A DNA stretch of 64,000 bases, taken from IMG/VR virus record IMGVR_UViG_2648501839_000008; one strand, given 5' to 3'. The stretch's first letter is position 1. The number at the start of each line of letters is the position of its first letter. This DNA comes from a virus. Lineage: Duplodnaviria > Heunggongvirae > Uroviricota > Caudoviricetes. Shown here one piece after another: positions 1-64,000 of this stretch. Both the position numbers and the translations under genes were made by a program. The notes beneath the pieces were generated by a model. The model saw nothing but the letters and a program-made list of their open reading frames with translations, made no database searches and was not told where the DNA came from.

Positions 1-982
1 CGTAGTCGACAACAACCATGTCAGGCACCATGCCGTTGGCTTTCATGCTGTTAAGCATACGGTCCAGATCTGCCGGTGACATACTTCCTGACGGACGCTC
101 AACCACCCACAAACTACCAATCCCCTTCGTGGCTCCCAACTCTGCCAACTTACGATGAACCTCATCGCGCCGTTCCACCAGCTTGGACATTTCCGTCTCC
201 GACAATCTTGCATCAAAACGGTCGGATAAAATGGTGGTGTGAACCTCCAGCGAGAGATACAGAACATTGTAGCCAGCAAGCGTTGCGTTTATGGAAAACT
301 CACCCATTGCGGTCGATTTACCGGATTTAGCGAACCCCATGAAGAGCACCATTTCTCGCTTCGCCCAGCCTTTTTGGTACAGCAACCTATCGAGCAGAGG
401 GAGTCCAGTTGTAATGCTGTTTGGCACATACTCCTCTGAAGCCTCATATTCACGCGCTTTCAATCGCTCACTTGCGGAGGTGTAGTAGTCATAGATTCCG
501 GTCGCTTCGTTCGATCCAATCTGCTGAACCTTGGCCATGATTGCCATCGCCCCCTGAAAGTCGCCTTTCTCTTTCAGTTCAGCAGCCTTAATCAGAGCAT
601 CATCAAACGCTACGCTTTTTGCGAAGGTTGATACTTGGTCAACCATGTACGAGGTATCGGACAATTTTTCTGCAAGGATGCGCTTAAACGCAGCAACAAC
701 ATCGGCGAATAGTTCCTCACGGATAGTCTTATCGCGTTTCGCACGCTTAAGCATATCCAGAATCGCAGATGAAGAGGGCGCGCTCTTGTACATACGGTAA
801 TAGCCCGAAACCATATTAACCAATATGGCATTGGCCGCATTGGCAAATTGGCTAGGCACAACCAGATCTCCCGCACGAGTAAGAAACTCGTGATCACGAC
901 AAAAATATGCCGTCAGTCTGTTCTGGAAATCTTCATCAAACTCTTCGGACAGCCCGCGTCCTGTATGGCAAAGTTCGGTCAT
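1..982 (-). CDS. DnaB-like replicative helicase, N-terminal part (3' end runs off the window)
   Basis: Minus-strand frame open from ATG at 980-982 to position 1; translation MTELCHTGRG... contains a Walker A-like MGFAKSGKST about 225 aa in; RBS AAAGGAAAG upstream. Confidence 0.5.
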   Translation of the reverse strand, partial: MTELCHTGRGLSEEFDEDFQNRLTAYFCRDHEFLTRAGDLVVPSQFANAANAILVNMVSGYYRMYKSAPSSSAILDMLKRAKRDKTIREELFADVVAAFKRILAEKLSDTSYMVDQVSTFAKSVAFDDALIKAAELKEKGDFQGAMAIMAKVQQIGSNEATGIYDYYTSASERLKAREYEASEEYVPNSITTGLPLLDRLLYQKGWAKREMVLFMGFAKSGKSTAMGEFSINATLAGYNVLYLSLEVHTTILSDRFDARLSETEMSKLVERRDEVHRKLAELGATKGIGSLWVVERPSGSMSPADLDRMLNSMKANGMVPDMVVVDY

Positions 983-1002
983 GTGCTTTCCTTTGTTTTT
1001 TT

Positions 1003-1034
1003 AAACAAATTGTTTTCTAGTATTAGTTAATTAG
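1003..1034 (-). promoter_or_regulatory. Class-A palindromic site (AAACAAnTTGTTTTCT) upstream of the helicase gene
   Basis: aaacaaattgttttct followed by gttaattag, about 20 nt upstream of the ATG at 982. Confidence 0.5.
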
Positions 1035-1776
1035 ATAGGGGATCAATAAACCGCCGTGCTTCTTCCAGTTCTTCTGGAAAGTGGGCGGAAATAAGGCGCT
1101 CTGGAACGATTTCCATTAGCCAGATAGCGGAGAAAATTGCGCGTATGCGCTTGCTGCGGGGGATGGCGCGTAAACGCTCCAGAATCCACTCAAAATAGCT
1201 TTCCTGAATCGGGTTGAACTGCATGTCTCCCATATGCTTAAAGCTAACCAGAGAGTCATCCAGACGGGTTGTTGCGCGTCTGGCTAATTTCTCTTCAAAT
1301 ATCTCAATCAGTTCTGGCTGCCACAAATGCTGTGGGCGAGGCAGCTTGTCCCACAAACGTCGTGCAGCTGCGGAAAGCACGGTGGAGATAAAGTAGTCGT
1401 ATGAGCAACAATAGCGGTCAGCAAACTGGCGTGCTTTCCATAGCGACGTTTTATTGGCAGTCGACAACTCCTGATAAGGCAGGCGTTTTAACCCGGTGGT
1501 GAACGGAGCTGTTTCAAAGTGTTCGCGACCGTGCGTCAGCATGATATTTGAGTACTGACGTTTGTATGCCTCCGTAAACAGACAGGTGGCCATAAGAGGA
1601 TGCATGTCGCGGTAATCAAACCACTTCGTATCGAAGAGTTCAGCCTCGTCTTTGCAGCGCGACAAACCAATGTTTTCAGCAACCCACTTATCCATAACAG
1701 CGGTATTCCACTCTGTCATGAAGTCGTACTGGTCGTTGTCGATGGTGTCGAAAAAGATTTGGCTCATGTGGCTCAC
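1027..1776 (-). CDS. Hypothetical protein (249 aa), upstream of the helicase
   Basis: ORF track; track start is GTG, probable ATG at 1765-1767; no recognisable motif. Confidence 0.4.
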   Translation of the reverse strand: MSHMSQIFFDTIDNDQYDFMTEWNTAVMDKWVAENIGLSRCKDEAELFDTKWFDYRDMHPLMATCLFTEAYKRQYSNIMLTHGREHFETAPFTTGLKRLPYQELSTANKTSLWKARQFADRYCCSYDYFISTVLSAAARRLWDKLPRPQHLWQPELIEIFEEKLARRATTRLDDSLVSFKHMGDMQFNPIQESYFEWILERLRAIPRSKRIRAIFSAIWLMEIVPERLISAHFPEELEEARRFIDPLSN

Positions 1777-1779
1777 CTG

Positions 1780-1800
1780 GTAGGTAGTTACTTACTTATC
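1780..1800 (-). promoter_or_regulatory. Class-B palindromic site (TAAGTAAGTA..TACTTACTTA family)
   Basis: gtaggtagttacttacttatc immediately upstream of the gene starting at 1776. Confidence 0.45.
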
Positions 1801-1884
1801 ACAATGAGCTGATGATAGCGATTGGTGGCAGTTTTTGGAAGTGGAAACGGAAGGGAGTTGTTCTGGTGGGTATCTTTTGAAAGA

Positions 1885-1939
1885 CCTGCTTCCGTATATT
1901 TAATAAGTTACTTATTATTTATATATATACAGAAACAGG
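1885..1939. repeat. 55-bp AT-rich palindrome, copy 1 (near-identical to 35506-35560)
   Basis: cctgcttccgtatatttaataagttacttattatttatatatatacagaaacagg; outer arms CCTGCTTC/GAAGCAGG-like, directly 3' of the KAP NTPase gene. Confidence 0.7.
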
Positions 1940-1949
1940 TCATGAATAC

Positions 1950-3644
1950 TTAATTATTAAGCAATCTGCTCACACGTAGTTTGTTAAGACTTGATCTAGA
2001 GGCCAGTTTCGTTAATGCACCTATTGCTTTATTCGTGATTTTTTGCTGTTCTTCTGTTAGTTCTTGCATACTTTTGAATCTGAGCAACCCCTTTCTCACT
2101 AAATCCAAAGCATCCTGATTGCGGGATAGTATCCACTTTAAATAATCATCTTCAGAGAAACTGTTAAGATATGCTATGTCACTATGATTAAATTTGCCTT
2201 CAATTATTTTGTATAAAACATTCTCTAAATTAGTCTCTTCAGGCTTCTTATCCATCAATTTTTTTTGAATTAGCAGACCTAACTTTTCGTTACCAAATAT
2301 CTCTACATACAAATTCCGAAAAGCAGTATAAGCATCATCTTGGCTAACAAAGGCATCTGCATATGCCTCTATATAACTATCACAATCAATCTCCAATCTA
2401 TTTAAGATATCAATCAAGCCTATGAAGTGAGCAACAGGTATGTGTGAAAGATTGTCGTTAATTACACATTTTATCTTAGAAATAAACTCAGATTCATTGT
2501 CCTTGAATGAGTCACTAAAAATATCCCAAACATTGTTAACATCACATAAAGCCTTGTGTTCTTTATATTGTTTATTTTTTTCTTCTATTATACCTCGAAT
2601 ATTGCTTTCAGTAGAAAGATAACCATTCTTGAGATAAAAATCTATGTCATCATCGAAAGCAATTTCCGCTCGTTCATAAATAACATCAAGACTATTAATA
2701 AATGAATATACAGAATCATCCTTTTTATCATCTAACATGTAATCAAATACATGTATGTTTTTAATTGATTCTTTAAACAAGGCATAATCAACACCTGGAA
2801 CACCAGAATAGTAAACCACTGAAAACAGAACCAATCTATTGATAAAACTTTCTCTAACCTTATCCTCTGCCAAGCTTAGCTCATTCCTAAGATTAACCAG
2901 AGATGTTTTTATTTTATTTAATATACGGATATTTTTAATGCCTAAGTCATTTGCTAAGACTTTTAACAAAAGAAAATCAGAATCAGTTTCATAAAAAACT
3001 TTACGTAAGTTCTTCTCAGGCGTAGGATCGTATTTTATTTCGACATCAATTACTTTTTCTCTGTACTCTAAAAACTGTTTTTTTGCAGTTTCATCATGTA
3101 AATTATCTTCATTTAAAATTAGAACAACTTTGCAACCTTTTCTTCTTGCTAATTCATCAATTACCCCCATAATTTCTTTAACTTCTAGCGAATTACCTTT
3201 TCTTTCAACATCATCAATACAAACCAAATAATTATTAACAAATTTATACTCAAGAGATGACAGCAGGTTATCTGTTTTGAACCCAAAAAAATCGTTCTTT
3301 CCGAAATGTATTAAAAATTTTGACAAGGAGTTGTATTTCAACCATCCCCAAAACCCATTTCTATAACGAATCATAGTTCGATCCGTTTCAGATAAAATTA
3401 GTTCTTTATATTTCTTTTCATTAATTGGTGTGGCACAATGATAAAGAGCTTTTTTAATATCACCAATAGAGTTAACCCCAAACAAAGAAACATACGAATA
3501 TGCATTAAAATCTAATCCTTCAGAATGCTTAGTATAAAAACTATTCCAATAATGAGTTTTACCAACGCCCCAATCTCCTTTTATGACGGCAACCCGATGA
3601 TCTGAAACTAGAAAATTTTTTAGAAATGATTCTATCGATTCCAT
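1950..3644 (-). CDS. KAP-family P-loop NTPase (candidate defence or abortive-infection protein), AT-rich cargo gene
   Basis: N-terminal Walker A VIKGDWGVGKTH, Walker B-like LVCIDDVERKG about 140 aa later, long helical C-terminal region; AT-rich codon usage unlike neighbours; probable ATG at 3644 with AAAGGA RBS (track start 3653 is TTG). Confidence 0.55.
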   Translation of the reverse strand: MESIESFLKNFLVSDHRVAVIKGDWGVGKTHYWNSFYTKHSEGLDFNAYSYVSLFGVNSIGDIKKALYHCATPINEKKYKELILSETDRTMIRYRNGFWGWLKYNSLSKFLIHFGKNDFFGFKTDNLLSSLEYKFVNNYLVCIDDVERKGNSLEVKEIMGVIDELARRKGCKVVLILNEDNLHDETAKKQFLEYREKVIDVEIKYDPTPEKNLRKVFYETDSDFLLLKVLANDLGIKNIRILNKIKTSLVNLRNELSLAEDKVRESFINRLVLFSVVYYSGVPGVDYALFKESIKNIHVFDYMLDDKKDDSVYSFINSLDVIYERAEIAFDDDIDFYLKNGYLSTESNIRGIIEEKNKQYKEHKALCDVNNVWDIFSDSFKDNESEFISKIKCVINDNLSHIPVAHFIGLIDILNRLEIDCDSYIEAYADAFVSQDDAYTAFRNLYVEIFGNEKLGLLIQKKLMDKKPEETNLENVLYKIIEGKFNHSDIAYLNSFSEDDYLKWILSRNQDALDLVRKGLLRFKSMQELTEEQQKITNKAIGALTKLASRSSLNKLRVSRLLNN

Positions 3645-3695
3645 TAGTATCAATCCTTTAATTCATATATTGGGCGTAACAAACGCCCAATATAA

Positions 3696-4055
3696 TCAAC
3701 CTTTCTTCATCAACTCTCGTTTAATTTCATCGGTACGCATCGTAACGTCGGCAGCTGTGATCGCCTCGTTAAGCTTCACGATGTCCTCGATTTCCTGCGG
3801 TGACTTCTCTGCCAGATGGAAAATGGCTGCTCGAATCACGTCAGAACGAGTGAACTTCTCGAAGCGAGGGATGAACTTCATCATCTCCAGCAGTTCGAAG
3901 TATTCGTCTTCCAGTGACATTGTGCGGCTTTTAATTTTCTCTTTGCCACGAGTCGGGCGTCCCTGTGGTCTGACTGGTTGGCGCAAAGGAGTTGTGTTCT
4001 TAGCCGGTGCATCAGGCTCTTTGCGCTTTGCTAGGTCACCCATTTTCATGGACAT
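3696..4055 (-). CDS. ParG-like ribbon-helix-helix partition protein
   Basis: 119 aa, basic disordered N-terminus plus C-terminal RHH-like segment; start overlaps parA stop (TAATG coupling). Confidence 0.45.
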   Translation of the reverse strand: MSMKMGDLAKRKEPDAPAKNTTPLRQPVRPQGRPTRGKEKIKSRTMSLEDEYFELLEMMKFIPRFEKFTRSDVIRAAIFHLAEKSPQEIEDIVKLNEAITAADVTMRTDEIKRELMKKG

Positions 4056-4723
4056 TATTCTTCTTCCTCCAGACTCAACAGATAATCTACAAATTCTTCA
4101 AACTCGGCTTCAGCCTTTTTGTCGCGCTCGCTACCGGTCATTTCGAAGATAGAACGACCAGACTCTTCCGCATCATCGTAGACGTTGCGGTTATATAGAT
4201 TGACTGGCGCAGACTCGATGCCAAACGTCTCGACAATCTCTTTAGCCGCCAGAATGCGAGACACTTGTGATGGCAAAGCCGGGCACTGGTTCATGACCGC
4301 GCGGACCTTCACTTTATCGTTTACATTACGAACATTGTCGATAATAGGATCGATGTCACGCAGAGATTTCAAATCACGACGCTTAGGACGAAGCGGGATA
4401 ATGATAACGTCGGCCATCAGCATCGCTTGTCGCTGAATTTCGGAGTCAAAGCCACCAGCATCTACCACTACAAACTCAGCTCTACCCTGAAGCGATTTTA
4501 GGTGCTTAATGATGTCATCCTGGACGTATGCAAAAGGAATCAGCTCAAGGTCTTCGTTCTGTCGACGGTCTTCACACCAGCTCGTTGTCGTGCGCTGAAT
4601 ATCTATATCGGTAATATAAACCTTCTTCTTCTTTTTGACTTTCAGGCAAACGGCAATTTGCTGGGCAACGGTGGATTTGCCAGGCCCGCCCTTTGTGCCG
4701 CCAACCACAAAGATCTTGGTCAT
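4055..4723 (-). CDS. parA: ParA/MinD-family partition ATPase
   Basis: Deviant Walker A GGTKGGPGKST at the N-terminus; 222 aa, small type-Ib ParA size; RBS AAGGGA. Confidence 0.7.
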   Translation of the reverse strand: MTKIFVVGGTKGGPGKSTVAQQIAVCLKVKKKKKVYITDIDIQRTTTSWCEDRRQNEDLELIPFAYVQDDIIKHLKSLQGRAEFVVVDAGGFDSEIQRQAMLMADVIIIPLRPKRRDLKSLRDIDPIIDNVRNVNDKVKVRAVMNQCPALPSQVSRILAAKEIVETFGIESAPVNLYNRNVYDDAEESGRSIFEMTGSERDKKAEAEFEEFVDYLLSLEEEE

Positions 4724-4742
4724 TAGAGAGTTCCCTTTGCGT

Positions 4743-4774
4743 ATATAATTATCGTCTGAAACAACTTGTTTTCT
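4743..4774 (-). promoter_or_regulatory. Class-A palindromic site upstream of parA
   Basis: tataattatcg + gaaacaacttgttttct. Confidence 0.5.
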
Positions 4775-4871
4775 TATATGTGATATAGCCTAAATGCCTA
4801 CGGCTGCGGTGTAAAGGTTAAATGGTAGGTGCTGCCTTAGAATTTTTAGGCGAGAATCAATGGCTGTTAAC

Positions 4872-4893
4872 AAAAAAGGCGACCGAAGTCGCC
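4872..4893 (-). terminator. Rho-independent terminator (minus strand)
   Basis: GGCGACTTCGGTCGCC stem followed by TTTTTT on the minus strand, just 3' of the gene ending at 4900. Confidence 0.6.
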
Positions 4894-4899
4894 TAATTG

Positions 4900-5652
4900 T
4901 TAATCTTTTAGATATAAACCAACTGGGGTTCTTGTTTTGCGGGAGATGATAAGTACGATAAATTTCTCAACGTTAACTTGCACCTTATTTGGAAACCAAG
5001 AGCTTAATTCTGGATCAAGTAACAATCCTCTGTTCCACGGCAAAAAGCCGGTTTCTTTTCCCATCCCATATTCGCCTAACACATCCTCGAACGTCTCAGT
5101 TTTTGCGTTGTAAATTCTTACATCACCTGTTCGCATTAATGGACCGGCCCAGATTTTTGCGCCAGGAATGGTCTGATTGTAATCACAGACAAGATGTTCG
5201 TACCAATGAAGGAGGAAGCGATACGTGAGGTTGCACAGTCCCCTTTGCCTTATTGCTCTTTCTGTCTCAACACCTGCAATCTGATAGCAGTCAATCTCTA
5301 CCCCATCCTCGATGAATGTGTATTCACGCAATGCAATTCTGCCTGCTATCGTGTTTCTGCTCTGATCGAGCATGTCGGAACGCAGAATTGCTTGAATAAT
5401 GTCCGAATCAGACATTCCATCTTCGCCTCTGTCCAGAATGAAGTCCATCAGTTCACCCTGATCTCGTGCTCCAACTTTCTCCATCAGGATATACAGACAG
5501 ATATCATCATCAGGCTCGATAATGGTTATTTCGGATATTTTGAAAAGCGATGCTTCGTTGATGAGGTAGCCAAAACGTGAAACGCGAGTTTCCCCACGGT
5601 GAGGAAACTCATAAAGATTTTTAGAGTATGTGCGTTCTAGTGTAGGTGCCAT
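4900..5652 (-). CDS. Hypothetical protein (250 aa)
   Basis: ORF track; ATG at 5650-5652; overlaps the upstream gene by 16 nt (coupled pair). Confidence 0.4.
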   Translation of the reverse strand: MAPTLERTYSKNLYEFPHRGETRVSRFGYLINEASLFKISEITIIEPDDDICLYILMEKVGARDQGELMDFILDRGEDGMSDSDIIQAILRSDMLDQSRNTIAGRIALREYTFIEDGVEIDCYQIAGVETERAIRQRGLCNLTYRFLLHWYEHLVCDYNQTIPGAKIWAGPLMRTGDVRIYNAKTETFEDVLGEYGMGKETGFLPWNRGLLLDPELSSWFPNKVQVNVEKFIVLIISRKTRTPVGLYLKD

Positions 5653-6020
5653 CTTAGAGCAGTACCATCAGCAGTTGTATTGCTGACAATGCTACCATGA
5701 GTATTAAGAAAGCGGCGAATTGCACTCTCAATAATTTCAGAGAATTGGTCACTAAACCGTGCTAATTCAGGGTATTGTTTTGCTGGCTTCACAATGAAAC
5801 GAACACGATCGTTCAGGAAAATCGCTTCAGCCAACGGTTTTACACTGGCACCAGCATTCTCAACATCGTCTTTGAAAGTTACGATGAAGCGAGTGTCTTT
5901 TGGCGCAGTCGCATCGTTGTTAAGTTTACGCACCTCAAGTTTGCGCTTATTCAGCACATGAGTTGCGATAACACTCGTGCAATCGCGAATTGTTTGTATA
6001 GAACGTTTTTCGTTCAGCAT
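5637..6020 (-). CDS. Hypothetical protein (127 aa)
   Basis: ORF track; ATG at 6018-6020. Confidence 0.4.
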   Translation of the reverse strand: MLNEKRSIQTIRDCTSVIATHVLNKRKLEVRKLNNDATAPKDTRFIVTFKDDVENAGASVKPLAEAIFLNDRVRFIVKPAKQYPELARFSDQFSEIIESAIRRFLNTHGSIVSNTTADGTALRWHLH

Positions 6021-6197
6021 GTGTCCACCTTAGCCGGTATTAACTTAATGTCATAGCGGCGACCCTTGTCAGGGTTTAGAGGCTACGAGTATGCGTCGCA
6101 GCATTAATGCAAGGGATGATTTACTTGACATCCATGTGCCAAATCTACCTTGTGCTCTAATAATATGCAAATTTTATGTTAGAAAACTCCTCTTCTG

Positions 6198-6428
6198 TTA
6201 TGGTACTTTTCTGCCCCATCCACACAATCGCTCCCCTATCATATTGTGAAAAAGTACCTCTCTTTCAGTCTCTTCGGTCATGAGATCATCACGGCTGATG
6301 TATAGCGGTGTAGCCGCATCGCAGAAAAGCACACCAGCGGGTTGAGGCTTAATCACGCAACCACTTATTGTGCAACTCATGATGAACAGTAGAAGCATCC
6401 TTGCTCCGTAACTCATCAAGTGTTTCAT
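6198..6428 (-). CDS. o-spanin (Rz1-like outer-membrane lipoprotein), overlapped with the i-spanin gene
   Basis: Alternative frame across the Rz-like gene; signal peptide with lipobox ...FIMSCTISGC; start placed at internal Met (track ORF is 6198-6506). Confidence 0.4.
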   Translation of the reverse strand: MKHLMSYGARMLLLFIMSCTISGCVIKPQPAGVLFCDAATPLYISRDDLMTEETEREVLFHNMIGERLCGWGRKVP

Positions 6429-6600
6429 TTTTGACGTCCAATGTGCTTTGAAGTCGTTTCCTGTCTTCCTGTTTTGCCTTCTCTTCCATTGCTCGTCGCG
6501 CCGCATTTCCGCCCATCGTGTAAGCGCCGACCAGAACGAAAAGAACGGCAGCCAGCGTAATCAAAGCAACTTTTAGCTTTGTCATCAGGCTGCCTAGCAT
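6349..6600 (-). CDS. i-spanin (Rz-like)
   Basis: N-terminal TM segment (LKVALITLAAVLFVLVGAY) followed by a charged coiled-coil region; contains the Rz1-like ORF in another frame. Confidence 0.5.
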   Translation of the reverse strand: MLGSLMTKLKVALITLAAVLFVLVGAYTMGGNAARRAMEEKAKQEDRKRLQSTLDVKNETLDELRSKDASTVHHELHNKWLRD

Positions 6601-6601
6601 A

Positions 6602-7321
6602 TTAGACCATCCCTTTCTGGTGTCTTCTTACCTGCGACCAGGCAATGAATCCGGCCACAACAATAGTGGCAATGCCGAAGATGATGCGTACTGTATCCCC
6701 GCTAGAGATATGACCTTGTGCCTTATCCATAGCAGCGGAAACCTGCGGCATAACATCGGCCAGCTGCGCCAGACCAATACCTGCTGTAACAGTTGCGCCT
6801 GCAGTTTCTTTAGTTACAGGAACAGCCTTCACGGTTTTCACCGGCTTAACGACGCCAGCTCGACGCAGACCTTCCTCAATAACTTCTGCCGCATACCAGG
6901 TGTTCAGCGTTTTTAGCGGACCTCGCCCATTCTCATGGCGAATGATTGCCTCAACCAAAGGTCGAAGAATGTCGTAATCATGCAGATCGATGATCATGTC
7001 TGCGGTTACACCAACGGCTTTAGACACCTCATTAATGTAGGCGTCAGTGTTGTTTTCATTCGGCGGTGCCCAACGTTCAATAACTTCACGAATGGTATCG
7101 ATACTTGAGCCGTCTTTTGCGCGACGTTTGTCGTGGTAGGTAATTAGAGTCACCGCCAGCGCACGAATCCCCCAAACAGGGTCTTTAAACGTGCAAAAGC
7201 GCGGTTCGTCTGGATTCGCAATCAGACCTTGCCACGGTGATCCTTTATCAAGATTACCGGGGTTATTATTACGAATGCCTCTCGGAGTCTTCATCCTTGA
7301 TCTCCTGTTATTGCAGTCCAT
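6602..7321 (-). CDS. Putative lysis protein / peptidoglycan hydrolase candidate with C-terminal membrane anchor
   Basis: Lies between the holin-like and spanin genes; conserved-looking RNNNPGNL motif; C-terminal hydrophobic segment IIFGIATIVVAGFIAW; family not recognised. Confidence 0.35.
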   Translation of the reverse strand: MDCNNRRSRMKTPRGIRNNNPGNLDKGSPWQGLIANPDEPRFCTFKDPVWGIRALAVTLITYHDKRRAKDGSSIDTIREVIERWAPPNENNTDAYINEVSKAVGVTADMIIDLHDYDILRPLVEAIIRHENGRGPLKTLNTWYAAEVIEEGLRRAGVVKPVKTVKAVPVTKETAGATVTAGIGLAQLADVMPQVSAAMDKAQGHISSGDTVRIIFGIATIVVAGFIAWSQVRRHQKGMV

Positions 7322-7643
7322 TTTTTACGCCATACGCGGCTAACCCCAAAAGCAGTGCAGTAATAATGAACGACGTTATTTTAGAAACAATGCCGCCAAA
7401 GAACCCACTGGAGATGGAATCTAACCGGTTAAGGAGTTTGTCCAGGTTGGAGTGTTGAATACTATGTTGCGCCGGGGTCATATCACCAAAGTAGGTTTTC
7501 AGCTGATCATTGACCTCCTGGCCAATTTCTTCACGTAGCTCTTTACCTAATTTGCCAACAACCTCCCGAGCAACGATCGCGGCAATACGCTCAACTTGCT
7601 CTGTTGTAACGCCCGCCATCTCGTTCGACATGTTTTCCTCCAT
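7308..7643 (-). CDS. Small membrane protein (holin candidate)
   Basis: 111 aa with a single C-terminal TM segment; first gene of the putative lysis cassette. Confidence 0.3.
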   Translation of the reverse strand: MEENMSNEMAGVTTEQVERIAAIVAREVVGKLGKELREEIGQEVNDQLKTYFGDMTPAQHSIQHSNLDKLLNRLDSISSGFFGGIVSKITSFIITALLLGLAAYGVKNGLQ

Positions 7644-7693
7644 GAAAAGTCAAATCGGGATGGCGGATTTATATCACATTTCACCTTCTTGTT

Positions 7694-7714
7694 GTAGGTG
7701 TGTACTTACTTATC
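7694..7714 (-). promoter_or_regulatory. Class-B palindromic site
   Basis: gtaggtgtgtacttacttatc about 50 nt upstream of the gene starting at 7643. Confidence 0.45.
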
Positions 7715-7943
7715 ATTCAACATTGCAACGGACTGATGAGAAAGCACCTACTCCAACCCATCGCCAGTTATAGATGCTACCCGCTTTGTATAAGGTATAG
7801 TCGTTCACTTTTTTAACAGCATATATGGGTATGACTGTCTCCTGTCCACCAATGATAGCCTCACCATAACATATGGGTGTCGGCAATTTCTGACAGCCAG
7901 TAAGAGAGAGAACAACAGCTATTGTTAGAAATAATCTTTTCAT
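7713..7943 (-). CDS. Small lipoprotein (Cor-like superinfection-exclusion candidate)
   Basis: Signal peptide plus lipobox LSLTGC, 76 aa, located just after the tail fiber genes. Confidence 0.4.
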   Translation of the reverse strand: MKRLFLTIAVVLSLTGCQKLPTPICYGEAIIGGQETVIPIYAVKKVNDYTLYKAGSIYNWRWVGVGAFSSVRCNVE

Positions 7944-7953
7944 CGTTTACTCA

Positions 7954-8562
7954 TCAGTTATACAGATTTCTATTTATTACCGGTACTCTGCCATTTACGC
8001 TAAAACTATGGCCGCCATTAAGTTGGTTTACGAATATGGAACTAACAGTATTTCCATATGCCGCATATCCATAAACCATTGTCATGGCCCCGCCCGGTAC
8101 TGGAACCGCGAACACATTTGCATATGTTGGGATTATCGCTGGCGGGTAATCAAAAACATGCCCTCCAGAACTGTTCCACTCCGTATTATTAAGAAAGGTA
8201 AATGAAAGTGGGATATTTGCCGTATTATAGATCTCCTCTCCTCGCGCATTGAAAAAACTCATGCCCCAAGTTTCTTTTTTGGCTATACCTTTCGAAAATA
8301 CGTATATCGTGGCACTAGAGTCGCTACCCTGACCTCCGAAACTGTAAATCACCTGGTTGTTACGCACTATTCTGTTGGCTATTAATGAAACAGCTTTCGA
8401 ATAGGCAACAAAAATCATCGGTGAACGATCTGGAGATATTTGGGTGTTAAACTCTGTCCCGCCAGACAAAGAAACAACCTGCTTTCTCTGAAAAACGATA
8501 GGAGACAAAGAAGGAGACATCCAGACCTTCCCGTCAGATCGATATATCTTGCTTCCGTACAT
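7954..8562 (-). CDS. Hypothetical protein (202 aa), tail-fiber associated
   Basis: ORF track; start overlaps the upstream stop (TAATG). Confidence 0.35.
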   Translation of the reverse strand: MYGSKIYRSDGKVWMSPSLSPIVFQRKQVVSLSGGTEFNTQISPDRSPMIFVAYSKAVSLIANRIVRNNQVIYSFGGQGSDSSATIYVFSKGIAKKETWGMSFFNARGEEIYNTANIPLSFTFLNNTEWNSSGGHVFDYPPAIIPTYANVFAVPVPGGAMTMVYGYAAYGNTVSSIFVNQLNGGHSFSVNGRVPVINRNLYN

Positions 8563-8816
8563 TATTTTTGAAAAACCAATATGTTTAAATTGCCACTAGC
8601 TCCAGACCATGAAATGGTATTTCCAGAAACCGTAAGACTTGTGTATTTCCCATTGGTTACGTCCATTATGTAATAGTCGATTCCCAATCCCGCCTCAACC
8701 TCATATGTTCTACTTCCAGAACCAGAGGGAGTAAAATAATCGAGGTAATAAACAGGGGCCAACGCATCGACCATCTCCTGTCTTGATGGCGACCATACCT
8801 GTGCACCATAGCTCAT
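8562..8816 (-). CDS. Hypothetical protein (84 aa)
   Basis: ORF track; coupled to the downstream gene. Confidence 0.35.
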   Translation of the reverse strand: MSYGAQVWSPSRQEMVDALAPVYYLDYFTPSGSGSRTYEVEAGLGIDYYIMDVTNGKYTSLTVSGNTISWSGASGNLNILVFQK

Positions 8817-8876
8817 AAATATATCCTTATACTTTTAAGCAGGGGCTGGTTTAGTTCCAGCCCCGATTGAAGTTGT

Positions 8877-10499
8877 TTATTCTTTAGGTGAATTTAACTT
8901 CGTTTCAAGCTCCTCAACCCTTTTGGTCAATTGCTGAATATGATGAATGAGTGGTACAACCAAACGCTCATACATCACTCCTTCAGCGACCATACCATTT
9001 GAGGAAATATCTTCTGGAGAATCATTATTTGTTGGTTCACGCCAATGGACATATTGCGGGGCAATCTCACCAACCTCTTCAGCAATAAGGCCGTAATACC
9101 CCCAATCCTTTCGGTCACCTCGACAAATTGAACGATACCAAACAGGTCTTAATGACAAAAGTTCATCAGCATATCGATCTTGTAATGTTTCAATATCCTT
9201 TTTATAGCGCCTTGAAGATGTTGAACGCCAAACTGTATTGATACCTGGGTTTGGATCAATGTACATATTGGCACCGCTAGTAGTTGTGCCAATATCCCAT
9301 ATAGCAAACCCTCCACTACCGCCTGATTTGACAACCAGTGTTTCAGCAATAATATCCAGGTTGCCACTATAGCCTGTCAGTGATGATCTGCTTGCATAGG
9401 AACTTAGAAGGTTTGTTACCTCTGTTTTCGTATAAGCATTAAGGTTAGCCGCAGTCAAAGTAATATCGGCAGAGCCATCAAACGCCACACCAGCAATTTT
9501 CCTTGCTGTCTGCAATTTTGTGGCTGTTGCGGCATTACCAGTAGTATTCTGATTACCGGTTGTATTCACACCAGGGATTGAATCCTTAGCAGTATATACC
9601 TGCGCCCACGCTGACCATGCCGCATCTGTGGTATCTCTTCGTGAGCGAATGAAAACTGGCGCATGTGCACCGCTCGTACCACTCCAGCCAATAAGCAACT
9701 CGCCCTCACCAGCAGCACTCGCACCTTTCATGTGCAATACGTTGCCATACGTGGTCGGGTAGCTATTGTTGTACGCCTCGTACATTTGAATGCCAGCAGT
9801 GCCTTGAGTAGAGCCGCTTAATGCCGTAACTCGGCCACGAGATACCAGTGTATTAATGTTGATATCGCCTGAGCCATCAAACTTAACACCATTGATGTTT
9901 CTCGCTGTTTGCAACTTCGTAGCTGTTGAAGCATTACCGTTCAAACTACCATTTACGCCACCAGTCACATTTAGTCCATTACCAATTGATACCGCACCGC
10001 TGGTATTATTAATTGTAATAGGTCGCAAACCGTTCCATGAACCTAATGTGTCTCCTGATGCTGTTAGCATGAAATATGTGTTCGATCCATCATTACGGAT
10101 AAAGAACCCAAAGCTACCGTAAGCAATGCGGAAACCATTTGCATATTTTGAAATGATCTCGCCAGAAGATGTCAAACCTCCAGATAATGTACCACCGGTA
10201 AGAGGTAATGCACCGACATCAGAGGCTGTTGGTTTGTTTTTCGTGTTATATACTCTTCGCCATCCCGGAGAATAATCTGTGCCATTAAATACATAGATAA
10301 ACTCCGCATTAGTGAGAGCACCAGAGACACTCGTCGTTGTGGCCGTTGTTATACGGATCGTATAATTGTTTGAGCTACTACCGTTATTAAATACCTCTAT
10401 AACAGCTCCTGCCAATGGAATAACGCCACAACCAGTTTCACTATTTGGTATGGTTGCACTATTGGCATAGGCCCACGCACTTTGTGTTAAATGCTCCAT
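8877..10499 (-). CDS. Tail fiber/spike protein with C-terminal intramolecular-chaperone (peptidase S74-like) domain
   Basis: GNASTATKLQTAR tail-fiber repeat motifs; C-terminal ...RRYKKDIETL...GLIAEEV... resembling self-cleaving chaperone domains. Confidence 0.6.
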   Translation of the reverse strand: MEHLTQSAWAYANSATIPNSETGCGVIPLAGAVIEVFNNGSSSNNYTIRITTATTTSVSGALTNAEFIYVFNGTDYSPGWRRVYNTKNKPTASDVGALPLTGGTLSGGLTSSGEIISKYANGFRIAYGSFGFFIRNDGSNTYFMLTASGDTLGSWNGLRPITINNTSGAVSIGNGLNVTGGVNGSLNGNASTATKLQTARNINGVKFDGSGDININTLVSRGRVTALSGSTQGTAGIQMYEAYNNSYPTTYGNVLHMKGASAAGEGELLIGWSGTSGAHAPVFIRSRRDTTDAAWSAWAQVYTAKDSIPGVNTTGNQNTTGNAATATKLQTARKIAGVAFDGSADITLTAANLNAYTKTEVTNLLSSYASRSSLTGYSGNLDIIAETLVVKSGGSGGFAIWDIGTTTSGANMYIDPNPGINTVWRSTSSRRYKKDIETLQDRYADELLSLRPVWYRSICRGDRKDWGYYGLIAEEVGEIAPQYVHWREPTNNDSPEDISSNGMVAEGVMYERLVVPLIHHIQQLTKRVEELETKLNSPKE

Positions 10500-13017
10500 T
10501 ATTTTGCAATAACGTCACTAACTGTGCTGTTGTTATTGCTCCGCCATTACTTCCTGTAGTTAACCAACCAGTAGGAGATGCCGGGCAACCTATATTTGCT
10601 GGCGACAAGGAAATATTTGCCGAGCCGTCAAACGACACCCCATTGATAGTACGCGCAGTCTGCAACTTCGTTGCAGTAGCCGCGTTGCCCGTTGTATTCT
10701 GATTACCAGTCGTATTAACACCTGGCAAATTAATATTCGCAGTACCATCAAAGCTCACGCCGCCGATAGTTCTTGCCGTCTGAAGTTTTGTAGCAGTTGC
10801 AGCATTACCAGTGGTGTTCTGATTACCCGTAGTATTTACACCTGGAAGGTTGATATTTGCAGAACCGTCGAAACCAACTCCACCGATAGATCTTGCCGTC
10901 TGCAATTTCGTTGCTGTACTTGCATTACCATTTAATGTTCCGGTGATCCCACCAGTAACAGACAACGGACCTGAAACTGTTCCTCCGGTTGTTGGCAGTG
11001 CTCCAATATCTAACGGCGTCGGTTTCTGATGTGTGCTATACATCGTATAAACAACACCATCGGTAACGCTGGAAGGCTTACTCGCTGAATATGTTGGCGA
11101 TGTATAAATAGAAACTGTCGCATTTGCAGTACAATCCCAATGGATATTTACACTAGTCGCATAATTGCCAATCTCAACGTAAATATCATATGTATCGCCG
11201 GATGTGTTGATCCAGGCGAAATTCGTTAATCCGACGGCTGTACGCTTCCACAAAGCACCGGTAATCCCTTTGGGGTTTCCATTGCCTGCTCGTAGAACCA
11301 GTTCTGAAATGCCTGCCTGATGTGGGGAGCCGACGTTGTAACCAGCGCCACCAATCAATGCGATGTAAACGATGGAACTCGCTTGTGGCATGGTAACCGT
11401 AGCCAGTTTGAACCACCCAGCCCCGCCAGAGAAAGACATCGTTACTGAATTTAAAGTACCAATATCTTTCGGCGTTAATGTGATATCCGCAGTCAGTGCT
11501 TTACCGTTAACTTTTCGGTTAGATGGCACCCTGCTATTCGCATTGTCATTGGCTGCTTTAACTGCTTTTGGCGTTGCGGCCAGCGATTCACTGGTGCTGT
11601 CGACAGCACTGCTAAGTTTCACAACACCTTTGGTGGTAAGGCTTGCGTCTTCCATCGCAACGGCACCGGCAATCTCTTCAGCACGATCAGCGGCAGCTTC
11701 TGCACGGGTCGCAGCGGATTCAGCAGCAGCTTTGCTCTGAGATGCAGCCGTCGCACTGCCTGCCGCCTCTGTTGCTTTCGTGGATGCCGTTGAAGCACTC
11801 CCCTTCGCAGCTGATGCCTGCTTGGTCGCCTCATCTTTTGAAGCGGATGCCGAGGTGGCTGATGCAGACGCAGAACTTGCAGATTCAGCAGCTGCCTCTT
11901 TAGAGGAAGCGGCATTATCTTCAGAAGCCTTTGCATTTGTTTCAGAGGATTTTGCTGCCGATGCTGAATTTTTAGCGGCTGTAGCCTGATTCGTCGCCTC
12001 AGTCGCTTTTGCGGTAGCTGTTGTCGCTGACGACGACGCGCTTTCCGCAGATTTTCCTGCCGCAGTTGCACTTGATGAAGCACTATCCGCACTTGCTGAG
12101 GCTGCGCTTGCTGACGCTTCTGCCGCAGATTTCGAACTGTTTGCAGACGATGCACTCTGCCCGGCTGCCGTTTCAGATGCTTTTGCGTTTGTCTCTGACG
12201 CTTTTGCTGCCTTAGACGAATTTTCAGCTTCTGTTGCAAATGATGCAGCCGCGTTTGCACTCGATGAAGCGTTAGTCTCTGATGCTTTGGCTGCATCCTT
12301 AGATGCAGAGGCACTGGACGCAGATGTTGCTGCCTCCGATGCTTTGGTCGACGCTACAGACGCTGATTCTGCTGCCGCTAGATATGCTGATTCTGCGTTC
12401 GTTTCAGATTTTTTCGCAGCAGTTGCACTCGCACTTGCGGCACTTTGTGAGGATGCCGCAGCGGATGCACTTTGAGACGCTTGAGAGGCTTTTTCTCCAG
12501 CGGTATTGGCGCTTTCTGCTGCTGCGGCAGCACTGGCCGCCGCCTCACGAGCTTTGTCACCAGCGGCATCAATCGCGTCAGTGTTATTTTTATACCACTC
12601 AACGTTTTCGTTGTGCTCGTTGACGATCTGCATCAGCGGCTTAACGGTCACTTCTGTACCGTCTTCACGCTCGATTGTCACCTCATCCAGAGCAGTCAAC
12701 CAACTACGCATGGACTTGGAATCAGCCGACATACGCGACATTAGCGCGGTAAAGCGCGCGCTAAACTGTGTTAAGTCGCCTTCATAGGTAGTAATGATTC
12801 GGCACGGAACTTCAGACTGAGTTTCACCGGTATAAGGTTCTGAGAGAACAATGTTCGTATCGCTTGTTACGCGCTTGATCTCATACAGCTTATTGTCGGG
12901 GCCAATGACGATCATCCCCGGCAACACACCATTAGCTGTTACGTTCCAGGCTGTCCCAACCCCAACCAGAGTATTACTACCCTGTGTAAATGTGATAGTA
13001 CCTTCCCTGTACCACAT
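10459..13017 (-). CDS. Side tail fiber protein (852 aa)
   Basis: Conserved tail-fiber N-terminal region, long Ala/Ser-rich repetitive shaft, repeated GNASTATKLQTAR...FDGSANI motifs. Confidence 0.7.
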   Translation of the reverse strand: MWYREGTITFTQGSNTLVGVGTAWNVTANGVLPGMIVIGPDNKLYEIKRVTSDTNIVLSEPYTGETQSEVPCRIITTYEGDLTQFSARFTALMSRMSADSKSMRSWLTALDEVTIEREDGTEVTVKPLMQIVNEHNENVEWYKNNTDAIDAAGDKAREAAASAAAAAESANTAGEKASQASQSASAAASSQSAASASATAAKKSETNAESAYLAAAESASVASTKASEAATSASSASASKDAAKASETNASSSANAAASFATEAENSSKAAKASETNAKASETAAGQSASSANSSKSAAEASASAASASADSASSSATAAGKSAESASSSATTATAKATEATNQATAAKNSASAAKSSETNAKASEDNAASSKEAAAESASSASASATSASASKDEATKQASAAKGSASTASTKATEAAGSATAASQSKAAAESAATRAEAAADRAEEIAGAVAMEDASLTTKGVVKLSSAVDSTSESLAATPKAVKAANDNANSRVPSNRKVNGKALTADITLTPKDIGTLNSVTMSFSGGAGWFKLATVTMPQASSIVYIALIGGAGYNVGSPHQAGISELVLRAGNGNPKGITGALWKRTAVGLTNFAWINTSGDTYDIYVEIGNYATSVNIHWDCTANATVSIYTSPTYSASKPSSVTDGVVYTMYSTHQKPTPLDIGALPTTGGTVSGPLSVTGGITGTLNGNASTATKLQTARSIGGVGFDGSANINLPGVNTTGNQNTTGNAATATKLQTARTIGGVSFDGTANINLPGVNTTGNQNTTGNAATATKLQTARTINGVSFDGSANISLSPANIGCPASPTGWLTTGSNGGAITTAQLVTLLQNNGAFNTKCVGLCQ

Positions 13018-13061
13018 GTTGAATATGCTCCTTGATTTGGTGGGCTATCCTTGCCCACCAT

Positions 13062-13080
13062 TAAGTAAGTACATACTTAT
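13062..13080 (-). promoter_or_regulatory. Class-B palindromic site
   Basis: taagtaagtacatacttat between the J-like gene and the tail fiber gene. Confidence 0.45.
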
Positions 13081-13110
13081 TTTTACCGATATAAATATTT
13101 TTTTCTACCA

Positions 13111-16100
13111 TCACAGAAGGCCAATTCTTACTCGTAAGACGTTGTTATCGTCATAAACGTCAATCCGCTGACCATTTATAACCAATCGCCCATTGCCGCC
13201 GCTATTACCGTTGATCTCAAGCGTTCCATTTTTGCCGAACCGCCATCCAGATCTACCGCTAACAAAATTGGTAGATTGCAGATCGCCTACTTTTGCATTG
13301 GTGATTGTGCCATCCTTGATATACGCACCATTCATATAGGCGATACTGTTTTCGATAACAAATGGCGTGGTGATCTTCCCGTTAACAGAGTTGACCAAAC
13401 CAAATCTGTCCGCCTGCACCAAAAACTGAGAAAGACCGGTGGTGTCGATACCAAGCGCAATACCGGCAACATACTTCTGCCCTCCGCTCGTTGAAGTCTC
13501 CATTTTCAACGTCCACGCGGTTGAGACTTTTTTGTTGGTATCAGCAATGGCTGTTGCCTGCTGTTGAATTGTCGCGGTATTTCCATCCACCTCTGCTTTC
13601 AGAGTATCGATTCGCCCACTTAGAGCATTATCTGCCTGCGTTCTCGCTGTCGTTTCAGTTGTGACCGCCGCAGAAATGTTGGCTGCTGTTTGAGACTCTA
13701 AGTTTGTGATTTGAGTCGCCAATGCCGCATCTTGCTCTGTACGCGTTTTCGTTTCGGTTGCTACAGCCGCTTTAATATCCTCTTTGTATTGAGAGGTCAG
13801 CTTGGTGATCTGAGATGACAACGCCGAGTCAGCATCAGTTCGAGCCTGCGTTTCCACTGCAACGGCCGCACTAATATCTTTCGCAGTCTGTGCTTTTAAA
13901 CTTGAAACCTCTTTTGTTAAAGCGGTATCGCCATCTGCACGAGCCGTTGTTTCTTTGGCAAGAGACGCCTCGAGATCATTAGCTTTTGCTGTAAGAGATG
14001 TAATCTGGCTGGACAATGCACTATCGGCGTCAGTCCTTGCCTTTGTCTCTACAGCAACGGCTGCGACAATGTCAGTTCCGGTCTGCGCCCGCAGGCTGTT
14101 AATTTCTCGTGAGAGCGCCTCGTCAGCACTTGCTCTAGCCTCCTGCTCCTGAGTGATGGCGGCGGATATATCACCGTCAACCTTTGCTTGAAGCTGGTTT
14201 ATTTGTTTAGCTAACGCAGAGTCTCCGCTCGCACGCGCCTCCTGCTCACTGCGTATTGCAGCAGAAATATCATCATCAACTTTTGCCTGAAGTTGGGTGA
14301 TCTGGCTTGCCAGAGCCGAATCTTCCGTTGCTCGGGCTTCTTGCTCTTCCTTAATGGCTGCGACAATATCGTTGCTTACTTTCGACTCAAGCTGAGTTAT
14401 TTGTTTCGTCAAAGCTTCATCGGCAGATGTACGAGCCTCCTGTTCTGTACTAATCGCCGCGCTGATATCTCCTTCAAACTTAGATTGCAGCTGAGTGACA
14501 CGCTTTGCCAACGCTTCATCGCCATCGGCACGAGCGGTGGACTCTTCCAGAATACTGGCCTTAATGTCTTCGCCAATTTCTACGCGAATTTCCTCAACCT
14601 TCGTGGCCATTGCAGACATATCATCAGCAAAGGTTTTCTGTGTTGTTGCGATCTTCGCGTTATTGACCATCTGCTTGTGCTGGTCTTCATCTTGACGAAG
14701 AGCCAGGTCAATATTTGTTTTAGCTAACGCCTCAATGTTCGTAGTCAGTTCTGCACTGGCACGATCGACCTCTGCAACCGTCTTTTTCATTTCTTCAACG
14801 GCTGCGGAACTTTCCTCTACCGTCGACTGCAACACTTCCAGTTGTTTAGCGTTTGCGGCATCACCTTCAACACGAGCCTCGCTTTCCTTAGCAATAAGAG
14901 CCGCCGCTTCGTCTCTTGCAGCCTTTATTGCCTCGACTGTATTAGCGAGAGCTTTATCGTGTTCAGATACGGTGTTTTCGATTTCAACAATTGCAGCATC
15001 AGTAGCATCAATTTTTTCAAACGCTTCATTGACCTTGTCGATCGTTGCCGAAACCTCACCTTTAAGCTCGGTTTGTGCGTTCTCCAAAGCATCGCTACGC
15101 TCGTTGAATTTTATTTCAAAACCCGCGAGGTTATCGCTGAACTGCTTATCTAATTCAGCTATATCTTCCTTAACGTCGTTTACCGCCCCCTCCAAAGATT
15201 CGACGCTCTGGTTGATATGCTCATTTAACTCGTCAACTGCTTCTTGAGAGGCTTTGCTGTTGATGTCCTCAAGCAGAGCCTGACCAAGCTCGGAAGATGT
15301 AATTTTGCCAGCCAGGAACGACAGTACATCGCGAGTTGTCGCCTCTGTACCCAAGTTTGAGTTCGGAGGGCTTAACATACCTCGCTTGTTCGATGCTCGA
15401 ACCCAGTAATACCACGTTTCGCTATCCCCAAGACCAGCATGTGTAAAGGTGGTGCTTGCAGACTCTGCGATCAGTTTCGCCGTATCCAGATTGTTGGTCT
15501 GGGATGCGTAAACATTAATGTGATCAAGGTCTACCGAATCTGGATTAACCCAATTCAGTATCACATTACGATAGTCTCCAACGGCCGTTAATGACGTTGG
15601 TGCATCCGGCGGTGTCATTGTGCCCAGCACCTGATAAACGGTACTGATAATTTCTGTTTTTTTACCGTTGAATGAAACCGCATACAGTTGGAAGTCGTAG
15701 CGTCCATTCTCCGCGACATTAACGATTTCGTATTGCTCTTCGGTTACACGCGCCGATTGCCAGTTCGATACATTGTTTTCATCAGAACGTCGCCAACTGA
15801 TCCAATACTCTGGAGATTTCCCTTCCCATGTTGCAGTCAGTTTTACTGACAGGTTGCCCGGGCTTGAGAGGTAAGTCCCTTCAGTGATTTGCAAATTAGA
15901 CGGCTTGGAGTAAGTCGGGTCCAATACCGTCGTATTCTGCGGGATAAGCGTTGCACCATTGTCGATCGCCTCATATTTAGACGGATTGTTTTCAACAGCG
16001 GTGATGTCAAAGCTACCCGACGTTTCCCCCTGAGCGATGTTAACGATGCGAACGCGCATAGGTTCGAGATCTGGTTCTGTAATTGTCCAGACACCGTTCA

Positions 16101-17835
16101 AAACAGGCGTTTCCGCTGACGACAGAGCTTTTGAAAACGTAACCTTTGTTATGTTTTCGCCAGTTTCAAGAACATCGCGCTCAACGATTTTGCCTTCCTG
16201 ATTCAATATCCGAATAAAGCTGCCGCTTTTAGCTAACGACACAGGCGCATCGAGAGTGATGCTGTTTTTGGTAAACTCCACAATTCGACCGGAGTTACGT
16301 TTACCTGCACGATATTTGTTCTGAATCAGAACGGTTTCACCGGGCATCAGAAATGAGGCGTCTAAGCCGGCAGTAAATGTAATTACATCCGACTCCATTC
16401 TGGCGGTATACAAAAGCCACAAACCAACTCGGTGAGCCTGGCCTCGGCTTGTACATCCAAATGCTACGACTTCTGTTTTACGCTCACCATAACGGCGCAT
16501 TGCGTCCTGATCTTCAACGTACTCGATGTTTTGCTTATAACCGTCCTCCTTGTTGTTGTAGGTTACGAGCGCAACGGATGGGCGATCTTTACGCGCAGAA
16601 CCTTTATAGGTAAACAGTCCATCTTTGACGTTGGAGTTGGTAAACATCATTACTGGATCTGATGGGCTATCCTGCATGATGTTAACCATGCCACCAGCCC
16701 AAAACACCATGCCGCGGAATGCACCGGCAATATCCTGAATTAATCGGTATGCGTCTTGTCGACTGGTGATCTGCGTATTGATTGCAAAGCGTTTCTCTTT
16801 ACCCCCAAAGCCATCATCGACCTCTTCGTCACAATATCGACCAATCTGGTAGAGCTGGCCGAGGTCAATCATGGATTCCGACACAAATTGCCCAAGACCA
16901 TACCGAGTATTGGTAAGCAAATCGTAGAGAATCCACGCAGGGTTTGAAGAAGACAACAGCTTAAAAGTACCGTCCCATACGCCGACATAAGTATTGGTGT
17001 ATTCGTTGTAGTTTGACGGCACTCGAATTTTGATACCGCGCACCAAATACGAACGGGAAGGCATTGTGCTACCAAACTGCTCTGAATTGACCTTTAAGCC
17101 AACAAGTGCAGAGTTAGGGTAGTTCATGGGGGTATCTACAATCTCACCGATGGAATCAACCCAAGTATCGTTGTAGAGGTACTGGCTACTGTTATCATCC
17201 GTAAGACGAATCACCCGAACCTTGTATGCACGGCCAGGTTTAGGCAGTTTCAGCTCATAGCTACGGTAATACACGCCGGTTTTCTTTGCCGTTAGCGTGA
17301 TATCAACGCTTTTCTCACCTTCTGCCACTACATCAGAAAATGTTGCGTCTCCGTTGGCGATCTGGAATTTGTACTTCACCGTAGTGCCATTTGTATCGCC
17401 AGAGCTTTTATCAACGCTACGTAAAGAGGGGAATTTCATGATGACACGAACGCGATCAGCTTCATCGTTATCGATTGAAACCGTAACGTCGTGTGTTTTT
17501 TTAAGCTGAATATTTACGGACTTAGGCGTTTCGACAAAATCAAAACCAGCCATTGGCGTCTGGTCTTGTGAGCCGTCACGAAAATCCCATGTAATACCGC
17601 TGAAGTTGGAAGAGCCATCTTCATTCAAGATCGGTAAATCGTCGATGAAGATCGACTTTGCGCCATTTACCAGGCCACCGATAACCCCCTCGCCAAGAAG
17701 GTCGAGGATGGCTGCCATAGCACGAGAATTTACAGTATCATCAGCTTCAACCGGGGTACGGCTGGAGCTTTTACTTTTCTTGCCACCAGCACCGGCAATA
17801 AGAAGCGGTAATTTTTTCTTCTTGAACTGTTCCAT
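13111..17835 (-). CDS. Tail tip / central fiber protein, lambda J-like (host specificity protein)
   Basis: N-terminal about 800 aa align motif-by-motif with lambda gpJ (e.g. ...NYPNSALVGLKVNSEQFGS..., ...AFGCTSRGQAHRVGLWLL...); C-terminal GQKYVAGIALGIDTTGLSQFLV matches the J fiber region; probable ATG at 17835. Confidence 0.85.
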   Translation of the reverse strand: MEQFKKKKLPLLIAGAGGKKSKSSSRTPVEADDTVNSRAMAAILDLLGEGVIGGLVNGAKSIFIDDLPILNEDGSSNFSGITWDFRDGSQDQTPMAGFDFVETPKSVNIQLKKTHDVTVSIDNDEADRVRVIMKFPSLRSVDKSSGDTNGTTVKYKFQIANGDATFSDVVAEGEKSVDITLTAKKTGVYYRSYELKLPKPGRAYKVRVIRLTDDNSSQYLYNDTWVDSIGEIVDTPMNYPNSALVGLKVNSEQFGSTMPSRSYLVRGIKIRVPSNYNEYTNTYVGVWDGTFKLLSSSNPAWILYDLLTNTRYGLGQFVSESMIDLGQLYQIGRYCDEEVDDGFGGKEKRFAINTQITSRQDAYRLIQDIAGAFRGMVFWAGGMVNIMQDSPSDPVMMFTNSNVKDGLFTYKGSARKDRPSVALVTYNNKEDGYKQNIEYVEDQDAMRRYGERKTEVVAFGCTSRGQAHRVGLWLLYTARMESDVITFTAGLDASFLMPGETVLIQNKYRAGKRNSGRIVEFTKNSITLDAPVSLAKSGSFIRILNQEGKIVERDVLETGENITKVTFSKALSSAETPVLNGVWTITEPDLEPMRVRIVNIAQGETSGSFDITAVENNPSKYEAIDNGATLIPQNTTVLDPTYSKPSNLQITEGTYLSSPGNLSVKLTATWEGKSPEYWISWRRSDENNVSNWQSARVTEEQYEIVNVAENGRYDFQLYAVSFNGKKTEIISTVYQVLGTMTPPDAPTSLTAVGDYRNVILNWVNPDSVDLDHINVYASQTNNLDTAKLIAESASTTFTHAGLGDSETWYYWVRASNKRGMLSPPNSNLGTEATTRDVLSFLAGKITSSELGQALLEDINSKASQEAVDELNEHINQSVESLEGAVNDVKEDIAELDKQFSDNLAGFEIKFNERSDALENAQTELKGEVSATIDKVNEAFEKIDATDAAIVEIENTVSEHDKALANTVEAIKAARDEAAALIAKESEARVEGDAANAKQLEVLQSTVEESSAAVEEMKKTVAEVDRASAELTTNIEALAKTNIDLALRQDEDQHKQMVNNAKIATTQKTFADDMSAMATKVEEIRVEIGEDIKASILEESTARADGDEALAKRVTQLQSKFEGDISAAISTEQEARTSADEALTKQITQLESKVSNDIVAAIKEEQEARATEDSALASQITQLQAKVDDDISAAIRSEQEARASGDSALAKQINQLQAKVDGDISAAITQEQEARASADEALSREINSLRAQTGTDIVAAVAVETKARTDADSALSSQITSLTAKANDLEASLAKETTARADGDTALTKEVSSLKAQTAKDISAAVAVETQARTDADSALSSQITKLTSQYKEDIKAAVATETKTRTEQDAALATQITNLESQTAANISAAVTTETTARTQADNALSGRIDTLKAEVDGNTATIQQQATAIADTNKKVSTAWTLKMETSTSGGQKYVAGIALGIDTTGLSQFLVQADRFGLVNSVNGKITTPFVIENSIAYMNGAYIKDGTITNAKVGDLQSTNFVSGRSGWRFGKNGTLEINGNSGGNGRLVINGQRIDVYDDNNVLRVRIGLL
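13850..14850 (-). repeat. Tandem coding repeats (~84 bp, ~28-aa units) inside the J-like gene
   Basis: About 12 units of the form EQEARASADEALTKQITQLQAKVDGDISAAI...; coordinates approximate. Confidence 0.6.
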
Positions 17836-17852
17836 GTCCAAAAAATCCTTGA

Positions 17853-18443
17853 TTACATAAGCTGGTCGATGGTGATAGAAGAACTCACGACCTGTGAGCC
17901 AACTAAAATTTCCTCACCATAGATAAGCTGTACAGGGTTCCCCTGGTTTGTTGTGTTTTGAGGTCCATCGAAGTAATAAGAGTTCGAGTTATCCGCCTGC
18001 CTCACACTTTCGTTAGTGGCTTGCGGAGATATGATTTGCGCTATACCACCCATCATCAGTGACAAACCGAGAGGCGCAAGAGCGGGCACCCATATCGAGG
18101 CAACCATTAATACTGCTCCAACAACCGTCTGAAACCACCCAAAAGCAGATCCACCACTTCCTCGCGGAACAGGGGTAATGCGGATTTTGGCAATGTTGTC
18201 AGACTGCCCCATCATCTGATATTCACTCTCGTCCACAGACCACTTGTGGCCCTGTTTATTGGTGATCTGGATGTGGTATCTGTCATAGGTTTTGATGTTG
18301 CGCTTCATCCATGCTTTAAACCCAGGCTTGTTGGCCTCAATTAAATCCAGAGCCTGTTTTGTATTGCGCACCTTTAAATGCCAGTGGCGGCCAAAATGTT
18401 TGGCCATAGGGCCGCCAAGCTGCACATGAACTAACTCAGACAC
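17853..18443 (-). CDS. Tail assembly protein I-like
   Basis: Position after K and before J; hydrophobic C-terminal half like lambda gpI. Confidence 0.65.
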   Translation of the reverse strand: MSELVHVQLGGPMAKHFGRHWHLKVRNTKQALDLIEANKPGFKAWMKRNIKTYDRYHIQITNKQGHKWSVDESEYQMMGQSDNIAKIRITPVPRGSGGSAFGWFQTVVGAVLMVASIWVPALAPLGLSLMMGGIAQIISPQATNESVRQADNSNSYYFDGPQNTTNQGNPVQLIYGEEILVGSQVVSSSITIDQLM

Positions 18444-19228
18444 GTCTCATCTCCCTTGAGCAAGTCTCTGTGACGCAAGTGATGCGTCGTATGTTTCTGA
18501 TACATTCCGCCGTAATAAGCACGACAACTAAGGCGGTCGATCTGGTGATGAAGAATCATTCCATCGCCGATATAAACCGCGCAGTGGTCAGGCATTTTCC
18601 CGTATTGGATAAAGAAGATGTCCCCACGTTGAGGCTCTGTTCCGGGCGCAAGCCGTACCAATCCTTCGTTTCGGTAGTTCTGGTCGAGAATGTCGTTATC
18701 GCCGGTGTACCACGATGGAATATGCAGGTGTGCGTTCGGGTTTAGTTCGACGTTAAACTCACGCTTCAAATAGTCCCGACACAACATCCAGCAATCGAAT
18801 ACGCCAAATACATACGGTCTGCCCAGGTATGGCATTTCGAAACCATCAGGTGTGATCACATTCATCTCGCTAAAATGGAAAGGGGCATCTCCCTCAACAT
18901 TCTTGCGAATAGCCAGAATCATCCACGGAACTTCCGTCGCTTCGCAGCCTGCACGATCGGCATCAGATGCTTCTGCTGATTCATCAGTATGTGAATGCCA
19001 GATTGCGATAACATCACCCGCATCCTCTGCCGCCATAATGTCGTCAACGTGCATTACAAAAGTGTTCTGCGGGTTCTCCGAAACATTCCGCGCTTCCATA
19101 AAGCGATATTTGTCGCCATTAGTTCTAACCAGAAAGCCACACGCTTCATTAGGGTAGCGATTTATGGCGCAGAGATAGATTTGCTGCATAACGTCAGAGC
19201 CAAGCTCAGGGATTGCTTTATTACCCAT
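18431..19228 (-). CDS. Tail assembly protein K-like (MPN/JAB plus NlpC/P60 domains)
   Basis: Lambda gpK-like architecture and position; probable ATG at 19228 (track start is TTG). Confidence 0.7.
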   Translation of the reverse strand: MGNKAIPELGSDVMQQIYLCAINRYPNEACGFLVRTNGDKYRFMEARNVSENPQNTFVMHVDDIMAAEDAGDVIAIWHSHTDESAEASDADRAGCEATEVPWMILAIRKNVEGDAPFHFSEMNVITPDGFEMPYLGRPYVFGVFDCWMLCRDYLKREFNVELNPNAHLHIPSWYTGDNDILDQNYRNEGLVRLAPGTEPQRGDIFFIQYGKMPDHCAVYIGDGMILHHQIDRLSCRAYYGGMYQKHTTHHLRHRDLLKGDETCLS

Positions 19229-19919
19229 ACCGCGTAGCTCCAATAAATCCGCCAAAATGGATCACACCGTCGGCAAAATAATTCCGACGCGCATTACAGG
19301 CGTCATAACGTTTTGTGCAGTAATCCGCACCAGACATAGACGTCTGCTGGTTATTTTTGTCGAAATATGGACCGGTATATCCGCATTCTGGCCCTCGGTA
19401 TTTCCACGGGCAGGTGTTTTTAATGATCTGACGATACGGCAGTTGCACCCCCATCAAATCGAACACACTGGACAATTCAAACTCGACAACCTGATGAGTT
19501 TCGAGAGTTTTCTGTTCGATAAACCACATTTCATCAGGGAAATGTTGGTTTGGATCTGCTGTTGGGTTGCCGTCTTTAAAATTAACGGCATCGAGGAAGC
19601 GAGCCAGCGTCATCTTGCGAATAATGCGGCAGCCAACAAGATCGTCGTTCGCCTGAACTTCCGCAGAGACGGTTCCGGCAAAGTTCGATACCTGAATTTT
19701 TGGACGTGGCAACGTTCCCTGGCCCGTTTTGTCAAAGCCTGATGCTTTGATTGGCCACGGCTCGTATGTCACCCCTTGCCAGACGACCGGTTGCATCAGT
19801 TCGTTTGTTCCGGCGTGGAAGAATAGCTTCCCCCCTGAAGTTGTGTTCGACATATCCAGTACGAACAACTCAATGAGTGCAGAGGGAGATAAGCTCTGAA
19901 TATCAGCTTTAATTCCCAT
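19221..19919 (-). CDS. Minor tail protein L-like
   Basis: Shares with lambda gpL the ...ARFLDAVNF... and C-terminal Cys cluster (CPWKYRGPECGY...C...C); start at internal ATG with AAGGA RBS. Confidence 0.8.
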   Translation of the reverse strand: MGIKADIQSLSPSALIELFVLDMSNTTSGGKLFFHAGTNELMQPVVWQGVTYEPWPIKASGFDKTGQGTLPRPKIQVSNFAGTVSAEVQANDDLVGCRIIRKMTLARFLDAVNFKDGNPTADPNQHFPDEMWFIEQKTLETHQVVEFELSSVFDLMGVQLPYRQIIKNTCPWKYRGPECGYTGPYFDKNNQQTSMSGADYCTKRYDACNARRNYFADGVIHFGGFIGATRYG

Positions 19920-19981
19920 TGTTTCATCCTTGAAATAAGTAGGCGCTAACATCCTGTCAGCGCCACAATGATAGTAAATTA

Positions 19982-20004
19982 GTACTTACTTATCCAGATA
20001 CTTA
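19982..20004 (-). promoter_or_regulatory. Class-B palindromic site
   Basis: agtaaattagtacttacttatcc overlapping the M stop, upstream of L. Confidence 0.45.
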
Positions 20005-20337
20005 AGCCTCAAATACTTGTCTGAATGTAGCAGTTAAGACACAGTGCCCCTGATATCGCTTGACCGTATGACTGTCACATACAACTACAATCTGCTTGCC
20101 TCTTGGATTAACCCAATAGAACGATTCAACGCCTGATCGCTCAGTCAGGAAGTCATCGATTGCATTAATTTCGTTGTATGATCTGGTAAAGGTTAACGAC
20201 CATTCTTCTTTAATACGATTAAGACCTTGAGCCTGTCGCTGCTCGTAGTCATCACCAAAATTAAGTACCGTTACATTCGGTTTTACGCTTTTTTCAGATT
20301 CGTAATCTGGATACCAATTAAACGTTTGTCTTTCCAT
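20002..20337 (-). CDS. Minor tail protein M-like
   Basis: 111 aa with lambda gpM-like FGDDYEQR and FL.ERSGVESFYW motifs. Confidence 0.75.
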   Translation of the reverse strand: MERQTFNWYPDYESEKSVKPNVTVLNFGDDYEQRQAQGLNRIKEEWSLTFTRSYNEINAIDDFLTERSGVESFYWVNPRGKQIVVVCDSHTVKRYQGHCVLTATFRQVFEA

Positions 20338-20379
20338 CTCACATCCTTGTGAGACTGCCCCGACCGGGGCAGTCGATAG

Positions 20380-23300
20380 TTAGTTACGTTGAGTGTTTGG
20401 GTTGAGTGATCCGCCAGGGCGTTTCTCTTGAGCGATAGTCTCAAGCGCGATTGCTTTCATCCGTTGAGCGGCATTGTTCCATATGCTTTCTGTATCGCCG
20501 GATTCAGTTGTGCTACCGTCACTATGGACGTTGATCTCAATTGATACCGGAGAAAGAACATTTCCTCCTCCACTCATACCATCGGTACTGAGCGTTACAG
20601 GGATTGTTCGACCATCAGGCAATGGAACATACGCCTCATTCATATCGCCTTCCCCAAACAACGCCAATTGAGGTGAGTTGGCGATACCGCCTTTCTGGTA
20701 TGCCCGGAGCGGGATCACGCCGTCTTTTCCAAATATGCCACCATTTGCAAACTTCGGAATTGCAGGAATACCATTCGTGCCATCGGCAGCAGAACTGGTC
20801 AGATTGTTGAAGCCGGAAGTTGAGCCAGAAGAACCGGACATCAATCCATCGAATCCACCACCAGCCCATACTGAAACCAAACCAGATGCAACTGTCGCGC
20901 CGAAATTCAACCACTTATTACCAGAGCCGGAAGCATTAGCTCCAAGCATTGCAAACGCGGCTGACAGAGCGCCGGTAACAGAGCTGAGATTCTGCATCGA
21001 GAAGATGGAGTCCTTCACTGCTTTTGTCTCAGCATCTTTGGCTTCGGTGCTATCAAATAGCCCCGATACCCAGCTACCAATCGCATTTGTTGCTGTGCCA
21101 ATTGCGCTGGTGGTCTGCTGTGTTGTTTGCCCCAATCCAGTTACCGAACTGGACGTCTCCTTCGTGGCTTCTCCTACCGACTTGTCGCCATTAACAGTGT
21201 TGCCCATTCGTACACCTTGATTGGCAACGGCAGAAGCAACCCCGGTCAGCAAATTGCCACTCTGTGAACTACCAGCTGCGGTGGTTCCCATCCCCAACAT
21301 GTTCATTAGAGGCAGCGTGATTTGCGACTTCACGACCATATTGGTGATATCTTTCAAAATGGACTGAGATAGGCTGGAGAAGCTCATCTTCCCGTTAATA
21401 ACGAAATCAGTCAGGACATCAGTTAAGCCACTAAACAAATCAGTCCAGGTGCTTTCAATCTGCTCTGCCAGGTTTTCGTATTCCAGTGCCAACTTCTGCG
21501 TCGCAGTCCCCGTCTCTTTAATAAGCGCGGTATTGCCAGCAGCAATAAGTTGATTGATTTTCTTTGTATAAAGCGCCACGACTTTAGGATCAGACGCCTT
21601 ATCACGAAGTTCTATCAACGCTTTGAGATTGCGGTTGTAGGTGTCTTCGAAATCAGCAACTTTCTCTTCACGAGACGGCGTATAGCCAGCACTAATAATG
21701 GAATCCGCCTCCGGTGCCCAAGTGGAGATCATCTGCTCAACATTGCGGCGATTAAACATCTCGCGATATTCAGGTGTCGCATTTTTGAGGTCTTCAAGAC
21801 GTTTTTTCGCCTTGTCGATCATCTCTTGAGTGATGAACTCGTTAGGAACCGCATTAGCCAAATCAGTTAGCGATTTCGTTGTATCGCGAAGAGACTGATC
21901 AAACGATACCGTAGCCTTAGAGCTTTCACCCATTTGCCCCATAAGCTGATCGGCTTTATCCAGAGCCTTCTGATATCCGGCCGCCAGTTTCTGTTGCGCT
22001 GCCTGTTCTTTCTTGGCCGCACGCTGCGAGGCATTAGCTGATCGTTGGGCTGCTTTCTCGGCGGCTGCGGCATCCTGTTCACGAGCTTTAGTCAGTGCGG
22101 CAATGGCTGCGGCACGCTCTTCATCGCTCATTTTCTCCAGAGAGCTGGCACTGGATGCTTTCTGCAAATTAAGCTGCGTCTTGAGTTGTTTAGGCCCAAT
22201 AATCGGCTTACCTTCGAAGTCCTTCATCGGAGTGCCATCAGGCAAAGTACGCTGATAAGTCGCAGAATCCATCTGGTTTCGCATATATTGCGCCAGCGCC
22301 TTCTGAGCAGCTTTATCAGTTGTACCTAACCCAAGAACCGTCCCCTGGTTTGACATTACGCCCTTACCAGTTTTGGCCGCGTTATCTCTCTCGAACTCTG
22401 CCTGTGTCAGTTCCTGAGCAACGGCTTCCAAATGCTCCTGATAACCACGAATACTGCCTTGCAGTTTCTGGATTTGCTCGGTATTGCCATCTTTTTTGGC
22501 TTTTTCAAGCTGATCATTAAGAGTCGCTATTTGCTTCTCGGTAGCATTCTTACGAGAAGAAAGTGAATCAACCAGTTTTTGCGCAGGCTCCAGATAGCTT
22601 TTGTTTACCGTTTCACGTAACGGTGCCAATAGCTTGTTCTTTTCGTCATCTGAAAGTGAACCGTCATCATTGATTTTCTGGATCTTATCCAGAGCCTCCT
22701 GCCGGGCTTTCACGAATGTTGCCGCGAAAATCTGGTTTTCCGCTCGAATTTTCTCAATCTGAGATTCGGCAGCCTCTTTAGCCAAACGCTTTGCTACAGC
22801 GCCGTCACCAAGAGCTATCGTGCCGGTTATCTTTTGATACTCTTCCTGATTTTTTTTCAGGCGTGCTTCGATGTCAGCCTTCGACTCTTTGTGAGTAATA
22901 ACACCGGCAGAGTTAGATACGTAATTAACACCCTCACCAGTTTTTAATGCTCGTTGATCAGCAAGAATCTGCTTTTCGAGCTTTTCTGCGCGGTCGGCCA
23001 TTTGTGCACGTTTGGCCGCTGTCATCGCTTCTGGTATTTTCCTAATCTCGTCAACGACCTTTGAAGTTTCGCTGCGGAGCATGGTCATGTACGTGATTAG
23101 GCCAGCAACAGCTACAGTGGCAACTGTAAATGCTGCCCCTATAGGGTTTGCTGCAATGAACGCCGTTAATCCTGCAAAAGCGCCTTTCAGCCCCGTAATC
23201 GCCCCACGGATGGCGAAAATGAGAGAGGGGATCGGAGCCAACCCCATACGTGCCGCACGATTGAATCGAGTTACTGCTGTAGCGCCGAGGTTAAATGGAG

Positions 23301-24948
23301 TCTGTATGGCGGTTGCCATCGTGGCGAAGGTACTAACCATCTGGCCGCCAGCACCAACTACGCCCATAATCCCTGCACGCATCAGTTTGAACGCAACCAT
23401 CGCGGCCACGACCTTACCGAGATTAATTACCAGCTCTTGGTTCTTTGCTAACCATTGAGCAAGCTGACGCAACCCATCGATTGCCGTCGTTAACCCCGAA
23501 CCTAAAGAATTAGCAAACGAAATCCCTTCGGCGCTATTCATGATTGAAGCCAGTTCTTTCATCCCCTTCGATAGAGAATCCAGATATCCGGCCTGACCAA
23601 CCCGATCAGCAAATAACGTGAATGACGTCTGAAGTTGCGCCAGCGCACCTGTGTAGGTTTGCATCATGTCTTTCGCTGCGTTCTCATTCTCCGCACGCAG
23701 ACCAACAAACATCAGAGACAACGCCTGTTTTGCCTCAACCGTACCGCTGGCAACGGCTTTAGTCAGTTCCCCCATAGTGATGCCTGCGGCGTCTGCCATT
23801 GCCTGCATCGCGTTAGGAACGGCTTCACCTAATTGCTGACGTAGCTCTTCCATTGACACGACGCCCTTACCGGACATCTGCTGAACGGCCACAGCCGCAC
23901 GTTTCAACAGCTCACTATCACCACCAAAACGAGCAACGGAGTCCACCAGCGCCTTCAGAGAGCCATCGGTTGGATCTAAGCCAGCAGAACGAAACTTCAC
24001 GAAGGAATCTGTTAACGCCTGCATCGCGAACGGCGCATTTTGAGCCATGTCTACGATGTACTTCATGTCATCGGCGGCAGCCTGGCCAGGGTTAGACTTC
24101 TCCTTATTCAACCCACGAAGCATCACCCGCATACGTTCCATTTCGGCCGCAGCTTCAACAATAGGCTTCTGCCATCCAAACATGATGTCAGTAACCGTTC
24201 TGGCTGCATCTCCGATCTCGCCAAGCAGGAAAATGTTGCCACGAAGGCCAGAGAACATACCTCCTTCGTTACTTTTACCGCTATGGCCAGAGCCGCTACG
24301 CCGCCCGCTGCCACCATCGCCACTGCCAGATGTACGAACGCGTACCGGCTTGCTAATCAGTTGCTGACGTCCGATAACTTCGTCCATCTGCTCACGAACC
24401 TTTTTCAGTCCCTCGGCAGCCTGGCTCGTTGTGACACCCCAATTACTGAGTCGCTTCGTCGTGGTATTAAGGCGCGTATTCATGCCACTCACGGACGCAG
24501 AGGCCTCTTTGACCTCCGTACCAAAGCGGCTTGCGCTTTTGCTTGCATAGGTCGACCAATCAGAGAAATCATTTAGCTCTGATTGCACTTTACGTAATGA
24601 CGCGGTGAGTTTATCTACTGAAGAAGTTGTCGTATCGACGCGCTCAATCAGGGCTTTAAGACCAGAATTGAGGCTGGTGATGTTACCACGCATTTTACGC
24701 GTAGCATCTGAAGCAAGCTCAAAACCGGCAGCTACATCCTGTAGTTTATCTGCCGTAGAATCGAGCTTGCTTTCCAGAACGCGAATGATACGGGCGACCG
24801 AACCCAAAGAGCGTTCAAAGGTTTGGATTTTTTGAGCAGGCTTTGTTACCTGCTCACCAAATCGAGTAAGCAGTTTCCCCGCACGATCGATTGACGCTGT
24901 AAACTGTTTGTCTTCCAGCGACAGGATAAACTCTACGTTTTGTGACAT
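20380..24948 (-). CDS. Tail tape measure protein (~1520 aa)
   Basis: Very long helical protein between GT and M with a Gly-rich C-terminal segment; probable ATG at 24948, 8 nt after the T stop. Confidence 0.8.
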   Translation of the reverse strand: MSQNVEFILSLEDKQFTASIDRAGKLLTRFGEQVTKPAQKIQTFERSLGSVARIIRVLESKLDSTADKLQDVAAGFELASDATRKMRGNITSLNSGLKALIERVDTTTSSVDKLTASLRKVQSELNDFSDWSTYASKSASRFGTEVKEASASVSGMNTRLNTTTKRLSNWGVTTSQAAEGLKKVREQMDEVIGRQQLISKPVRVRTSGSGDGGSGRRSGSGHSGKSNEGGMFSGLRGNIFLLGEIGDAARTVTDIMFGWQKPIVEAAAEMERMRVMLRGLNKEKSNPGQAAADDMKYIVDMAQNAPFAMQALTDSFVKFRSAGLDPTDGSLKALVDSVARFGGDSELLKRAAVAVQQMSGKGVVSMEELRQQLGEAVPNAMQAMADAAGITMGELTKAVASGTVEAKQALSLMFVGLRAENENAAKDMMQTYTGALAQLQTSFTLFADRVGQAGYLDSLSKGMKELASIMNSAEGISFANSLGSGLTTAIDGLRQLAQWLAKNQELVINLGKVVAAMVAFKLMRAGIMGVVGAGGQMVSTFATMATAIQTPFNLGATAVTRFNRAARMGLAPIPSLIFAIRGAITGLKGAFAGLTAFIAANPIGAAFTVATVAVAGLITYMTMLRSETSKVVDEIRKIPEAMTAAKRAQMADRAEKLEKQILADQRALKTGEGVNYVSNSAGVITHKESKADIEARLKKNQEEYQKITGTIALGDGAVAKRLAKEAAESQIEKIRAENQIFAATFVKARQEALDKIQKINDDGSLSDDEKNKLLAPLRETVNKSYLEPAQKLVDSLSSRKNATEKQIATLNDQLEKAKKDGNTEQIQKLQGSIRGYQEHLEAVAQELTQAEFERDNAAKTGKGVMSNQGTVLGLGTTDKAAQKALAQYMRNQMDSATYQRTLPDGTPMKDFEGKPIIGPKQLKTQLNLQKASSASSLEKMSDEERAAAIAALTKAREQDAAAAEKAAQRSANASQRAAKKEQAAQQKLAAGYQKALDKADQLMGQMGESSKATVSFDQSLRDTTKSLTDLANAVPNEFITQEMIDKAKKRLEDLKNATPEYREMFNRRNVEQMISTWAPEADSIISAGYTPSREEKVADFEDTYNRNLKALIELRDKASDPKVVALYTKKINQLIAAGNTALIKETGTATQKLALEYENLAEQIESTWTDLFSGLTDVLTDFVINGKMSFSSLSQSILKDITNMVVKSQITLPLMNMLGMGTTAAGSSQSGNLLTGVASAVANQGVRMGNTVNGDKSVGEATKETSSSVTGLGQTTQQTTSAIGTATNAIGSWVSGLFDSTEAKDAETKAVKDSIFSMQNLSSVTGALSAAFAMLGANASGSGNKWLNFGATVASGLVSVWAGGGFDGLMSGSSGSTSGFNNLTSSAADGTNGIPAIPKFANGGIFGKDGVIPLRAYQKGGIANSPQLALFGEGDMNEAYVPLPDGRTIPVTLSTDGMSGGGNVLSPVSIEINVHSDGSTTESGDTESIWNNAAQRMKAIALETIAQEKRPGGSLNPNTQRN

Positions 24949-24955
24949 TCCCTTG

Positions 24956-25225
24956 TCATCCTCTGCCAAATATTTGCATCAGTTGCTCTTTGGCGTCAGG
25001 GTCTGCCTTATCCTGGCTTGGATCGTAGACTTTATCTGTTACGACTGGTCTTCCAATCCTGAGTTGCAAACCCTCCATGAACGCCTTCACAGCCTCGCCA
25101 TCCGCCTGGGACGCACGAGCGACTTGTAAGTTGCGGACATCCTCTTCCGCACGCAGACGGTCTATATTGCGACTGAGCATCCAGAACATCGTGAGAGGAA
25201 CGTTCAGTAGCTCTAATGGCGACAC
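24956..25225 (-). CDS. Tail assembly chaperone T segment (probable G-T -1 frameshift product)
   Basis: The T frame stays open across the 3' end of G and is -1 relative to G. Confidence 0.5.
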   Translation of the reverse strand: MSPLELLNVPLTMFWMLSRNIDRLRAEEDVRNLQVARASQADGEAVKAFMEGLQLRIGRPVVTDKVYDPSQDKADPDAKEQLMQIFGRG

Positions 25226-25305
25226 GGCGTAGTGAGCAACTACACGACTGAAATAGAATCCGAGATCTATTGAGACGGTCCTTGTCCCGGATTCATCACG
25301 GGAAA

Positions 25306-25623
25306 TTACTTTGCCCCTTCGCCAGCCGCTTTTTCGTTTTCTTCATCAATCACTTCCATAGCGAAGGTGAAGATCTGCTGGAGTTGCGGAACAGTCAGTT
25401 TTTCAAGAACTTCATCAGGCACTGAAGGGATAACCTTACGAACCAGATCTGCATAAGCTGTCACTTGCTCAACAGGAGACATGTTCATGAGATCTTTGCC
25501 TTCCATCTGCTTGATGGAAACGAACAAACCTACCGTCATTTCAACGATGGGATATTCCTGACCGCCAAATTTGATGCTTTTCTTCGGAGGCAGAATGGAA
25601 TCGAGATCGAGTAATTTGGTCAT
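25306..25623 (-). CDS. Tail assembly chaperone G-like
   Basis: 105 aa acidic protein between the major tail protein and tape measure genes. Confidence 0.55.
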   Translation of the reverse strand: MTKLLDLDSILPPKKSIKFGGQEYPIVEMTVGLFVSIKQMEGKDLMNMSPVEQVTAYADLVRKVIPSVPDEVLEKLTVPQLQQIFTFAMEVIDEENEKAAGEGAK

Positions 25624-25678
25624 TGGTTAAAATCCTTTTAAAAGAGAGGCTCATCCTGAGCCTCTGCTTAATTACTGA

Positions 25679-26425
25679 TTAACCTGCGGAGTTAATCGTT
25701 ACTGACTTAGTAGCCTTCTTAGAACCGCTATTGCTGGTGAAGGAGATGTTTGCAGTACCCTGCGCCACACCGCGCACAAGACCCGTTTGATCTACCGTGG
25801 CCTTTTCCTGGTCTTCGGATTCCCAAACACCGGTTTTGTCTGCGGCATCAGCTGGAGTGATTTCGGCTGTCAGTTGCACAGTTTCTCCAGCTTTTACGGT
25901 TGGAGATTCCGGTGCGATCGACACAGTTTTTACCGGTTTAGGGCCGCTCATTCTTCCCAGAACGCCTTCGTCATCAGGGTATGCGCTGAACTGAACAGAG
26001 AACACACGAACATCATCAGACTGGTAGGTCATAGTGAAGTTGCCCGCGGTTGCCGCTTTCGGGATGGTCAACACATAGTCGGTGGTGTCCTGCGGAGTCA
26101 GAACCAGCTCCTTCGCCACATCAATCAGGTTAACGCCCTGTGCAGATGTGATCGTGACAGAGTTGTCATCTTCGCTCAGAGTAGAACCAGGCATCAGGTC
26201 AACCATGTTTTGGAGTACAGACTCAGCCAGAGGCGCGGTGATGGTAATGTTGCGCCCCTGAACTAATTCGGAAATTACGGTCTGCCCCAACTGATCGACG
26301 GTGACTTTCAGCGTTTCAGTGGCTACTTCAACCTGAACACCACCTTTGGTGTAACCCAAATCCACACCACCAAACGACACCTTACAGGCACCAAGTTTGA
26401 TGTTTTTTACATGGGTATTAGACAT
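25679..26425 (-). CDS. Major tail protein with C-terminal Ig-like (Big_2-type) domain
   Basis: Position; C-terminal ...TVKAGETVQLTAEITPADAADKTGVWESEDQEKATVDQTGLVRGV... Ig-like domain; probable ATG at 26425 with AAAGGAG RBS. Confidence 0.6.
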   Translation of the reverse strand: MSNTHVKNIKLGACKVSFGGVDLGYTKGGVQVEVATETLKVTVDQLGQTVISELVQGRNITITAPLAESVLQNMVDLMPGSTLSEDDNSVTITSAQGVNLIDVAKELVLTPQDTTDYVLTIPKAATAGNFTMTYQSDDVRVFSVQFSAYPDDEGVLGRMSGPKPVKTVSIAPESPTVKAGETVQLTAEITPADAADKTGVWESEDQEKATVDQTGLVRGVAQGTANISFTSNSGSKKATKSVTINSAG

Positions 26426-26473
26426 TGATGGAAAACTCCTTTTTCCGTTAATTCTACGCATTCATTGCGCTAA

Positions 26474-26493
26474 TAGTAAGTATATACTTACTA
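26474..26493 (-). promoter_or_regulatory. Class-B palindromic site
   Basis: tagtaagtatatacttacta upstream of the major tail protein gene. Confidence 0.45.
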
Positions 26494-26499
26494 ATTGAG

Positions 26500-26856
26500 T
26501 TAATTCAATAAATAGCCAGCAAATTCAACAGGAATGCCTGCTTCTATTAATGCCCCATCATTTTTGGGATAAATGATTGGCATCGCCATCGGTCGTACAA
26601 GTCGAAAATAAACACCACCAGATTCCGTTTCCTCTACTGGAAACATCTCAATGATTTTATTGGCTTTCTCAACCGTCGTAGTAATTGACGAACCACGCAC
26701 AATGATTGTGAATGATTCGAGATAAAAGCCCTGTAGCTCATGATCGATGCTGATACCGGTATTTGGGTTAATAAGCAGGACGCCAGATTTCACATTGGCA
26801 GGCAAGTAGTGACAGAAAATGTCAGTCCCGACCGTGCCAATCTTTGCCTTCTGCAT
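26500..26856 (-). CDS. Tail terminator candidate (gpU-position)
   Basis: Gene order only; start trimmed to an internal ATG to avoid overlap. Confidence 0.35.
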   Translation of the reverse strand: MQKAKIGTVGTDIFCHYLPANVKSGVLLINPNTGISIDHELQGFYLESFTIIVRGSSITTTVEKANKIIEMFPVEETESGGVYFRLVRPMAMPIIYPKNDGALIEAGIPVEFAGYLLN

Positions 26857-26884
26857 CAAACTTGCAAACGCTTCAATAAACACA

Positions 26885-27358
26885 TTAACCTCTCGTAAAT
26901 CCGGCTTTTCTGGCAGCCTCAAGAATCGCTTCTGAGAACTGCTTCTCGCTAATTTCCACCGCTCTTTCCAGAAAGTGTGGCCCAACACGGGGTTTAACAC
27001 CGGCAATTGGTGGGTTTGTCACGTTCTTCATTCGAGAAAGATAACCGAGTCGGTATTTACCCAGCTCCATGTACTTAGCATAGTCACCTACTTCTACGCC
27101 CGGATGCCCCTGACGTGGTTTTGCTCCAGACACAGAAAGCTCAATACGCAGCCCTGAATAACCTTCTTTAATCACCCTGGCAAAGATGGCTGTCTCCAGA
27201 GATCCGGTTTCCAGCGGGGCCATTGCACGGCTGAGACGCTCAACCAAACGCGCCAGCTTTTCCATGTCCCGAATAAGATATCGCTTAAATGCTTTCTGGC
27301 TGTTGTTGAGTCTATTCCCCGCACGTTTGAACTGATGCGCATCGTATTTCAGACCCAT
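26885..27358 (-). CDS. Tail completion / HK97 gp10-like candidate
   Basis: Gene order and size (157 aa). Confidence 0.4.
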   Translation of the reverse strand: MGLKYDAHQFKRAGNRLNNSQKAFKRYLIRDMEKLARLVERLSRAMAPLETGSLETAIFARVIKEGYSGLRIELSVSGAKPRQGHPGVEVGDYAKYMELGKYRLGYLSRMKNVTNPPIAGVKPRVGPHFLERAVEISEKQFSEAILEAARKAGFTRG

Positions 27359-27693
27359 ATATTCGCCCCTACTTCAAGATGCCCAGGTCTTCCTCGTAGC
27401 CCCCAGCGGCGATGAACACTGGACACCTTTAATTTTTGACCTTCAAGGATCAGTACATCATCAAGTTGTACAGCCGCTTCCAAAGGGACAACTAACACAG
27501 CATCAAACAGCTCCAGACTCGCCTTACCACGACTACCAGAGCTATCAGCACGAACTGACGATTTCTCATTACTCTGTTCGAACTTAACCACGCCGACATT
27601 CGTCTTCCTGACGAATTGTAATTGCGCCTCACCGTAAACGTTCTTTGCGCCAAAGCGGTAGATCGCAATTTCTGTTTGCCATGAAATATTCAT
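27349..27693 (-). CDS. Head-tail adaptor candidate
   Basis: Gene order; start trimmed to an internal ATG. Confidence 0.35.
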   Translation of the reverse strand: MNISWQTEIAIYRFGAKNVYGEAQLQFVRKTNVGVVKFEQSNEKSSVRADSSGSRGKASLELFDAVLVVPLEAAVQLDDVLILEGQKLKVSSVHRRWGLRGRPGHLEVGANIWV

Positions 27694-27772
27694 GCTCTCT
27701 CCCTGTTGTTGTCGGTCGCTCTCATTACTGGCCAAAAACCCTTTAGACCAAAAGTAAATAATGCGACTGGCG

Positions 27773-28606
27773 TTACGCACGGCGAACAATCATACGGTTG
27801 TTGATGTAACTGACCAGCAAGCGCCAGGTACTACGAGCCACATGCACGTTTGCAGCTTTACCGGTACGGTACATGTTGGTTGTTTCACCGATGGACTCTG
27901 ACAAAATGCCATCCTCTCGTGCTGCGGCTACATCATTGCCATTTGCGATCTCACACGCTTCGTTGACAACGGCAAGCATCAACGCTTCTTTGAAGTAGTC
28001 AGGGAACTCTTCAAACTTCTCCTGCGTCATCTTTTCCCAATCGACTAAATCATGCCGGTACGCTCCATCTGCTCCCCACGGAATGTCATACACATTCAGC
28101 ATATTTTGAGGGCGATCGTATCGGTCAAAGTCGATACGTAGAATTTTGCGGATTGAGAACGGTAAAGTTTTAATTCGTCTGGTAGCCTCAATGAGACGCT
28201 TGCGCATTAAGCCTTCACCATCCGACAGCAAAGTGTCCCCATTCAGCATATCGATCGCCTGCATTTGAGCATCAGCGACAGTTGCAAACGACTGTTCTGG
28301 TATCGACAGTTCAAAACTATTCAGCAGAACATACATTTGCCGCTCTTCATGCGTCAGACCCGATGCAACAGCCTTCACAATGACGTACCGCAGATCTCGC
28401 TCTTTCACAGAGAGCTGGTTATATTCAGCCGACACGACAACCGGAATCGACATTTGACCGCTGGTAATTTCTAGCGGCTCGCCATCAACGAGAATAGCCC
28501 CGGTGCTGTCCTTTACTGTGTAGGTGGCAGATTCGATATCCAGCACGTTGAAGGCAAATGAAAGAGAAACAGCTTCACCGCTACGATACGAGTCGATCTG
28601 CGCCAT
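27773..28606 (-). CDS. Hypothetical structural protein (277 aa)
   Basis: ORF track; lies within the head-tail joining block. Confidence 0.4.
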   Translation of the reverse strand: MAQIDSYRSGEAVSLSFAFNVLDIESATYTVKDSTGAILVDGEPLEITSGQMSIPVVVSAEYNQLSVKERDLRYVIVKAVASGLTHEERQMYVLLNSFELSIPEQSFATVADAQMQAIDMLNGDTLLSDGEGLMRKRLIEATRRIKTLPFSIRKILRIDFDRYDRPQNMLNVYDIPWGADGAYRHDLVDWEKMTQEKFEEFPDYFKEALMLAVVNEACEIANGNDVAAAREDGILSESIGETTNMYRTGKAANVHVARSTWRLLVSYINNRMIVRRA

Positions 28607-29040
28607 TACTCACCGCCTTGTGCTTTCAGGATGCCGTCAATCATTTCGACAATTCCTTTCGCTTTGACACCAACCTGATTACCAATAACTCGTAGACCGG
28701 CAATACCTTCGTTGTCTGCAATTGACTCCAGCTCTTCTCGTGTGAAAGTCTGGATCTGTTTGGCCGGTTCATCTGGTGTCCCACGTTTCATTGGCACAAT
28801 GTCAGGCGCTGCTGGCTCGGTAATCAGGTCTGCTGTCAATTCACCACGATCACTGTATGCGGCAGACGGAGAAACATTTTTGCCCTCTACTGTTGACGCT
28901 CGCATTGAAGCACAAATCCTCTGCTGATCGATAAAAGGCAACTCCGCTACGGATACCCCGTTCTCGAACTGAACGCCACACAGCATTCCCGAATAACCGG
29001 AAAATTGCGGTTCTAATAAAACAATTTTTGCTGGTTTCAT
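28606..29040 (-). CDS. Hypothetical structural protein (144 aa)
   Basis: ORF track; coupled to the downstream gene. Confidence 0.4.
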   Translation of the reverse strand: MKPAKIVLLEPQFSGYSGMLCGVQFENGVSVAELPFIDQQRICASMRASTVEGKNVSPSAAYSDRGELTADLITEPAAPDIVPMKRGTPDEPAKQIQTFTREELESIADNEGIAGLRVIGNQVGVKAKGIVEMIDGILKAQGGE

Positions 29041-29084
29041 AACGCTTTCTCTCCACTTGGGCGGCGAAAGCCGCCCAATATCGG

Positions 29085-30005
29085 TTATTCCTGTGCGGCA
29101 GTAACTTCTACAGTTGCTGTCGCTTTGTGGCTACCATCTTGGGTAGTAACCTCGATTGTGGCAGTACCAGCCGCAACACCAGTTACAACACCGGTTTCGC
29201 TGTCAACCGTTGCAAACTCGGTATTTTTGGATTCCCAAGTAACGGTTTTATTTGTGGCTCCTGCCGGCTCGACATTTGCTGTCAGCTGAACAGTTTTGTT
29301 TGCCTCAACGGTTGTGCTATTTGGGTCGATTTCGACGCCGGTAACAGCCACAACAGGCGCAGTTACTTCCACCGTTGCAGTTGCCTTTTTGCTGCCATCT
29401 TGGGAAACGATCTCAATCGTCGCAGTGCCAACTTCTACACCAGTAACGTTCCCGCTCTGGTCTACCGTTGCCTTATCTTCATTTTTGGAAGACCAGGTAA
29501 CAGCCTTATTCGTCGCATTTGACGGCTGAACATTCGCTTTCAGACTGACTGATTTCCCTTTCTCAACAGACGTTGATTCTGGCGTTACCGTTACGGATTG
29601 AACGGCTACCGGATTTACGGTGACTTCCACTGAAGCGGAAAGCTGGGTTTCCTGATCAGTTGCAGTAATTTTTACTTTGCCTGGTGCTACGCCAGTTACT
29701 AATCCAGTGCCGTTAACGGTTGCAATTTGGTCATTGGCTGACTTCCAGGTGAATGAACTGGCACTCTTACCCATACTAATACCTGCACTAAGTTGAACAG
29801 TTTTCCCAACCAAAACTGACGGTGAAGCCGGGGTTATGTTTACGGATTGGGAGAGGGGAACCGCCTGCAAACAAGCAGATAGCTGACTTTGTTGCCGCTC
29901 GGTTAAAGGTTCATCGGAGATAGAATTGGTAAATCCGGCACGGCACATATGCCCCGTAAAATCCGAAAATGCCTCTTCCGTAATCTTCATCTTTTGTTCT
30001 GGCAT
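29085..30005 (-). CDS. Ig-like (Big_2) repeat protein, head decoration/fiber candidate
   Basis: Three tandem Ig-like repeats (...VTPESTSVEKGKSVSLKANVQPSNATNKAVTWSSKNEDKATVD...); directly follows the capsid gene. Confidence 0.55.
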   Translation of the reverse strand: MPEQKMKITEEAFSDFTGHMCRAGFTNSISDEPLTERQQSQLSACLQAVPLSQSVNITPASPSVLVGKTVQLSAGISMGKSASSFTWKSANDQIATVNGTGLVTGVAPGKVKITATDQETQLSASVEVTVNPVAVQSVTVTPESTSVEKGKSVSLKANVQPSNATNKAVTWSSKNEDKATVDQSGNVTGVEVGTATIEIVSQDGSKKATATVEVTAPVVAVTGVEIDPNSTTVEANKTVQLTANVEPAGATNKTVTWESKNTEFATVDSETGVVTGVAAGTATIEVTTQDGSHKATATVEVTAAQE

Positions 30006-30016
30006 TTCTCGCTCCT

Positions 30017-30044
30017 ACAAAAAGGGTGGGCGTATAGCCCACCC
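30017..30044 (-). terminator. Rho-independent terminator/attenuator between capsid and decoration genes
   Basis: GGGTGGGC...GCCCACCC stem followed by TTTTTGT on the minus strand, about 15 nt before the downstream RBS. Confidence 0.55.
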
Positions 30045-30053
30045 TTTAACATA

Positions 30054-30070
30054 GATAACTACTTATCTAC
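30054..30070 (-). promoter_or_regulatory. Class-B palindromic site
   Basis: gataactacttatctac. Confidence 0.4.
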
Positions 30071-30078
30071 TGCACTGA

Positions 30079-30954
30079 TTAAATTTTTACATTGGTCAGT
30101 GCAGCGATAGCCTTATCGTGCTTATTCGCCAGAGAGCAGTACCACTTCACACGGGTACGTACTGCGTCTTTGTTCTGTACAGTACCAATGTTTTCAACAA
30201 CGATACCTGCGTTATCGCCGCCATACAGACCAGTAACGCCGTTCTCTTCTGACAGATGCAAGCAGTAGATGCTTGCTTTGCCAGAATCAGTCGGGATGAA
30301 GTCGTTGATGATGAACGGAACGCCGTTATGACACAGCATCGGACGACCGAAGTTCTCCATCATGATTTCAGACGGACCTACGTTTACTGTACGCAGCAGC
30401 GCACGGTAAGCACGAAGGTGCTCTGAACGCATCATGATGCAGTCAGCACCAAGATCTTTCACCGCATCGACCAGTTCGTCGAACATAGAGAAAGTCATAG
30501 ATGCACCGGCGATATCGATCTTCTGATCTGCGTGCATCAGGCGTGGAATGCCGTCAAACGCTTTGTTGTTGGTGCTGGAGTCACCCAAAATCAGATTGCG
30601 ACGGAACGCACGAGCCAGACCTTTAACTTTCTGACGAACCTGAATAGCCAACTGGTTATTGGTGTCGGCCATAGTGGTTGCCAGGAATTTATCAACGTCT
30701 ACGTCACCAGCCAGAATACGCAGTTTCGCAACGCATTCTTCGAAGGTTGCTGCACCTTCCGGGATGGTGTCGTTAACGTCGATGAAGGTAGCTTCACTCA
30801 GCGTTTTTTCACGGTTGTACAGATATGCCTTTGAAGTAATTTTCATAAAAGGCAGGATGGCAAACAGGTCATCGCGATCGATGATGGTTTCAATCACGCC
30901 CTGTTCAAGTTCGTTGTTAGACAGCTTTTCAGCTTCTTCACGCAGTAATGGCAT
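30079..30954 (-). CDS. Major capsid protein candidate
   Basis: 291 aa, located after portal and scaffold, followed by a terminator/attenuator typical of highly expressed capsid genes. Confidence 0.55.
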   Translation of the reverse strand: MPLLREEAEKLSNNELEQGVIETIIDRDDLFAILPFMKITSKAYLYNREKTLSEATFIDVNDTIPEGAATFEECVAKLRILAGDVDVDKFLATTMADTNNQLAIQVRQKVKGLARAFRRNLILGDSSTNNKAFDGIPRLMHADQKIDIAGASMTFSMFDELVDAVKDLGADCIMMRSEHLRAYRALLRTVNVGPSEIMMENFGRPMLCHNGVPFIINDFIPTDSGKASIYCLHLSEENGVTGLYGGDNAGIVVENIGTVQNKDAVRTRVKWYCSLANKHDKAIAALTNVKI

Positions 30955-30979
30955 CTATCAATTCCCTTTGATTTAGATG

Positions 30980-31867
30980 TTACTTAAGTCCAATTTTCCC
31001 CAGACCGGAGGCCAACTTATCCATAGTCGACTTGTTCTTCGGTTGGGATATTGTGTAGGTCGATTTGGAATGTGAGCCTACACCCTGCTTGGCTTCGCTA
31101 CGCATCAATGCGTCAGCTTCCGGATCTGCCCGCACAATGCGTTCAATCGCGGATTCAAACGGCAACGGCTTACCTTCACCGTCAACCAGAACAGCTCGTT
31201 CTTTATGACCTGCCGGTTTGTCATAACCCACTACGCTACCGTCTTCACCCACTTCAAAATGAGAACCGTAGATCACGCGGGCTTTTGCCGGAGTCATCAG
31301 AACTTTGTCACGTAGGAAGAGAGAGTTACTGAAGGAAGCGCCCACGGTCATCTCGACTAATTGAGATTTCAGTGATGCGTTTTCACTTTCCAGTGCTGCA
31401 TAACGTTCGTCACGCTGTGCCAGCTCTGCCTGGTGTGCTTCGATCATCTGTTTTTTAACAGCATCGAACTCACCACGACGCTCCAGTTCAGCTTGCTCCG
31501 CCTCACGACGTGCGTTTTCTGCGGCCTGTTCAGCTTCTAAAAGCTGGCGAGCACGCGCCGGGTCGATTTCACCGTACTGAGCAAGCTGATCGGCCAATGT
31601 GCGCTCTTTCTCTTTGCGCTTCATGTTCTCTTTCAGCAGTTCAGCACCAGCTTTCTTGGTTTTGCGAAGTTCGGCCAGTAACTCTTCATGAGTCATGCCA
31701 GCGTATTCGTCATCACCCTTCGGCTGCTCTTTTTGTTCACCCTGCTTGTCAGGATCTTGTGTACTCTGCTCATTATCAGCAGCTACACCGCCAGCGCCCC
31801 CACGCTCATGCGCTTCAGCAACATCCATCAGACCACGACGGGCCAAAAGCATTTGCCACAGTTTCAT
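30980..31867 (-). CDS. Scaffolding protein candidate
   Basis: Glu/Ala/Arg-rich coiled-coil protein between portal and capsid. Confidence 0.55.
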   Translation of the reverse strand: MKLWQMLLARRGLMDVAEAHERGGAGGVAADNEQSTQDPDKQGEQKEQPKGDDEYAGMTHEELLAELRKTKKAGAELLKENMKRKEKERTLADQLAQYGEIDPARARQLLEAEQAAENARREAEQAELERRGEFDAVKKQMIEAHQAELAQRDERYAALESENASLKSQLVEMTVGASFSNSLFLRDKVLMTPAKARVIYGSHFEVGEDGSVVGYDKPAGHKERAVLVDGEGKPLPFESAIERIVRADPEADALMRSEAKQGVGSHSKSTYTISQPKNKSTMDKLASGLGKIGLK

Positions 31868-31888
31868 AAAAATTCCCTTTGTTACTTA

Positions 31889-33463
31889 TCACTCGTTCTC
31901 TTGAGTAGATGAGTCCCCATTCCCTCGGGGTTGATCTTGCCCGCTTTCTTGGGCTGCACCACGATCATAAGTAAGTACTGACTTATTTTCAAGGGTATTT
32001 AGATCATTTTTTGGCGGAAAATTCAAGAGATCTTTATCAAATTCCTTTTTCATCGCCTCAGTAATGTTCGGGAAAATCTTCTCAATAAGCATTTCCATCT
32101 GGTGACGACGTACAGAGTCCGGTGCCTGAAGTAATGACAGTTTCTCGGCAACAGAAAATTCATCTGTAAGGCCACGAATATCGAAACTTTCTGGATACGC
32201 AATTAAAGAGTGGTCTTCGTCCAGATCTACCCCCATCCATTTCGCAACCAGTAGCATGATTTGGCGTTCAGCCCTTTCCAGACGCTCTGCTTTTGTGACA
32301 AGCAAGCTATTTACACGCTGGAAGTCATACATTTTTGCGGCACCAGATGAGTTATCAATTCCCTGTGCGTTGTCCTGCTTCGTTCGCTCACCAGCGACAC
32401 CAACTGAATGGTAGATTTCGTTAATCACCGTCTTAATCGTAGTGATGATCATCTGAGCTTGTTTCGGGTCTGGTGACAAATAAAACGGCTGGTTTCCACC
32501 TTCAGAATCGTAGGTGAAGACTCGCTTTGTGCCCATTTCAAGCACTTTAGTGTGGTTTTCATCACCAGGTAAAAGCGACTGTACCGGTATAGCCAACTGG
32601 CTAAATGTCTGATCCTGAATAATGGCATCAAGGTTTGACAGATAGTTTGCAACCGCACGATCAAGATAAGCGATATCATCGATCAACGATGGGCTGAAAT
32701 ACGGTGATTCACTTTCTCCAATACAATCAACAGGAAACACAGGAACTACGCCGAGATTATGCTCACCGCTATCCTCTAAAATAACTTTTGCCTGACGGCG
32801 ACCTGCTCCACCAGCGCCCTTCTTCACTTCCTCACGGAACAGATACCACTCGTTTTGTGTCCACAGACGATAACGTTGGTATTCCTGACCTGTAGAAGTA
32901 AAAGGATCTGCGTCATCACGAGCGACTTCCACAATTAACGCCCACAACATATTCCCGTCGTCGTCCCATGCCACATCCAGCATTTGCTGAGGTGAAATCC
33001 AGTAGGCGTAGGCGCGAGCATCTTTCTTTTTCTCGTCAGCTACTGACTCAACATCACCACTCATCGTGCTATCGACAACAACCCATATGCGACCGTAAAT
33101 AGACGACTGCAAATCAATAGCGGCCATAAATGAGTCAATAGAGGCATTCTGGCGAGTCGCACGTTTCCAGAAATTGCGGATCTGCTCTGGTGCCTCTTCG
33201 ATATTTCTATGAATGTCTTCTTTAAAGAGATATTTGTTGATGAGGTTTACCACCTCACGAGTGTGGTTGAAGCGATAAGCACGCTCAACTCGCTCCTTAA
33301 ACTCCTGATCTCCCTCTTTAAAGTAACGAAAGATATTGTCTGTAAACCAACCACGCCCGCCAGCGTAAGTGCTGGCGAGGAAGTCCCAATGTTCTTTTTT
33401 CTTTTCGTATTCCGGGTGGCGTCGCGCCACCAGATCCTTAATTTGTTTGTCGTTCAATTCCAT
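31889..33463 (-). CDS. Portal protein
   Basis: 524 aa, immediately downstream of TerL; size and position typical. Confidence 0.7.
   Translation of the reverse strand: MELNDKQIKDLVARRHPEYEKKKEHWDFLASTYAGGRGWFTDNIFRYFKEGDQEFKERVERAYRFNHTREVVNLINKYLFKEDIHRNIEEAPEQIRNFWKRATRQNASIDSFMAAIDLQSSIYGRIWVVVDSTMSGDVESVADEKKKDARAYAYWISPQQMLDVAWDDDGNMLWALIVEVARDDADPFTSTGQEYQRYRLWTQNEWYLFREEVKKGAGGAGRRQAKVILEDSGEHNLGVVPVFPVDCIGESESPYFSPSLIDDIAYLDRAVANYLSNLDAIIQDQTFSQLAIPVQSLLPGDENHTKVLEMGTKRVFTYDSEGGNQPFYLSPDPKQAQMIITTIKTVINEIYHSVGVAGERTKQDNAQGIDNSSGAAKMYDFQRVNSLLVTKAERLERAERQIMLLVAKWMGVDLDEDHSLIAYPESFDIRGLTDEFSVAEKLSLLQAPDSVRRHQMEMLIEKIFPNITEAMKKEFDKDLLNFPPKNDLNTLENKSVLTYDRGAAQESGQDQPRGNGDSSTQENE
31966..31989 (-). 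promoter_or_regulatory. Class-B palindromic site (inside the portal 3' end)
   Basis: cataagtaagtactgacttatttt. Confidence 0.4.
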
Positions 33464-33475
33464 TTGAATAACCTT

Positions 33476-33497
33476 AGATAATTACTTACCTATCTAG
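33476..33497 (-). promoter_or_regulatory. Class-B palindromic site (overlaps the TerL stop / portal RBS)
   Basis: agataattacttacctatctag. Confidence 0.4.
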
Positions 33498-34746
33498 AAC
33501 CACCAAGAATAACACGGTTTTTGACTGGATACCTACGATGTACTGGATAGCCCAATGCGTCTGCACTATGCTCAATGCCACCTGTCTTATCCATATCTCG
33601 TGTTCCAGGCTTGTAGATGACTTTTTCCAGTGAATCAATCAAATGCTTGCACTTCGGATCGATATACAACCGGATATCTCCAGATGCGGTCATCAGCATT
33701 CGGTTAACAGCATTAACACGATCCGCAATTGGCGGGTGCTTTTTCGAATAATCGACACGTAAGAATCCCTTCTCTTTGAATATGTCGACGTCAGACTCCC
33801 CGCGAGCATGTTGGCGATAAGCACCTGCCGGATCTGGAAATACCGTTATCTGTGATTTCCAGCGCCAGAAGCGTCTCTCAAGCTCATCACAAACCTCTGC
33901 CGTGTTAGAGGAAAAGAGCACCAATTCATCAATTGCCCATAGCTCACCATTTGGCTGAGGTTGCAAAATTACTGAAGACATCGGGTCAATGTTGAAGTCC
34001 TGCCCTACCCATATAGGCAACCGAGGGTTGAACTGAAGCGGTTTTACATGCACGTTACGATCGAACGGGTAGTAAACGCGCCCGGACATGTTCTCAAAGC
34101 TCGCCAGGTACTCCTGAGCGAACGATTTCGGGTCCATATCGTTCTTAGCAGCTTCAATTTCCGCCGTAGGCACAAACGGAGAATCGGCAGTTACAAACTG
34201 CCAGCTCTTCCACTGTCCCTTTCTTTGCAGCTCTACGTTCTGGCCTATAGTCCACAGTTTGTGAAATTCCGAGAAACCTTTTGGCGTACCAATGATAAGT
34301 GCACCGCCGCGTGTCGATGAAAGAGTAGGTCGTAACACCTTGTACCAGGTGTCAGCCTTCATATCCTGAAATTCATCAAGCACTACAAAATGCAACGCTA
34401 CGCCGCGCAGAGTGTCAGGCTTATCAGCACCTTTGAGGGCGATCTCCGAACCGTTCTTCAACACGATTGTCATCGTGGTGTCGTTCTTTTTCCTAACCCA
34501 CTTACGAGGCAGAACTTCCTGTAGATCGTCCCACAAAATCTGGCGAGCCATCTGGTAAGTAGGAGCGACATACCAGACCCTTTGCTTTTTTTCCTTTGCC
34601 GCCGCACGAATAATAGTGGAGATCGACAACCGGGATTTTCCCCAGCGTCGACCAGCACAAACAACTTTAAATCGATGCGGAGACTGGAAGACTTTCATCT
34701 GTCCAGAATGCAGTTGCACAAGACTGAGCGAGGACGGGATTGCCAT
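33490..34746 (-). CDS. Terminase large subunit
   Basis: Walker A-like CAGRRWGKS, Walker B VVLDEF, C-terminal nuclease-like half; 418 aa. Confidence 0.85.
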   Translation of the reverse strand: MAIPSSLSLVQLHSGQMKVFQSPHRFKVVCAGRRWGKSRLSISTIIRAAAKEKKQRVWYVAPTYQMARQILWDDLQEVLPRKWVRKKNDTTMTIVLKNGSEIALKGADKPDTLRGVALHFVVLDEFQDMKADTWYKVLRPTLSSTRGGALIIGTPKGFSEFHKLWTIGQNVELQRKGQWKSWQFVTADSPFVPTAEIEAAKNDMDPKSFAQEYLASFENMSGRVYYPFDRNVHVKPLQFNPRLPIWVGQDFNIDPMSSVILQPQPNGELWAIDELVLFSSNTAEVCDELERRFWRWKSQITVFPDPAGAYRQHARGESDVDIFKEKGFLRVDYSKKHPPIADRVNAVNRMLMTASGDIRLYIDPKCKHLIDSLEKVIYKPGTRDMDKTGGIEHSADALGYPVHRRYPVKNRVILGGSR

Positions 34747-35378
34747 TATTCGTCCTCCCCTTCACTTCCATCATCTGTCGCATCAAATTCGCTTAGAGCT
34801 TCTTCTTCCAACGTCTCAAGCAATTCGTCATCGATGATTTCAGGCTCGTCGTCTTCCTGACGTAATTTCGCCACCTGGGAAGGCGTAAGCTCACCAAATA
34901 CCAGGTTCGGAATTTCTTCCTCGTCATTTTCCGCATGATCCATGCCCAATGCTTTGGACGAAACTTCAAAGCATTTTGCAAGGGTATTACTGGCTCTCTG
35001 TAAGCTCTTGAGAGAATCCTCAATCGCCCCTAAAGGCTTACCCTCACGTTTGGCCGTAGTGACTTCGACCATCACCATCTGCCCCAACGCATACGCCCAG
35101 CCGTCATAACGTGTACGACGTTCTTCTATCTTTTCCGCACGGGCTTTAGCGCGAAGCTCTGCGTCAGATTTAAGAGACTCACGAACCATCTTCCCAACAG
35201 AGTCCGCGCCTTTCTCTAATCCTCGCTTTTTGAAATGTCTGGAGAGTGTTTCACGACGAATGCCGTACTCTTCCTCCAGCTTTGAGAGTGTATATTCGCC
35301 TGACGTCCATTTGGCTTCAGCTTCGGCCCACTCCGCTGGTGTCAGGCGAGTTTTTACCTCGTCTTTTTCGACCGTCAT
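34746..35378 (-). CDS. Terminase small subunit candidate
   Basis: 210 aa, HTH-like N-terminus, acidic C-terminal tail; stop overlaps the TerL start. Confidence 0.55.
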   Translation of the reverse strand: MTVEKDEVKTRLTPAEWAEAEAKWTSGEYTLSKLEEEYGIRRETLSRHFKKRGLEKGADSVGKMVRESLKSDAELRAKARAEKIEERRTRYDGWAYALGQMVMVEVTTAKREGKPLGAIEDSLKSLQRASNTLAKCFEVSSKALGMDHAENDEEEIPNLVFGELTPSQVAKLRQEDDEPEIIDDELLETLEEEALSEFDATDDGSEGEDE

Positions 35379-35417
35379 AGATCCCTCTAAAACACACAGA
35401 GCGCGTCCATGCGCTCT

Positions 35418-35475
35418 AAAACAACTTGTTTACTGCATTTTCTAACCAACTTGTTTTCTGGGTTGTTTAATTAGG
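35418..35475 (-). promoter_or_regulatory. Class-A palindromic sites (two) upstream of the packaging operon
   Basis: aaaacaacttgtttact and aaccaacttgttttct + ggttgtttaattagg. Confidence 0.5.
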
Positions 35476-35505
35476 TCTGGGCATGTCTTATTAAGCCTGC
35501 TTCCG

Positions 35506-35560
35506 TATATATTTAATAAGTTACTTATTATTTATATATACAGAAGCAGGTCTTTAAATA
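35506..35560. repeat. 55-bp AT-rich palindrome, copy 2
   Basis: cctgcttccgtatatatttaataagttacttattatttatatatacagaagcagg, directly 3' of the wHTH gene. Confidence 0.7.
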
Positions 35561-35574
35561 AGCTCCCAGACCGA

Positions 35575-35841
35575 TTACATCACCAGTAACTTCGCTTTGG
35601 CTCGACCTAAAGTGGTTAACCCAAGAGTTCGGCGGTGATAGCGATTGTCACTGCGTTGGCGCGTATGCCCTTTCTCCACAAGCCCCTTTTTTATCAGAGC
35701 GCGAATTGAGAACTGGATACTTTGCTTGGTTGTCTTGTACGGCAAAACTTCAAGCAATTCGTCCAGATCAAGTAGATGACCTCGCTCATAACCGAGATTG
35801 AGCGTTTTGATGATGTCCTTTTGTTTATCGGTTAACGTCAT
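35575..35841 (-). CDS. Small winged-helix-like DNA-binding protein (last gene of the five-gene operon)
   Basis: 88 aa, basic; ATG at 35841, 9 nt after the GNAT stop. Confidence 0.4.
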   Translation of the reverse strand: MTLTDKQKDIIKTLNLGYERGHLLDLDELLEVLPYKTTKQSIQFSIRALIKKGLVEKGHTRQRSDNRYHRRTLGLTTLGRAKAKLLVM

Positions 35842-35850
35842 GGCAAATCC

Positions 35851-36741
35851 TTATGCCGGTAAAGCAATTTCTAACGGTTTATCCAAAGGTTGTTTGTCGA
35901 ATGCCAGCAGTGGCAGCGTGTCAGGCAGTCGACGACCAAAGTCAGGGTTTCGATACACCCCATACAACGGAGACGTAAAGCTCAGGTTGTGAATGTCCTT
36001 GAGCAACTTCACAATGCTGGCCTCGTCCACCAGACTGTCGGCAATGTCCTGAATCGTCGTGCCACGATTCCGCCCAGCTTTTGCCAGGGAACTGTTCTTG
36101 TGGTAGTCCGCCACCAGATCACGCAGTGCACGGCGACGACGAGACTCGCTCATTGCGAACAACTCTTTGACGATCGCCTCGTTATCACCCGGGTCGGAAC
36201 GGAAATGGCGCTGGAATACACGCAGTGCACTTTCATAGCTCTTCGGTCGCTCAGGGCGGATGAACTTAAACCCTGCTTTCATGGCGAAGGGATTGTATTT
36301 ACTCATCGAGGACTGGATCTCAATGATTGGCCGGTCATGCATCCTGCTAACCAGGTTAATCATTCGATAAGAGACGCCTACGCCACGATACTGAGTATCC
36401 ACAACTGAGCGACTGATCACCGCAAAGTTGTTATTCACGTACCGACCCCAGTACTGGTTAGCCACGGTGGTATTAGTGGTTGGTTTCAACTTAGGAAACA
36501 TGCGGTGGCGAGGTGCCAACAGTAGTTTCGGGTAAGCCATAACCACGACGCCCACCAGACGGTCATCAAGTTCGCAGCGATAGTAAGTTGGCGCGAAAGG
36601 TTTGCCGTCTGTTTTGTAGTGAAGCGACTTAAGAGCGTGCCAGTCCTCTACAGTTCCCTTTGTAACAGTCATTCGCTCCAGAAAGTCCAGATGACGCGGA
36701 AACTCTTCAGGGCGGTAGCGTTTAATGATGATGTCCGTCAT
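35851..36741 (-). CDS. GNAT-like acetyltransferase-fold protein with C-terminal extension
   Basis: ...AVISRSVVDTQYRGVGVSYRMINL... resembles GNAT motif A (acetyl-CoA binding); 296 aa. Confidence 0.45.
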   Translation of the reverse strand: MTDIIIKRYRPEEFPRHLDFLERMTVTKGTVEDWHALKSLHYKTDGKPFAPTYYRCELDDRLVGVVVMAYPKLLLAPRHRMFPKLKPTTNTTVANQYWGRYVNNNFAVISRSVVDTQYRGVGVSYRMINLVSRMHDRPIIEIQSSMSKYNPFAMKAGFKFIRPERPKSYESALRVFQRHFRSDPGDNEAIVKELFAMSESRRRRALRDLVADYHKNSSLAKAGRNRGTTIQDIADSLVDEASIVKLLKDIHNLSFTSPLYGVYRNPDFGRRLPDTLPLLAFDKQPLDKPLEIALPA

Positions 36742-37403
36742 GAATGGACCTCATCGTGACTACCATTGTGATATTCCACCTTCACGCGTTCTTTGTAGTG
36801 CTTGGTGATCTGCATATCCGGGCGCAGCGCGTTCTTCAGGTCTTCGTGAGTCGTCGCCACCATTACCGTCGCACCAACCTTTCGAGCGGCACGCTGGAGG
36901 TTAGACGCCACAACCTGAGCGGTTACACGGTCGAGAACAGCGCCGAACTCGTCAGCAGCCCACACTTTAGCGCCTGACTCAATCAGTTTGGCAATCTTGA
37001 GACGATATTTCTGGCCGTCTGACATTTCAGAAGGCTTGCGAACAAACAGATATGCATCGTTCAGACCAGCCATAGATAACAACCCAAGCGCATCACTGGT
37101 CGTTTTGCCCAACTGATCGATGACGTTAACCTCATTATCGAAGGTAAAATCATCGATGGAGGCTACAGACAGCCCTTCATCCTTCATCTGTCGTTGCAAC
37201 TCGCGCAGCACAACGGATTTGCCGGAACCGGATTGGCCGGTGATGTACACCACATCGCCCTGCTTCACTTCCAGCTCCAGATTGTCGTAAAGCGTCCACT
37301 CTTTTTCGTCCAGGCCAAGCCCGAACGACTCAGCGATTTCCAACGTGCGCGTGGTTTTATTTACGCGTGTCTGAAACGATACGTTGATGATGTATTTGCT
37401 CAT
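36738..37403 (-). CDS. ABC-type ATPase (stand-alone nucleotide-binding domain)
   Basis: Walker A GQSGSGKS, signature-like SDGQKYR, Walker B VWAADEF, H-loop TTHE; 221 aa. Confidence 0.65.
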   Translation of the reverse strand: MSKYIINVSFQTRVNKTTRTLEIAESFGLGLDEKEWTLYDNLELEVKQGDVVYITGQSGSGKSVVLRELQRQMKDEGLSVASIDDFTFDNEVNVIDQLGKTTSDALGLLSMAGLNDAYLFVRKPSEMSDGQKYRLKIAKLIESGAKVWAADEFGAVLDRVTAQVVASNLQRAARKVGATVMVATTHEDLKNALRPDMQITKHYKERVKVEYHNGSHDEVHS

Positions 37404-38068
37404 GCAGCCATCTCCCCGGAAGAGATCTTCTCCGCATATGCCACAAATGCGTCTACCCCGCTTTCTCCCGTCATTTCTTCCATGTGGGCAAGCAAATCAC
37501 CAACAACAATGGCAGAGCCAGCAGGGAGCGTTTTAAAGCCCAATACGTCGACAACACGTACTTCTTCCGCTGCAACTTCACGACTGATCTCGGTGTGTTC
37601 ATCCTTCTGTCGTTTAGTTTCTTCGCCAAGATCGATAACTAGCGAGTCGGTGTCCATTTCTTCTGTCATACTGCCAACGAGAACATTCAACTCACGCTCT
37701 TCAAAGCCGAAAACCTCGATATCGTCCAGAACAAGCGACTCAAGCTCTTTCTGTAGCTTAATTGCATCGTAATCAATGCTGGCAAGTCGGTTATCTTCAA
37801 GGCGCTTCGCACGAACCTCGTCATCACTGAGATCATCGCGAACAATAACCGGTACGCGCTCAAGTCCAGCAAAAATTGCAGCCTCACGGCGGCCGTGGCC
37901 AGTAATAATTACGTCGTTCTTATCGACCGTAATTGGCTGGTCAAATCCGCGCTTTTTAATGGCTGCGGCTAGATCTCGGATCTGCTGTTCATCATGCTTT
38001 TTGGCATTCATCTCATAGGGAATAAGATCTGCCGGGTCGCGATATACGATTTCAAACTTTTTGGTCAT
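37400..38068 (-). CDS. ParB-like nuclease-domain protein 1
   Basis: ParB-box-like ITGHGRREAA; start trimmed to ATG 38066-38068, overlapping the upstream stop (TAATG). Confidence 0.6.
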   Translation of the reverse strand: MTKKFEIVYRDPADLIPYEMNAKKHDEQQIRDLAAAIKKRGFDQPITVDKNDVIITGHGRREAAIFAGLERVPVIVRDDLSDDEVRAKRLEDNRLASIDYDAIKLQKELESLVLDDIEVFGFEERELNVLVGSMTEEMDTDSLVIDLGEETKRQKDEHTEISREVAAEEVRVVDVLGFKTLPAGSAIVVGDLLAHMEEMTGESGVDAFVAYAEKISSGEMAA

Positions 38069-38748
38069 TACATACGCTCCTTGTAGTAGTCGACCAGCCA
38101 CACCAGAGCCTCACCAGCGTTCTCCATTTCATTACCGGTGTTAATAGCCTGCTCTTTGATGATGTTTTTTATGGTTTCTGCAACACGATCTGACGCATCG
38201 AAAGTTACTTTGAAGCGCATGGTCTGATGTTCCGCACCCACACGTTCGGTTTTCTCTCGTTTGTCGGTATCGACAGGCTCATCACTACCACGAGACAACG
38301 CCTCCAGTGCTTCAAGGTCGATTGCCGCCTCTTTTGCTAAAACCATCGAGATTTCGTCGTCATACGGGGCGATTTCAGACAGTTGATAGTCAAGTTCTGA
38401 CTGAATTTCTTCAATGAAGCGTTGCAATGCGATTTGGTCGTCTTCACCGTATCGCTCGTTGTCCACCAGTGACATCTGTTTAGCTACGACATCGCTAATT
38501 TTGCCCACAGAAAGCACCGGAACCGTTGAAATTCCTTGCTCAATAGCAGCACGCCAGCGATGTTCGCCGCCGAGGATTTCAAAAAATCCATCTTCAAGTT
38601 CACGAGCCAAAATTGGCTTAAAAAAGCCCAATTTTTCGATAGAACCTTTCAGTTTTTCAAAATTCTGCGCACCAACCGAATTGGTGTTCCAGGTATTCGG
38701 GCGAAGGTTGGCAACATCAACCTGCAAAATCGTGATTTTTACATCCAT
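38068..38748 (-). CDS. ParB-like nuclease-domain protein 2
   Basis: ParB-box-like EILGGEHRWRAA; 226 aa. Confidence 0.6.
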   Translation of the reverse strand: MDVKITILQVDVANLRPNTWNTNSVGAQNFEKLKGSIEKLGFFKPILARELEDGFFEILGGEHRWRAAIEQGISTVPVLSVGKISDVVAKQMSLVDNERYGEDDQIALQRFIEEIQSELDYQLSEIAPYDDEISMVLAKEAAIDLEALEALSRGSDEPVDTDKREKTERVGAEHQTMRFKVTFDASDRVAETIKNIIKEQAINTGNEMENAGEALVWLVDYYKERM

Positions 38749-38767
38749 TTTATTGCTACAATCTACT

Positions 38768-38791
38768 AGGTATTCACTTACTTATTATAAT
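38768..38791. promoter_or_regulatory. Class-B-like site in the divergent region between the ParB operon and the helicase module
   Basis: aggtattcacttacttattataat; contains a perfect TATAAT on the plus strand. Confidence 0.4.
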
Positions 38792-38830
38792 AGCCAAATA
38801 ACATACAAAAGGCACTAAGGAAAGAGGTTT

Positions 38831-40390
38831 ATGACTGTTCGGATTGTATCTAACGCAGTAAATGCGCTTATTTCTGGCGCAGATGACAAGGTAAAGCAAC
38901 TGGTGCAGCAAATGTTGAGCTACGAAGTCGAGACTGGCGACTGGAAGGGCACAAGCACGATGTTCAACTGGAGTAAAAACTCGTTCCCTGCTGGCTTTGC
39001 CAAGCCTGTAGCGGCGAACTTGAACAAGGCGGGCATCAAATGTGTTCATATCCGCAAAGACAAAGCCCCGGCGCTTGGTAAACCAAATCCGGCGGTTAAC
39101 CCATTCCCATACAATCCTGATTATGCGTATCAGGATCAGACTGTGGAAACACTGGTTCGAGAGGGAATGATGATTGCGCAGATCGCTACTGGTGGCGGGA
39201 AATCTAACGTTGCCTGCAAAGCAGCTGCACGTATCGGTCGAATGACATTATTTTTAACAACCCGCTCTGTTCTGATGTTTCAAATGGCCGAAAACTTCCA
39301 GAGATCCATCGACTACCGCGCCGAAAATGGCGAACCGTGGTTAAAAGACCAAAAGGTTGGAGTCATTGGCTCGGGTGAGTTCCAGGTATCACGACATATC
39401 AACGTCGCTACAGTTCAAACTCTTGCAAGTTTCCTCGAAGAACCACCACGCGATGCAACACCAGATAAGAAAAGCTACCACCTCAAACGTCGGGAGTTGG
39501 TGAAACGCTTCCTTTCAAGTGTCTCTCTTCTTATTCTGGAAGAGGCGCATGAGTCTTCAGGCTCAAATTTCTATGACATCGCCAGATTATGTGTGAACGC
39601 GGACTATCGTCTGGCGCTTACAGCCACGCCGTTCATGAAGGATTCGACGGAAGCCAACATGCGCCTGATGGCGGTGGCCGGGCGAATTGAAATTAAAGTC
39701 ACAGAAAAGTACCTGATTGATCGAGGCATTCTGGCAAAGCCGTACTTCCTTTATCATAAAGTTGCCTACAAGCCAGACGAGGCCAGAATCAAGGCCGAAC
39801 TTGCCAACAAACACCTCAATTTTAGAGTTGGTATGAGCACCGCCTACCAAAAGGCTTATCAGTTGGGGATCGTGTATAATTTGGGACGTAACGAGGCCAT
39901 TGTTCGCGAAGCATTGCTCTATAAGCAACATTCTCTCAATTGTATGACTCTGGTTCGTCTTAAACGCCACGGGCAAATCCTGATGGAAATGATGAAAGAG
40001 TCCGGCCTTAGAGTTGACTTCATCTATGGGGAATCTAACCAGGCGACAAGGCAAGCAAAGCTGAACAGTTTAGCGTCTGGAGAAATAGATGTTTTAATAG
40101 GCTCGACTATTCTGGATGTCGGTGTTGATGTGCCAAGCGTTGGTGCGGTCATTCTTGCTGGTGGTGGGAAAGCAGAAGTTGAAATGAGGCAGCGTGTCGG
40201 TCGTGGCTTACGAGCCAAAAAAAATCAGGCAAACGTGTGTTTTATCACTGATTTCATTGACATTAGCAACAAATACCTGTTGTCTCACTCTTATGAGCGA
40301 AAACACATCATCGACACCACACCTGGCTTTGCAGAAGGTGTATTGCCTATTGATGGAGCATTCGATTTTGGAGTTCTGAAACGAGATTAG
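38831..40390 (+). CDS. SF2 (DEAD/DEAH-box type) helicase
   Basis: Motif I ATGGGKS, motif II ILEEAHES, motif III LTATP, motif VI QRVGRGLR; RBS AAAGAGG. Confidence 0.7.
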   Translation: MTVRIVSNAVNALISGADDKVKQLVQQMLSYEVETGDWKGTSTMFNWSKNSFPAGFAKPVAANLNKAGIKCVHIRKDKAPALGKPNPAVNPFPYNPDYAYQDQTVETLVREGMMIAQIATGGGKSNVACKAAARIGRMTLFLTTRSVLMFQMAENFQRSIDYRAENGEPWLKDQKVGVIGSGEFQVSRHINVATVQTLASFLEEPPRDATPDKKSYHLKRRELVKRFLSSVSLLILEEAHESSGSNFYDIARLCVNADYRLALTATPFMKDSTEANMRLMAVAGRIEIKVTEKYLIDRGILAKPYFLYHKVAYKPDEARIKAELANKHLNFRVGMSTAYQKAYQLGIVYNLGRNEAIVREALLYKQHSLNCMTLVRLKRHGQILMEMMKESGLRVDFIYGESNQATRQAKLNSLASGEIDVLIGSTILDVGVDVPSVGAVILAGGGKAEVEMRQRVGRGLRAKKNQANVCFITDFIDISNKYLLSHSYERKHIIDTTPGFAEGVLPIDGAFDFGVLKRD

Positions 40391-40392
40391 TT

Positions 40393-40671
40393 ATGAGCGA
40401 AAAGAAAACAACTTATTGTCAGGTAGCATTGTCTGATAAGGCCAATGACAAACTTGGAAAGTTTCAAGTGAAACTAAAAGAAAAAAATATCAAAATGTCT
40501 AAGGCTGAAGTCATAAATACCATTCTGGAACAATTGACAATGGCCGACTTTGACAAGGTTATATCTTCTGTCGGGGCTTCCGCTAAGACTCGTGAGAAAA
40601 TCATGCGTATCTATGAGAACTCTAATATGACAAAGGAAGATCTCGAAACGCTATTAAGCAGATTAAAATAA
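40393..40671 (+). CDS. Small ribbon-helix-helix-like DNA-binding protein
   Basis: 92 aa; predicted beta-strand then two helices (TYCQVAL...KLKEKNIKMSKAEVINTILEQL). Confidence 0.4.
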   Translation: MSEKKTTYCQVALSDKANDKLGKFQVKLKEKNIKMSKAEVINTILEQLTMADFDKVISSVGASAKTREKIMRIYENSNMTKEDLETLLSRLK

Positions 40672-40697
40672 TCACGCTATCAATTAGGGAGACAAAG

Positions 40698-41162
40698 ATG
40701 AAGTCTCCCATACTGTTCACTTTCTGTTCTAAAACTATCATGAAATACTCGCTTCTCCCTCTACTAACGTTACCAGTGTTGATGCTTACCGCGTGCCAAT
40801 CACGCCCAATATCAATCCATGACGCCAAACCAGCACCGCAGGCCAAAGTGTTCAAGTATCAAAGCGCAGCGCCAGCTACGTTGGTGGTAATGAGAGACAC
40901 AGGTTTTGTAGGAGCTGGATGTGATGCTTCCATTTTCATCAACGGCGAAACTGTCGCAAAACTGGCTACAGGCGAAAAAGCGACTTTCCATTTAAATGCC
41001 GGAGAATTAATTGTGGGTGCATCTCTTGAAGGTGCAGGTTTATGTGCTCTAAACCCCGCTCGTCAAGAGCGAGAAACGACTCTGAAGAATGGAGACACAA
41101 AAGCGTTCAGGGTGTTCACCAGCAATTCTGGTGACATCGACATTCTGCCAACAACTCTGTGA
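40698..41162 (+). CDS. Lipoprotein
   Basis: Signal peptide with lipobox LMLTAC; GGGAG RBS. Confidence 0.5.
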   Translation: MKSPILFTFCSKTIMKYSLLPLLTLPVLMLTACQSRPISIHDAKPAPQAKVFKYQSAAPATLVVMRDTGFVGAGCDASIFINGETVAKLATGEKATFHLNAGELIVGASLEGAGLCALNPARQERETTLKNGDTKAFRVFTSNSGDIDILPTTL

Positions 41163-41166
41163 TGAC

Positions 41167-41691
41167 ATGACAACCAAAGATATTACCTACGGTATCCAAG
41201 CTGAACTCTGGCCGCGAGATTACACTAACGTTGAAAAACTACTGATGTTCTGGCGCAGAGAACAAATTCCTGTAAGGGTCACTCTCGAAGATGGCCAGGC
41301 GTTTTGCATGTACGTTTATGGCCTCATGCCATCTCGTAACAAAGTTGACCTTTGCCCAGCCCCTTTTGACAAAGAAAATCGTATAAGGCTCCCACTTGAA
41401 CGCATTAGTACAATTGAATCAGGTGTGGTTGACAGTATCGCTCACGATTTCAAAGGTCGACTAACAGTTCACCCTGATTATGTCGATAATCGGCCATCAC
41501 GCCGCGATTTTTTTGCAATTTGCAACCAAGCCTACAAAGCAAACAAATCTATAAGGGTGTACATGGCGGATGGCCGTGAAATTGAGGGGGTGTCAGCAGG
41601 CGCAGATGCTTGTCAGGTTACACTACGTGTCGAGAACGGTAGAAAAATAGTTGTTTTGTTCGATTGGGTTGAACGAATTTTGCCTTTTTGA
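41167..41691 (+). CDS. Hypothetical protein (174 aa)
   Basis: ORF track trimmed to the ATG at 41167 after the upstream stop. Confidence 0.4.
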   Translation: MTTKDITYGIQAELWPRDYTNVEKLLMFWRREQIPVRVTLEDGQAFCMYVYGLMPSRNKVDLCPAPFDKENRIRLPLERISTIESGVVDSIAHDFKGRLTVHPDYVDNRPSRRDFFAICNQAYKANKSIRVYMADGREIEGVSAGADACQVTLRVENGRKIVVLFDWVERILPF

Positions 41692-41694
41692 GTT

Positions 41695-42003
41695 ATGAAA
41701 TCGATATTGTTACCACCATTATTTTTACTTTGCTCAGTTGCGGCAAATGCAATGGACTATAAGCCTGTCATTCAGTCGCTGATGAATGACGTGTGCTCAA
41801 CGTCTCAGAATGTATCAGTTTGCATGTATCAATTTTCGGCAGCCGTAAAAGCAGGAAAAGCGATAGGTGAGAATGTGGAACTGTGTAAGAAAGTGGCAAA
41901 TGAAGAAAGGGCAATGTTGGATTGCGAATCTAGCGAGTCATCGGCACAGTTCGTTGATGCGCTATTTGACACCAATCGTAAGGCTGTAGAGTCTGTTCAA
42001 TAA
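41695..42003 (+). CDS. Small secreted Cys-containing protein
   Basis: Signal peptide MKSILLPPLFLLCSVAANA; 102 aa. Confidence 0.45.
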   Translation: MKSILLPPLFLLCSVAANAMDYKPVIQSLMNDVCSTSQNVSVCMYQFSAAVKAGKAIGENVELCKKVANEERAMLDCESSESSAQFVDALFDTNRKAVESVQ

Positions 42004-42194
42004 ATCTATAAGGTTAATAACCGGCTAAGTCCGGTTATTATTTTTCACATCACTTCTTTATATCTACAAATCAAATAACCTAAATATATATAAGGTCTAA
42101 AGCCGCAATCGATTATTTATTTAGGGAACACCTTCGACGATCTCGCTTTTATTTCTAGGACTTTCATCCCTGCAAAAAATTTTAAAAAAAACAC

Positions 42195-42222
42195 TTGCAA
42201 TCTTTTTTCGCGTATCGATAAT
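42195..42222 (+). promoter_or_regulatory. Sigma70-type promoter of the AT-rich moron
   Basis: TTGCAA-16 bp-GATAAT with an upstream A-tract (UP-like), about 65 nt before the ATG at 42288. Confidence 0.55.
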
Positions 42223-42287
42223 TGAACTCGTCGAAAGCGAAGACGCTAACGACAATAAATTTTAAATTTACATAAGGAAAAATTATC

Positions 42288-42938
42288 ATGGCTAACATTA
42301 TCATTTCTAAAAAATCCATCATTGAAGCTGCTTCCATTGTATCCGATGAACTGCGCGAAAAAGCAGATCTGGCAACTCAAACATATAACGAACATTATAA
42401 AAATGGTACGCACACTAAAGCAGACAAAGCAAATATGCAAGCTGCGACCACTAAACTTGCTTACTTCATCAACAACGTCGTAAACGCAGTAGAAGACGAA
42501 AAATTATGCTCTGTTTTCTACTATGCGATTAAAGCAAGCAAACAAGCGCCAGAAGTATTTTTCCGTGATGCAATGACTAATAGTTATTCTCTGGAAAAAC
42601 TGGTTTATCTGGTTAAATCAATTAAATCTGGTAAATGCGTTTATTCCATCGCTGATATGTCAGGATCTCGTGTATTCGCTTTAATCGATATGATTAACGA
42701 CGAGATCGACACGTTCACCAATGGCGCTGTTTTCGATTTAATGAATGAAGCTAAAAAAGCGTGTGAAATTAAATTGGACGCTGGCTATACTCAAGCCAAC
42801 CAGTTGATCAATCTTTGCGAACGTCTTGGACTTGTTGAAAAAGTCAAAGGAGCTGGGAGCGCGAAAGCTGGTACTCAGCAATATCGCTTCATTAAAAATG
42901 ATTTCTACAATTATTTAGCTGATGCTTTCAAAGCGTAA
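42288..42938 (+). CDS. Hypothetical protein (216 aa), AT-rich moron gene 1
   Basis: ORF track; RBS AAGGAAAAA; codon usage much more AT-rich than the flanks. Confidence 0.5.
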   Translation: MANIIISKKSIIEAASIVSDELREKADLATQTYNEHYKNGTHTKADKANMQAATTKLAYFINNVVNAVEDEKLCSVFYYAIKASKQAPEVFFRDAMTNSYSLEKLVYLVKSIKSGKCVYSIADMSGSRVFALIDMINDEIDTFTNGAVFDLMNEAKKACEIKLDAGYTQANQLINLCERLGLVEKVKGAGSAKAGTQQYRFIKNDFYNYLADAFKA

Positions 42939-42986
42939 TAAATGGAATCAAGCGCCCATAGTGGGCGCTTTAAAGGAGCTTTAAAG

Positions 42987-43190
42987 ATGGTCAGCTATGA
43001 CAAGATCCGCGCGGAATATCGCGCAAAGTATCGCGCTTATAAACTGGAATTAATCGATGATTTGATCGCGCAACGCGACCAATTAAATTTTACGTTTTCT
43101 GATTTGCTTAACAGCAAGCGAGATTGCAAGCGCAAACGTGAATACTTACGTTTAAGCGCATTAATCGGAAAACTTCAAAATTCTATTTAA
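42987..43190 (+). CDS. Small basic coiled-coil protein (67 aa), moron gene 2
   Basis: ATG at 42987 with AAAGGAG RBS; preceded by hairpin AGCGCCCATAGTGGGCGCT. Confidence 0.4.
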   Translation: MVSYDKIRAEYRAKYRAYKLELIDDLIAQRDQLNFTFSDLLNSKRDCKRKREYLRLSALIGKLQNSI

Positions 43191-43209
43191 TTTTTTAAGG
43201 AGCTTAATC

Positions 43210-43440
43210 ATGTTTGTTCTTATCGCTGGCGTTAACGTCCATAATGAATATTATGTTAATCGCATCGCTGGGATCGCTGGTTACGCTGGGCGCGCAGTCG
43301 AGCTTATAGATGAAACGACGCGCAAAATTGACTTATTGAGCGACCAGGAGCGAAAAAAAGCAGACGTGAACGACGCTGATATATTTTTAATGTTAAAAGC
43401 GTTTGTAGAAATGGGATTTAAAATCAGTTTACACAAATAA
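43210..43440 (+). CDS. Small protein (76 aa), moron gene 3
   Basis: ORF track; RBS AAGGAG. Confidence 0.4.
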   Translation: MFVLIAGVNVHNEYYVNRIAGIAGYAGRAVELIDETTRKIDLLSDQERKKADVNDADIFLMLKAFVEMGFKISLHK

Positions 43441-43445
43441 AATCG

Positions 43446-43470
43446 AGCGCCCACTATGGGCGCTTTTTTC
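43446..43470 (+). terminator. Rho-independent terminator of the moron
   Basis: AGCGCCCACTATGGGCGCT followed by TTTTTT. Confidence 0.7.
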
Positions 43471-43924
43471 GTTTCCAATACTCCCACCATAACGCGCCAT
43501 CATTAGCGCGTTTTTTATTGTCTTTAACTCACTCCAACAACATAAAAATAAGCGCCAAAATAACGCCATAGACGCGCTTTTATATCCTTACCAGTACATA
43601 CCCATTACTTAACACATTAACGCGCTTAAAACGCGTTATATTGCGCTATAGAGTATGGTTAATCATTGGCTTTTAGTCTTGCTTTATGATCCGCGTTTAT
43701 TTGTCGGCGCGGATCGGCATTTTGTTTTGTTCCGTATCCGCTCGCGTATTATGTGCGCGTGATTTTTCACATAATCACACCACTTAATCACGTATGTGAT
43801 TATGCTACGAAAGAAATCTGGATGTCTCAGGCGACGAAAGTCATCATAATTTTCGCCGCTCACCTGTCCGACAACCGCTGGTTGGATTCCACCAGCTTCC
43901 CGATGTTTTTTCTACATAAAGGCG

Positions 43925-44048
43925 AATGCAGCCGTTTCCCGAAAAAATCCTGGCCGTTTCCCGTCGGCTCATGAATGCTTTCCTCGCCGTTTCTGAAAAT
44001 TTCCCTGCGGCAGCTGGTGGCTATAGATAAAGGGCCGTTTCTGGCCCT
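43925..44048. repeat. Iteron-like direct repeats (GCCGTTTCCCG/GCCGTTTCTG family), cluster 1
   Basis: At least 4 copies (about 43930, 43953, 43985, 44033); same repeat family as 46820-46960. Confidence 0.5.
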
Positions 44049-44056
44049 CTTCTCAG

Positions 44057-44539
44057 TTACACGCCATCAAGGATGTGGATGCGGTTGCTTGCGTATACAT
44101 TCAGCATAAAGTTAGCGCAAAACAGTTTCCATGTGTCAACGCCAGCGGTATACGTAATGTTTTTGCATTTAATCGCATTGTTGGCGATCCGCATCCCCTG
44201 CGATACTGCTTCATCGTCGGAAAATTTGAACGACGATTGAGTTTTAATCCAGAAAGAAATCTGCGTAGCGAACTCAATCAGCTTGGACTGGCAGAATCGC
44301 CCGGAGCGCACCGGAAAGACGAACGTTCCGAATCCAGAATTTACCACATACGCTTTCTCAAATACCCGCGAGTAACGACGATTGCCAATGATGTCGCGTG
44401 CAATAATGCATTTTTCTTGTGCTGACAGTTCTACCGTCTCATTGTCGCGCCATGCACCAAGTACTCGTTTTTCAATGTCAGAGAACGTTACAGCGATATT
44501 GCCATGTGCGGGTGCGTTTACAGTAGCGATAAAATTCAT
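44057..44539 (-). CDS. Hypothetical early protein (160 aa)
   Basis: ORF track; terminator hairpin GGGCCAGAAACGGCCC just 3' of the stop. Confidence 0.4.
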   Translation of the reverse strand: MNFIATVNAPAHGNIAVTFSDIEKRVLGAWRDNETVELSAQEKCIIARDIIGNRRYSRVFEKAYVVNSGFGTFVFPVRSGRFCQSKLIEFATQISFWIKTQSSFKFSDDEAVSQGMRIANNAIKCKNITYTAGVDTWKLFCANFMLNVYASNRIHILDGV

Positions 44540-44560
44540 GATTAATTCCTTATCGTAAAT

Positions 44561-44593
44561 AACAAATTGTTTTCTTGTTTGTGTTAATTATCG
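44561..44593 (-). promoter_or_regulatory. Class-A site (palindrome plus extended -10-like element)
   Basis: aacaaattgttttct + gtgttaattatcg. Confidence 0.5.
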
Positions 44594-44743
44594 TTGTACG
44601 AATAAGGCGTCAAAGTGGAAAGTTGCGGTAGCCGGACGGGAACAGGTGGGTTTGTCGGTTGCCTGGAGGTAAGAGGTTGGTGTTTTTAGCCTGAGGGAAG
44701 CAGGATGGTCATTTAAGGCCACCAGCATTGGTGACCTTATTCT

Positions 44744-45031
44744 TCAGTGGAGCAGACCGATGTCGATGGTATCCCCTGAATCATCCACACGGATCATCAG
44801 CATGGCAAAGGCGTTTAGTGGATAGCTTGCGTGCCATTCAGGGAAGCGGTCATCTCGCATGAAGTCGGCAATGTCGTAAACGCATCCCTCAAAGTGGAAG
44901 AATCGCGTGCTTACCTGCTCATCATAATCCACATGATCCATTTCTTGCTGTTCTGTTTCCGGCAAGTCCAGCCATGATTCGAGGAATACATTTTGTGCTT
45001 TGGTGGTAATGGTGAAATCAGTCATGAGCAT
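44744..45031 (-). CDS. Small highly acidic early protein (95 aa)
   Basis: ORF track; about 20 Asp/Glu versus 5 Lys/Arg. Confidence 0.4.
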   Translation of the reverse strand: MLMTDFTITTKAQNVFLESWLDLPETEQQEMDHVDYDEQVSTRFFHFEGCVYDIADFMRDDRFPEWHASYPLNAFAMLMIRVDDSGDTIDIGLLH

Positions 45032-45044
45032 ATCCTCACTGCGT

Positions 45045-45110
45045 AAACATGTTGTTTTCTTGTTGTTGTAATTATCGCAGCGAGATAAAGGCAGAAAACA
45101 AATTGTTATC
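45045..45110 (-). promoter_or_regulatory. Class-A sites (two palindromes flanking TGCGATAATTA)
   Basis: aaacatgttgttttct + tgttgtaattatcgca + gaaaacaaattgttatc. Confidence 0.5.
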
Positions 45111-45153
45111 GGGCATAAGAAAATGGCGCGGTTTACGCGCCATTCAAAGAGGA

Positions 45154-45549
45154 TTAAGCGAATACGCTTTCAGGGATTAAGGTGCCGGCAGGAATGCCAG
45201 AGGTAATGCGCAGACCGTACTGGCCAATCCAGGTGGTGCTGGTGTTCAGGCTGGAGGCGAATACGGTGTTAACCATATTCATCATGGTTTCAAACACCTC
45301 TTCATCAACCTGGCGGAAGTAGTTCTCGATTTTCAGCAGCAGCGGGTCAGTTGCATCGAGAATGGACTGGTATTGAGTCGCGTACTCGCCGCCGGAGGCA
45401 TCACCTTTACGCACGATCGTACTGGCCTGGACTTCGGCACCAGTTTCGGTGTTGTACGTAACAACGGTGATTTTTGCCACATTCTTACCTTCGGCGGTTT
45501 CAGAGGCATAGTAAACATCAACTGTCAGTTTTTCGCGTTTAACGGTCAT
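45154..45549 (-). CDS. Hypothetical early protein
   Basis: ORF track trimmed to the internal ATG at 45549. Confidence 0.4.
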   Translation of the reverse strand: MTVKREKLTVDVYYASETAEGKNVAKITVVTYNTETGAEVQASTIVRKGDASGGEYATQYQSILDATDPLLLKIENYFRQVDEEVFETMMNMVNTVFASSLNTSTTWIGQYGLRITSGIPAGTLIPESVFA

Positions 45550-45591
45550 TTCACTCTCCGTAGTGTATTGGTTATTTTTATATTCTATGAT

Positions 45592-45613
45592 CGTAAGTAT
45601 GTACTTACAATAC
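45592..45613 (-). promoter_or_regulatory. Class-B palindromic site preceded by a terminator hairpin (45615-45641)
   Basis: cgtaagtatgtacttacaatac; adjacent GCCCCG...CGGGGC hairpin with a T-run on the minus strand. Confidence 0.4.
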
Positions 45614-45675
45614 AAAAAAGCCCCGTAAGGATGGCGGGGCTGTCGTACTGTCGACTAATTACCACTTGCACATTA

Positions 45676-45987
45676 TCAGGCTATTGCCATCACTGATGCT
45701 CTCTGAATTTCTTGCTGGGCCACGCGGTTAACTTCCATCAAGGCCAGTTCGAGCTGATGTTCCGGCCACATTCTTTGAAATGCCACCCATCCTTTTCCAC
45801 GCTGGCGACGAACATTCATTACATAACGAGTAAAGGTGTTTTTATCGAAAGACACCGCTGTTTCACGGAACAGACGAATAGAAGTTCCATTGGCAACGAT
45901 GTCTAGCAAAGTTAATTGAGCAACCAGTGCAGGCTTCTCTTTTCTCTTCTGGTCTTTGTCCAGACCAAGAACCAATGATTTTTTCAT
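45676..45987 (-). CDS. Hypothetical early protein
   Basis: ORF track trimmed to the ATG at 45987. Confidence 0.4.
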   Translation of the reverse strand: MKKSLVLGLDKDQKRKEKPALVAQLTLLDIVANGTSIRLFRETAVSFDKNTFTRYVMNVRRQRGKGWVAFQRMWPEHQLELALMEVNRVAQQEIQRASVMAIA

Positions 45988-45997
45988 CACAACTCCG

Positions 45998-46040
45998 TAA
46001 ACAACTTGTTTTCTCAATGGCGTAAATAATACCAGTAAGA
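45998..46040 (-). promoter_or_regulatory. Class-A site
   Basis: taaacaacttgttttct. Confidence 0.5.
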
Positions 46041-46140
46041 AAACGGCTACAAAGCATAATGATCAGGTGCATGATCGATATGCAGGTTCCTCCCAGCGGC
46101 TATAGAGAAATTAAGCCAGCAATGCTGGCTTTGGTTGGGA

Positions 46141-46470
46141 TTACGCGAATACCTCAAGAAACTCCTGAACGTCCCAATGCTGGACGAGGTGAAGATAGAC
46201 CTTAGAAATCACGTCATTTTCGCTATCGCATGTGAAGTAGTACTTCTGGCTGCGGTTGTATGTGTCCACACAAAATTCGCTCATATCCATAAAGTCAGCA
46301 TCTTCACCCATGTCGCAAATCATCAAAGCAGGTGCGTCATCACGAGTCATCAGCTCAAGCACCCACCGCGAATTGATCAGAGTGGAAGACCAACCTTCTA
46401 ACTCATAAAACTGATCAAACTCTTTTTGAGTTAATTTCTTGATTTGGTTGATGTCGATATTTGCAAACAT
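46141..46470 (-). CDS. Small acidic early protein
   Basis: ORF track trimmed to the ATG at 46470 (AAGGA RBS); the track start lies inside the class-A palindrome. Confidence 0.4.
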   Translation of the reverse strand: MFANIDINQIKKLTQKEFDQFYELEGWSSTLINSRWVLELMTRDDAPALMICDMGEDADFMDMSEFCVDTYNRSQKYYFTCDSENDVISKVYLHLVQHWDVQEFLEVFA

Positions 46471-46482
46471 AAAGCAATCCTT

Positions 46483-46520
46483 AAACAACATGTTTTCTTG
46501 ATGGTGTTATTATCGCAATA
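46483..46520 (-). promoter_or_regulatory. Class-A site
   Basis: aaacaacatgttttct + gatggtgttattatcgcaat (TGcGATAAT on the minus strand). Confidence 0.5.
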
Positions 46521-46819
46521 ACGCACAGGCGAAAAAGGATTTTATTCCGGTGAATGTGGTTTTGGCAGTGAGTTTTCAGGTTCAGTACCGAGTACACTTT
46601 TTACATTATTCTGATTTAGTGGCTGGTGGGCAGAATAATCCTCTCCCCGAAAACCTACTGAAATCGATTGTGACCCGTTGGCTGTCTGGCACAATTACGC
46701 TGTAGCTGGGCATTCAGAGGGAATCCAGCGGTAAGCAAGTCCGCCTACGTGAGCGCCTCTCTTCTTCCCGCACATTACAGGTGGGTAGCCGCAACTCTCC
46801 CTCTCGCTATACCGGTACG

Positions 46820-46960
46820 CCACCTTTCCTGAACCGGCATCGAGCCTTCTCCCGAAATCCACACAGGCAACTCGACCGTTTCCCTGAAAACCTCCAGCCG
46901 TTCCCCGAAGGCAACCCAGCCGTTTCTGTAGCGGGATGCAGCCTTTTCCCTGTATGGACC
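46820..46960. repeat. Iteron-like direct repeats with ~21-22 bp periodicity, cluster 2
   Basis: Five to six copies of cAGCCgTTtCCCtGaa-like units (46842, 46873, 46895, 46917, 46938). Confidence 0.55.
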
Positions 46961-46999
46961 GAAGGCTGACCGTAGGGGTGTTACGGGGGATAAAATCAG

Positions 47000-47960
47000 G
47001 AGTTGAATAAATACGAAAAAGGAGGCGACACCCCTCCTTCCCTCCCCACTTATACATACCTGGCTTCTTCGCTATGCATGTTGTGTTTTATCTGTCTCAA
47101 CCTCTCTATAGGCGTTAATGCTCACTCCTTCCAGAATGTTCTATACGGCGACTATTTCTGTTGGTGAATTGGGTGTGTTGTTTTCTCTGTCGGTGTATGT
47201 GGTTTCGTTCGTTTTGCGGTGGTTCTTCTATGGGGTGTTCTCGTCGTTTTGGTGATTGTTCTTCTCCATGTATGGAGTAATGGCAGGTGGGCGAATCCTT
47301 TCGTTATTGTGTTTGAGTTGTTTGTCTGGAGTGTGTGAAGGGCTTTTGTAGTTATTCGTGTATTGGGTAATGGCGTTTCCCGTGATTGTTATGTTTCGTG
47401 TCTTTTGGGATTGAGAGAATCCTTGCGGTTACAGGCTTCGTTGGGTTTTCAGTGATTCTGGTGTTTCTTCGCTGTTTGGGGAATGGCGTGTCGTGGGTAT
47501 CGCGCGTATGAATGTTTTCGGATTGCCTGTGAAAGTTAGGTTGGCTGTCCGGTAGCCTGGGGAGAAGAGGTGGGTCTTTTCGGTAGCCTGCCATAAAGAG
47601 GTTGGTTGTTTTGGGGAATGGCATGTGTGTTATTTAGTTGTTTTGTTATAGCTGAAAATAAGTTGTTTATATAGTTATGTAACGCAATGGGAGTGATTTT
47701 GAGCGTGTGTTTTTTCTTGGTAGTGTGTTGGGTCGTCTGTGGTGAAAATTGGACGCTGTGGCGCTGTCTGCTGCGTAGAATTACGGGTATAAGAAGTGAT
47801 GTGTGAATACGTCAATTTTTTAGACCAAATCGGGTGAAAGCGTTGACGTTTCGTTGATCTGTTATTTAGTTGTTTTCTTATTGGTATAAACAACGTTAAC
47901 CTATTGATATTTAAAGGTGTGATTGCAGGTATGGAAGAAGAGTAGTGGCGATCAACGGAT
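47000..47960. repeat. Noncoding, strand-biased (G+T-rich on plus) degenerate repeat region
   Basis: No credible ORF; recurrent GGGGAATGGCGTGT-like and CGGTAGCCTGG..GAGGTGGGT-like units; the latter also occur at 44615-44690. Confidence 0.5.
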
Positions 47961-48022
47961 TCTTATAGAAAAGAATCAAATTGTGACCGCCATTATCAAC
48001 TGATTGATTAAGCTAATTACAC

Positions 48023-49252
48023 TCAAACATCCCCGTTCTTAATCCACTGCCTGACTTGCTCGTCTTGTGCGACTTCTTTCTCATGTTTGGCAATATACAA
48101 GTCTGGCAATAGGGGTGGAGCGAATTCAGGCTCTGTCGCACGCCACTTTTCATATGCGTCACGCATGGATTTCTCAACATTCCAATGCTCCAACTCTTGG
48201 TATTCAATCGGCCAGTTATCCTGCAATCTCTTCACTGCATTAGCCAGGTCGTATCGGAAGTAAGGATTAAGACCAATGAAATTACCAGCCAGCATGTCAT
48301 CAACCTCCTTCACTCTGGCAATCTTAGAAAACTTACCAATAGCAATGTTGAGGTCCCAATCTGACACGAACAACAAAAGTGCTGCAAATGCCAGAAACTT
48401 AGCTTCCCCGTATGCTCTGTCGCTAACCGTTTTTGTCTGAAACTCAATGTAATTGCCCATCACAAAACTAGTAAGCTTACAGGTATTACTTATCTCGTCC
48501 TCCAAATGCGATGGATCGAGAATTGTGCGGTCACGATTATTGTTTATGTGTTCTAAGATTACAGCAATGTCTCTATGTGAGACTGAAATTTCACGCAATT
48601 GCTGGAGAGTCTTGATGTGAACTCTTAGCACCTCTTTGTCAATCGCACGCTTCCAAGAAAAACCAGGCACAGTAACCTGAATGGGCGCGAAAGGTAGAAT
48701 ATCAGGAGTTGTCCATGCTAGATATGCATCACGTAACCCACTAATATAATAAAGCCAGTCTAAATGCTCGCTTTCTAACCATATTTCAAATGTGGAATCC
48801 TTTCGCTTATTGAAGAACCATTCCCTCATCTGCCACATTTTTTCTTGAGTAAATATCCCTTCCTGTATGCCGGCACAGACCAGCTTTCGTATTACCTGCG
48901 AATACTTTGTTCGATCTTTTGTGAATGAGACAAGGTGCTGCTTCACCTCAGATGTTAGTCTATCTCCATAGAAATCACATGATGGATGATGGCCTTGACC
49001 ATCTTCACCGGTAAATCTGAAATGCGCCTTCTTGTGATAGCCACCATTCCTAGTGGCTCTAACGAACGAACCACCTCCAACTTTGCAAATGGGGCAGATG
49101 ATATCGTCACGGGCAATAGCATGAACCGAGCTGTCATCTAAATTCTTTAGCGCCAAGTACTGCTCAGGATCGACTTCTTTTTGTAACGATTTTGAAAAAG
49201 CGGTATCAGTCATTCCAAGCTCCGAGCAAGGGGTTATTTGTTCAATTATCAT
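48023..49252 (-). CDS. Hypothetical protein (409 aa) with N-terminal Cys/His cluster
   Basis: ORF track; ...CPICKVGGG...HHPSCDF... possible zinc-binding motif; AT-richer than the structural genes. Confidence 0.45.
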   Translation of the reverse strand: MIIEQITPCSELGMTDTAFSKSLQKEVDPEQYLALKNLDDSSVHAIARDDIICPICKVGGGSFVRATRNGGYHKKAHFRFTGEDGQGHHPSCDFYGDRLTSEVKQHLVSFTKDRTKYSQVIRKLVCAGIQEGIFTQEKMWQMREWFFNKRKDSTFEIWLESEHLDWLYYISGLRDAYLAWTTPDILPFAPIQVTVPGFSWKRAIDKEVLRVHIKTLQQLREISVSHRDIAVILEHINNNRDRTILDPSHLEDEISNTCKLTSFVMGNYIEFQTKTVSDRAYGEAKFLAFAALLLFVSDWDLNIAIGKFSKIARVKEVDDMLAGNFIGLNPYFRYDLANAVKRLQDNWPIEYQELEHWNVEKSMRDAYEKWRATEPEFAPPLLPDLYIAKHEKEVAQDEQVRQWIKNGDV

Positions 49253-49383
49253 TCGGAATTATTTACTGTCTCGCCCAGTTTCACGTCATTTTATTCCCTA
49301 GTCTAGCTTTTCTAGGGTATACAGCTTATTACAAGCTCCTCATTATTAACTGTTTCCGTAACTCATTGATCCGCTTATACACT

Positions 49384-49683
49384 CTACCAACACCAGCACT
49401 CAAGCCCTTCAACGATCGGCGCACCACAATCAAAATGTACAGAGTCAAAGCCTACATCAAGTACTTTCTGAATGTTAGCAATCGCGCCTTCGGATATACC
49501 ATATCGACGCAAGTCGTCTTTCCAGACATCATCCTGTAACCCGGCGTGGACAATACAACCGCCATCAATTTGTGAAACCCAATCCAGCTCATTGCTTGCG
49601 ATCATGAATCGGCGAGCATCTTCCTCTGATGTATGAGATGAACTGATCAATGCCACCTGGTAGGCTTGGGTAATGTTCAACAT
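49384..49683 (-). CDS. Hypothetical early protein
   Basis: ORF track trimmed to the ATG at 49683 with GGAG RBS. Confidence 0.4.
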   Translation of the reverse strand: MLNITQAYQVALISSSHTSEEDARRFMIASNELDWVSQIDGGCIVHAGLQDDVWKDDLRRYGISEGAIANIQKVLDVGFDSVHFDCGAPIVEGLECWCW

Positions 49684-49695
49684 TTCAACCACTCC

Positions 49696-49762
49696 GAAAC
49701 AATTTGTTTTCTTATGTGGCTTATTATCTCAATCAACAAAAGGTAGAAAACAAATTGTTTTA
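49696..49762 (-). promoter_or_regulatory. Class-A sites (two palindromes)
   Basis: gaaacaatttgttttct ... ttattatctc ... gaaaacaaattgtttta. Confidence 0.5.
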
Positions 49763-49797
49763 GGGCTTGTGTAAATCAGGAGGGATTGTGTCTATAT

Positions 49798-49825
49798 GAA
49801 AAATGCCCAGCGTGTTGCCGGGCAT
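49798..49825 (-). terminator. Rho-independent terminator of metG
   Basis: ATGCCCGG...CTGGGCAT stem plus TTTTT on the minus strand, 20 nt after the metG stop. Confidence 0.7.
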
Positions 49826-49845
49826 TGCGAACAGAGGTTGCTTAA

Positions 49846-51879
49846 TTACTTAACCTGGTGGCCAGGTTTAGCACCAGCATCCGGGCTTAACAGGAAGATA
49901 TCTTTCCCGCCGGGGCCAGCAGCCATCACCATACCTTCGGAGATGCCGAAGCGCATCTTACGCGGAGCCAGGTTAGCCACCATAATGGTGTGACGACCAA
50001 TCAGTGCCTGTGGGTCTGGATAAGCAGAACGGATGCCTGAGAAGACATTGCGTTTTTCACCGCCGAGATCCAGCGTCAGGCGCAGCAGTTTGTCAGAACC
50101 TTCAACAAACTCTGCGTTTTCGATCAGTGCCACGCGCAGGTCAACTTTGGCAAAGTCGTCAAAGGTGATGGTTTCCTGAATCGGGTCGTCTGCCAGCGGG
50201 CCAGTAACTGGCGCGGCAGTAGCTTTCACTTCTTCTTTAGACGCTTCCACCAATGCTTCCACCTGTTTCATGTCGATACGGTTATACAGTGCTTTGAACG
50301 GATTCACTTTATGGCCCAGCAGCGGTTGCTGGATGCCATCCCAGGTCAGTTCCGTATTCAGGAATGCTTCCGCACGTTCTGTCAGTTTCGGCAGTACCGG
50401 TTTCAGGTAAGTCATCAGCACGCGGAACAGGTTGATGCCCATTGAGCAAATCGCCTGCAGGTCAGCATCGCGACCTTCCTGTTTTGCGACTACCCAAGGA
50501 GCCTGCTCGTCGACATAGCGGTTAGCCAGGTCAGCCAGTGCCATGATTTCACGGATAGCTTTACCAAATTCGCGGCTTTCCCACGCTTCACCAATCACTT
50601 CAGCGGCATCAGTGAAGGTTTTGTACAACTGCGGGTCAGCCAGCTCGCTTGCCAGCACACCGTCAAAACGCTTATTGATAAAGCCAGCGTTACGGGACGC
50701 CAGGTTAACCACTTTGTTCACGATATCGGCATTCACACGCTGAACGAAATCCTCCAGGTTGAGATCGATATCATCAATGCGCGAAGAGAGTTTCGCAGTG
50801 TAGTAGTAACGCAGGCTGTCAGCGTCAAAATGATTCAACCAGGTGCTGGCTTTAATAAAGGTGCCGCGAGACTTGGACATCTTCGCGCCGTTCACCGTCA
50901 CATAGCCGTGAACAAACAGGTTGGTCGGCTTGCGGAAGTTGCTGCCTTCCAGCATGGCAGGCCAGAACAGGCTGTGGAAGTAAACGATATCTTTACCGAT
51001 GAAGTGGTACAGCTCGGCGGTGGAGTCTTTCTTCCAGTATTCATCGAAGCTGGTAGTGTCGCCGCGCTTGTCGCACAGATTCTTGAAGGAACCCATGTAG
51101 CCAATCGGTGCGTCCAGCCAGACGTAGAAATATTTACCCGGCGCGTTCGGAATTTCAAAACCGAAGTAAGGTGCGTCGCGGGAGATATCCCACTGTTGCA
51201 GACCAGATTCAAACCACTCCTGCATTTTGTTTGCCACCTGCTCCTGCAACGCACCGCTGCGGGTCCATGCCTGCAACATTTCGCTGAAAGAGGGCAGATC
51301 AAAGAAGAAGTGTTCAGAATCACGCATTACCGGGGTAGCACCAGAAACCACCGATTTCGGCTCGATCAGTTCAGTCGGGCTGTAGGTCGCGCCGCAAACT
51401 TCACAGTTATCGCCGTATTGATCTGGCGCTTTACATTTCGGGCAGGTGCCTTTCACAAAACGATCCGGCAGGAACATGCCTTTTTCCGGGTCGTACAACT
51501 GAGAGATAGTGCGATTTTTAATAAAACCGTTCTCTTTCAGGCGAGTATAGATAAGCTCAGACAACTGACGGTTCTCTTCGCTGTGCGTCGAGTGATAGTT
51601 GTCATAGCTGATGTTAAAGCCTGCGAAATCAGTCTGGTGTTCCTGACTCATTTCGCCAATCATCTGCTCCGGTGTGATACCAAGTTGCTGTGCTTTCAGC
51701 ATGATCGGCGTACCGTGGGCATCGTCGGCACAGATGAAATTAACCTCGTGGCCGCGCATTCGCTGGTAACGAACCCAGACATCAGCCTGGATGTGCTCCA
51801 GCATATGGCCGAGGTGGATTGAGCCGTTAGCGTACGGCAGCGCGCACGTCACCAGAATTTTCTTCGCGACTTGGGTCAT
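49846..51879 (-). CDS. metG: Methionyl-tRNA synthetase
   Basis: 677-aa translation from [26 protein letters not shown] (HIGH-type motif) through KMSKS to the C-terminal tRNA-binding domain; enterobacterial MetRS; true ATG at 51877-51879 (track ORF extended upstream). Confidence 0.95.
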
Positions 51880-52036
51880 AGTAGGCATTACTTCTTTGTA
51901 GTGAAAAGGGGCTTGATAGTAACAAAATGGCCTTATGTCTGCCATGTGATAACAGCATTTCTCATAAATGATTAAATGTCGCAGCTGGAGTACACTACAA
52001 GGCGACAATTGCGCAAATTAAAATAAAGGAGACGGG

Positions 52037-53137
52037 ATGAGCGAGTCCAAATCGCCGGATGCCCTGAGAGCAATGGTAGCCGGTACGCTGGCTAATTTTC
52101 AGCACCCAACCCTGAAACACAACCTGACTACGCTTAAAGCGTTACACCATGTTGCGTTGATGGATGACACACTGCATGTCGAACTAATCATGCCTTTCGT
52201 GTGGAATAAGCCTTTTGAAGACCTGAAAGAGCAATGTAGTGGTGATCTGCTCCGTATCACTGGCGCAAAGGCTATTGACTGGAAGCTGTCGTACAACATT
52301 GCCACGCTTAAGCGCGTCAAAAACCAACCAGGCATTAATGGTGTTAAGAATATTATCGCCGTAAGCTCAGGCAAGGGCGGTGTAGGCAAATCGTCCACAG
52401 CAGTAAACTTGGCACTGGCTTTGGCTGCTGAAGGTGCGAAAGTTGGTATTTTGGATGCCGATATCTATGGTCCATCAATTCCAACCATGCTGGGCGCGGA
52501 AAACCAACGTCCAACCTCACCTGACGGTACTCACATGGCACCTATCATGTCTCATGGCCTGGCAACCAACTCTATTGGTTATCTGGTCACCGACGACAAT
52601 GCAATGGTGTGGCGTGGACCGATGGCCAGCAAGGCGCTGATGCAGATGTTGCAGGAAACTCTATGGCCTGATCTGGACTATCTCGTTCTCGATATGCCGC
52701 CGGGCACTGGTGATATTCAGTTGACGCTGGCGCAGAACATTCCTGTAACTGGTGCGGTTGTGGTAACTACGCCGCAAGACATCGCGCTGATCGATGCGAA
52801 GAAAGGCATTGTGATGTTCGAAAAAGTCGAAGTGCCGGTACTAGGTATCGTCGAAAACATGAGTGTGCATATTTGCAGTAACTGCGGTCATCACGAGCCA
52901 ATTTTTGGCACCGGTGGCGCACAGAAACTGGCCGAGAAATACAACACGCAGTTGTTAGGCCAAATGCCACTTCATATCTCTCTTCGTGAAGATCTGGATA
53001 ACGGAACACCAACCGTTATTAGTCGTCCAGATAGCGAATTTACGGCTATTTATCGTGACCTCGCAGATCGCGTTGCTGCCCAAATGTATTGGCAAGGTGA
53101 AGTAATACCTGGCGAAATCGCATTCCGCGCAGTGTGA
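52037..53137 (+). CDS. apbC: Fe-S cluster carrier ATPase ApbC/Mrp
   Basis: Deviant Walker A SGKGGVGKSS, CxxC motif ...HICSNCGHH..., divergent from metG as in enterobacterial chromosomes; RBS AAGGAG. Confidence 0.9.
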   Translation: MSESKSPDALRAMVAGTLANFQHPTLKHNLTTLKALHHVALMDDTLHVELIMPFVWNKPFEDLKEQCSGDLLRITGAKAIDWKLSYNIATLKRVKNQPGINGVKNIIAVSSGKGGVGKSSTAVNLALALAAEGAKVGILDADIYGPSIPTMLGAENQRPTSPDGTHMAPIMSHGLATNSIGYLVTDDNAMVWRGPMASKALMQMLQETLWPDLDYLVLDMPPGTGDIQLTLAQNIPVTGAVVVTTPQDIALIDAKKGIVMFEKVEVPVLGIVENMSVHICSNCGHHEPIFGTGGAQKLAEKYNTQLLGQMPLHISLREDLDNGTPTVISRPDSEFTAIYRDLADRVAAQMYWQGEVIPGEIAFRAV

Positions 53138-53174
53138 TAAAAAGGTGGTGCAATGCACCACCTAAACAGTTCTC

Positions 53175-53564
53175 CTACATCACAGGACAATCATCAAACT
53201 CGCCACTTCTTGCGTCGTTGATAATGTGAGTGATCACACCAAACACGGCATTGCTGCCCGTGCATCCATCATCATCCTTTGGCAATGCTTCCTTCTTACC
53301 AGTTCTTAAATCCTCCAGATGCTGACGTGGATACTTCCGGTATCTTTTTACGCGATATTCCCCATCCAGAGCACATACAAGAAGAGATCCATCAACAGGA
53401 GTCAGTGAGGAATCGACCACCAGCAATGCACCCTGCAATATTCCCTCACGATGATGACTATCAGCCGCCCTCATGAAGTAGGTCGCTGAAGGATGTCTAA
53501 TTATCTGCTGATCAAGAGAAATACGGCTCTCAGCATAATCCGCCGCAGGAGAAGGGAAGCCCAT
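53175..53564 (-). CDS. UmuD-like (LexA/S24 peptidase family) protein
   Basis: C-terminal domain aligns with the UmuD/LexA catalytic core (Ser in ...AADSHH..., Lys in ...RVKRYRK...); SOS box immediately upstream. Confidence 0.65.
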   Translation of the reverse strand: MGFPSPAADYAESRISLDQQIIRHPSATYFMRAADSHHREGILQGALLVVDSSLTPVDGSLLVCALDGEYRVKRYRKYPRQHLEDLRTGKKEALPKDDDGCTGSNAVFGVITHIINDARSGEFDDCPVM

Positions 53565-53580
53565 AATACTCGCCTCTTAA

Positions 53581-53600
53581 TACTGTATATGCATACAGTA
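53581..53600. promoter_or_regulatory. LexA (SOS) box
   Basis: TACTGTATATGCATACAGTA = CTGT-N8-ACAG consensus, about 17 nt upstream of the UmuD-like start. Confidence 0.75.
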
Positions 53601-53894
53601 TATGTTGAAGCTATATATTTTTGAACTCTATCTCTTAAAAAAGATGTTAATAAGATGCTAACTATTGAAAGGCATAAATATATACAATTCCAACAAACGT
53701 TATTTTTAACAAATTTTTACTTCCCATTGACTTTCCCAGACTCCTTGTCTGAACTAATGTCCGCGGAAACCACTTTTTCCTTTACGAGTTATCCACAAAG
53801 TTATGCACTTGCACATAGTCTCTATAAATCCTATCTTAATTCGCAAGACACTGATGTTGCGGTATTGTGGGTACATTTGGTTAAAAACGGACAT

Positions 53895-53928
53895 TAAAAA
53901 AGCCCAGTTGACTAGGCTGGGCTTTTTA
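53895..53928. terminator. Bidirectional rho-independent terminator
   Basis: AAAAAAGCCCAG...CTGGGCTTTTT. Confidence 0.6.
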
Positions 53929-53959
53929 AAAGGAAACAGAGTTTGCGCCTCTGTTCCTG

Positions 53960-54157
53960 AGCCATAAGTATCTGGCGACTGAGCTAAGATTAACCGAATG
54001 TACTGGATTCATCAAGAAACGTTGAGCCGTCATGCTAGGTAATAATGACCATTTACCAAACATCGTTGTTCTCAAAGAAGATTTAAGTCCAGGTTTTTGG
54101 TGACTCTAAAACCTTACCTTAACTCGAAATCGTGCCGTAAGTATCTGGCGACTACAG
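53960..54157. repeat. Direct repeats (gtaagtatctggcgact x2; aaatcgtgccg x2) in a noncoding region
   Basis: Copies at 53965/54136 and 54126/54246. Confidence 0.5.
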
Positions 54158-54325
54158 ATATTGCAACTGCAAAGGCAAGCTCAAAGGTATTTGCAGCTAG
54201 GTGCGATAAAACTAAGTGAGGCCTATAGTGCTTAACTTACTTTTCAAAATCGTGCCGCCTATGTTCGCAATCATCGAAGCGATCATTGAGTACGTCAACC
54301 AGCGCCCATAATGCTAGTTGTTACC

Positions 54326-54350
54326 GGCCCCATCCAAATGGGGCCATTTT
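54326..54350 (+). terminator. Hairpin terminator
   Basis: GGCCCCATCCAAATGGGGCC followed by ATTTTATT. Confidence 0.5.
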
Positions 54351-54360
54351 ATTGTATTGA

Positions 54361-55032
54361 CTACATACTTTCTGATCTAATTGAGTTGTTCACTGCTCTG
54401 GCAATTTTCTCCCGCAATTGCTGCGTTCCGTGGTACTGAACCGCAATATCCCGCAACTCATTCACCAGTTCTCTAATCTGGTGATCTTTAAGCTCATTAT
54501 TTGGGTGATGGGCAACAACTCTGGTTAATTCACCCTTGTCTTTTGCTCTTACGTATGCAGCTCTTGTGCATTCGACCCATGTATTACCGCCTACATTAAC
54601 TTCGTAGATTAGGCTGGACTTATCTGTCAATTCGGAACAAATACGGGCCGTGGTCTGGCAACTAGAGCATTCGCAGTTATCGCGGAAACCGTGATCTACT
54701 GGCTTCGGTTTCACATCATCAACTTTTTCTACCCTATCGGAATTTAAATACTTCGAAGCCTTGCTATGCCAATCGCTGGTTTTAGGATCTTGTCCATCCA
54801 TCAAACGCCAGGCTTCAGCGATTAACTCATAACTAGTGACTGTAGCTTCCTGCGCATCACCAATAAGTCGTGTAATCTCTCTTTCAAGCCGACCGCCTAA
54901 CTCCGTTTTAGTGCAATGTTCTGACCAATCGCCAGCCTCAAGAAGCGCGAGAATGCTTAAAATATCGTCCAATAGAACGGTAGTATTATCGACTTCCTTC
55001 TGAAACTCACCGGCTACTGATTTATGCATCAT
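54361..55032 (-). CDS. Hypothetical protein (223 aa)
   Basis: ORF track; last gene of a coupled nine-gene operon. Confidence 0.4.
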   Translation of the reverse strand: MMHKSVAGEFQKEVDNTTVLLDDILSILALLEAGDWSEHCTKTELGGRLEREITRLIGDAQEATVTSYELIAEAWRLMDGQDPKTSDWHSKASKYLNSDRVEKVDDVKPKPVDHGFRDNCECSSCQTTARICSELTDKSSLIYEVNVGGNTWVECTRAAYVRAKDKGELTRVVAHHPNNELKDHQIRELVNELRDIAVQYHGTQQLREKIARAVNNSIRSESM

Positions 55033-55682
55033 TCGTCATCCTCATCCGAGTCATCCTCATCACAGGATGAGAGTAGTGGGTTAGTCATTCGCCCTACTTG
55101 AGTGGCGTAGCCACGCCGACAGAGATTGCGCAGCACACTGTATATTTCGAACATCTCGGTTCGTTCATCGCCAACATCAAGCTCAGATGCTATAGCGTGG
55201 CATTCAGTCGCGAGAGCCGATATTTTCTGAAATAACTCTGCATTATTCACTGTTCGACTCCTGCGGCGTTCTGGTAGTGGCATCCAGTGTGTGACATTGC
55301 TAATCAGACCATATTCATTAGTTTGAGGATGGTTGCCGTTATCGTCTCCGTATTTAAGACTCTCCATAAAGCCATAATGCCTATTACCATTAACGCTCAC
55401 AAAGCCGTAATAAGCAGGTATAACGCCGATCTCACACGTAACCAGTAAAGGAAAACTAGTTCTCCAATTTAGCTCGCCAATTACAGGCATTCGCTCACTA
55501 CAGCTTATCCAACCATCCTTAGATGCGGCTGTATTGGCATAGGCCTTACGGTGCTTCTGTAGCTCTGCTGCAATCGCTCTCACGACTTCAACTGGTGCCC
55601 TTGCAGCAAACTCAATGTTGGTGATCAGCTCATTAAGATATTTCTCGCTTGGGTAGCATTTCTTATTGTTAACGGTGGTCAT
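55029..55682 (-). CDS. Hypothetical prophage protein (DUF551-like WMPLPE motif, acidic C-terminal tail)
   Basis: ORF track; motif recognition only. Confidence 0.4.
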   Translation of the reverse strand: MTTVNNKKCYPSEKYLNELITNIEFAARAPVEVVRAIAAELQKHRKAYANTAASKDGWISCSERMPVIGELNWRTSFPLLVTCEIGVIPAYYGFVSVNGNRHYGFMESLKYGDDNGNHPQTNEYGLISNVTHWMPLPERRRSRTVNNAELFQKISALATECHAIASELDVGDERTEMFEIYSVLRNLCRRGYATQVGRMTNPLLSSCDEDDSDEDDE

Positions 55683-55867
55683 TAGGCAGCTCTCTCAACA
55701 ACAAGCAATTCGTCGTAGTCATAATCAGTTTCGGAACCATCCGTACCGAACAGAGTCACTTTGTCATTTTCCATCCAAAAAGATTTAACCGCACATTGTT
55801 GACCTTTAGATGTTATGAGCACATCACCAGGGATTACGTCTTCAGCGCGAACCTCTAGTGTTCTCAT
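55682..55867 (-). CDS. Small hypothetical protein (61 aa)
   Basis: ORF track; coupled overlaps on both sides. Confidence 0.3.
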
Positions 55868-56745
55868 CGTGCTGCCCCCTCTTTGGTGAAAATACCTGCT
55901 GCAATGCTGTTTATGATGCTGTCAGTGCATGGAGTAGAAAGCTGGGCATCTCCAGCAATTTTCATGACCTCAACATCCGCATATCGAATACCGAGGTGTA
56001 TCAGACCGGCTATACCTGACTTAAGTCGAACATTTTCCATAAACAGATCTTTTTCCCGCTGTTTAGCGGCTTCCAACTCCATCGACAATTTTTCCAACTG
56101 CTCTTTATGCTTCTTGTATTCCTGATACGCGTGCCAAGACTGACCTTTGCGCACACTATCAGTGATATCAGCAACCTGCTCTGGTGTTAGCGTGGTCAGT
56201 GGCTGTGATGGAAAAATCATCACTTGCCCGGCATCCCAATCAAAACCCGCCTTAATTGACTGAACCTCAACTGATGGTGTTGAACCGATGCGACCAGGCG
56301 AATGAACAACGATCGTTACATCCATATCGCGACGATGGCTGTGGTTGTTGGACAAAATACGATTCACCAACTCAGAAAATTTGGATAATTTCATGCTGAT
56401 CCCTCTTTCTCTCCCCGGATAATTCTGTTGCACACATCCACACTCGTCGCAGATGAAAACGGCGTCCCCAGCAATTAACTTTTTGACGGCGTACTGGGAT
56501 TTGTTGCAGAAGCTGCAACAAAGTGTTCGCCTGACTGATAAGGATGGAGCGCCAGATGTCAGCCGCTCCATATCGTTCTTGCGACGCAATATCACACGGC
56601 TGAACTCAACCAGTTTCTCCGGGGATATCTCCTCCTCCGTAGCGAGCGTCTCTAGTCGTTCGAGTATGTTGAAGGCTTTTTCTTGGTAATAGCAGAGTGC
56701 GATGTGGTCATTTTCTTTCACCTTCAATGTTCGTGGCGCTGGCAA
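55864..56745 (-). CDS. Protein with ClpX-type C4 zinc ribbon
   Basis: ...[29 protein letters not shown]... resembles the ClpX N-terminal zinc-binding domain. Confidence 0.4.
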
Positions 56746-57109
56746 GATTGTCCTTGCGAAGAAGAGCGGCTATGCGCTTACTTCCATCCGAGATAACGCC
56801 CTCGTAATACTCACGCTGCTCGTTGAGTTTTGATTTTGCCAACTCCAGTTGTTTTGTTAGTTCCGCAATACGGCAAACATCGTTGATACGCGTTTCCTCT
56901 AATGCGTTGATCTCATCCAGTAGTGCCAGCACGGTTTCTGGTCCGGCCAGAAATTTGAAGGCGTTGAGGGCATCAATATCAACACCGCTATCTTTAAGTT
57001 CCTGTTCGCTTATCAGATCATCATCAACTGGCAACATTAACAGGCGTTCCATTGCCGGAATTGCACGCTCTGCCGCCTCACGCAGTGCCTGATAGTCAAT
57101 CTTGCTCAC
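56708..57109 (-). CDS. Hypothetical coiled-coil protein (133 aa)
   Basis: ORF track. Confidence 0.35.
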
Positions 57110-57606
57110 TGGATGACTCCTTTACGAAGCTGTTCAGCAATACTTACGCATATCTCTGCGCCTCTAATCAGCCCCGGAACGTTCTTGTTTGGCCCAACTT
57201 CACCATCAACAAAATCAATCATCGCGTTACGAGCCATATCCACGCCCTGCGCACGTACTTCAGCCAGAAAAGCATCGGTGGCTGGAGTCTCCGTTAATTC
57301 GCTAACCCAATTATCTCCGTGTTCCTCGGCACACATCGCATCGAATGCTCGCTCAGATTCTTTCAGGGCTGCATTCTCCGCCGCTAATGCGTCTCTCTGC
57401 GCTCGCAACTTCTCAATTTCGGCAGCCATGTAGTAACCAACCATAGCGAAAGTGGCGAAAGGGTAGTCAGAATCATCAGGAGATACGGAGGCCATTAGCA
57501 GACCATCGTGCATGTTCTGGCTTCCATCAGTGATGGATACCGCATAAGAATCGCTGGTTTCCCGTTTATACAATACGACGACCGGGTTCTTGATTTTCTC
57601 TCTCAT
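57106..57606 (-). CDS. Hypothetical protein (166 aa)
   Basis: ORF track. Confidence 0.35.
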   Translation of the reverse strand: MREKIKNPVVVLYKRETSDSYAVSITDGSQNMHDGLLMASVSPDDSDYPFATFAMVGYYMAAEIEKLRAQRDALAAENAALKESERAFDAMCAEEHGDNWVSELTETPATDAFLAEVRAQGVDMARNAMIDFVDGEVGPNKNVPGLIRGAEICVSIAEQLRKGVIQ

Positions 57607-58160
57607 TACGATGCCTCTAACTTATCTAACTCTTTCAGCCCTTCACGTACCGCGTTCACAATGCGTTCCAGATACTGGTATTTCGGGTTTGGTACCGTTG
57701 GCCAGTCGGCATACCACGGATCATCACCAAAGAGATTCAGCAGTTTGTTACCGACGCCGAAACAACAGCAGCTTTCTTTTACGTCATCGGCGTTTTCCGC
57801 CTCGTCCCACATTTCACGAGCCAGTACGGCGTCGATTTCTCTCTCTCTTCGTAACTTTATGATTTCTGACTTCACGAAAAGCAGATTTGCATCGTTGTCA
57901 TCGTCGACCGTGCTTCGCAGTTGAGAGTCGAAATAGCCGATTAGATACTCGTTGCTGACCCGCTTAATGAACGTCTGCACATCATCACCGCCCATAGCAA
58001 ACCAAGCCGCAGTCCACGCTTTTCCGTAGCAGATGATGGTGATTCTTCCCTTACCAGGTTCGTAGTTTTCAATCATTACTCGAACCGGATCGAGGCGTTC
58101 CAGATCCGTCAGCACAAAGGAAAGAACATCTATTTTTTCGACCTTCATGCAGCCTCCCAC
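57606..58160 (-). CDS. Hypothetical protein (184 aa)
   Basis: ORF track. Confidence 0.35.
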   Translation of the reverse strand: MGGCMKVEKIDVLSFVLTDLERLDPVRVMIENYEPGKGRITIICYGKAWTAAWFAMGGDDVQTFIKRVSNEYLIGYFDSQLRSTVDDDNDANLLFVKSEIIKLRREREIDAVLAREMWDEAENADDVKESCCCFGVGNKLLNLFGDDPWYADWPTVPNPKYQYLERIVNAVREGLKELDKLEAS

Positions 58161-58786
58161 GCGCTCCAGATCAGCGATTTGTGTTTTTCATAACGTTTGA
58201 TGTGTACCGGTTTCAGAAGCGCAATACCTTCAGTGACTTTCGCCATTGCGCTTAATAGCAACGGGTGTTCTATTCCTATCCTCTCCATGTACTCGACAAC
58301 ATCAGCGTTGGCACCAATCTCTTTGCCGTGAAAGAGTACGTCCAGCATCAGTTCTTTCTCTGCGAGGTAGACAGCTGAAAACTCGGGATCGCGACTCACG
58401 ATAGAAGAGGTATTGTCGAGCAGGTCAGCCAGCTTGATCATGCGCGTCTGCATGTCGAGATTTTGCTCCAGCTCCAGGACATTGATGATGAAACGCTGTA
58501 TTCGATTGCCGTCTTCTGGCCTTGCAATGTTGGTCAGAGCCTGAACCATTTCAGCTACGCGCTCACCGAAGTGATCACGAACCATCTCTATGGTTACATG
58601 GGTGTCTTCGACCACATCATGCAGAAGCGCCGCGATTTGCATCTCCACGGTTCCGTCATGCAATGCAACAATCTCTCGGACAGCAACCGGGTGGTTGATG
58701 TAGTCTTCGCCGGTATATTTTCTTTTCTGACCAACGCCACCATGAGCGCCAGCGGCGAACATATGAGCTTCGGAAATACTAGACAT
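58145..58786 (-). CDS. HD-domain hydrolase, SpoT/RelA-hydrolase-like (small alarmone hydrolase candidate)
   Basis: ...HPVAVREIVALHDGTVEMQIAALLHDVVEDT... matches the HD motif arrangement of (p)ppGpp hydrolase domains. Confidence 0.55.
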   Translation of the reverse strand: MSSISEAHMFAAGAHGGVGQKRKYTGEDYINHPVAVREIVALHDGTVEMQIAALLHDVVEDTHVTIEMVRDHFGERVAEMVQALTNIARPEDGNRIQRFIINVLELEQNLDMQTRMIKLADLLDNTSSIVSRDPEFSAVYLAEKELMLDVLFHGKEIGANADVVEYMERIGIEHPLLLSAMAKVTEGIALLKPVHIKRYEKHKSLIWSAWEAA

Positions 58787-58795
58787 TCTTAACTC

Positions 58796-58854
58796 CGTTG
58801 TTTTCTAGTTGTGGTTATTTTCACAAATAAGAAAAGGTAGAAAACAATTTATTT
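58796..58854 (-). promoter_or_regulatory. Class-A sites upstream of the nine-gene early operon
   Basis: ccgttgttttct + gttgtggttattttcac + gaaaacaatttattt. Confidence 0.5.
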
Positions 58855-58905
58855 AAGGCCACAACTTATGGCCTTTATTTATTCATGCCGAAGGATTTGT
58901 AGCGT

Positions 58906-59286
58906 CTAATTGCCGGATAAAATGGGGTGAGGTGCTTGCCAGTAGGCTCCACCGGTCCATGTGAACCCCATGCGAATAAGAGTGTTTATTGCGGCTTTGG
59001 TAGACTCCGATTCGACACTGGCTTTTCGAAACTCTTGAACCTCTTTCGCCAACTTGTATGTAATTGTGCAGGGGACGATTGCAGCCCAGCCTTTCTCATG
59101 ACTGTTAATGACCATCTGGATGTGACCATCCAGAATAGGTTGATTAGGCATGTTATTGAAAATGTCTGCCTGTTTTTGAATGTGAAGAAAAAGCCTTGCC
59201 AGCTCCATTTGCTCACTACGAGACAAGGGATTATCAAGAGGGCTTTTTGCAAAAGCGGCTATACGCTGTGCGTCAATGCCAAACAT
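58906..59286 (-). CDS. Hypothetical protein (126 aa)
   Basis: ORF track. Confidence 0.35.
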   Translation of the reverse strand: MFGIDAQRIAAFAKSPLDNPLSRSEQMELARLFLHIQKQADIFNNMPNQPILDGHIQMVINSHEKGWAAIVPCTITYKLAKEVQEFRKASVESESTKAAINTLIRMGFTWTGGAYWQAPHPILSGN

Positions 59287-59990
59287 CAGCGCACCTCACC
59301 ATCTTTATGGCTGGAGTTAACTTCCGCCATTAAATGTCTGACGTAATCGACAAGAGAGCCACCTGGTGGAATCTGGCATTCCTCAACTAACTGGAAGTAG
59401 ATATCCGCTGCATTACGTGTATTGCTACCCGCACATATTCTTTCTTCCCGAAGTGCATGAAGCTCGTTGATCAAACGGTCACACTCTCCGTTACGCTGAT
59501 CCACAACGGCCTCAAGCTCTGCGACGCGTTCACCTGGCGTCTTACCTTCTTTGCGTTGGATGGTAACGACGAAATCGCCAATTGCAGAGACGTTGTAATC
59601 CAGCTCAAGGTAGTTTTTGGCACCGCTGCGGACGAACTCACCCGCGAACATGGTGGCGAACATCGCAGAGGCCACTTCGCCGTTGAAAAGTGACTCAAGA
59701 TCTAACGGAGTCCCGGCAGCAAGAGCCTCTTTTGCTGTATCCATTGCATCCATGAACCGATCAAACTCACTAGCGCGCTTTTCCAGGTCTTTCCATTGCT
59801 CGCTCCAACGTTTGGCAACGAAGTCTATGAATGTTTTCGCGGATTCATCAAAATTCCCCTCAAACTTAACGATGCCTTTATCAATAATGATCTGGCCTAC
59901 CGCATCCTCTGCATAACCTTTCAATGTAAACTTGAAAGGAAAATCAGAATGGCCTGTGACGTTAAAATGCTCTAACTGGAGGTTGTTCAT
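59286..59990 (-). CDS. Hypothetical protein (234 aa)
   Basis: ORF track. Confidence 0.35.
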   Translation of the reverse strand: MNNLQLEHFNVTGHSDFPFKFTLKGYAEDAVGQIIIDKGIVKFEGNFDESAKTFIDFVAKRWSEQWKDLEKRASEFDRFMDAMDTAKEALAAGTPLDLESLFNGEVASAMFATMFAGEFVRSGAKNYLELDYNVSAIGDFVVTIQRKEGKTPGERVAELEAVVDQRNGECDRLINELHALREERICAGSNTRNAADIYFQLVEECQIPPGGSLVDYVRHLMAEVNSSHKDGEVR

Positions 59991-60032
59991 GTGTTTTTCT
60001 CTTATCGTTTAGCCACTAAATTCTTACACAAA

Positions 60033-60053
60033 TTAAGTAAGTATTTACCTATC
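60033..60053 (-). promoter_or_regulatory. Class-B palindromic site
   Basis: ttaagtaagtatttacctatc. Confidence 0.4.
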
Positions 60054-61737
60054 ATTTAACGCGTTTGAAAACGTATACGCTGACTGTGATCCCTGTGTCT
60101 TCAAACTCGTTGGTAAACGACTTCCCTCTGGCATAAACGTAATTATCCATCGTCATCCAGTCCAGTATTGGCGCAGTGCCCGGCAATACTGCTACAAGAC
60201 GCCCGCCGACTTTCAGATGCCCCAGCGCAGCCATCGTGTGCTCTCTATGACGACCAAGCGAGTACGGCGGGTTCATAACGATTTTGTCGAACTGATAACC
60301 TGCGTTGTCCTCAGACCACTTTATGAAGTCGCAGCAAATCGTGTTCGTATACCCTTTTCCACGCAGGATATCAGCGAAGAGAGGTGCGATTTCTATGCAG
60401 GTAACATCTTCCAGATCGGCGTTAATATAGGCCAGAAGATCCCCACGTCCGGCTTGAGGCTCCAGCAGCTTCTCACCAGACTTCAATTCAGTGGCTCTGG
60501 CAACGTACTCAGCAATCAAGCGTGGGGTAGGGTAGAACTGGTGTGATTTAGTATCCGGTATTAAACCGGTAGCCACAATCGTATTTAGCGTATGGCCGAT
60601 GTCATACGGGAACTGCCAGTGCTTTTTCTCCTGCACGCCGCCAATGAAGCTCAGTGTGCGCTCAAGCTCTTCCACCTGCGACTTCTGGAGAGCTGAATCA
60701 GAGAAGTACCATACGCCTTTGTCTTTGCTCAATCGCCCGTCACGAAGCGCAGTGCGAACCGGCACAGAGATCGTCTTCTGGATTAACCCGAACTGCTTTG
60801 GTGCCCGTGTTTTTGGCGCAGTTCGGCATGGCGCGGGGATTGCAGCAGGCATACTGTAAGCCAGCACCTCATTCAACTTCCAGGCCACGTCAGGATGTAT
60901 TTCAAAGTGAACGTTGCCGTTCTTGAACATCTTCACGCGCATCAGATTTCCATCGACGTTCATCCAGTCACCGGTCTGGCAGTCGTTTGCCCTATACGCA
61001 GCTGATAGCACCTCAGCAGTGCGGTTGATGGTAATAAATTCTTTGTGCGCGAAGAAATGAAGCAAGACACGCAGATCGTCGATGTAGTCCTCTTTGCGAT
61101 AGTTCACGCTAACGCTGTCCCGCCAGAAATCAGAAATGCAGTCAGCGATTATCAGCCGCTCGCTGAAACCGTTTGTCTTATTTGTCTTGTGCGCAGGACT
61201 CAGCGCCTTAAACAAGCCATACACGCGCTCAGAGAGATATTTGTGCCTGTCATTCAGCAAATTAAGCATCGTGGGTATGACCGTTTCTGCTTTGAACTCC
61301 GGTACACCAACGAACTCTTTAACCTTCATCTGGTAGCCGGTTCTGTCAGTTTTGATGACTTCCTGTTTGCCCTCTATAAACTGCTCGCGCCACTCATCTC
61401 GACGGGAAGCTGGCATGATCAGCAAAACGTTAGTCATGTCCGTGACCTTCCTCCAGTACTCGGCCCAAATATTCTGTTTCACCCATTCCAGATCGACTTT
61501 ATCCAACCAACCTCGATTTAAACGCGAGCGATCTTCATCTGGTCGATGGTTTAGTCTCAGCAGGCGATTAATCATGTTGTGGCGTTCGTCGCCATAAACG
61601 AAGTCGTGTACCTGATACATGAAGGCGATCTCTTTCTCGCACTCGGCCACGATTTCGTGGATGACATTCATTTCCTGACGATAGTCGATAGCCGTGTTTG
61701 AGCTGGCATCGTCGATGATAGAAAGGGCTGTATTCAT
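60052..61737 (-). CDS. N6-adenine DNA methyltransferase with large N-terminal domain
   Basis: Motif I-like LEPQAGRGDLL and motif IV NPPY in the C-terminal about 200 aa; 561 aa. Confidence 0.65.
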   Translation of the reverse strand: MNTALSIIDDASSNTAIDYRQEMNVIHEIVAECEKEIAFMYQVHDFVYGDERHNMINRLLRLNHRPDEDRSRLNRGWLDKVDLEWVKQNIWAEYWRKVTDMTNVLLIMPASRRDEWREQFIEGKQEVIKTDRTGYQMKVKEFVGVPEFKAETVIPTMLNLLNDRHKYLSERVYGLFKALSPAHKTNKTNGFSERLIIADCISDFWRDSVSVNYRKEDYIDDLRVLLHFFAHKEFITINRTAEVLSAAYRANDCQTGDWMNVDGNLMRVKMFKNGNVHFEIHPDVAWKLNEVLAYSMPAAIPAPCRTAPKTRAPKQFGLIQKTISVPVRTALRDGRLSKDKGVWYFSDSALQKSQVEELERTLSFIGGVQEKKHWQFPYDIGHTLNTIVATGLIPDTKSHQFYPTPRLIAEYVARATELKSGEKLLEPQAGRGDLLAYINADLEDVTCIEIAPLFADILRGKGYTNTICCDFIKWSEDNAGYQFDKIVMNPPYSLGRHREHTMAALGHLKVGGRLVAVLPGTAPILDWMTMDNYVYARGKSFTNEFEDTGITVSVYVFKRVK

Positions 61738-61750
61738 AATTACACCATTA

Positions 61751-61784
61751 AATAATTTGTTTTCTGATTGGTGTAATTATCGCA
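61751..61784 (-). promoter_or_regulatory. Class-A site
   Basis: aataatttgttttct + gtgtaattatcgca (TGCGATAAT on the minus strand). Confidence 0.5.
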
Positions 61785-61839
61785 AACTTGAAAAGGCATA
61801 AAAGCTGCATTCATAGGCGTTACAGCAGATTTAAGGCGT

Positions 61840-61861
61840 AAAAATGGGGGCTTTCGCCCCC
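61840..61861 (-). terminator. Rho-independent terminator (minus strand)
   Basis: GGGGGCGAAAGCCCCC followed by ATTTTT on the minus strand. Confidence 0.6.
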
Positions 61862-61878
61862 TGTCGACTGGTGCAGTA

Positions 61879-62445
61879 TTAGAGTGCGTATTGCGTTTTG
61901 TGCGGCTGCTTATTCAAGTCATGGCGATGCGTGAGCTCCCGCATCATGTCTTCAAGGCGACTCTTTGTGTCGTCGAGCTGGTCGGCCATTGCACCTAAAA
62001 GCTGGCGAACGGCCATCGGATCGTCGCTGTTTAGTGATGGCATTTTATAACCTGCTTTAGAAGACATAAGGTTGATTGCAGACATCAACATCGTTAGAGA
62101 GGATTTAAGCCCGGCAATTTCACGATCTTTGCTGGCAATAATCGTCTCACTTTTGTTACCGTCATCAGTTCCTTGAGTCTCGCTCACCATATCCAAAGTC
62201 GCTTGCAACTTATCAGCTCTCTCTTTTTCAGCAAGGTAATGAACACCGAAATGGTGTGCCAAAGCTACAATCTGAGTTGGCTCTTCAAAGGTGGAATTAA
62301 AATTAAGTATTGTAAACAGTCTCTCAAATATGGAAACGTCTTCTATTCCTCGAAGAATGGATAACATTTTGACAAGTTCATTAGCATCCATTTCTTCGAA
62401 TAGGGCGTTTTGTTCATCAGCTATTGCTTTGCATTTCTCGCACAT
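61879..62445 (-). CDS. Hypothetical protein (188 aa)
   Basis: ORF track. Confidence 0.35.
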   Translation of the reverse strand: MCEKCKAIADEQNALFEEMDANELVKMLSILRGIEDVSIFERLFTILNFNSTFEEPTQIVALAHHFGVHYLAEKERADKLQATLDMVSETQGTDDGNKSETIIASKDREIAGLKSSLTMLMSAINLMSSKAGYKMPSLNSDDPMAVRQLLGAMADQLDDTKSRLEDMMRELTHRHDLNKQPHKTQYAL

Positions 62446-62463
62446 GTGTTTTCCTTAATGCTT

Positions 62464-62499
62464 AAACAAGTTGTTTTCTTATTGGTTTTATTGTGATGT
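62464..62499 (-). promoter_or_regulatory. Class-A site
   Basis: aaacaagttgttttct + ttggttttattgtgatg. Confidence 0.5.
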
Positions 62500-62584
62500 G
62501 GCATATAAGGGGAGCAAGCTAAACGTAAAGGTGCAAACTCTCTATTTCGGTCAACGAAACACAAGGGCCAAATGGCCCTTGTCA

Positions 62585-62743
62585 TTAACACTTTGCTTTA
62601 CGAACTAACGGATAAGCGAAGTAGATCGCCAAACCAATGAGGACGCCATCAGAAATGACAGACATCATCTTTCCCGTAAAATCCACCAACACCGCCATCA
62701 CCAGAAGAGCAATGACGATCACAAGCCGGAATCTCTCAAGCAT
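62585..62743 (-). CDS. Small hydrophobic peptide (52 aa, two predicted TM segments), not in the ORF track
   Basis: Hand translation MLERFRLVIVIALLVMAVLVDFTGKMMSVISDGVLIGLAIYFAYPLVRKAKC; ATG overlaps the TerB-like stop (TAATG). Confidence 0.35.
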   Translation of the reverse strand: MLERFRLVIVIALLVMAVLVDFTGKMMSVISDGVLIGLAIYFAYPLVRKAKC

Positions 62744-63168
62744 TAGAGATAAGCATCCAGTGACAACTGAAGCGCCTGGGCGATCTTTTTCAGTGCCTGC
62801 TCTTCTTGTTCACCAATGCCGTCCTGATCGGCAATATCAAGGCACAGACACAGAACATCGACCGCCTCTGGAGTACCCGCAATATCAGACAGCTCACGAA
62901 TAGCCTGTGCATTAGCAGAACGAGGGGACGCTTCGTAACGAGCACGGATATTGGCGCTCATTTGGGCAATTTCACCAGCAAACGGAGAAAACGCAGGCAG
63001 AGCTGCAATTGTCTTCTCAAGAATGGCAATTTCTTTTGCGTCACATGTGCCGTCGGCATAGGAGATCATGTACGCGCCCCACACGGTGGCCTCAACCGCA
63101 TCACGGTTCTCCATTTTTTTGACTTCGATAACTGCTTTACGAGTTTTCTTTTTGAAGAAACCTAACAT
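62743..63168 (-). CDS. TerB-like domain protein
   Basis: 141 aa with TerB-like paired acidic helices (...YADGTCDAKEIAILE... and ...DIADQDGIGEQEEQALKKIAQ...). Confidence 0.45.
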   Translation of the reverse strand: MLGFFKKKTRKAVIEVKKMENRDAVEATVWGAYMISYADGTCDAKEIAILEKTIAALPAFSPFAGEIAQMSANIRARYEASPRSANAQAIRELSDIAGTPEAVDVLCLCLDIADQDGIGEQEEQALKKIAQALQLSLDAYL

Positions 63169-63191
63169 GTGTTTTCCTTTTGTTATTTGTC

Positions 63192-63208
63192 AAAACAAGT
63201 TGTTTTCT
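63192..63208 (-). promoter_or_regulatory. Class-A site
   Basis: aaaacaagttgttttct. Confidence 0.5.
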
Positions 63209-63261
63209 AGTTAAATAAATTGCTTACGCAAAGACGGTCAATGCATATGCACTAACAACCG

Positions 63262-63450
63262 TCAGAAATAACCAAGTACCGAACCGACTGGAAAAATAAA
63301 AATCCCAACTACACGAGCCAAGGTCATGCCAGCCTGAAACTGGAGATCGCCAGAGCAAACAAGTTTTATAATGTTCGATACCCAACCGGCGGCCATGAGG
63401 GCAAGAATTGCCAGCCAAATTTTTCCAAAGTGATTTGAAAACCAGTTCAT
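63262..63450 (-). CDS. Small membrane protein (62 aa)
   Basis: ORF track; two hydrophobic segments. Confidence 0.35.
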   Translation of the reverse strand: MNWFSNHFGKIWLAILALMAAGWVSNIIKLVCSGDLQFQAGMTLARVVGIFIFPVGSVLGYF

Positions 63451-63698
63451 ACAACCGCCTTAGTCACAGCATGATCCTGAGTAACTGGATGAACTTGAGG
63501 TATCGCATCCACCGCCATCCCATCCAGAGTGACAGGACGCTCCACTGGAGTGGTGGTAATTGTCGTCGACGAAGGTGTGGTGATGGATGAATCCGGCATC
63601 AAAAGGCTCTGACCGGCTGGAACGGCTACCGTCGCCAGTGAAACTATAATGAGAACGTAGGCCATTGGTTTCAGCCTCTTTCTTTGAAAATTTTCCAT
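63447..63698 (-). CDS. Small secreted/Thr-rich protein (frame uncertain)
   Basis: ORF track; coupled (ATGA) to the downstream gene; overlaps 63460-63954 in another frame. Confidence 0.25.
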   Translation of the reverse strand: MENFQRKRLKPMAYVLIIVSLATVAVPAGQSLLMPDSSITTPSSTTITTTPVERPVTLDGMAVDAIPQVHPVTQDHAVTKAVV

Positions 63699-63954
63699 TC
63701 GAACTGTCCTTGTTGTTTTTCTCCTTCACTAAAGGCCGTGCATTTTTCGCTTCGCGTGAAGAACCAGAGGCAACAATCGCCCCCACGTTCGCAACAACTG
63801 ACGCTTGATTATCTAAACGTTCATTCAGCAACCGAACGGTAGTCTCTAGTTCATCAAGACGTGACATAACACGACCGCTAAATAATTCGGCCAAAATTTG
63901 ACGTAAAGAACGAGGACGTTTAGTTACAGAAGTGAAATAGGTTTGACGTGCCAT
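63460..63954 (-). CDS. Hypothetical protein (frame conflict with 63447-63698 over the 3' half)
   Basis: ORF track; the N-terminal about 85 codons are unique to this frame. Confidence 0.3.
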   Translation of the reverse strand: MARQTYFTSVTKRPRSLRQILAELFSGRVMSRLDELETTVRLLNERLDNQASVVANVGAIVASGSSREAKNARPLVKEKNNKDSSNGKFSKKEAETNGLRSHYSFTGDGSRSSRSEPFDAGFIHHHTFVDDNYHHSSGASCHSGWDGGGCDTSSSSSYSGSCCD

Positions 63955-64000
63955 GTGGACTCCATCCAGTGTCAGAAAGAGTTGCGGCTGGCGATTGCCA

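Follow-up and report, generated by a model that had tools for sequence, protein, structure and literature searches.

The DNA analyzed here, a window of 64,000 nucleotides from IMG/VR virus record IMGVR_UViG_2648501839_000008, is an SSU5-like phage-plasmid of Escherichia coli/Shigella. Among its genes is one at 1950..3644 on the minus strand whose product of 564 residues is, by its motifs and profile matches, a soluble KAP-family P-loop NTPase with its catalytic set intact. This gene probably provides the phage-plasmid with a stand-alone, horizontally exchanged, ATP-driven defense of the sensor type, expressed in the lysogen and directed against phages (superinfection), and it is most likely a candidate addition to the single-gene KAP defense systems that are already known. 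A first-pass annotation had proposed the gene as a candidate phage-carried defense, and that proposal is strengthened by its context: PD-T4-3 (CMoRE) occupies the same slot in a relative, homologues are found in a P2 defense hotspot and as cargo of integrative conjugative elements (ICEs), and the ATPase part matches the PADLOC family PDC-S49.

The KAP gene and its product

The reading frame is open across 1950..3653 on the minus strand, with the stop codon at 1950-1952, and translation from the ATG at 3642-3644 gives the protein of 564 residues with the N-terminus MESIESF. This ATG is preceded by an AGGA at a distance of 9 nt, and the homologues begin at the same residue as its product; for these two reasons the TTG at 3653, which is 1 nt past the AGGA and has no homologue support, is not taken as the start. 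The open reading frame scan and the base composition agree with the first-pass annotation, which had described a protein of this length at 1950-3644 with codon usage more AT-rich than that of its neighbors: GC is 0.307 (31%) and GC3 0.248 in the gene, compared with GC of 0.45-0.49 (45-49%) and GC3 of 0.42-0.57 in the flanks.

Assignment to the KAP family, initially proposed from the layout of the motifs, is borne out by a real but weak match to Pfam KAP_NTPase (PF07693; residues 12-254, with a score of 24.8 bits where the gathering threshold is 20, and E 1.6e-5), and PF07693 is also the precomputed Pfam field for nearly all homologues of the protein. Lack of such a match had been named as grounds against the original reading, as had assignment of the homologues to a core phage function; none of them is so assigned, and PHROG 4740, which matches the protein over its full length (E 1.4e-165), is labeled “unknown function.” A word-indexed search returned 1586 homologues, and those at E<=1e-30 fall into 552 clusters at 50% identity in which the full-length architecture is kept. 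The family extends across Proteobacteria, Cyanobacteria, Verrucomicrobia, Acidobacteria, and other taxa. NCBIfam holds no family for the protein, its score against Pfam nSTAND3 (16.3 bits) is below the threshold of 27.2, a PDB sequence-profile search returned nothing relevant (one spurious match, to citramalate synthase, at E 0.015), and Foldseek against viral structures gave no match at E<=0.001.

The motifs by which KAP proteins are recognized, a Walker A of the form GxxGxGK[ST] and a Walker B of the form hhhhDD followed by an acidic residue and Arg, are both present. The N-terminal Walker A, GDWGVGKT, noted in the first pass, occupies residues 23-30 (3555..3578, minus strand), with G23, W25, G26, G28, K29, and T30 invariant among 41 homologues. 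The Walker B, YLVCIDDVER, occupies residues 139-148 (3201..3230, minus strand) and is followed by K149; in the same 41 homologues Y139, C142, D144, D145, E147, and R148 are invariant. The IDDVERK motif was thus correctly recognized, but it had been placed about 140 residues downstream of the Walker A, whereas it lies at about residue 140 and about 115 residues after it. Further invariant polar residues are N178, R195, E196, K197, N238, R240, and K244, and the catalytic residues of the family are constant across phyla in this alignment.

In the structure model, an Orc/Cdc6/STAND-like ATPase is followed by an alpha-solenoid, without membrane helices. Residues 1-256 (2877..3644, minus strand) are predicted to form an ATPase core and helical lid of the AAA+/STAND-like type, and the best structural matches of this ATPase are the initiators Cdc6/Orc1 and TnsC. 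Residues 257-564 (1953..2876, minus strand) are predicted to form a conserved, all-alpha, solenoid-like region without a recognizable enzymatic domain, which corresponds to the alpha-helical (superhelical) region that in KAP proteins lies C-terminal to the NTPase. Between the Walker motifs is an insert, residues 75-135 (3240..3422, minus strand), that is aromatic-rich and partly disordered, with pLDDT <50 at residues 95-126, and that contains no membrane helix. The two or four helices found between Walker A and Walker B in typical KAP proteins as first described, a feature that is not universal, are absent from the window protein, and no membrane helix was found anywhere along it (the top Kyte-Doolittle mean over 19 residues, 1.35, falls outside the insert). 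PifA, a founding member of the family, likewise has no membrane helix by hydropathy (maximum 1.27). The window protein contains no nuclease, protease, TIR, SIR2, or pore domain, and Pfam searches with 22 C-terminal regions gave scattered chance matches only, with no family or enzymatic fold.

Within the C-terminal region, residues 357-564 (1953..2576, minus strand) make up a hypervariable tail that is proposed to be the specificity or sensor part. In this tail the two E. coli alleles, that of the window and that of pGMI17-003_2 (NZ_CP031136.1), share 50-65% amino acid identity (dS 0.98, dN/dS 0.26), and over residues 1-356 they share 82-97% (dS 0.40, dN/dS 0.15).

A variable slot beside the partition genes

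The partition cassette that the first-pass annotation had placed next to the KAP gene lies directly upstream of it. The gene for a ParA-type partition ATPase (4055..4723, minus strand; Pfam MipZ, AAA_31, and CbiA; PHROG 164, “ParA-like partition protein”), whose product scores 115.7 bits against NCBIfam ParA_partition, below the cut-off of 180, is followed by that for a partner of 119 residues (3696..4055, minus strand; PHROG 5111), a putative centromere-binding protein by its position only. The stop codon of the partner lies 51 nt before the KAP gene, and 3 nt past that stop codon the 51-nt leader contains a GC-rich hairpin (3667..3693, minus strand; RNA fold -18.9 kcal/mol, z -4.5) that is possibly an attenuator of read-through from the par operon. 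Klebsiella and Salmonella elements have a hairpin of different sequence at the same leader position. Scans for sigma-70 promoters and terminators found sites no more numerous than in shuffled sequences. As no sigma-70 signal rises above the shuffles and the hairpin could block read-through, expression of the KAP gene remains putative.

At the distal edge, 9 bp beyond the KAP stop codon, is a 58-bp imperfect, AT-rich palindrome (1884..1941; fold -25.7 kcal/mol, z -6.8) that is likely a terminator or insulator. Its twin (35495..35552; fold -35.4 kcal/mol, z -7.5) is intergenic, upstream of the terminase genes, with PHROG 867 (DNA binding domain) and the large terminase as its neighbors. The pair was found by a fold scan and BLAST, with z taken against shuffles; a gapless repeat finder missed it. 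The earlier statement that the gene is followed by one of two twin palindromes stands as to the pair, but the length is 58 rather than 55 bp and the palindrome belongs to the backbone rather than to the cargo. It is conserved in E. coli, Salmonella, and Enterobacter relatives and in part in Klebsiella, and its inclusion in the cargo was rejected because relatives with other cargo also have it. After the slot and before the dnaB-like helicase gene comes a conserved backbone gene of unknown function (PHROG 2500; 1027..1776, minus strand), around which gene order is the same in all relatives.

Comparison with related elements delimits the cargo closely. Homology to Cyrano, PhiR41_1, and SSU5 stops at 1939-1947 and resumes at 3695-3698, so that the KAP cargo fills 1944-3694 exactly; in these alignments the edges of the slot are the par partner stop codon on the proximal side and the conserved palindrome on the distal side. 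The occupant in PhiR41_1 is PD-T4-3 (CMoRE; E 1.6e-23), a validated restriction enzyme and proven defense (PMC12923530). In Cyrano, SSU5, and Enterobacter elements it is DUF2971/PDC-S31 (E 3e-41), and in other relatives the slot holds genes of no assigned function. Klebsiella and Salmonella elements carry KAP alleles in this same slot that are 40-44% identical, between flanking proteins that are 82-91% identical.

Clinical E. coli, Klebsiella, Salmonella, and Shigella sonnei commonly carry SSU5-like phage-plasmids. Of the 737 plasmids with the shared par backbone, 23 have the KAP gene, as do 28 of 5426 complete E. coli genomes; about 90% of the elements with the same par backbone in E. coli, and about 75% in Klebsiella, are without it. 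One natural E. coli lysogen with the gene carries p09EL50 (NC_018651.1). A variant that differs by one amino acid from the window allele occurs in >1100 blocks of an assembly collection, S. sonnei and E. coli assemblies among them. This rarity, together with the filling of the slot by other genes in relatives, directly bears out the initial description of the gene as cargo. Over their whole length the two E. coli KAP alleles have dS 0.56 and dN/dS 0.22, with dS in the flanks of 0.09-0.13, and the excess of dS over the flanks, combined with the low dN/dS, indicates cassette exchange of a functional gene. Judged from these sequence comparisons, the par-adjacent slot, from stop codon to palindrome, is an occupant site of the mobile-element defense-hotspot type, variable in content and with a proven defense among its alternatives.

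Related systems and homologue contexts

PifA, which is responsible for the abortive exclusion of T7 by the F plasmid, set off by gp1.2 or gp10 of that phage, and supplies the “P” of KAP, resembles the window protein in several respects. Both are plasmid-borne, lack predicted membrane helices, carry a long helical region C-terminal to an ATPase, and have alike Walker A (GxWGxGKT) and Walker B (DDxxR) motifs. The two are nevertheless alignable at the Walker regions only (hhalign probability 31% over 72 columns, with window residues 139-148 set on the Walker B region of PifA; BLASTP E 0.08), and the window protein is not matched by the PADLOC PifA model, which scores PifA itself at 963 bits. PifA is 741 residues long and its gene follows the repressor gene pifC, whereas the window gene has no pifC and is preceded by parA and its partner. 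PifA also matches QatA, the KAP-like ATPase of the QatABCD system, but the window protein does not, and no qatB, qatC, or qatD partners accompany it. Tmn (the transmembrane NTPase of Gao et al.) is a KAP NTPase that acts as a single-gene defense, with two membrane helices inserted in its P-loop domain and a helical C-terminal surface proposed as an interaction platform. The window protein, a candidate defense, is like Tmn a single-gene NTPase of the KAP class; its insert, however, is soluble and partly disordered where that of Tmn carries the membrane helices. Membership of the window protein in the PifA, QatA, or Tmn groups was rejected, as it lacks their defining features.

The PADLOC check suggested in the first pass yielded PDC-S49 as the best and sole matching family (E 2.7e-22), over the ATPase third only (window residues 3-223 on model positions 8-214 of 624). 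Five KAP homologues match PDC-S49 as well, with E values that range, the window protein included, from 2.7e-22 to 2.2e-27. At about 620 residues PDC-S49 is similar in length to the window protein, but the C-terminal halves differ; one homologue (P0043) aligns to positions 6-479 of a weaker PADLOC model, PDLC05030. PDC-S49 is a computationally proposed candidate, and the literature search found no paper that mentions it. KAP is not mentioned in the DefensePredictor paper, and the published DefenseFinder survey of SSU5 elements does not report the window KAP gene.

Two experimentally studied proteins offer parallels in architecture. EF_KAP, from a serine-recombinase-linked locus, confers single-gene anti-phage protection for which the Walker B motif and the C-terminal region are each required, and it has two predicted membrane helices (PMC13552941); Reve, a KAP NTPase from P4 satellite hotspots, gives strong protection (PMC13586616). 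As likened through their published descriptions, EF_KAP, Reve, and the window protein are each a stand-alone KAP NTPase with a large C-terminal region without a known domain, although the window protein has no counterpart of the EF_KAP membrane helices. KAP genes of Enterococcus plasmids, which are not equated here with EF_KAP, are 25% identical to the window protein, over the ATPase only. Compared with STAND/NLR-like ATPases (Avs, RdrA of RADAR) and AAA+ initiators (Orc1/Cdc6, TnsC), the window protein has neither a separate effector domain nor a winged helix.

Homologues elsewhere occupy varied contexts. In four of the 80 species loci, the gene is placed between gpA and the portal gene gpQ of P2-like prophages, a position known as the old/tin defense hotspot (PMC9122126). 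Two loci are found as cargo within ICE transfer gene clusters. A 42% homologue from Rahnella, considered as a phage-plasmid copy, proved to sit in a P2-like prophage. Other homologues are solitary or beside IS elements, solitary chromosomal copies exist outside recognizable mobile elements, and many homologues are surrounded by ordinary metabolic genes. No conserved partner gene was found across the 80 species, with no neighbor family in more than 5 of the 80 loci, and a two-gene system with a neighbor was discarded because no neighbor recurs. The immediate neighbors of some homologues include AriA/Old/GajA-like proteins, a type I methyltransferase, DpdF, PsyrT, SIR2_2, and PDC-S31, in a raw listing that carries no background rate.

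Possible roles, mechanism, and implications

How a cargo gene with this architecture may serve its carrier can be viewed in several ways. Every well-resolved context is mobile (phage-plasmid, P2-like prophage, ICE), the gene has partition genes as neighbors and, in relatives, toxin-antitoxin modules nearby, and the literature raises the possibility that the primary role of PifA is something other than phage exclusion. These observations would fit a part in competition among mobile elements, whether by shutting out related phage-plasmids, other plasmids, or DNA arriving by conjugation or by stabilizing the carrier as an addiction module. Such a part is unlikely in view of the solitary chromosomal copies outside recognizable mobile elements, the lack of an antitoxin-like partner among the 80 loci, and the proven anti-phage genes carried by both the slot and the P2 hotspot. 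An accessory role in partition or replication, in which an Orc/Cdc6/TnsC-like ATPase aids segregation or initiation, is suggested by the top structural matches to Cdc6/Orc1 and TnsC and by a location with parAB on one side and the PHROG 2500-dnaB-primase genes on the other, all on one strand, immediately past the par partner. We consider it quite improbable, as most elements with the same backbone do without the gene, unrelated genes including a restriction enzyme take its place, and homologues reside in P2 prophages, ICEs, and chromosomes without par genes; the gene also diverges 5-10 times faster than its flanks and has a GC content foreign to the backbone.

Anti-defense genes also occur in variable slots of mobile elements, and SSU5-group elements carry the Rad anti-retron system, but the bacterial KAP NTPases characterized experimentally in the literature cited here are all defensive, and solitary chromosomal copies are hard to square with counter-defense or host takeover that helps the phage-plasmid in its establishment or lytic cycle, so that this role is very improbable. 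The known anti-defense proteins are mostly small, and to our knowledge none is a KAP NTPase. Least probable among these alternatives is that the gene is a passenger, silenced or in decay, that at present does nothing. Genes this AT-rich are prone to silencing by H-NS in enterobacteria, and the promoter scan found no clear site, but the open reading frame is intact in hundreds of isolates, dN/dS is 0.13-0.26, the catalytic residues are invariant across phyla, and all 552 clusters retain the architecture of the full-length protein.

The favored reading, an anti-phage defense expressed in the lysogen, can be set out as a sequence of putative steps. In the plasmid-prophage state, read-through from the parA promoter across the leader hairpin would give low-level transcription of the KAP gene. 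The C-terminal solenoid would recognize a protein of an incoming phage, and this binding would switch the Orc/Cdc6/STAND-like ATPase by nucleotide exchange or hydrolysis, probably with oligomerization, after which the activated protein would block phage development. Because the protein has no recognizable effector domain, the blocking step would have to be carried out by the ATPase itself or by a host factor that it recruits. Abortive infection of the PifA type and non-abortive interference of the EF_KAP type are both documented among published relatives. A broader and much more speculative proposal, which we hold to be doubtful, is that the family of the window protein represents an “effector-less” immune ATPase, in which the hypervariable solenoid binds a phage protein and the ATPase is itself the executioner, for example by capturing or dismantling a replication or packaging complex while the cell is spared, and that the par slot is a dedicated cassette-exchange site, a counterpart of P2 gpA-gpQ that draws on a shared gene pool.

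If the defensive role is true, a large and widespread family of soluble KAP NTPases, not reported in the published survey, would join the single-gene defenses, and a defense hotspot would lie beside the partition genes of SSU5-like phage-plasmids, which would matter for phage therapy and for how well the carrier lineages succeed. The two E. coli alleles, which differ mainly in their last ~210 residues, would then constitute a natural experiment on KAP target choice, and the absence of an effector domain would make the family a good case for understanding how such ATPases stop phage.

The KAP gene and its surroundings

The window belongs to an SSU5-like phage-plasmid of E. coli, with 'Escherichia phage CMS-2020a' (CP054387.1, 99.1%) as best match; identical KAP genes occur on plasmids of ~110 kb, for example in E. 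coli O104:H4 2009EL-2050. The gene occupies a single long ORF at 1950-3653 (-). Because AGGA lies 9 nt upstream of the ATG at 3644 and homologues begin at the same residue, translation is assigned to that codon, giving a product of 564 residues. The KAP-type gene that the first-pass annotation had placed at 1950-3644 is borne out by the open frame and by a match to Pfam KAP_NTPase that is weak and above the gathering score (24.8 bits vs 20, E 1.6e-5, residues 12-254), an assignment common to almost every homologue. Walker A (GDWGVGKT, residues 23-30) is followed, as had been proposed, by a Walker B motif (LVCIDDVERK, residues 140-149), at a distance of about 115 residues rather than about 140. 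The gene is also, as had been claimed, more AT-rich than its neighbors, with GC of 0.307 vs 0.45-0.49 and GC3 of 0.248 vs 0.42-0.57. It is AT-rich in all hosts examined (GC 0.27-0.35; database stretches L004, L005, L007, L008, and L010), even within an integrative and conjugative element (ICE) of 58% GC. Low GC characterizes the gene family and does not mark one recent transfer.

Directly upstream and on the same strand lies the expected partition cassette, composed of a ParA-type ATPase (4055-4723, -) and a 119-residue partner (3696-4055, -) whose position following parA makes it a putative centromere-binding protein. Its homologue in phage Cyrano, CYRAN_29 (L001:4762-5121), is annotated 'RelE/ParE putative toxin', an identity for which family searches gave no support. 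In Cyrano, the stop codon of the partner gene overlaps the start of a DUF2971 cargo gene, which suggests that this cargo is co-translated with the par operon.

Nine bases beyond the KAP stop codon lies an imperfect AT-rich palindrome (1884-1941) with a twin at 35495-35552; the twin palindrome reported 3' of the gene is thus present, although it measures 58 bp and belongs to the backbone rather than to the cargo. Both copies fold far better than shuffled sequence and have GC clamps, and fold analysis found no clear U-tract in either. They lie between co-directional operons and may act as terminators, as insulators, or as sites for protein binding. The copy at 1884-1941 is kept in E. coli, Salmonella, Enterobacter, and partly in Klebsiella relatives. 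The other lies ~120 bp upstream of genes for a DNA-binding protein (PHROG 867) and the large terminase, and just upstream of it sit two adjoining genes (35851-37403, -) that match PHROG ABC-transporter ATP-binding subunits of the 'moron/auxiliary' category. A further palindromic box, AACAANTTGTT, has 10 copies in the window (1004, 4760, 35420, 44561, 45097, 46000, 49698, 49749, 62465, and 63194) vs 0.15 expected by chance. One copy is 37 nt upstream of the parA start, another just upstream of a dnaB-like gene, and another between the twin palindrome and the terminase genes; the box probably serves the phage-plasmid as an operator or a promoter element.

A variable slot and its occupants

In BLAST comparisons, homology to Cyrano, PhiR41_1, and SSU5 ends at 1939-1947 and restarts at 3695-3698, so that the variable segment is exactly the KAP gene plus a 51-nt leader, with the par partner stop codon at one edge and the conserved palindrome at the other. 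The same slot holds in PhiR41_1 a GIY-YIG protein matching PADLOC PD-T4-3 (E 1.6e-23), a modification-dependent restriction endonuclease (PMC12923530), and in Cyrano, SSU5, and Enterobacter elements a DUF2971 protein matching PDC-S31 (E 3e-41); some slot genes of other relatives gave no match. The DUF2971/PDC-S31 family, which alternates with the KAP gene in this slot (L001:3962-4765, L003:3088-3846, L014:3695-4453), also immediately adjoins KAP homologues in two other species (two of 141 neighbor proteins), and the two families seem to move through shared hotspots. A second variable slot lies on the other side of parA. It contains two genes (PHROG 3307 and 2594) in the window (4900-6020, -), a TacA/TacT (KacT-type) toxin-antitoxin pair in Cyrano and Shigella/E. 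coli elements (L001:6072-6906; L098:805-1603), and a HEPN protein in an Enterobacter element (L013:3538-3648).

The par backbone is found in 737 PLSDB plasmids, 23 of which carry the KAP allele of the window, and the KAP family as a whole occurs in 137 plasmids, of which 75 come from Klebsiella and 21 from Escherichia. Among 5426 complete E. coli genomes, 28 have the gene, always on ~110-kb plasmids and as two alleles (98-99.8% and 82.7% DNA identity). A protein variant one residue away is present in >1100 indexed blocks of an assembly collection, S. sonnei and E. coli assemblies included, always in the par-adjacent slot in the places read.

Divergence of the gene departs sharply from that of its surroundings. 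Klebsiella and Salmonella SSU5-like elements carry a KAP gene at the same place with protein identity of only 40-44%, whereas ParA and the PHROG 2500 protein are 82-91% identical in the same comparisons. Between the two E. coli alleles, dS is 0.56 and dN/dS 0.22, vs a dS of 0.09-0.13 in flanking genes that are almost without amino acid change; the alleles have therefore been swapped as cassettes and did not diverge in place, and they are still under purifying selection. Their divergence is stepped, with residues 1-356 82-97% identical and residues 357-564 only 50-65% identical, dS in this tail reaching 0.98 and dN/dS 0.26.

The family elsewhere and known defense systems

A word-indexed search with the window protein gave 1586 matches, and an exhaustive search of 50%-identity cluster representatives gave 3036 proteins at E<=0.001 (552 at E<=1e-30). 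Almost all are full length, with 560-600 residues. A scan of one genome per species places the family in 341 stretches, distributed patchily among Proteobacteria, Cyanobacteria, Verrucomicrobia, Acidobacteria, Bacteroidota, and other phyla. The KAP gene is a single-gene module; no neighboring gene family recurs in more than five of 80 loci from 80 species. Four loci, one of them a Rahnella homologue of 42% identity, belong to P2-like prophages and sit in the stretch from replication gene gpA to portal gene gpQ, the interval known as the old/tin defense hotspot (PMC9122126). Two others are cargo within ICE transfer gene clusters of Salmonella salamae and E. coli O169:H41, one adjoins IS66 and a T5orf172 gene, and one stands alone between housekeeping genes. 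The two ICE-borne homologues (L004:8001-9779 and L096:7894-9669) occupy two different positions in type IV secretion clusters of PFGI-1/ICEclc-type ICEs. The 141 immediate neighbors include AriA/Old/GajA-like ATPases, PDC-S31, a type I methyltransferase, DpdF, PsyrT, SIR2_2, and Uma2 along with many ordinary genes, a tally that is qualitative only and has no background control.

In the AlphaFold2 model (pLDDT 84), residues 1-256 form an alpha/beta ATPase core with a helical lid, and the part after them is all-alpha. Classical KAP proteins have membrane helices in the insert between Walker A and B; here that insert is rich in aromatic residues, the model shows it as disordered (residues 95-126), and no membrane helix was detected in the whole protein (maximum 19-residue hydropathy 1.35). 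Strict or near-strict conservation extends beyond the Walker motifs to N178, Y194-R195-E196-K197, N238, R240, K244, W504, and R557. The protein has no motif resembling those of nucleases, proteases, TIR, or SIR2.

The sole PADLOC match, PDC-S49 (E 2.7e-22), is limited to the ATPase part; five homologues match likewise, one reaching model position 479. With PifA of the F plasmid (L015:12446-14671), which itself groups in PADLOC with QatA and PDC-S20, only the Walker regions are common (BLASTP E 0.08, hhalign probability 31%). Tmn, also a KAP NTPase, contains membrane helices. Single-gene KAP NTPases give phage protection, and EF_KAP, whose action is not abortive infection, depends on both the Walker B motif and the C-terminal region (PMC13552941; also preprint); Reve, from P4 hotspots, protects strongly (PMC13586616). 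The gene is a candidate member of the known single-gene KAP NTPase defenses and does not represent a new type of system. When 1377 SSU5-group elements were surveyed with DefenseFinder, PD-T4-3, PD-T7-5, PrrC, and restriction-modification systems were reported; the large S. sonnei clade had none, and the KAP gene was not mentioned.

Proposed function and its alternatives

The defense role suggested by the first-pass annotation stands as a well-supported candidate. The gene probably encodes a defense expressed in the lysogen, in which the C-terminal tail senses a phage protein, the ATPase switches, and infection is blocked. This reading is based on a soluble, stand-alone KAP ATPase whose catalytic set is intact and whose conserved solenoid has a hypervariable tail, and on exchange of the gene among mobile-element hotspots. 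Expression would come by read-through from the parA promoter region, and no separate KAP promoter stands out in a promoter scan. This read-through may be throttled by a hairpin located 3 nt past the end of the par partner gene (-18.9 kcal/mol, z -4.5), whose place is taken by one of different sequence in Klebsiella and Salmonella elements, and the palindrome at 1884-1941 is probably the transcript end. Recognition of a phage protein by the tail would switch the ATPase, which might block infection itself or via a host factor.

A role in competition between mobile elements, or in addiction, is possible and rather unlikely. Position beside the par genes and an Orc/Cdc6-like fold would suit an accessory to partition or replication, but this explanation fails because the gene is absent from most elements with the same backbone, is replaced in the slot by a restriction enzyme, and has homologues in contexts without par genes; it is accordingly held improbable. 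Counter-defense is more doubtful still, and a silent hitch-hiker is the least credible of these alternatives.

The analysis defines a candidate defense slot in SSU5-like phage-plasmids. It also yields a large family of soluble KAP proteins unreported by the published DefenseFinder survey, and a natural allele pair for testing specificity.

Follow-up and report, generated by a model that had tools for sequence, protein, structure and literature searches.

Two short adjacent genes on a 64,000-nucleotide stretch of tailed-phage DNA (IMG/VR record IMGVR_UViG_2648501839_000008, the whole of which is referred to here as the window) raise the question of whether they form a plasmid partition cassette and, if so, whether the phage that carries them is maintained outside of the bacterial chromosome. 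A sequence-only reading of this DNA had proposed a ParA/ParG-type partition cassette, the absence of an integrase and a phage-plasmid lifestyle. The analysis described here indicates that the cassette is very probably the partition module of a phage-plasmid of the SSU5/pHCM2 group with a type Ib layout, and that the partner of ParA most likely serves as its centromere-binding and autoregulatory protein. Both open reading frames at 3696–4723 were found to be real, on the minus strand and with exact coordinates. Their placement between the lysis genes and a KAP NTPase gene was also upheld, with the endolysin, the spanins and the KAP NTPase all being identified, as was the DnaB-like helicase, which is truncated. 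No RNA features were detected in the window by Rfam or tRNA scans. The features of the locus and of the window that are discussed below are as follows.

2–982, minus strand: DnaB-like helicase, truncated by the window edge
1950–3653: KAP NTPase (Pfam, 24.9 bits against a threshold of 20)
3666–3694: perfect hairpin with a 12-bp stem, between the partner stop codon and the KAP NTPase start
3696–4055, minus strand: partner gene, 119 aa (open reading frame; candidate centromere-binding protein)
4055–4723, minus strand: parA, 222 aa (open reading frame, motifs read from the sequence and ParF alignment)
4758–4829, minus strand: 72-nt non-coding core 5' of parA, conserved across genera; candidate promoter, operator and centromere
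4758–4773: palindrome GAAAACAAGTTGTTTC, just downstream of the putative -10 element; one of the copies dispersed over the replicon
4787–4815, minus strand: putative par promoter, with -35 TTTACA (4810–4815), a 17-nt spacer and -10 TAGGCT (4787–4792)
4877–4894, minus strand: terminator-like hairpin with a T run, closing the upstream gene (4900–5652)
4900–6020: two hypothetical genes, between the lysis genes and parA
6198–6600: Rz/Rz1-like spanins
6602–7321: endolysin, 94% identical to the SSU5 endolysin
7308–7643: gene in the holin position
37400–38748: two ParB_N-domain proteins, in the packaging region, ~33 kb from parA
49846–53137: metG-apbC segment

The product of parA was recognized as a small ParA ATPase of 222 aa, as had been claimed, with a deviant Walker A motif (G8-G-T-K11-G-G-P-G-K16-S-T, in which KGGPGKST occupies residues 11–18). 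This motif begins at residue 8 and the protein therefore has no N-terminal DNA-binding (HTH) domain. A reading of the sequence together with the ParF alignment placed the A' motif around D39/D41 and the Walker B motif at FVVVD88. Matches were obtained to the Pfam families MipZ, AAA_31, CbiA and ParA, and to PHROG 164, ‘ParA-like partition protein’ (4e-51), while the best solved relative was identified as ParF of TP228 (4dzz; E 1.2e-10 over residues 9–199), ahead of MipZ and Soj. The NCBIfam model ParA_partition (NF041546) gave a score of 115.7 bits (E 1.9e-33), which lies under its equivalog cut-off of 180, and by this comparison the protein is a relative of the curated ‘ParA family partition ATPase’ model but belongs to a separate subfamily.

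The coupling of the second gene to parA, which had also been proposed, is borne out by both the sequence of the junction and its conservation. The ATG of the partner overlaps the TAA stop codon of parA by one base (TAATG), and in 15 of the 15 loci examined a small ParA directly precedes the partner in the same orientation, the two genes either overlapping or standing only a few bases apart. These loci extend down to a partner identity of ~31–35% and cover nine genera, namely Escherichia, Salmonella, Klebsiella, Kluyvera, Buttiauxella, Morganella, Photorhabdus, Xenorhabdus and Moellerella. The closest ParA outside of the phage-plasmids (43% identical) is encoded on a plain 12-kb plasmid of Acinetobacter, where the same parA-partner layout adjoins a rep gene; the 98-aa partner on that plasmid was related to the partner family by hhalign (probability 80%, E 1.5e-5).

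The partner family itself is small, forming 18 clusters at 50% identity in a family-profile search of 1.8 billion representatives, and among these clusters no bridge to an annotated ribbon-helix-helix (RHH) family was found. It corresponds to PHROG 5111, ‘unknown function’, and has no Pfam domain. Family alignments show an N-terminal peptide, MGDLAK(R/K), that is invariant in close relatives and G-x-L-x-K-like in distant ones, followed by a variable, basic, disordered linker up to about residue 40. Two further segments are conserved: I-K-S-R-T-x-S-x-E-D-E (IKSRTMSLEDE here), a putative ribbon strand, and a helix with (T/S)RSDVxRAA (here FTRSDVIRAAI, within helix 70–82). In the record of phage Cyrano the partner is labelled ‘RelE/ParE putative toxin’; this label was rejected, there being no Pfam match even at E values up to 10 and no toxin family among the NCBIfam or PHROGs results. 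The gene, annotated as hypothetical or mislabelled elsewhere, is most likely to be read as the ParA partner and a putative centromere-binding protein. No experiment on this par module was found in the literature searched.

As regards its fold, the partner had been described as an RHH protein of ParG type. AlphaFold modelling gave residues 1–47 as disordered, with helices at 48–59, 70–82, 86–97 and 101–117, the better model having a pLDDT of 73 overall and of ~90 over residues 70–110. These helices fit a strand-helix-helix arrangement with a disordered N-terminus, and the monomer models contain no strand at residues 41–47. With trimmed domains of homologs, Pfam RHH_1 was matched by P0027 at 21.2 bits (gathering score 20.5; profile positions 3–36 of 39) and by P0035 at E 0.0044, while the partner of the window itself matched the RHH family aCcr1 at E 2e-4, under the family cut-off, and the RHH protein ORF56 appeared at E 1.4 in a PDB profile search with the partner family. 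All of these weak matches (RHH_1, aCcr1 and ORF56) lie in the register of the predicted strand-helix-helix, and the fold is probably RHH, with a core of about residues 41–82. The RHH part of the earlier description is thus suggested by matches of a common register, but the full-length protein and the family profile gave nothing significant in Pfam, NCBIfam or PDB-sequence searches and no fold match. Of the term ParG-type, the architecture can be retained, being type Ib-like, but homology cannot: a comparison of the family profile with ParG (1p94) by hhalign returned a probability of 0.1%, there was no Pfam ParG match, and these sequence comparisons place the partner outside of the ParG family.

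The presence of two ParB_N-domain proteins on the same DNA (37400–38748) offers a different candidate, namely that one of these is the true centromere-binding partner of ParA and that the 119-aa protein is only a transcriptional regulator or is unrelated. Both are conserved even in the relative from Moellerella, and the SSU5 ‘parB’ has served as a marker gene in a published screen (bioRxiv 10.1101/2025.09.12.675607). Their genes, however, adjoin ABC-type ATPases and the terminase in the packaging region rather than parA, and the proteins match the ParB_N domain only. ParAs that work with large ParBs moreover typically have an N-terminal domain, which is missing from the ParA of the window; it is the 119-aa gene that keeps its overlap with, or adjacency to, parA in all 15 loci, and an invariant N-terminal peptide on a disordered tail is the usual design for activating ParA (ParG, PMC3130281). 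Taken with these points, a ParB_N-domain partner appears very unlikely. The features of a type Ia ParABS system were likewise not found, ParA being small with its Walker A motif from residue 8 and the ParB_N proteins lying 33 kb away.

Conservation of the DNA 5' of parA exceeds that of the genes. A core of 72 nt (4758–4829) differs by about one mismatch among E. coli, Salmonella SSU5 and Klebsiella pJN2-26 (~99% conserved), parA being only 77–84% identical and the sequence further upstream unrelated. This core occurs once in the window. When distant relatives were aligned, the elements retained were a -35-like TTTACA, 17 nt, a -10-like TAGGCT (TAGTAT in L008), ~13 nt and the palindrome GAAAACAAGTTGTTTC. 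Of the cis elements in the par operon, this palindrome is the one whose conservation reaches deepest; the block around and between the par hexamers (CCTACCATTTAACC ... CCGTAGGCATTTAGGC) is conserved only in closer relatives. From this pattern we infer a promoter and operator at 4758–4829; a consensus promoter scan did not call this par promoter. On its left the par control region is bounded by the hairpin at 4877–4894. The 72-nt core is also the best candidate for a centromere and autoregulatory site.

In the TP228 system the parH centromere is an array of ACTC boxes (PMC3130281). No array of ACTC-box repeats was found in 4724–4900, where a single ACTC occurs near the ribosome-binding site. 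This lack of a repeat array typical of type Ib 5' of parA stands against the partition reading as given here, as do the two ParB_N-domain proteins encoded elsewhere on the replicon and the recurrence of the palindrome of the par promoter at 15 or more other sites, by which it may belong to a different regulator.

The perfect hairpin at 3666–3694 was considered as a centromere and rejected, as it goes together with the variable KAP gene and is absent wherever that gene is absent. In relatives without KAP, homology begins at window positions 3695–3698, and the next gene follows the partner directly in SSU5 and Cyrano.

The distribution of the locus bears directly on the lifestyle of its carrier. 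In 5,426 complete E. coli genomes, the par region was found at 265 places in 264 genomes, every one of which (265/265) is on a plasmid of about 100–120 kb, with no place on a chromosome. It also matches phage SSU5 (86%), phages Cyrano, PhiR41_1 and CMS-2020a (98%) and Klebsiella phage-plasmids (78–80%). Across GTDB, sampled at one genome per species, the partner gene was present only on contigs of 7–109 kb. Window positions 1–25000 and 39001–64000 are 99% covered, at 96–99% identity, by circular E. coli plasmids of ~110 kb, and in one of these (NZ_CP027358.1; 110,001 bp, circular) the coordinates are collinear with the window both across the gap between the two segments and across the origin of the record. 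Phage SSU5 is likewise collinear with the window. Collinear coverage of this extent identifies the window, at the level of sequence, as a 64-kb piece of a phage-plasmid of the SSU5/pHCM2 group.

In enterobacteria no other set of related phage-plasmids is as large as this group (PMC7969092), and replication and partition genes have already been noted in its E. coli lineage (PMC8085198; bioRxiv 10.1101/2025.09.12.675607). The 46 kb that the window leaves uncovered were judged from NZ_CP027358.1. Outside of the part matching the window, that plasmid encodes a Rep3-type ‘RepB’ initiator (Pfam Rep3_N), and the iteron GTATGCTGTCAGCGG occurs in at least 14 copies flanking the Rep3/RepB gene in the relative and in none in the window; a circular replicon with initiator and iterons is documented in the closest complete relatives rather than in the window itself. 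The plasmid-only distribution, together with circular relatives that carry Rep3/RepB and iterons, therefore supports the extrachromosomal prophage, or phage-plasmid, that the sequence-only reading had proposed, although that lifestyle is already documented and is not new.

That reading had drawn in part on the lack of an integrase. For the window this is correct, as a tblastn search with the recombinase of relatives found none there, nor were tRNA genes or an att-like duplication present; for the replicon it is not, since in the nearest complete relative a tyrosine recombinase (Pfam Phage_integrase) adjoins an HTH regulator ~9 kb left of the window start. Relatives from E. coli and Klebsiella, and a distant one from Moellerella, all retain this pair, and it opens the way to a reading in which the element is a prophage that integrates by means of the recombinase and the ParA pair serves positioning, exclusion or a toxin-antitoxin function. 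The toxin label in the Cyrano record would agree with this, and a preprint describes SSU5-like repB/parA segments integrated in the chromosome of S. Agona, without phage structural genes. Against it are the absence of any chromosomal copy among the 265 E. coli places, the closed circles with Rep3 and iterons formed by relatives, the lack of any contig above 109 kb, the lack of a tRNA or att-like duplication in the window, and the absence of a RelE/ParE match. We consider an integrating prophage to be extremely unlikely. An integrase and att sites with chromosomal flanks had been named as the finding that would overturn the phage-plasmid reading; with no chromosomal copies and contigs of 109 kb at most, the recombinase of relatives is therefore the only half of that combination to have been found.

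The preferred reading, a phage-plasmid, was also examined for other forms of the replicon. The records of the closest complete relatives are circular, and no protelomerase is annotated anywhere in NZ_CP027358.1, so that a linear phage-plasmid of the N15 type is not indicated by either feature. It is more likely that the recombinase in relatives resolves multimers, or is a relic, than that it integrates the element. Cre of P1 is a tyrosine recombinase that acts as a multimer resolvase, and by analogy this would be the most economical role for the recombinase.

The metG-apbC segment (49846–53137) had been thought to be even more unusual if it were embedded in an extrachromosomal element. It is about 90% identical to the chromosomal copy of E. 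coli, and it occurs at ≥95% identity at 223 plasmid places, with phage-plasmid genes on both flanks. It is thus a common feature of the plasmid lineage, being a diverged second copy fixed there and not a chromosome junction. No paper linking SSU5 and metG was found in the literature.

Repeats in the window had been taken to be iteron-like. What the window contains is a dispersed, promoter-proximal palindrome, by far the most enriched palindrome in the 64 kb: AACAANNTGTTTTC has 24 matches with up to one mismatch (0.72 expected), and AAACA-N3-TGTTT occurs exactly 10 times (0.25 expected). Its copies lie mostly 5–66 nt upstream of gene starts, including those of the DnaB-like helicase, parA and a DNA-binding gene ahead of the terminase, and also of many small genes at 44.5–49.8 kb and 58.8–63.2 kb. 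In the relative, the 47 kb that carry DNA-metabolism and replication genes contain only three copies. In the distant relative L008 the palindrome is kept before both parA and the helicase gene, and the Moellerella relative has none in 50 kb. An identity as iterons was rejected, as the repeats are spread upstream of genes and the real iterons lie beside RepB, outside of the window. Being placed before gene starts and limited to a lineage, the palindromes are therefore better read as operators or promoter elements of a lineage-specific regulon. The par operon may be wired into a replicon-wide regulon of the palindrome GAAAACAA-N-TTGTTTTC (16–17 bp), copies of which also precede many early genes and for which an HTH repressor is the default guess as the binder.

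The presence of a copy at the par promoter suggests another possibility, in which the 119-aa partner itself would bind the dispersed palindromes and act as a global repressor and multi-site centromere protein, the sites being multiple centromeres or operators as with the inverted repeats (IRs) of N15 or with RK2 KorB. Such a role would be in keeping with the enrichment given above, with the depth of conservation of the palindrome at the par promoter, with its position just upstream of gene starts and its retention before parA and the DnaB gene in a distant relative, and with the precedent of N15, whose centromere palindromes IR1–4 are dispersed (PMC7205306). The Moellerella relative argues otherwise: its partner is homologous and the putative ribbon strand is almost the same, yet it has no such palindrome in 50 kb. 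Furthermore, a 17-bp palindrome would equally suit an HTH repressor, one of which relatives encode beside the recombinase. On balance, we regard such a role for the partner as unlikely. If it were true, the partner would couple plasmid segregation to the control of lytic genes, as a type Ib counterpart of the N15 IRs or of RK2 KorB. The half-site GAAAACAA was separately considered as a family-wide site of the partner and rejected, since the Moellerella relative has 5 copies where 5.5 would be expected and thus shows no enrichment.

Returning to a partition module of type Ib layout as the preferred reading, the following mode of action is proposed. The host element would be a temperate tailed phage that persists, as a prophage, in the form of a circular low-copy plasmid of ~110 kb. 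A Rep3/RepB initiator and iterons in another part of the replicon would provide for its replication. Dimers of the 119-aa partner would bind the conserved block 5' of parA via the probable RHH core (~41–82), and this binding would both repress the par operon and mark the plasmid. ParA-ATP dimers would be located on the nucleoid, where the invariant, disordered N-terminal peptide of the partner would contact ParA and stimulate the hydrolysis of ATP, and plasmid copies would then separate by the usual ParA gradient (diffusion-ratchet).

With respect to its significance, the cassette is an unremarkable type Ib-like module carried by an element that is already known. Clinical Enterobacteriaceae commonly harbour phage-plasmids of the SSU5/pHCM2 type, which have been catalogued before, and the annotation of SSU5 includes parA. 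The interest that remains is modest and lies in the annotation of the partner family, in the 72-nt block conserved across genera as a candidate centromere and incompatibility determinant, and in the palindrome common to the par promoter and the replicon. Annotation of the partner, the block and the palindrome could aid the typing of these elements, the prediction of incompatibility between co-resident phage-plasmids and studies of lysogeny control in the group.

The nearest known systems are those of SSU5 (SSU5_033, ‘ParA-like partition protein’, and SSU5_034) and of the pHCM2-family plasmids of E. coli, Salmonella and Klebsiella, whose partition genes are orthologous to those described here. 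At the nucleotide level, parA is 84% identical to that of SSU5 and 98–99% identical to those of E. coli plasmids, Cyrano, PhiR41_1 and CMS-2020a. The group shares the same gene order (lysis genes, parA, partner, helicase) and the same 72-nt core, and the flanks alone differ: here a low-GC KAP NTPase gene lies downstream and two hypothetical genes upstream, whereas in relatives different cargo is found beside par, a KacAT toxin-antitoxin pair of Cyrano being one example.

Beyond the group, the closest parallel is ParF-ParG-parH of TP228. In both systems the ATPase is a small Walker protein, ParF being the closest solved structure to the one described here; the control region lies 5' of the operon, and the small downstream partner has a flexible N-terminal tail and, here probably, an RHH core (family features, PMC3130281). 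They differ in that ParG has 76 aa, whereas the partner described here has 119 aa with two extra C-terminal helices and no detectable homology to it; in that parH consists of ACTC tetramer boxes, whereas the region here has a unique block of 72 nt with a 16-bp palindrome at its end; and in that the ParA of the window falls under the NCBIfam ParA_partition equivalog cut-off.

As temperate phages kept as low-copy plasmids, with their own replication and active partition, P1 and N15 resemble this element in lifestyle. P1 also carries a tyrosine recombinase (Cre), as this group does, and N15 likewise has a palindrome scattered over its genome (PMC7205306). The partition systems of both are nevertheless of type Ia, with a large ParA/SopA and a ParB/SopB possessing HTH and ParB_N domains, in contrast to the small class of ParA found here. 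N15 is furthermore linear and has a protelomerase, whereas the replicon of the relatives of this element is circular, with no protelomerase annotated.

The plasmid origin of the group is formed by the iterons and a Rep3/RepB initiator gene. In L002, a region of the circular ~110-kb E. coli plasmid NZ_CP027358.1 and a close complete relative of the window, the iteron GTATGCTGTCAGCGG was found in at least 14 copies, flanking the initiator gene on both sides. A tyrosine recombinase with an adjoining HTH regulator was also located there, ~9 kb to the left of the window start. This pair is kept in SSU5-like elements of E. coli, Klebsiella and Moellerella, each copy of which that was seen is a plasmid, and it probably represents a multimer resolvase together with a repressor.

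L002 18265-20021 (NZ_CP027358.1 around 52266-54020): iterons, outside the window
L002 36196-37299 (NZ_CP027358.1 70195-71298): tyrosine recombinase
L002 35815-36201 (NZ_CP027358.1 69814-70200): HTH regulator

Within the window, two ABC-type ATPase genes come after a pair of genes whose products have only the N-terminal domain of ParB. The block (35851-38748, minus strand) is situated directly upstream of the terminase genes and its arrangement is kept in the Moellerella relative. No ParA gene adjoins either of the ParB_N proteins (37400-38748).

37400-38101, minus: ParB N-terminal domain only
38068-38748, minus: ParB N-terminal domain only
36738-37403, minus: ABC-type ATPase
35851-36741, minus: ABC-type ATPase

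The partner of ParA in the window is a candidate centromere-binding protein. In the public record of phage Cyrano (OV696614.1; L006) the corresponding partner, CYRAN_29 (L006 2502-2861), is annotated as "RelE/ParE putative toxin", a label which is probably an annotation error as it was not supported by any family search. Downstream of the partner, a perfect hairpin occupies the 42-nt gap from its stop codon to the start of a KAP-family NTPase gene. The GC content of the KAP gene is low (0.335 over 2001-4000 vs ~0.47 elsewhere) and the gene is carried by some relatives only, with its slot holding other cargo in SSU5, Cyrano and pJN2-26; relatives without KAP also lack the hairpin. The gene resembles an exchangeable insertion, of accessory or defence type, adjoining the par module.

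1950-3653, minus: KAP-family NTPase
3666-3694: hairpin with a 12-bp stem, TATATTGGGCGT-ttgtt-ACGCCCAATATA

A palindrome, GAAAACAA-N-TTGTTTTC, was also observed scattered across the window, with 24 near-matches in the 64 kb vs 0.72 expected. The majority of copies lie 5-66 nt 5' of gene starts, such genes including those of the DnaB-like helicase and ParA and the gene preceding the terminase. One distant relative retains it at both positions, that of parA and that of the helicase; it was not found in the Moellerella relative.

Palindrome sites: 1003-1017, 4758-4773, 35417-35458, 40404-40417, 44561-44574, 45043-45110, 45997-46013, 46483-46497, 47654-47667, 49697-49762, 58840-58853, 61751-61764, 62464-62478, 63191-63207

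Within a region of small genes, a repeat of 31 nt with a consensus close to CGGTAGCCTGG..AGAGGTGGGT occurs as two tandem pairs ~2.9 kb from each other; it had no Rfam family match. Between the lysis and tail-fibre genes is a gene for a Cor-type superinfection-exclusion lipoprotein.

44621-44681 and 47545-47606: tandem pairs of the 31-nt repeat
7713-7943, minus: Cor-type lipoprotein (PHROG 1119, 3.6e-30)

The window also carries a metG-apbC pair, immediately adjoined at apbC by a gene for a HumD-family (UmuD'-like) translesion polymerase subunit.

49846-53137: plasmid-borne metG-apbC pair
53175-53564, minus: HumD-family subunit (219.8 bits, NCBIfam HumD)

Among complete E. coli genomes the pair was found at 223 plasmid places with an identity of at least 95%; its identity to the copy on the E. 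coli chromosome is ~90%. An essential tRNA ligase is present here as a second, diverged copy that has become fixed in this phage-plasmid lineage.

Follow-up and report, generated by a model that had tools for sequence, protein, structure and literature searches.

Why a phage-plasmid carries two overlapping genes between its lysis and partition modules, and what those genes do, is the question raised by this locus. The source element is an SSU5/pHCM2-like phage-plasmid of E. coli. The first 20 kb of the window (the whole 64-kb stretch of DNA that was analyzed) align with about 70 E. coli plasmids across 80% or more of their length, the best of them at 95 to 99% identity, and the flanking genes match SSU5-type phages. 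The minus strand reads, in order, a gene at the holin position, endolysin, Rz/Rz1, the two genes here called A and B, ParA, and a 119-amino-acid protein at the ParB position. We note that a neighboring KAP NTPase (1950-3653) matches the PADLOC candidate PDC-S49. The features of the locus are as follows:

7308-7643, minus: gene at the holin position
6602-7321, minus: endolysin (phrog_873)
6349-6600, minus: Rz spanin
6198-6506, minus: Rz1 spanin
6142..6170, minus: cassette promoter, with -35 TTGCAT (6170-6165), a 17-nt spacer, and -10 TAGATT (6147-6142), from sequence reading and alignment
6021..6135, minus: 5' leader RNA of about 115 nt with four hairpins, from conservation, folds, and a covariance model
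6133-6114, minus: leader hairpin P1
6099-6082, minus: leader hairpin P2, GCGACG/CGTAGC, followed by the near-invariant CCTCTAAAC
6075-6062, minus: leader hairpin P3, ACCCT/AGGGT
6060-6033, minus: leader hairpin P4, GCCG...CGGC around a variable hairpin
6031-6025, minus: Shine-Dalgarno sequence of A, AAGGTGG
5637..6020, minus: gene A, 127 amino acids (phrog_2594), from the ORF list, sequence, and PHROGs
4900..5652, minus: gene B, 250 amino acids (phrog_3307), from the ORF list, sequence, and PHROGs
4870..4894, minus: intrinsic terminator, AGGCGAC-TTCG-GTCGCCT and then TTTTTTG, from a terminator scan
4055-4723, minus: ParA (MipZ/CbiA/ParA Pfam matches)
downstream of B and, in gene order, after ParA, minus: ParB-position protein, 119 amino acids

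The original prediction described open reading frames of 127 and 250 amino acids that overlap by 16 nt and end at a terminator, and the ORF list, the sequence, and a terminator scan bear this out. The shared stretch (5637-5652, ATGGCACCTACACTAG) reads ..W H L H * in A and M A P T L in B. As read from the sequence, the start of B lies within the last codons of A, and no Shine-Dalgarno sequence specific to B is evident; the two genes appear to be translationally coupled. Homologues of A and of B number in the dozens each. Moreover, comparison of two E. coli alleles gave a dN/dS of 0.14 for A and, for B, a dN of 0.135 with dS saturated. We conclude that A and B are real genes under purifying selection.

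Genomic contexts of the cassette

The pair has its own signals for transcription. The promoter of A is sigma-70-like and scores below the threshold of a generic promoter scan. In an alignment of the 200 nt upstream of A, the pattern TTGnnn-17-TA(G/A)ATT is kept across unrelated genomic contexts, and similarity runs from the promoter to the A start codon, while the sequence beyond about -35 is unrelated. At the other end, the terminator hairpin (4894-4877) begins 5 nt past the B stop codon and consists of a 7-bp stem with five G-C pairs and a UUCG loop, followed by TTTTTTGTT. The region holds 3 terminator-like sites versus 0.9 ± 1.0 in shuffles. A hairpin with a T-run lies 5 to 30 nt after B in most other contexts examined, and at the Vibrio integron locus an attC site takes its place.

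The same unit is found in many places. In SSU5 it sits at the same position, between Rz1 and parA, with proteins about 31 to 33% identical. In lambdoid or P22-like prophages and other integrated elements it comes right after the integrase, in a Serratia prophage it lies between the Q antiterminator and the lysis genes, and in a siphovirus it lies among tail genes, beside the Ant/Arc region. A Pantoea ICE carries it as cargo, and a Dickeya chromosome carries it as a two-gene islet between housekeeping genes. Finally, in the superintegron of Vibrio owensii, the unit is a single cassette between attC repeats, two cassettes away from a Phd/ParE cassette. The position next to par loci had been taken to suggest an addiction or exclusion module. 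That argument falls away, as the cassette is also found by integrases, Q/lysis genes, tail genes, ICE genes, and housekeeping genes; adjacency to par is incidental because the same cassette occurs in contexts with no par locus nearby. The comparative features of the unit itself do fit an addiction or toxin-antidote type of module, which we keep as a hypothesis. The original prediction did not mention the GNAT-like character of B or the conserved leader upstream of A.

The cassette also appears to move on a finer scale. In close E. coli relatives the cassette allele is only 76% identical while the flanks are 97 to 100% identical, which indicates exchange at the level of the cassette. The patch of divergent sequence runs from about 5070 to 6460 and takes in the 3' end of the spanin genes as well. 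We conclude that promoter, leader, A, B, and terminator together form a transcription unit of about 1.3 kb that is autonomous and moves horizontally. Our search of the literature found nothing on the A or B genes.

Might the unit nevertheless be an accessory of its neighbors, either a lysis regulator or a partition/incompatibility factor of the phage-plasmid? Its site between Rz1 and parA, here and in SSU5, would fit such a role, as would the extension of the divergent patch into the spanin genes and the fact that none of the terminators found lies between the spanin genes and A. The cassette also occurs, however, where neither a lysis nor a par module is nearby, and it has a promoter and a terminator of its own. 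Moreover, searches of Pfam, PHROGs, and NCBIfam returned no lysis or partition family for either protein. We consider a role in lysis or partition very improbable. The earlier statement that the pair belongs to neither module holds, both by family matches and because linkage to those modules is missing in most other contexts, and the unit is phage-plasmid cargo rather than part of either one.

The structured 5' leader RNA

How expression of the cassette is controlled may depend on the leader, which is present together with the promoter in the enterobacterial clade of the cassette, across contexts. P1 comes directly after the start site and is built from at least 8 different stem sequences, such as GGAUG/CAUCC, GUUGACG/CGUCAAC, and GACUACA/UGUAGUC. 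P2 is GCUACG/CGUAGC, and its 3' strand and the CCUCUAAAC that follows are almost invariant, SSU5 included. P3 takes the forms ACCCU/AGGGU, CCCC/GGGG, and AUCUCCC/GGGAGAU. The base of P4, GCCG/CGGC, is invariant, and the hairpin it encloses varies. The leader ends, at its 3' side, in CUAAGGUGGA(A/C)ACAUG.

Several comparisons support the four hairpins. The same four were obtained from individual folds in 12 to 14 variants, with z-scores mostly between -1.8 and -3.3. In a MAFFT alignment of leaders, 83.8% of cells were paired, versus 27 to 50% when the partners were slid; 6 pairs were changed on both sides, and the covariation score of 0.174 (shuffle mean, 0.093) was reached by none of 500 shuffles. 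In the model-fitted alignment, 85.7% of cells were paired, versus 28 to 50% with partners slid, 11 pairs were changed on both sides, and the score was 0.296 (shuffle mean, 0.133), again reached by 0 of 500 shuffles. P3 had 98.7% pairing and covariation in 4 of its 4 pairs in the model-fitted alignment. Moreover, P3 and P4 contain G-U pairs, a sign that the structure forms in RNA, on the sense strand. RNAalifold run on the MAFFT alignment returned only P3, P4, and a speculative anti-Shine-Dalgarno helix, and P1 and P2 come from the per-sequence folds and the covariance model. We hypothesize from the RNAalifold model that pairing may occur between the invariant GUAGCCUCU and the Shine-Dalgarno region, in a helix that lacks covariation support because its bases are all invariant. 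P1 is also a DNA palindrome adjoining the -10 element and may be an operator; the only operator-like repeat found upstream of A was a 9-nt inverted repeat inside a spanin gene.

The leader is specific to the cassette. The covariance model, R1, scored 84 bits at 6018-6105, its sole match in the 64-kb window, and found the leader once per cassette, always immediately 5' of A (22 loci in a first set and 26 in a second). With the same model, no leader was found upstream of solo copies of A or of the most distant A-B pairs. A cmscan of 5900-6350 on both strands against the 4,227 families of Rfam (E ≤ 10) gave three matches at chance level, none over the leader helices. Known cis-regulatory 5' leader RNAs are similar in that they lie directly 5' of the regulated gene and, as here, can place a multihairpin structure (about 115 nt in the cassette) with compensatory changes, including G-U pairs, between promoter and Shine-Dalgarno sequence. 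The cassette leader differs from riboswitches, RNA thermometers, and protein-binding leaders in that it matches no Rfam family. Whatever the proteins do, the leader is a compact motif, supported by covariation and new to Rfam, and it makes a tractable candidate for a cis-regulatory RNA.

Proteins A and B

What kinds of protein the cassette encodes is only partly answered by family searches. Neither A nor B had a match in Pfam (E ≤ 0.01) or NCBIfam, and no family of PADLOC-DB 2.0, a catalogue of anti-phage defense systems, matched either one at E ≤ 1. The original prediction that the pair matches no recognized family therefore stands for Pfam, NCBIfam, PADLOC, and the PDB but not for PHROGs, where A matches phrog_2594 (1.9e-44) and B matches phrog_3307 (1.5e-91), both families of unknown function. 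The structure search proposed at the time gave weak GNAT matches for B and no significant fold match for A. The idea that A and B are paralogues of one another was rejected on comparison.

Protein A is small and basic (pI 9.7, charge +5) and is as well conserved as B. Its invariant residues are R6, Q9, T10, T15, and E65, a QYP motif is near-invariant, and the C-terminal 18 residues are predicted to be disordered. The AF2 model (pLDDT 77) shows an alpha/beta arrangement in which a beta-sheet is combined with a long C-terminal helix, and the tail is disordered. Foldseek found no significant match to this fold in the PDB or BFVD, and profile searches of PDB sequences (profiles A1, A2, and A3) gave no significant match for either A or B. 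A weak resemblance to the N-terminal domain of Hat1 was seen (probability 0.75, E 0.4). Profile searches with A returned about 130 clusters from Enterobacterales, Vibrio, and Shewanella, all annotated as hypothetical, and none of them contained an informative fusion. None of 28 A-family members matched a DUF1778 or ribbon-helix-helix (RHH) model in Pfam. Cysteines fall in one conserved region, with no CxxC pairs and no zinc-finger cysteines. We conclude that A has no recognizable antitoxin or DNA-binding fold.

Protein B, in contrast to A, is acidic (pI 5.0, charge -10). Residues P3, Q124, Y144, D157, Q160, W168, and W206 are invariant in the family, as is an N-terminal M-A-P, and SDNxQTxxGxxLWA is a family-specific motif. 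The AF2 model has a pLDDT of 69 overall and 77 to 95 in a core of residues 20 to 150, with secondary structure elements in the order beta4-alpha3-beta5-alpha4-beta6, as in GNAT proteins. The fold is extended at the N terminus by a beta-hairpin region and at the C terminus by a conserved region with a G-F-x-P-W motif that is poorly modeled. Of the best 50 Foldseek matches to the PDB, nearly every one carries the name of an acetyltransferase or a GNAT toxin, including AAC(2'), NatA, AtaT, KacT, and tubulin acetyltransferase; individually, each similarity is weak (E 0.03 to 0.3, none below 0.026, with TM of about 0.2 to 0.3). By hhalign, residues 128 to 147 align with motif A of ordinary GNATs, and residues 135 to 145 form a motif-A-like stretch, IRQRGLCNLTY. 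The first glycine of the acetyl-CoA motif is kept in 20 of 29 family members and is missing from about a third. Curated GNAT models (Acetyltransf_*) did not recognize the B protein of the window in Pfam at E ≤ 0.01, and only 1 of 29 relatives reached E 0.007 with Acetyltransf_1, below the cutoff.

An exhaustive search of 1.84 billion representative proteins with the B profile returned only 45 clusters. A B-family scan of genome contigs, short of a species-level census, returned only 2 loci. The profile also matched repeated domains in three giant phage proteins of 1,400 to 1,500 amino acids (E 8e-9 to 3e-5), here P0098, P0110, and P0115, with 2 to 3 copies of the B core each (domain i-E 1e-12 to 3e-6). 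In P0098, the match at residues 171 to 261 (E 8e-9 library-wide) coincides with Pfam Acetyltransf_1. The giant-protein domains combine a Y-x-G-K-G-I motif A with a SD-x-x-Q-T-x-x-G-x-x-x-W motif, the giant proteins also carry ParB-like matches and DUF6934, and one of them sits in a phage-like contig. An A-like domain was not found in any of the three. Taken together, the AF2 order, the Foldseek matches, the GNAT repeats of the giant proteins, and the motif A alignment suggest that B probably has the fold of a highly divergent GNAT acyltransferase. Each line of evidence is modest, and jointly they are fairly convincing.

Comparison with other GNAT proteins places B more closely. The giant proteins P0098, P0110, and P0115, which share the core of B, resemble the polyvalent proteins of phages and plasmids, for which two GNAT families have been described (Iyer et al. 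2017, PMC5512222). Their GNAT domains lie inside multidomain proteins of 1,400 to 1,500 amino acids that lack an A-like domain, whereas B stands alone and is always paired with A. The com-mom operon of phage Mu is alike in layout, with a small first gene that runs into the beginning of a larger one (about 230 to 250 amino acids) at the end of a late region, and control at the level of translation is plausible for the cassette also. Unlike Com, A has no zinc finger, and the cassette is found well outside phages. A relationship of A and B to Com and Mom was ruled out at the profile level, as hhalign gave 0.3% for the B family against Mom and A lacks CxxC.

The likeness to com-mom nevertheless raises the alternative that A and B form a two-subunit modifying enzyme or regulator serving the element itself, acting on its own DNA, RNA, or protein, with A as the nucleic-acid-binding or activating subunit and the leader as an autoregulatory site. 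The basic character of A, the invariant R/Q/T residues near its N terminus, and the near-invariant single-stranded segments of the leader, which could be a protein-binding site, would suit this role. Mom, too, is GNAT-like, and its gene recalls B in the overlapping layout. The profile comparison and the lack of zinc-finger cysteines in A, however, both speak against kinship with Com and Mom, and A also occurs without B. Moreover, the unit moves between unrelated elements and chromosomes, and the substrate thus cannot be specific to one element. We regard modification of the element's own molecules as improbable.

Pairing of A and B and the possible role of the cassette

How A and B are distributed bears on what they may do together. 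HMM scans of six-frame ORFs in all loci examined found A followed by B, on one strand, in every locus (about 60 loci from at least 14 lineages). Relatives of B at 18 to 31% identity still have an A-family gene upstream (E 4e-7 to 5e-39). B without A was not found; in each case the gene immediately before B, on the same strand, is A. A, in contrast, often occurs alone: a solo A of about 116 amino acids with 47% identity is encoded at about 35 loci in IMG/VR that belong to P1-like phage-plasmids, D6 orf106 and RCS47 among them. In PhiR12 phages, B is frameshifted and A is intact. The abundance of solo A in P1-like phages indicates that A has a role independent of B, which could equally be that of a regulator or of an inhibitor of something else.

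We tentatively favor, with somewhat less than even confidence, the interpretation that the cassette is a toxin-antidote conflict module, akin to type II toxin-antitoxin (TA) or abortive infection systems, with B as its GNAT effector. B would be a cryptic GNAT-fold acyltransferase that modifies a host macromolecule. A, small, basic, and translated first, would probably be made in excess through translational coupling and would bind and restrain B, control the operon, or both. The leader RNA would tune the translation of both genes, perhaps by masking the ribosome-binding site or through an interaction with A. The toxicity of B, its neutralization by A, its target, and any plasmid-stabilizing or anti-phage effect are matters that we only infer.

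Several observations argue for a toxin-antidote module. Gene order is fixed with coupled translation, and B is never alone while A often is, an asymmetry typical of toxin/antidote pairs. The decay of B with retention of A in PhiR12 fits the same pattern. The integron, islet, ICE, and moron sites are typical of TA and defense cargo, and the unit is self-contained, with its own promoter, leader, and terminator. Moreover, B is GNAT-like, with AtaT and KacT among its Foldseek matches, and the charges of the two proteins are complementary (+5 for A versus -10 for B). GNAT toxins are an established class within type II TA systems (PMC9177977). GNAT domains of polyvalent proteins are predicted to act on host proteins (PMC5512222), and the presence of the B core in giant phage proteins is in keeping with an activity aimed at the host, one that a temperate element would have to restrain.

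Other observations count against a toxin-antidote module. A is basic, is conserved to the same degree as B, and lacks a known antitoxin fold. The resemblance of B to GNAT structures is weak in each single comparison. B, at 250 amino acids and acidic, is unlike the GNAT toxins that acetylate tRNA, which are smaller and basic. The first glycine of the acetyl-CoA motif is missing from about a third of the B family, PADLOC has no match at E ≤ 1, and solo A has a role independent of B.

Among known systems, the cassette would appear to work most like the GNAT/DUF1778 type II TA systems (TacAT, AtaRT, KacAT, ItaRT, and GmvAT of the Shigella virulence plasmid), yet it is not a member of that class. 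As in those systems, a small upstream gene overlaps a downstream gene predicted to have a GNAT fold with motif A, both in one operon, the unit is carried on plasmids, prophages, and chromosomes, and the structures of AtaT and KacT are among the matches of B. The differences are that A is not a DUF1778/RHH protein, that B has N- and C-terminal extensions, a length of 250 amino acids, and an acidic composition and falls below all Pfam GNAT thresholds, and that a structured leader RNA precedes the operon. Neither an antitoxin of the DUF1778/RHH family nor a match to a curated GNAT model was found, and on these two counts we place the cassette outside the class.

Alternatively, the cassette might be a counter-defense or host-takeover module, in which B would acetylate and thereby inactivate a protein of the host, for instance one of its immune components, while A would serve as an adaptor, a specificity subunit, or an independent inhibitor, with the benefit to the mobile element coming when it enters a cell or is induced there. 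An acetyltransferase anti-CRISPR, AcrVA5, is a precedent. Phages, phage-plasmids, and an ICE make up most of the carriers, several phages have the pair next to late or lysis genes, and the solo A of P1-like phages would fit a stand-alone inhibitor. Moreover, GNAT cores like that of B are repeated in the giant phage proteins, which resemble a class read as injected counter-defense effectors (PMC5512222). A sedentary chromosomal integron in Vibrio and an isolated islet in Dickeya are unusual sites for counter-defense genes, however, and a sigma-70-like promoter of its own with an elaborate leader is not simple early or late phage control. A counter-defense role would also leave the strict dependence of B on A unexplained. 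We consider such a role unlikely.

A more elaborate form of the toxin-antidote module may also be envisaged, though with low confidence: a previously undescribed three-part conflict system of leader RNA, a basic RNA- or DNA-binding A, and B as a new GNAT clade. The RNA and A would together gate the release of a host-modifying acyltransferase. The solo A of P1-like phage-plasmids would then be an antidote, or "anti-addiction" factor, against B-carrying rivals in the same hosts.

If B is a restrained toxic acyltransferase, the cassette would extend the repertoire of TA and defense systems by a new, structurally cryptic branch of GNAT effectors and by an antidote fold that is also new. SSU5-like phage-plasmids, which are clinically common in E. 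coli, Klebsiella, and Salmonella, carry the cassette, and in them it could aid stable maintenance or competition with coresident P1-like phage-plasmids that carry A alone. At about 1.3 kb, and self-contained, the unit lends itself to direct tests of these ideas in E. coli.

A mosaic patch across the cassette and the spanin genes

Comparison of the window with a close E. coli relative (AP024133.2, locus L004) revealed a sharply bounded mosaic patch at ~5070-6460, inside which identity drops from 97-100% to about 55-80%. The patch spans the 5' two-thirds of the 250-aa gene B, all of the 127-aa gene A, the leader RNA, and the 3' ends of the Rz and Rz1 spanin genes. The last ~170 nt of B are still about 91% identical to L004, and this pattern suggests allele replacement via recombination inside B. 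The spanin ORFs are as follows:

6198-6506, minus strand, Rz1-like lipoprotein ORF, overlapping the Rz-like ORF in another frame
6349-6600, minus strand, Rz-like ORF, partner of the Rz1-like ORF

The Rz1-like ORF runs past the end of its partner, and the pair is of the overlapped type, not fully embedded.

Variant leaders and B genes in relatives

L005 7430-7623 and L031 5800-5994, Dickeya-type leaders with an insertion
L001 5360-6154, B homologue SSU5_032 of phage SSU5
L003 713-1479, frameshifted B homologue of PhiR12_1

Dickeya-type cassettes have a leader lengthened by a ~60-nt insertion, which brings extra hairpins and gives the leader two copies of the (A/G)GCTAAGGTGGACACATG end, of which the first is degenerate (GGTTTAGTTGG). 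The start of SSU5_032 as deposited appears to be too far downstream; there is overlap between the end of SSU5_031 and the conserved MAPSL start. In the PhiR12 phages, a frameshift near codon 66 splits the B homologue, which is annotated as two hypothetical proteins.

A and B in other settings

L002 4989-5339, phage D6 orf106, solo A-family gene
L091 4767-6208, A-B pair as one integron cassette, Vibrio owensii UHIN01000003.1

In P1-like phage-plasmids (L002; L046-L083), A-family genes occur without B, each a single-gene unit oriented opposite to its neighbours, with the hot/humD/phd-doc region on one side and pmgU on the other. Four of these loci (L046, L047, L075, and L077) also contain another A paralogue, of the SSU5 type, in divergent orientation and without the QYPE motif. 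A and B together form one cassette of a chromosomal superintegron in V. owensii, where attC repeats of about 125-137 nt are spaced 0.6-1.9 kb apart and one GNAT cassette and one Phd/ParE cassette lie upstream.

B-like GNAT repeats, two to three each, were also found in three giant proteins of 1429-1486 aa encoded in phage-like contigs (P0098, P0110, and P0115; one locus is L099 8001-12290). Elsewhere the giants contain tandem DUF6934 repeats and ParB-like DGHHR motifs, with an ordinary GNAT domain additionally in P0110, and they resemble "polyvalent" effector proteins.

A KAP NTPase beyond the par genes

1950-3653, minus strand, KAP-family P-loop NTPase, 567 aa (Pfam KAP_NTPase, 1.5e-5; phrog_4740)

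In PADLOC the product of this gene hits PDC-S49, a candidate defence family (2.8e-22). The gene closely adjoins the par genes on their far side, and the phage-plasmid stretch around both may thus be a zone of accessory or defence cargo.

Follow-up and report, generated by a model that had tools for sequence, protein, structure and literature searches.

The best-described relatives of the lysis enzyme considered here are ORF39 of phage Enc34 and M4Lys of Salmonella phage BSPM4, the purified domains of which degrade peptidoglycan (PMC7143992, PMC8943055). The Enc34 domain has a GH73/GH23-like catalytic geometry around a single Glu, the catalytic Glu131, which is accompanied by Trp79 and Tyr95 (PMC8943055). 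The activity of M4Lys has been assigned as that of an N-acetylglucosaminidase, although its bond specificity is not fully settled because apparent endopeptidase products were also seen (PMC7143992). In E. coli, full-length M4Lys brings about lysis without a holin or Sec, provided that its transmembrane domain (TMD) is present (PMC7143992), and full-length Enc34 ORF39 is toxic to E. coli and could be produced only in a TMD-less form (PMC8943055). The Enc34 authors caution, however, that holin-independent lysis may be an artefact of over-expression (PMC8943055). The catalytic domain is also under engineering as an antibacterial (PMC11657235).

The window that we analysed is a 64,000-nucleotide stretch of a Caudoviricetes record (IMG/VR IMGVR_UViG_2648501839_000008), which shares 99.9% identity with a sequenced plasmid of E. 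coli (NZ_CP050499.1). Between positions 6198 and 7643 it carries four genes, all on the minus strand and head to tail, in the order holin-like gene, endolysin and overlapped Rz/Rz1. An earlier sequence-only reading had proposed a lysis cassette in exactly this order, and both the gene arrangement and the homologies bear this out: the locus is a real lysis cassette, and it belongs to an SSU5-like phage-plasmid of E. coli. All four proteins gave strong PHROG matches and the 1446-bp block was found again in 394 plasmid records; we therefore rejected the possibility that the cassette consists of chance open reading frames. None of the four proteins had a significant match in Pfam or NCBIfam, and a promoter and terminator scan of the coding strand from 5900 to 8100 found nothing, a result compatible with read-through from the upstream tail genes.

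The second gene encodes an Enc34/M4Lys-type endolysin of 230 aa (6602..7294, minus strand). Its maximal ORF, starting at 7321, has 239 aa, the length that the sequence-only reading had given it; as with the holin candidate, the true start is likely downstream of the maximal-ORF start. We place it at M10 (7294), where a Shine-Dalgarno sequence, AGGAG (7302..7306, minus strand), stands 7 nt 5' of the ATG, and the resulting 230 aa agree with the annotations of SSU5 and Cyrano. For Enc34 and BSPM4, experiments support just this 230-aa form, with a conserved C-terminal TMD, as the endolysin (PMC8943055, PMC7143992). The motif RNNNPGNL, which had been noticed but left unplaced, is indeed present at 7250..7273 (residues 17-24 of the maximal ORF), and its NPGN core is invariant in 34 homologues. 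It can in fact be placed, as a signature that marks the N-terminus of the Enc34/M4Lys-type endolysin domain (NCBI PHA02564); the earlier failure to recognize it is explained by the absence of this enzyme family from Pfam.

The HMM and structure searches that had been suggested for this protein converged on the same enzyme type. The endolysin matched the PHROG family phrog_873 ('endolysin') at 2e-88, and a phmmer comparison with PDB 7q47 chain A, the Enc34 catalytic domain, gave E = 2e-54 with 57-60% identity over residues 10-160 of the 239-aa ORF. Foldseek returned 7q47_B and 7q47_A as the top matches of an AlphaFold2 model (E = 6e-15, TM-score 0.79, target-normalised), the pLDDT of which was 80-96 at residues ~31-120 and 141-150, with lower values of 53-73 for residues 1-30 and 121-130. 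Identity to Chi-like endolysins was 55% over the full length. The predicted catalytic domain, an all-alpha, lysozyme-like fold of PHA02564 type, occupies residues 1-150 (6845..7294, minus strand). Within it, W75 (in RWAPP), Y86 and E121 (in RHENG; codon 6932..6934) are invariant in the 34 homologues and align with Trp79, Tyr95 and Glu131 of Enc34. From these similarities, we infer that the 230-aa protein is a peptidoglycan-degrading endolysin.

The remainder of the protein forms a conserved C-terminal membrane module (residues 151-230; 6605..6844, minus strand), which consists, in order, of a linker (VPVTKET), a weak proximal helix, a short polar loop, a strong transmembrane (TM) helix and a basic tail (RRHQK). 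The strong helix spans residues 201-222 (6629..6694; KD about 2.0-2.2), in agreement with the earlier description of a C-terminal TM anchor in place of a classic, Pfam-type endolysin fold. The proximal helix (~165-188) is Gly/Ala/Thr-rich and weakly hydrophobic, and it falls under the TM hydropathy threshold in this endolysin. The module is kept family-wide, invariant polar residues included (34 homologues). Residues 1-190 contain no hydrophobic segment, and we rejected membership in the SAR-endolysin class on the grounds that the N-terminal signal-anchor-release helix is absent and the sole TM segment is C-terminal.

The first gene of the cassette encodes a putative holin or lysis-timing protein of 107 aa (7308..7631, minus strand; maximal ORF from 7643), which matches phrog_5093 at 7e-69 to 8e-69. 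Its likely start is M5 of the maximal ORF (7631), with a Shine-Dalgarno sequence, GGAGG (7637..7641, minus strand), 5 nt 5' of the ATG. Hydropathy agrees with the single C-terminal TM segment reported earlier, at about residues 81-101 of 107, and the conserved motif YFGDMTPxQHxxQH lies in a helical domain of ~75 aa that makes up the N-terminal part. As expected of a holin, this small protein has a TMD and is encoded beside the endolysin. The long, highly charged hydrophilic C-terminal tail that typically follows the last TMD of holins is absent; the tail here is VKNGLQ (6 residues, one Lys), and the family mean after the TM segment is 9.7 residues. SSU5 lists the gene as 'putative holin' and Cyrano as 'Holin'. 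The protein falls in no described holin family by Pfam, NCBIfam or PADLOC, and phrog_5093 is listed under 'unknown function'; PADLOC likewise gave no match for two neighbouring unknown genes, and a Foldseek search of the two-helix model against viral structures (BFVD) returned nothing meaningful.

The family of this protein is small, with 56 representatives in 1.8 billion proteins, all of which share the single C-terminal TM segment. Distant members (25-36% identity) lie directly upstream of an unrelated endolysin in four metagenomic contigs. Three of these endolysins matched Peptidase_M15_3 / phrog_894 and the fourth is M15-like by eye only; each is followed by a small membrane protein and, where scored, by an Rz-like spanin. 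The position of these distant members before M15 endolysins supports a lysis role for the holin candidate. In 50,697 phage genomes, a tblastn search with two of them gave matches in SSU5-like phages alone, and one IMG/VR scan found nothing. We also rejected homology between the holin candidate and the Chi-like upstream 'lysis protein B' (hhalign probability 2.6%, and <2% for three more upstream genes). In BSPM4, the slot holds a non-homologous gene that did not lyse cells and was not required for lysis (PMC7143992), so the upstream gene, including that for our 107-aa protein, may encode a regulator rather than a hole-former. Across the gene contexts that we examined for partner combinations (four for phrog_5093 members and five for Enc34-type endolysins), one small new point is that the upstream 'holin' slot is mosaic, the SSU5-type protein being a member of a small, uncharacterised family that precedes M15-peptidase endolysins elsewhere.

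The last two genes encode the spanins. The Rz-like i-spanin (83 aa; 6349..6600, minus strand; phrog_1026, 1.2e-22) has a predicted N-terminal TM segment at about residues 9-28, within a hydropathy peak over residues 1-28; its remaining 55 aa form a charged, helical periplasmic domain. The Rz1-like o-spanin (76 aa; 6198..6428, minus strand; phrog_1275, 2e-22) probably starts at 6428 (MKHLMSYGARMLLLFIMSCTISGC), in agreement with SSU5_029, is read in the +1 frame, shares 80 nt (6349..6428) with the Rz gene and ends past the Rz stop. Its lipobox, ISGC, is at 6357..6368, so the overlapped arrangement and the lipobox in the other frame were both recognized correctly from the outset. The lipoprotein signal reads MKHLMSYGARMLLLFIMSCTISG and then C-V-I-K, with Cys24 predicted to be lipidated; since the +2 residue is Val and not Asp, no inner-membrane retention signal is expected. 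Rz1 shares 41% identity with iEPS5 Rz1 (E = 2e-18) and Rz 27% with iEPS5 Rz (E = 9e-5); two extra Cys of Rz1 are shared with Chi-like Rz1, and Rz has no periplasmic Cys. A spanin survey lists SSU5 in the 'Chi' spanin family (PMC6139136), and by their sequences we assign the predicted spanins to this Chi/Enc34 family with overlapped architecture.

Our best explanation, which as a whole we consider very likely, is that these genes form the lysis module that closes the tail-gene block of an SSU5-like phage-plasmid and that lysis proceeds in three steps. In the first, the late-made 230-aa endolysin would insert in the inner membrane through its C-terminal module, and its N-terminal all-alpha lysozyme-like domain would cut the peptidoglycan glycan strand. 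In the second, the 107-aa tail-anchored protein would time the failure of the membrane barrier, acting as a holin or a holin-like trigger, and its action would let the tethered endolysin reach the wall. In homologues, the endolysin TMD is indispensable, and the over-expressed enzyme's own TMD is enough for lysis (PMC7143992). In the third step, Rz in the inner membrane and the lipoprotein Rz1 in the outer membrane would form a spanin complex, and the outer membrane would be destroyed after the wall.

The alternative that survives best, although we regard it as a doubtful one, is that the endolysin is self-sufficient. The C-terminal module would then be a built-in, holin-like hairpin, made of a weak SAR-like helix and the strong TM segment with both ends in the cytoplasm, and the 107-aa protein would be a regulator (an antiholin, a trigger or a 'releasin'). 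M4Lys offers an argument for this, in that it lyses E. coli alone, its TMD alone is bacteriostatic and its last 13 residues are needed for lysis (PMC7143992), but the Enc34 authors' caution over over-expression applies to such holin-independent lysis (PMC8943055). Charge points in the same direction: the C-flank is basic across the family (2.4 K+R versus 1.1 on the N side), an arrangement that argues for a C-terminus in the cytoplasm and a loop in the periplasm. The proximal helix, with 54% Gly/Ala/Ser/Thr, is weakly hydrophobic in the manner of SAR and pinholin TMD1 segments, and yet in this endolysin its hydropathy lies below what a TM segment calls for, and M4Lys that keeps the proximal helix and lacks the distal TM segment is harmless (PMC8943055). 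The upstream slot holds at least three unrelated families across lineages, and in Aeromonas phage BUCT551 no small gene is annotated there, both of which speak for this reading. In the phrog_5093 M15 cassettes, moreover, the place right behind the catalytic domain is taken by a small membrane protein encoded separately, but homology between those proteins and the C-terminal module was rejected, as no sequence similarity was detected (hhalign probability <1%). A further point against this reading is that a 17-kDa domain would not pass a hairpin pinhole.

A broader form of this idea, which we hold to be less probable still, is that a fused pinholin-like hairpin makes Enc34-type endolysins their own holin. 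In that case, phrog_5093 would represent a tail-anchored lysis regulator of a new class, exchangeable between cassettes with a fused hole-former (SSU5 type) and those with a separate one (M15), and its invariant His-x3-His/Asp face by the membrane could sense pH or metal.

It is equally unlikely, in our estimation, that the enzyme is a C-terminal mirror of a SAR endolysin, in which the C-terminal TM segment tethers an exported, still inactive catalytic domain to the periplasmic side of the inner membrane until the upstream protein, as a pinholin, depolarises the membrane and sets the domain free or activates it. This scenario was proposed by the Enc34 authors, who also note that no pathway is known for the export of a large N-terminal domain by a C-terminal signal (PMC8943055). 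Topology programs and charge put the N-terminus of M4Lys outside and its C-terminus inside (PMC7143992), and the same charge bias is present here; the Sec inhibitor azide, however, did not block M4Lys lysis (PMC7143992). The GH24 enzyme LysAP of Acidovorax phage AP1, which carries its TMD at the C-terminus, shows similar behaviour and an interaction with its one-TM holin (PMC8879335), but the distal TM segment of our endolysin is strongly hydrophobic, unlike releasable SAR helices.

It is highly improbable that the 230-aa protein is instead a virion-associated, wall-degrading protein used in infection, with the true endolysin elsewhere: the same domain does head the phrog_2276 tape measure, the phrog_7182 tail injection transglycosylase, the T7-like internal virion protein D and the Gp29 core protein of PDB 9vvp, and older annotations read 'virion protein' (once at NCBI) and 'structural protein P5', but we rejected this reading in that ours is a short, stand-alone, single-domain protein with a TM anchor, not embedded in a large structural protein and encoded inside a lysis cassette, flanked by the holin-like gene and the spanins, and full-length orthologues lyse cells (PMC7143992). 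A virion-family match with lysis genes elsewhere was the case that the sequence-only reading had named against itself; it does not apply here, with the caveat that the domain is shared with virion proteins, and the 103-kb SSU5 record has no further endolysin or holin annotated within its first 100 kb.

The earlier find was thus correct but already known. The two features that had led the components to be called unusual are both real, but enzymes of this type have been described since 2019-2022, in Enc34 and BSPM4, the cassette already has annotations in SSU5 and Cyrano, and it occurs in hundreds of enterobacterial phage-plasmids. Its bearing is on how an endolysin that lacks a signal and is anchored at its C-terminus reaches the wall in phage lysis, and on the role that its small membrane partner plays. 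Phage-plasmids of the SSU5 type are often found in E. coli, Salmonella, Klebsiella and Enterobacter, and CTX-M-15 is among the resistance genes that some of them carry (PMC5427194), which lends some practical interest to their lysis switch.

The cassette can also be set against other lysis systems. LysAP/HolAP of Acidovorax phage AP1 likewise combines a lysis-essential C-terminal TMD with a one-TM, holin-like partner, but by their descriptions LysAP has a GH24, T4-lysozyme-like domain and HolAP is a phage_holin_2_3 protein with a central TM segment (PMC8879335). SAR endolysins and pinholins (phage 21 S21/R21, P1 Lyz) resemble it in having a membrane-tethered muralytic enzyme, lysis without a canonical large-hole holin and a Gly/Ala-rich, weakly hydrophobic helix; they differ in that their anchor is N-terminal whereas the one here is C-terminal, in that no Sec-type signal is present here and in that the catalytic domains are unrelated. 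Overlapped two-component spanins of the P2 LysB/LysC type share the i-spanin with an N-terminal TM segment and a helical periplasmic domain, and the o-spanin that begins inside it in the +1 frame and ends beyond it. The i-spanin here is short, however, at 83 aa (lambda Rz has 153 aa), its periplasmic part lacks Cys, and Rz1 has two Cys beyond the lipidated one.

Enc34 ORF39, M4Lys and the endolysins of the Chi-like phages Siskin and iEPS5 have the same catalytic domain, the same Trp/Tyr/Glu trio and the same C-terminal linker and two-helix module, and they likewise precede homologous overlapped Rz/Rz1 genes. The upstream gene is where these systems part: the Chi-like product has ~112 aa, an N-proximal TM segment and a C-terminal coiled coil, and that of Enc34 is an N-terminal-TM protein with a dual start, whereas the phrog_5093 protein here is C-terminally anchored. 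The host element differs as well, being a siphovirus of ~60 kb in the Chi-like case and a phage-plasmid of ~100-110 kb here. The nearest relatives are two SSU5-like phage-plasmids of the pHCM2 group: Salmonella phage SSU5, with the same four genes in the same order at 82% DNA identity, and Escherichia phage Cyrano, in which these four genes are annotated Holin, Endolysin, Rz and Rz1 and the DNA identity is 94%. In this set, which also takes in E. coli plasmid NZ_CP050499.1 (99.9% DNA identity), the holin candidate is 96-100% identical, and the cassettes differ from ours by alleles only, along with different cargo between the cassette and parA.

The four minus-strand genes at 6198..7643, which a sequence-only reading took to be a lysis cassette with unusual components, all exist, and every detail of that description is borne out. 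Judging from ribosome-binding sites and the annotations of near relatives, the true genes are shorter than the maximal open reading frames: a holin candidate of 107 aa (7631..7308, start GGAGG-N5-ATG), a hydrolase of 230 aa (7294..6602, start AGGAG-N7-ATG), Rz of 83 aa (6600..6349), whose ATG lies 2 bases past the hydrolase stop codon, and Rz1 of 76 aa (6428..6198), whose start agrees with SSU5_029. As described, the holin candidate has a single hydrophobic segment, at its extreme C-terminus, and the hydrolase carries the RNNNPGNL motif and one strong transmembrane (TM) helix (residues 201-222) followed by RRHQK. The spanins are indeed overlapped, with Rz1 and its lipobox in the +1 frame, sharing 80 nt with the end of Rz and extending beyond it.

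Escherichia coli plasmid NZ_CP050499.1 matches the cassette block at 99.9% identity, and 394 plasmid records contain the block, most of them non-mobilizable plasmids of Escherichia, Enterobacter, Salmonella, and Citrobacter. Among phages, identity is 94-96% with Cyrano and PhiR41_1 (both from Escherichia) and 82% with SSU5 (from Salmonella). Judged by these plasmid and phage identities, the window is an SSU5-like phage-plasmid. In Cyrano, the genes of the cassette bear the labels Holin, Endolysin, Rz spanin, and Rz1 spanin; the SSU5 RefSeq record has them as putative holin, endolysin, and Rz-like spanins. A very short "phage" record, PQ800163.1 (Klebsiella phage Kpn_R1, 2959 bp), holds a holin-candidate gene 91.6% identical to ours and is perhaps a lysis region that was cloned or is incomplete.

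In the window, the order runs from tail-fibre genes through three surface or exclusion morons to the cassette, further genes, and parA. The morons, on the minus strand within 7713-8816, encode a Cor-like superinfection-exclusion lipoprotein (76 aa), a surface-related "membrane associated protein" (202 aa, phrog_425), and a surface-related "outer membrane protein" (84 aa, phrog_557). Between cassette and parA (4900-6020, minus strand) lie genes of phrog_3307 (250 aa) and phrog_2594 (127 aa), neither with a Pfam or PADLOC match. Cyrano instead carries a KacT toxin-antitoxin pair in this slot, and SSU5 two hypothetical genes; the slot looks like a variable cargo hotspot. Far from the SSU5 lysis cassette, SSU5_101 (36898-37596 of L012) is annotated "lysozyme inhibitor LprI family."

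The hydrolase has no match in Pfam or NCBIfam, which is why RNNNPGNL could not initially be placed. The family and structure search that had been proposed for it identified phrog_873 "endolysin" (2e-88, PHROGs) and, in both sequence and fold, the Enc34 ORF39 enzyme (PDB 7q47; E = 2e-54 among PDB sequences). With 34 homologues as input, AlphaFold2 gave a model that was confident across most of the catalytic domain, and its only significant Foldseek matches in the PDB were the two 7q47 chains (E = 6e-15, target-normalised TM-score 0.79). The catalytic Glu131 of the Enc34 enzyme and its conserved partners Trp79 and Tyr95 (PMC8943055) align with E121 (in RHENG), W75 (in RWAPP), and Y86, and these residues, together with the NPGN of RNNNPGNL, are invariant across the alignment of 34 homologues. 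Identity to the enzymes of Chi-like phages is 55% over the full length. The last 80 residues are conserved to the same degree as the catalytic domain and include invariant polar residues, which argues for a specific function of the C-terminal module rather than passive anchoring.

This arrangement, in which an N-terminal catalytic domain (NCBI PHA02564) is followed by a two-helix TM domain (TMD) at the C-terminus, was first mentioned for phage Siskin (PMC8943055, PMC7143992), characterised as M4Lys in phage BSPM4 (PMC7143992), and solved structurally for Enc34 (PMC8943055). Purified M4Lys and Enc34 enzymes lacking the TMD break down peptidoglycan (PMC7143992, PMC8943055), and the products of M4Lys, analysed by mass spectrometry, pointed to N-acetylglucosaminidase and possibly endopeptidase activity (PMC7143992). 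Full-length M4Lys needs no holin to lyse E. coli, and azide does not prevent this lysis; it is lost on removing the TMD or just the final 13 residues, and the TMD by itself is merely bacteriostatic (PMC7143992). Production of full-length Enc34 ORF39, which was toxic to E. coli, failed; only the TMD-less form was harmless (PMC8943055).

The holin candidate is the least understood component of the cassette. Its sole match is phrog_5093, "unknown function," with nothing in Pfam, NCBIfam, or PADLOC, and of 1.8 billion representative proteins scanned exhaustively with HMMER, only 56 are relatives, all about 100-140 aa. All 34 of these that we aligned have a helical N-terminal part, a single TM segment near the C-terminus, and the motif YFGDMTPxQHxxQHxR...D..S.NFWG; Gly49, His56, and His60 are invariant and Phe48 and Asp71 nearly so. 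The AlphaFold model (pLDDT 88.5) consists of two long helices, 10-48 and 53-103. His56 and His60 (i, i+4) sit on the helix leading into the TM segment and could form a metal- or pH-sensing face.

Among isolated phages, phrog_5093 is confined to SSU5-like elements. We inspected distant members (25-36% identity) on four different metagenomic contigs, in cassettes at 2803-3925 (L003), 3001-4690 (L004), 3001-4464 (L006), and 3001-4362 (L008). In all four, the homologue immediately precedes an endolysin of another class, matched in three as Peptidase_M15_3/phrog_894; that of L006 has no PHROGs match and is M15-like solely by eye. Next comes a small protein, which on inspection shows two hydrophobic segments in two or more of the contigs, and then an Rz-like spanin in both contigs where this was scored. 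The small protein takes the position of the C-terminal TMD that is fused to the endolysin in the SSU5 type. That phrog_5093 neighbors endolysins of two unrelated classes argues well for some role in lysis, without pointing to a particular one.

In Chi-like phages and two metagenomic relatives, the gene before the Enc34-type endolysin is from another family, which has an N-proximal TM segment and a C-terminal coiled coil; homology of phrog_5093 to this gene was ruled out. Yet another kind of gene, the third, occupies this position on a Pasteurella-associated contig. In Aeromonas phage BUCT551 (377-2744 of L010), the Enc34-type endolysin with its TMD directly follows a 453-aa hypothetical gene, and no small membrane-protein gene is annotated upstream; this is possibly a natural cassette without a separate holin. 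Read from these differences between lineages, the cassette is mosaic, a conserved endolysin-spanin module with an exchangeable first gene.

Most likely, the endolysin would enter the inner membrane via its C-terminal module, the first gene product would time the failure of the membrane barrier, cleavage of the wall by the glycosidase domain would follow, and Rz-Rz1 would remove the outer membrane. Family-wide charge statistics (2.4 K+R after the TM segment versus 1.1 before) predict a cytoplasmic endolysin C-terminus, and the proximal helix of the module is weakly hydrophobic and rich in Gly/Ala/Ser/Thr. The module fits a pinholin-like hairpin fused to the enzyme, whose catalytic domain would remain cytoplasmic until the membrane fails. 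Such a hairpin agrees with lysis being independent of Sec, with a first gene that can be swapped, and with M15 enzymes being followed by a small, separate membrane protein, although that protein and the module share no sequence similarity. Also fitting is a mirror-image SAR enzyme that would be exported and remain anchored on the membrane's outer face, as the M4Lys and Enc34 authors put forward (PMC7143992, PMC8943055), but this has no known export route (PMC8943055). Assignment to a virion family, with lysis genes elsewhere, held only as to the shared domain, which also heads large virion proteins, namely those of tape-measure and tail-injection PHROGs, Gp29 of PDB 9vvp (a core protein), and T7-like internal virion protein D. 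We reject a virion role because the 230-aa form stands alone with a TMD within the lysis gene block, cells are lysed by its orthologues, and annotation of the SSU5 record (103 kb, of which the first 100 kb were read) shows no second endolysin or holin.

The spanins are ordinary. Each matches PHROG spanin families at ~1e-22, and both are homologous to their counterparts in Chi-like phage iEPS5, with 41% identity for Rz1 (E = 2e-18) and 27% for Rz (E = 9e-5). The Rz1 signal sequence, MKHLMSYGARMLLLFIMSCTISG directly before the Cys and with Val at +2, fits an outer-membrane lipoprotein. A spanin survey placed SSU5, Chi, and Enc34 in one family and found the overlapped architecture the commonest of three (228/528 systems; PMC6139136). 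Cyrano Rz1 as deposited (2998-3117 of L001) is a 39-aa ORF without Rz overlap; since the lipobox frame (…KMLLPFIVSCMISGC…) begins further upstream, the deposited start looks wrong. SSU5 has two alternative Rz1 annotations. Both cases reflect a typical problem in annotating o-spanins (PMC6139136).

The cassette bears on two questions, the mechanism of tail-anchored endolysins and the function of phrog_5093, for which we add the conserved His-x3-His motif and the association with M15 endolysins. Given that the cassette, enzyme type, and spanin family have all been described, and that near-identical counterparts of the window exist among sequenced plasmids and annotated phages, we consider this lysis system already known.
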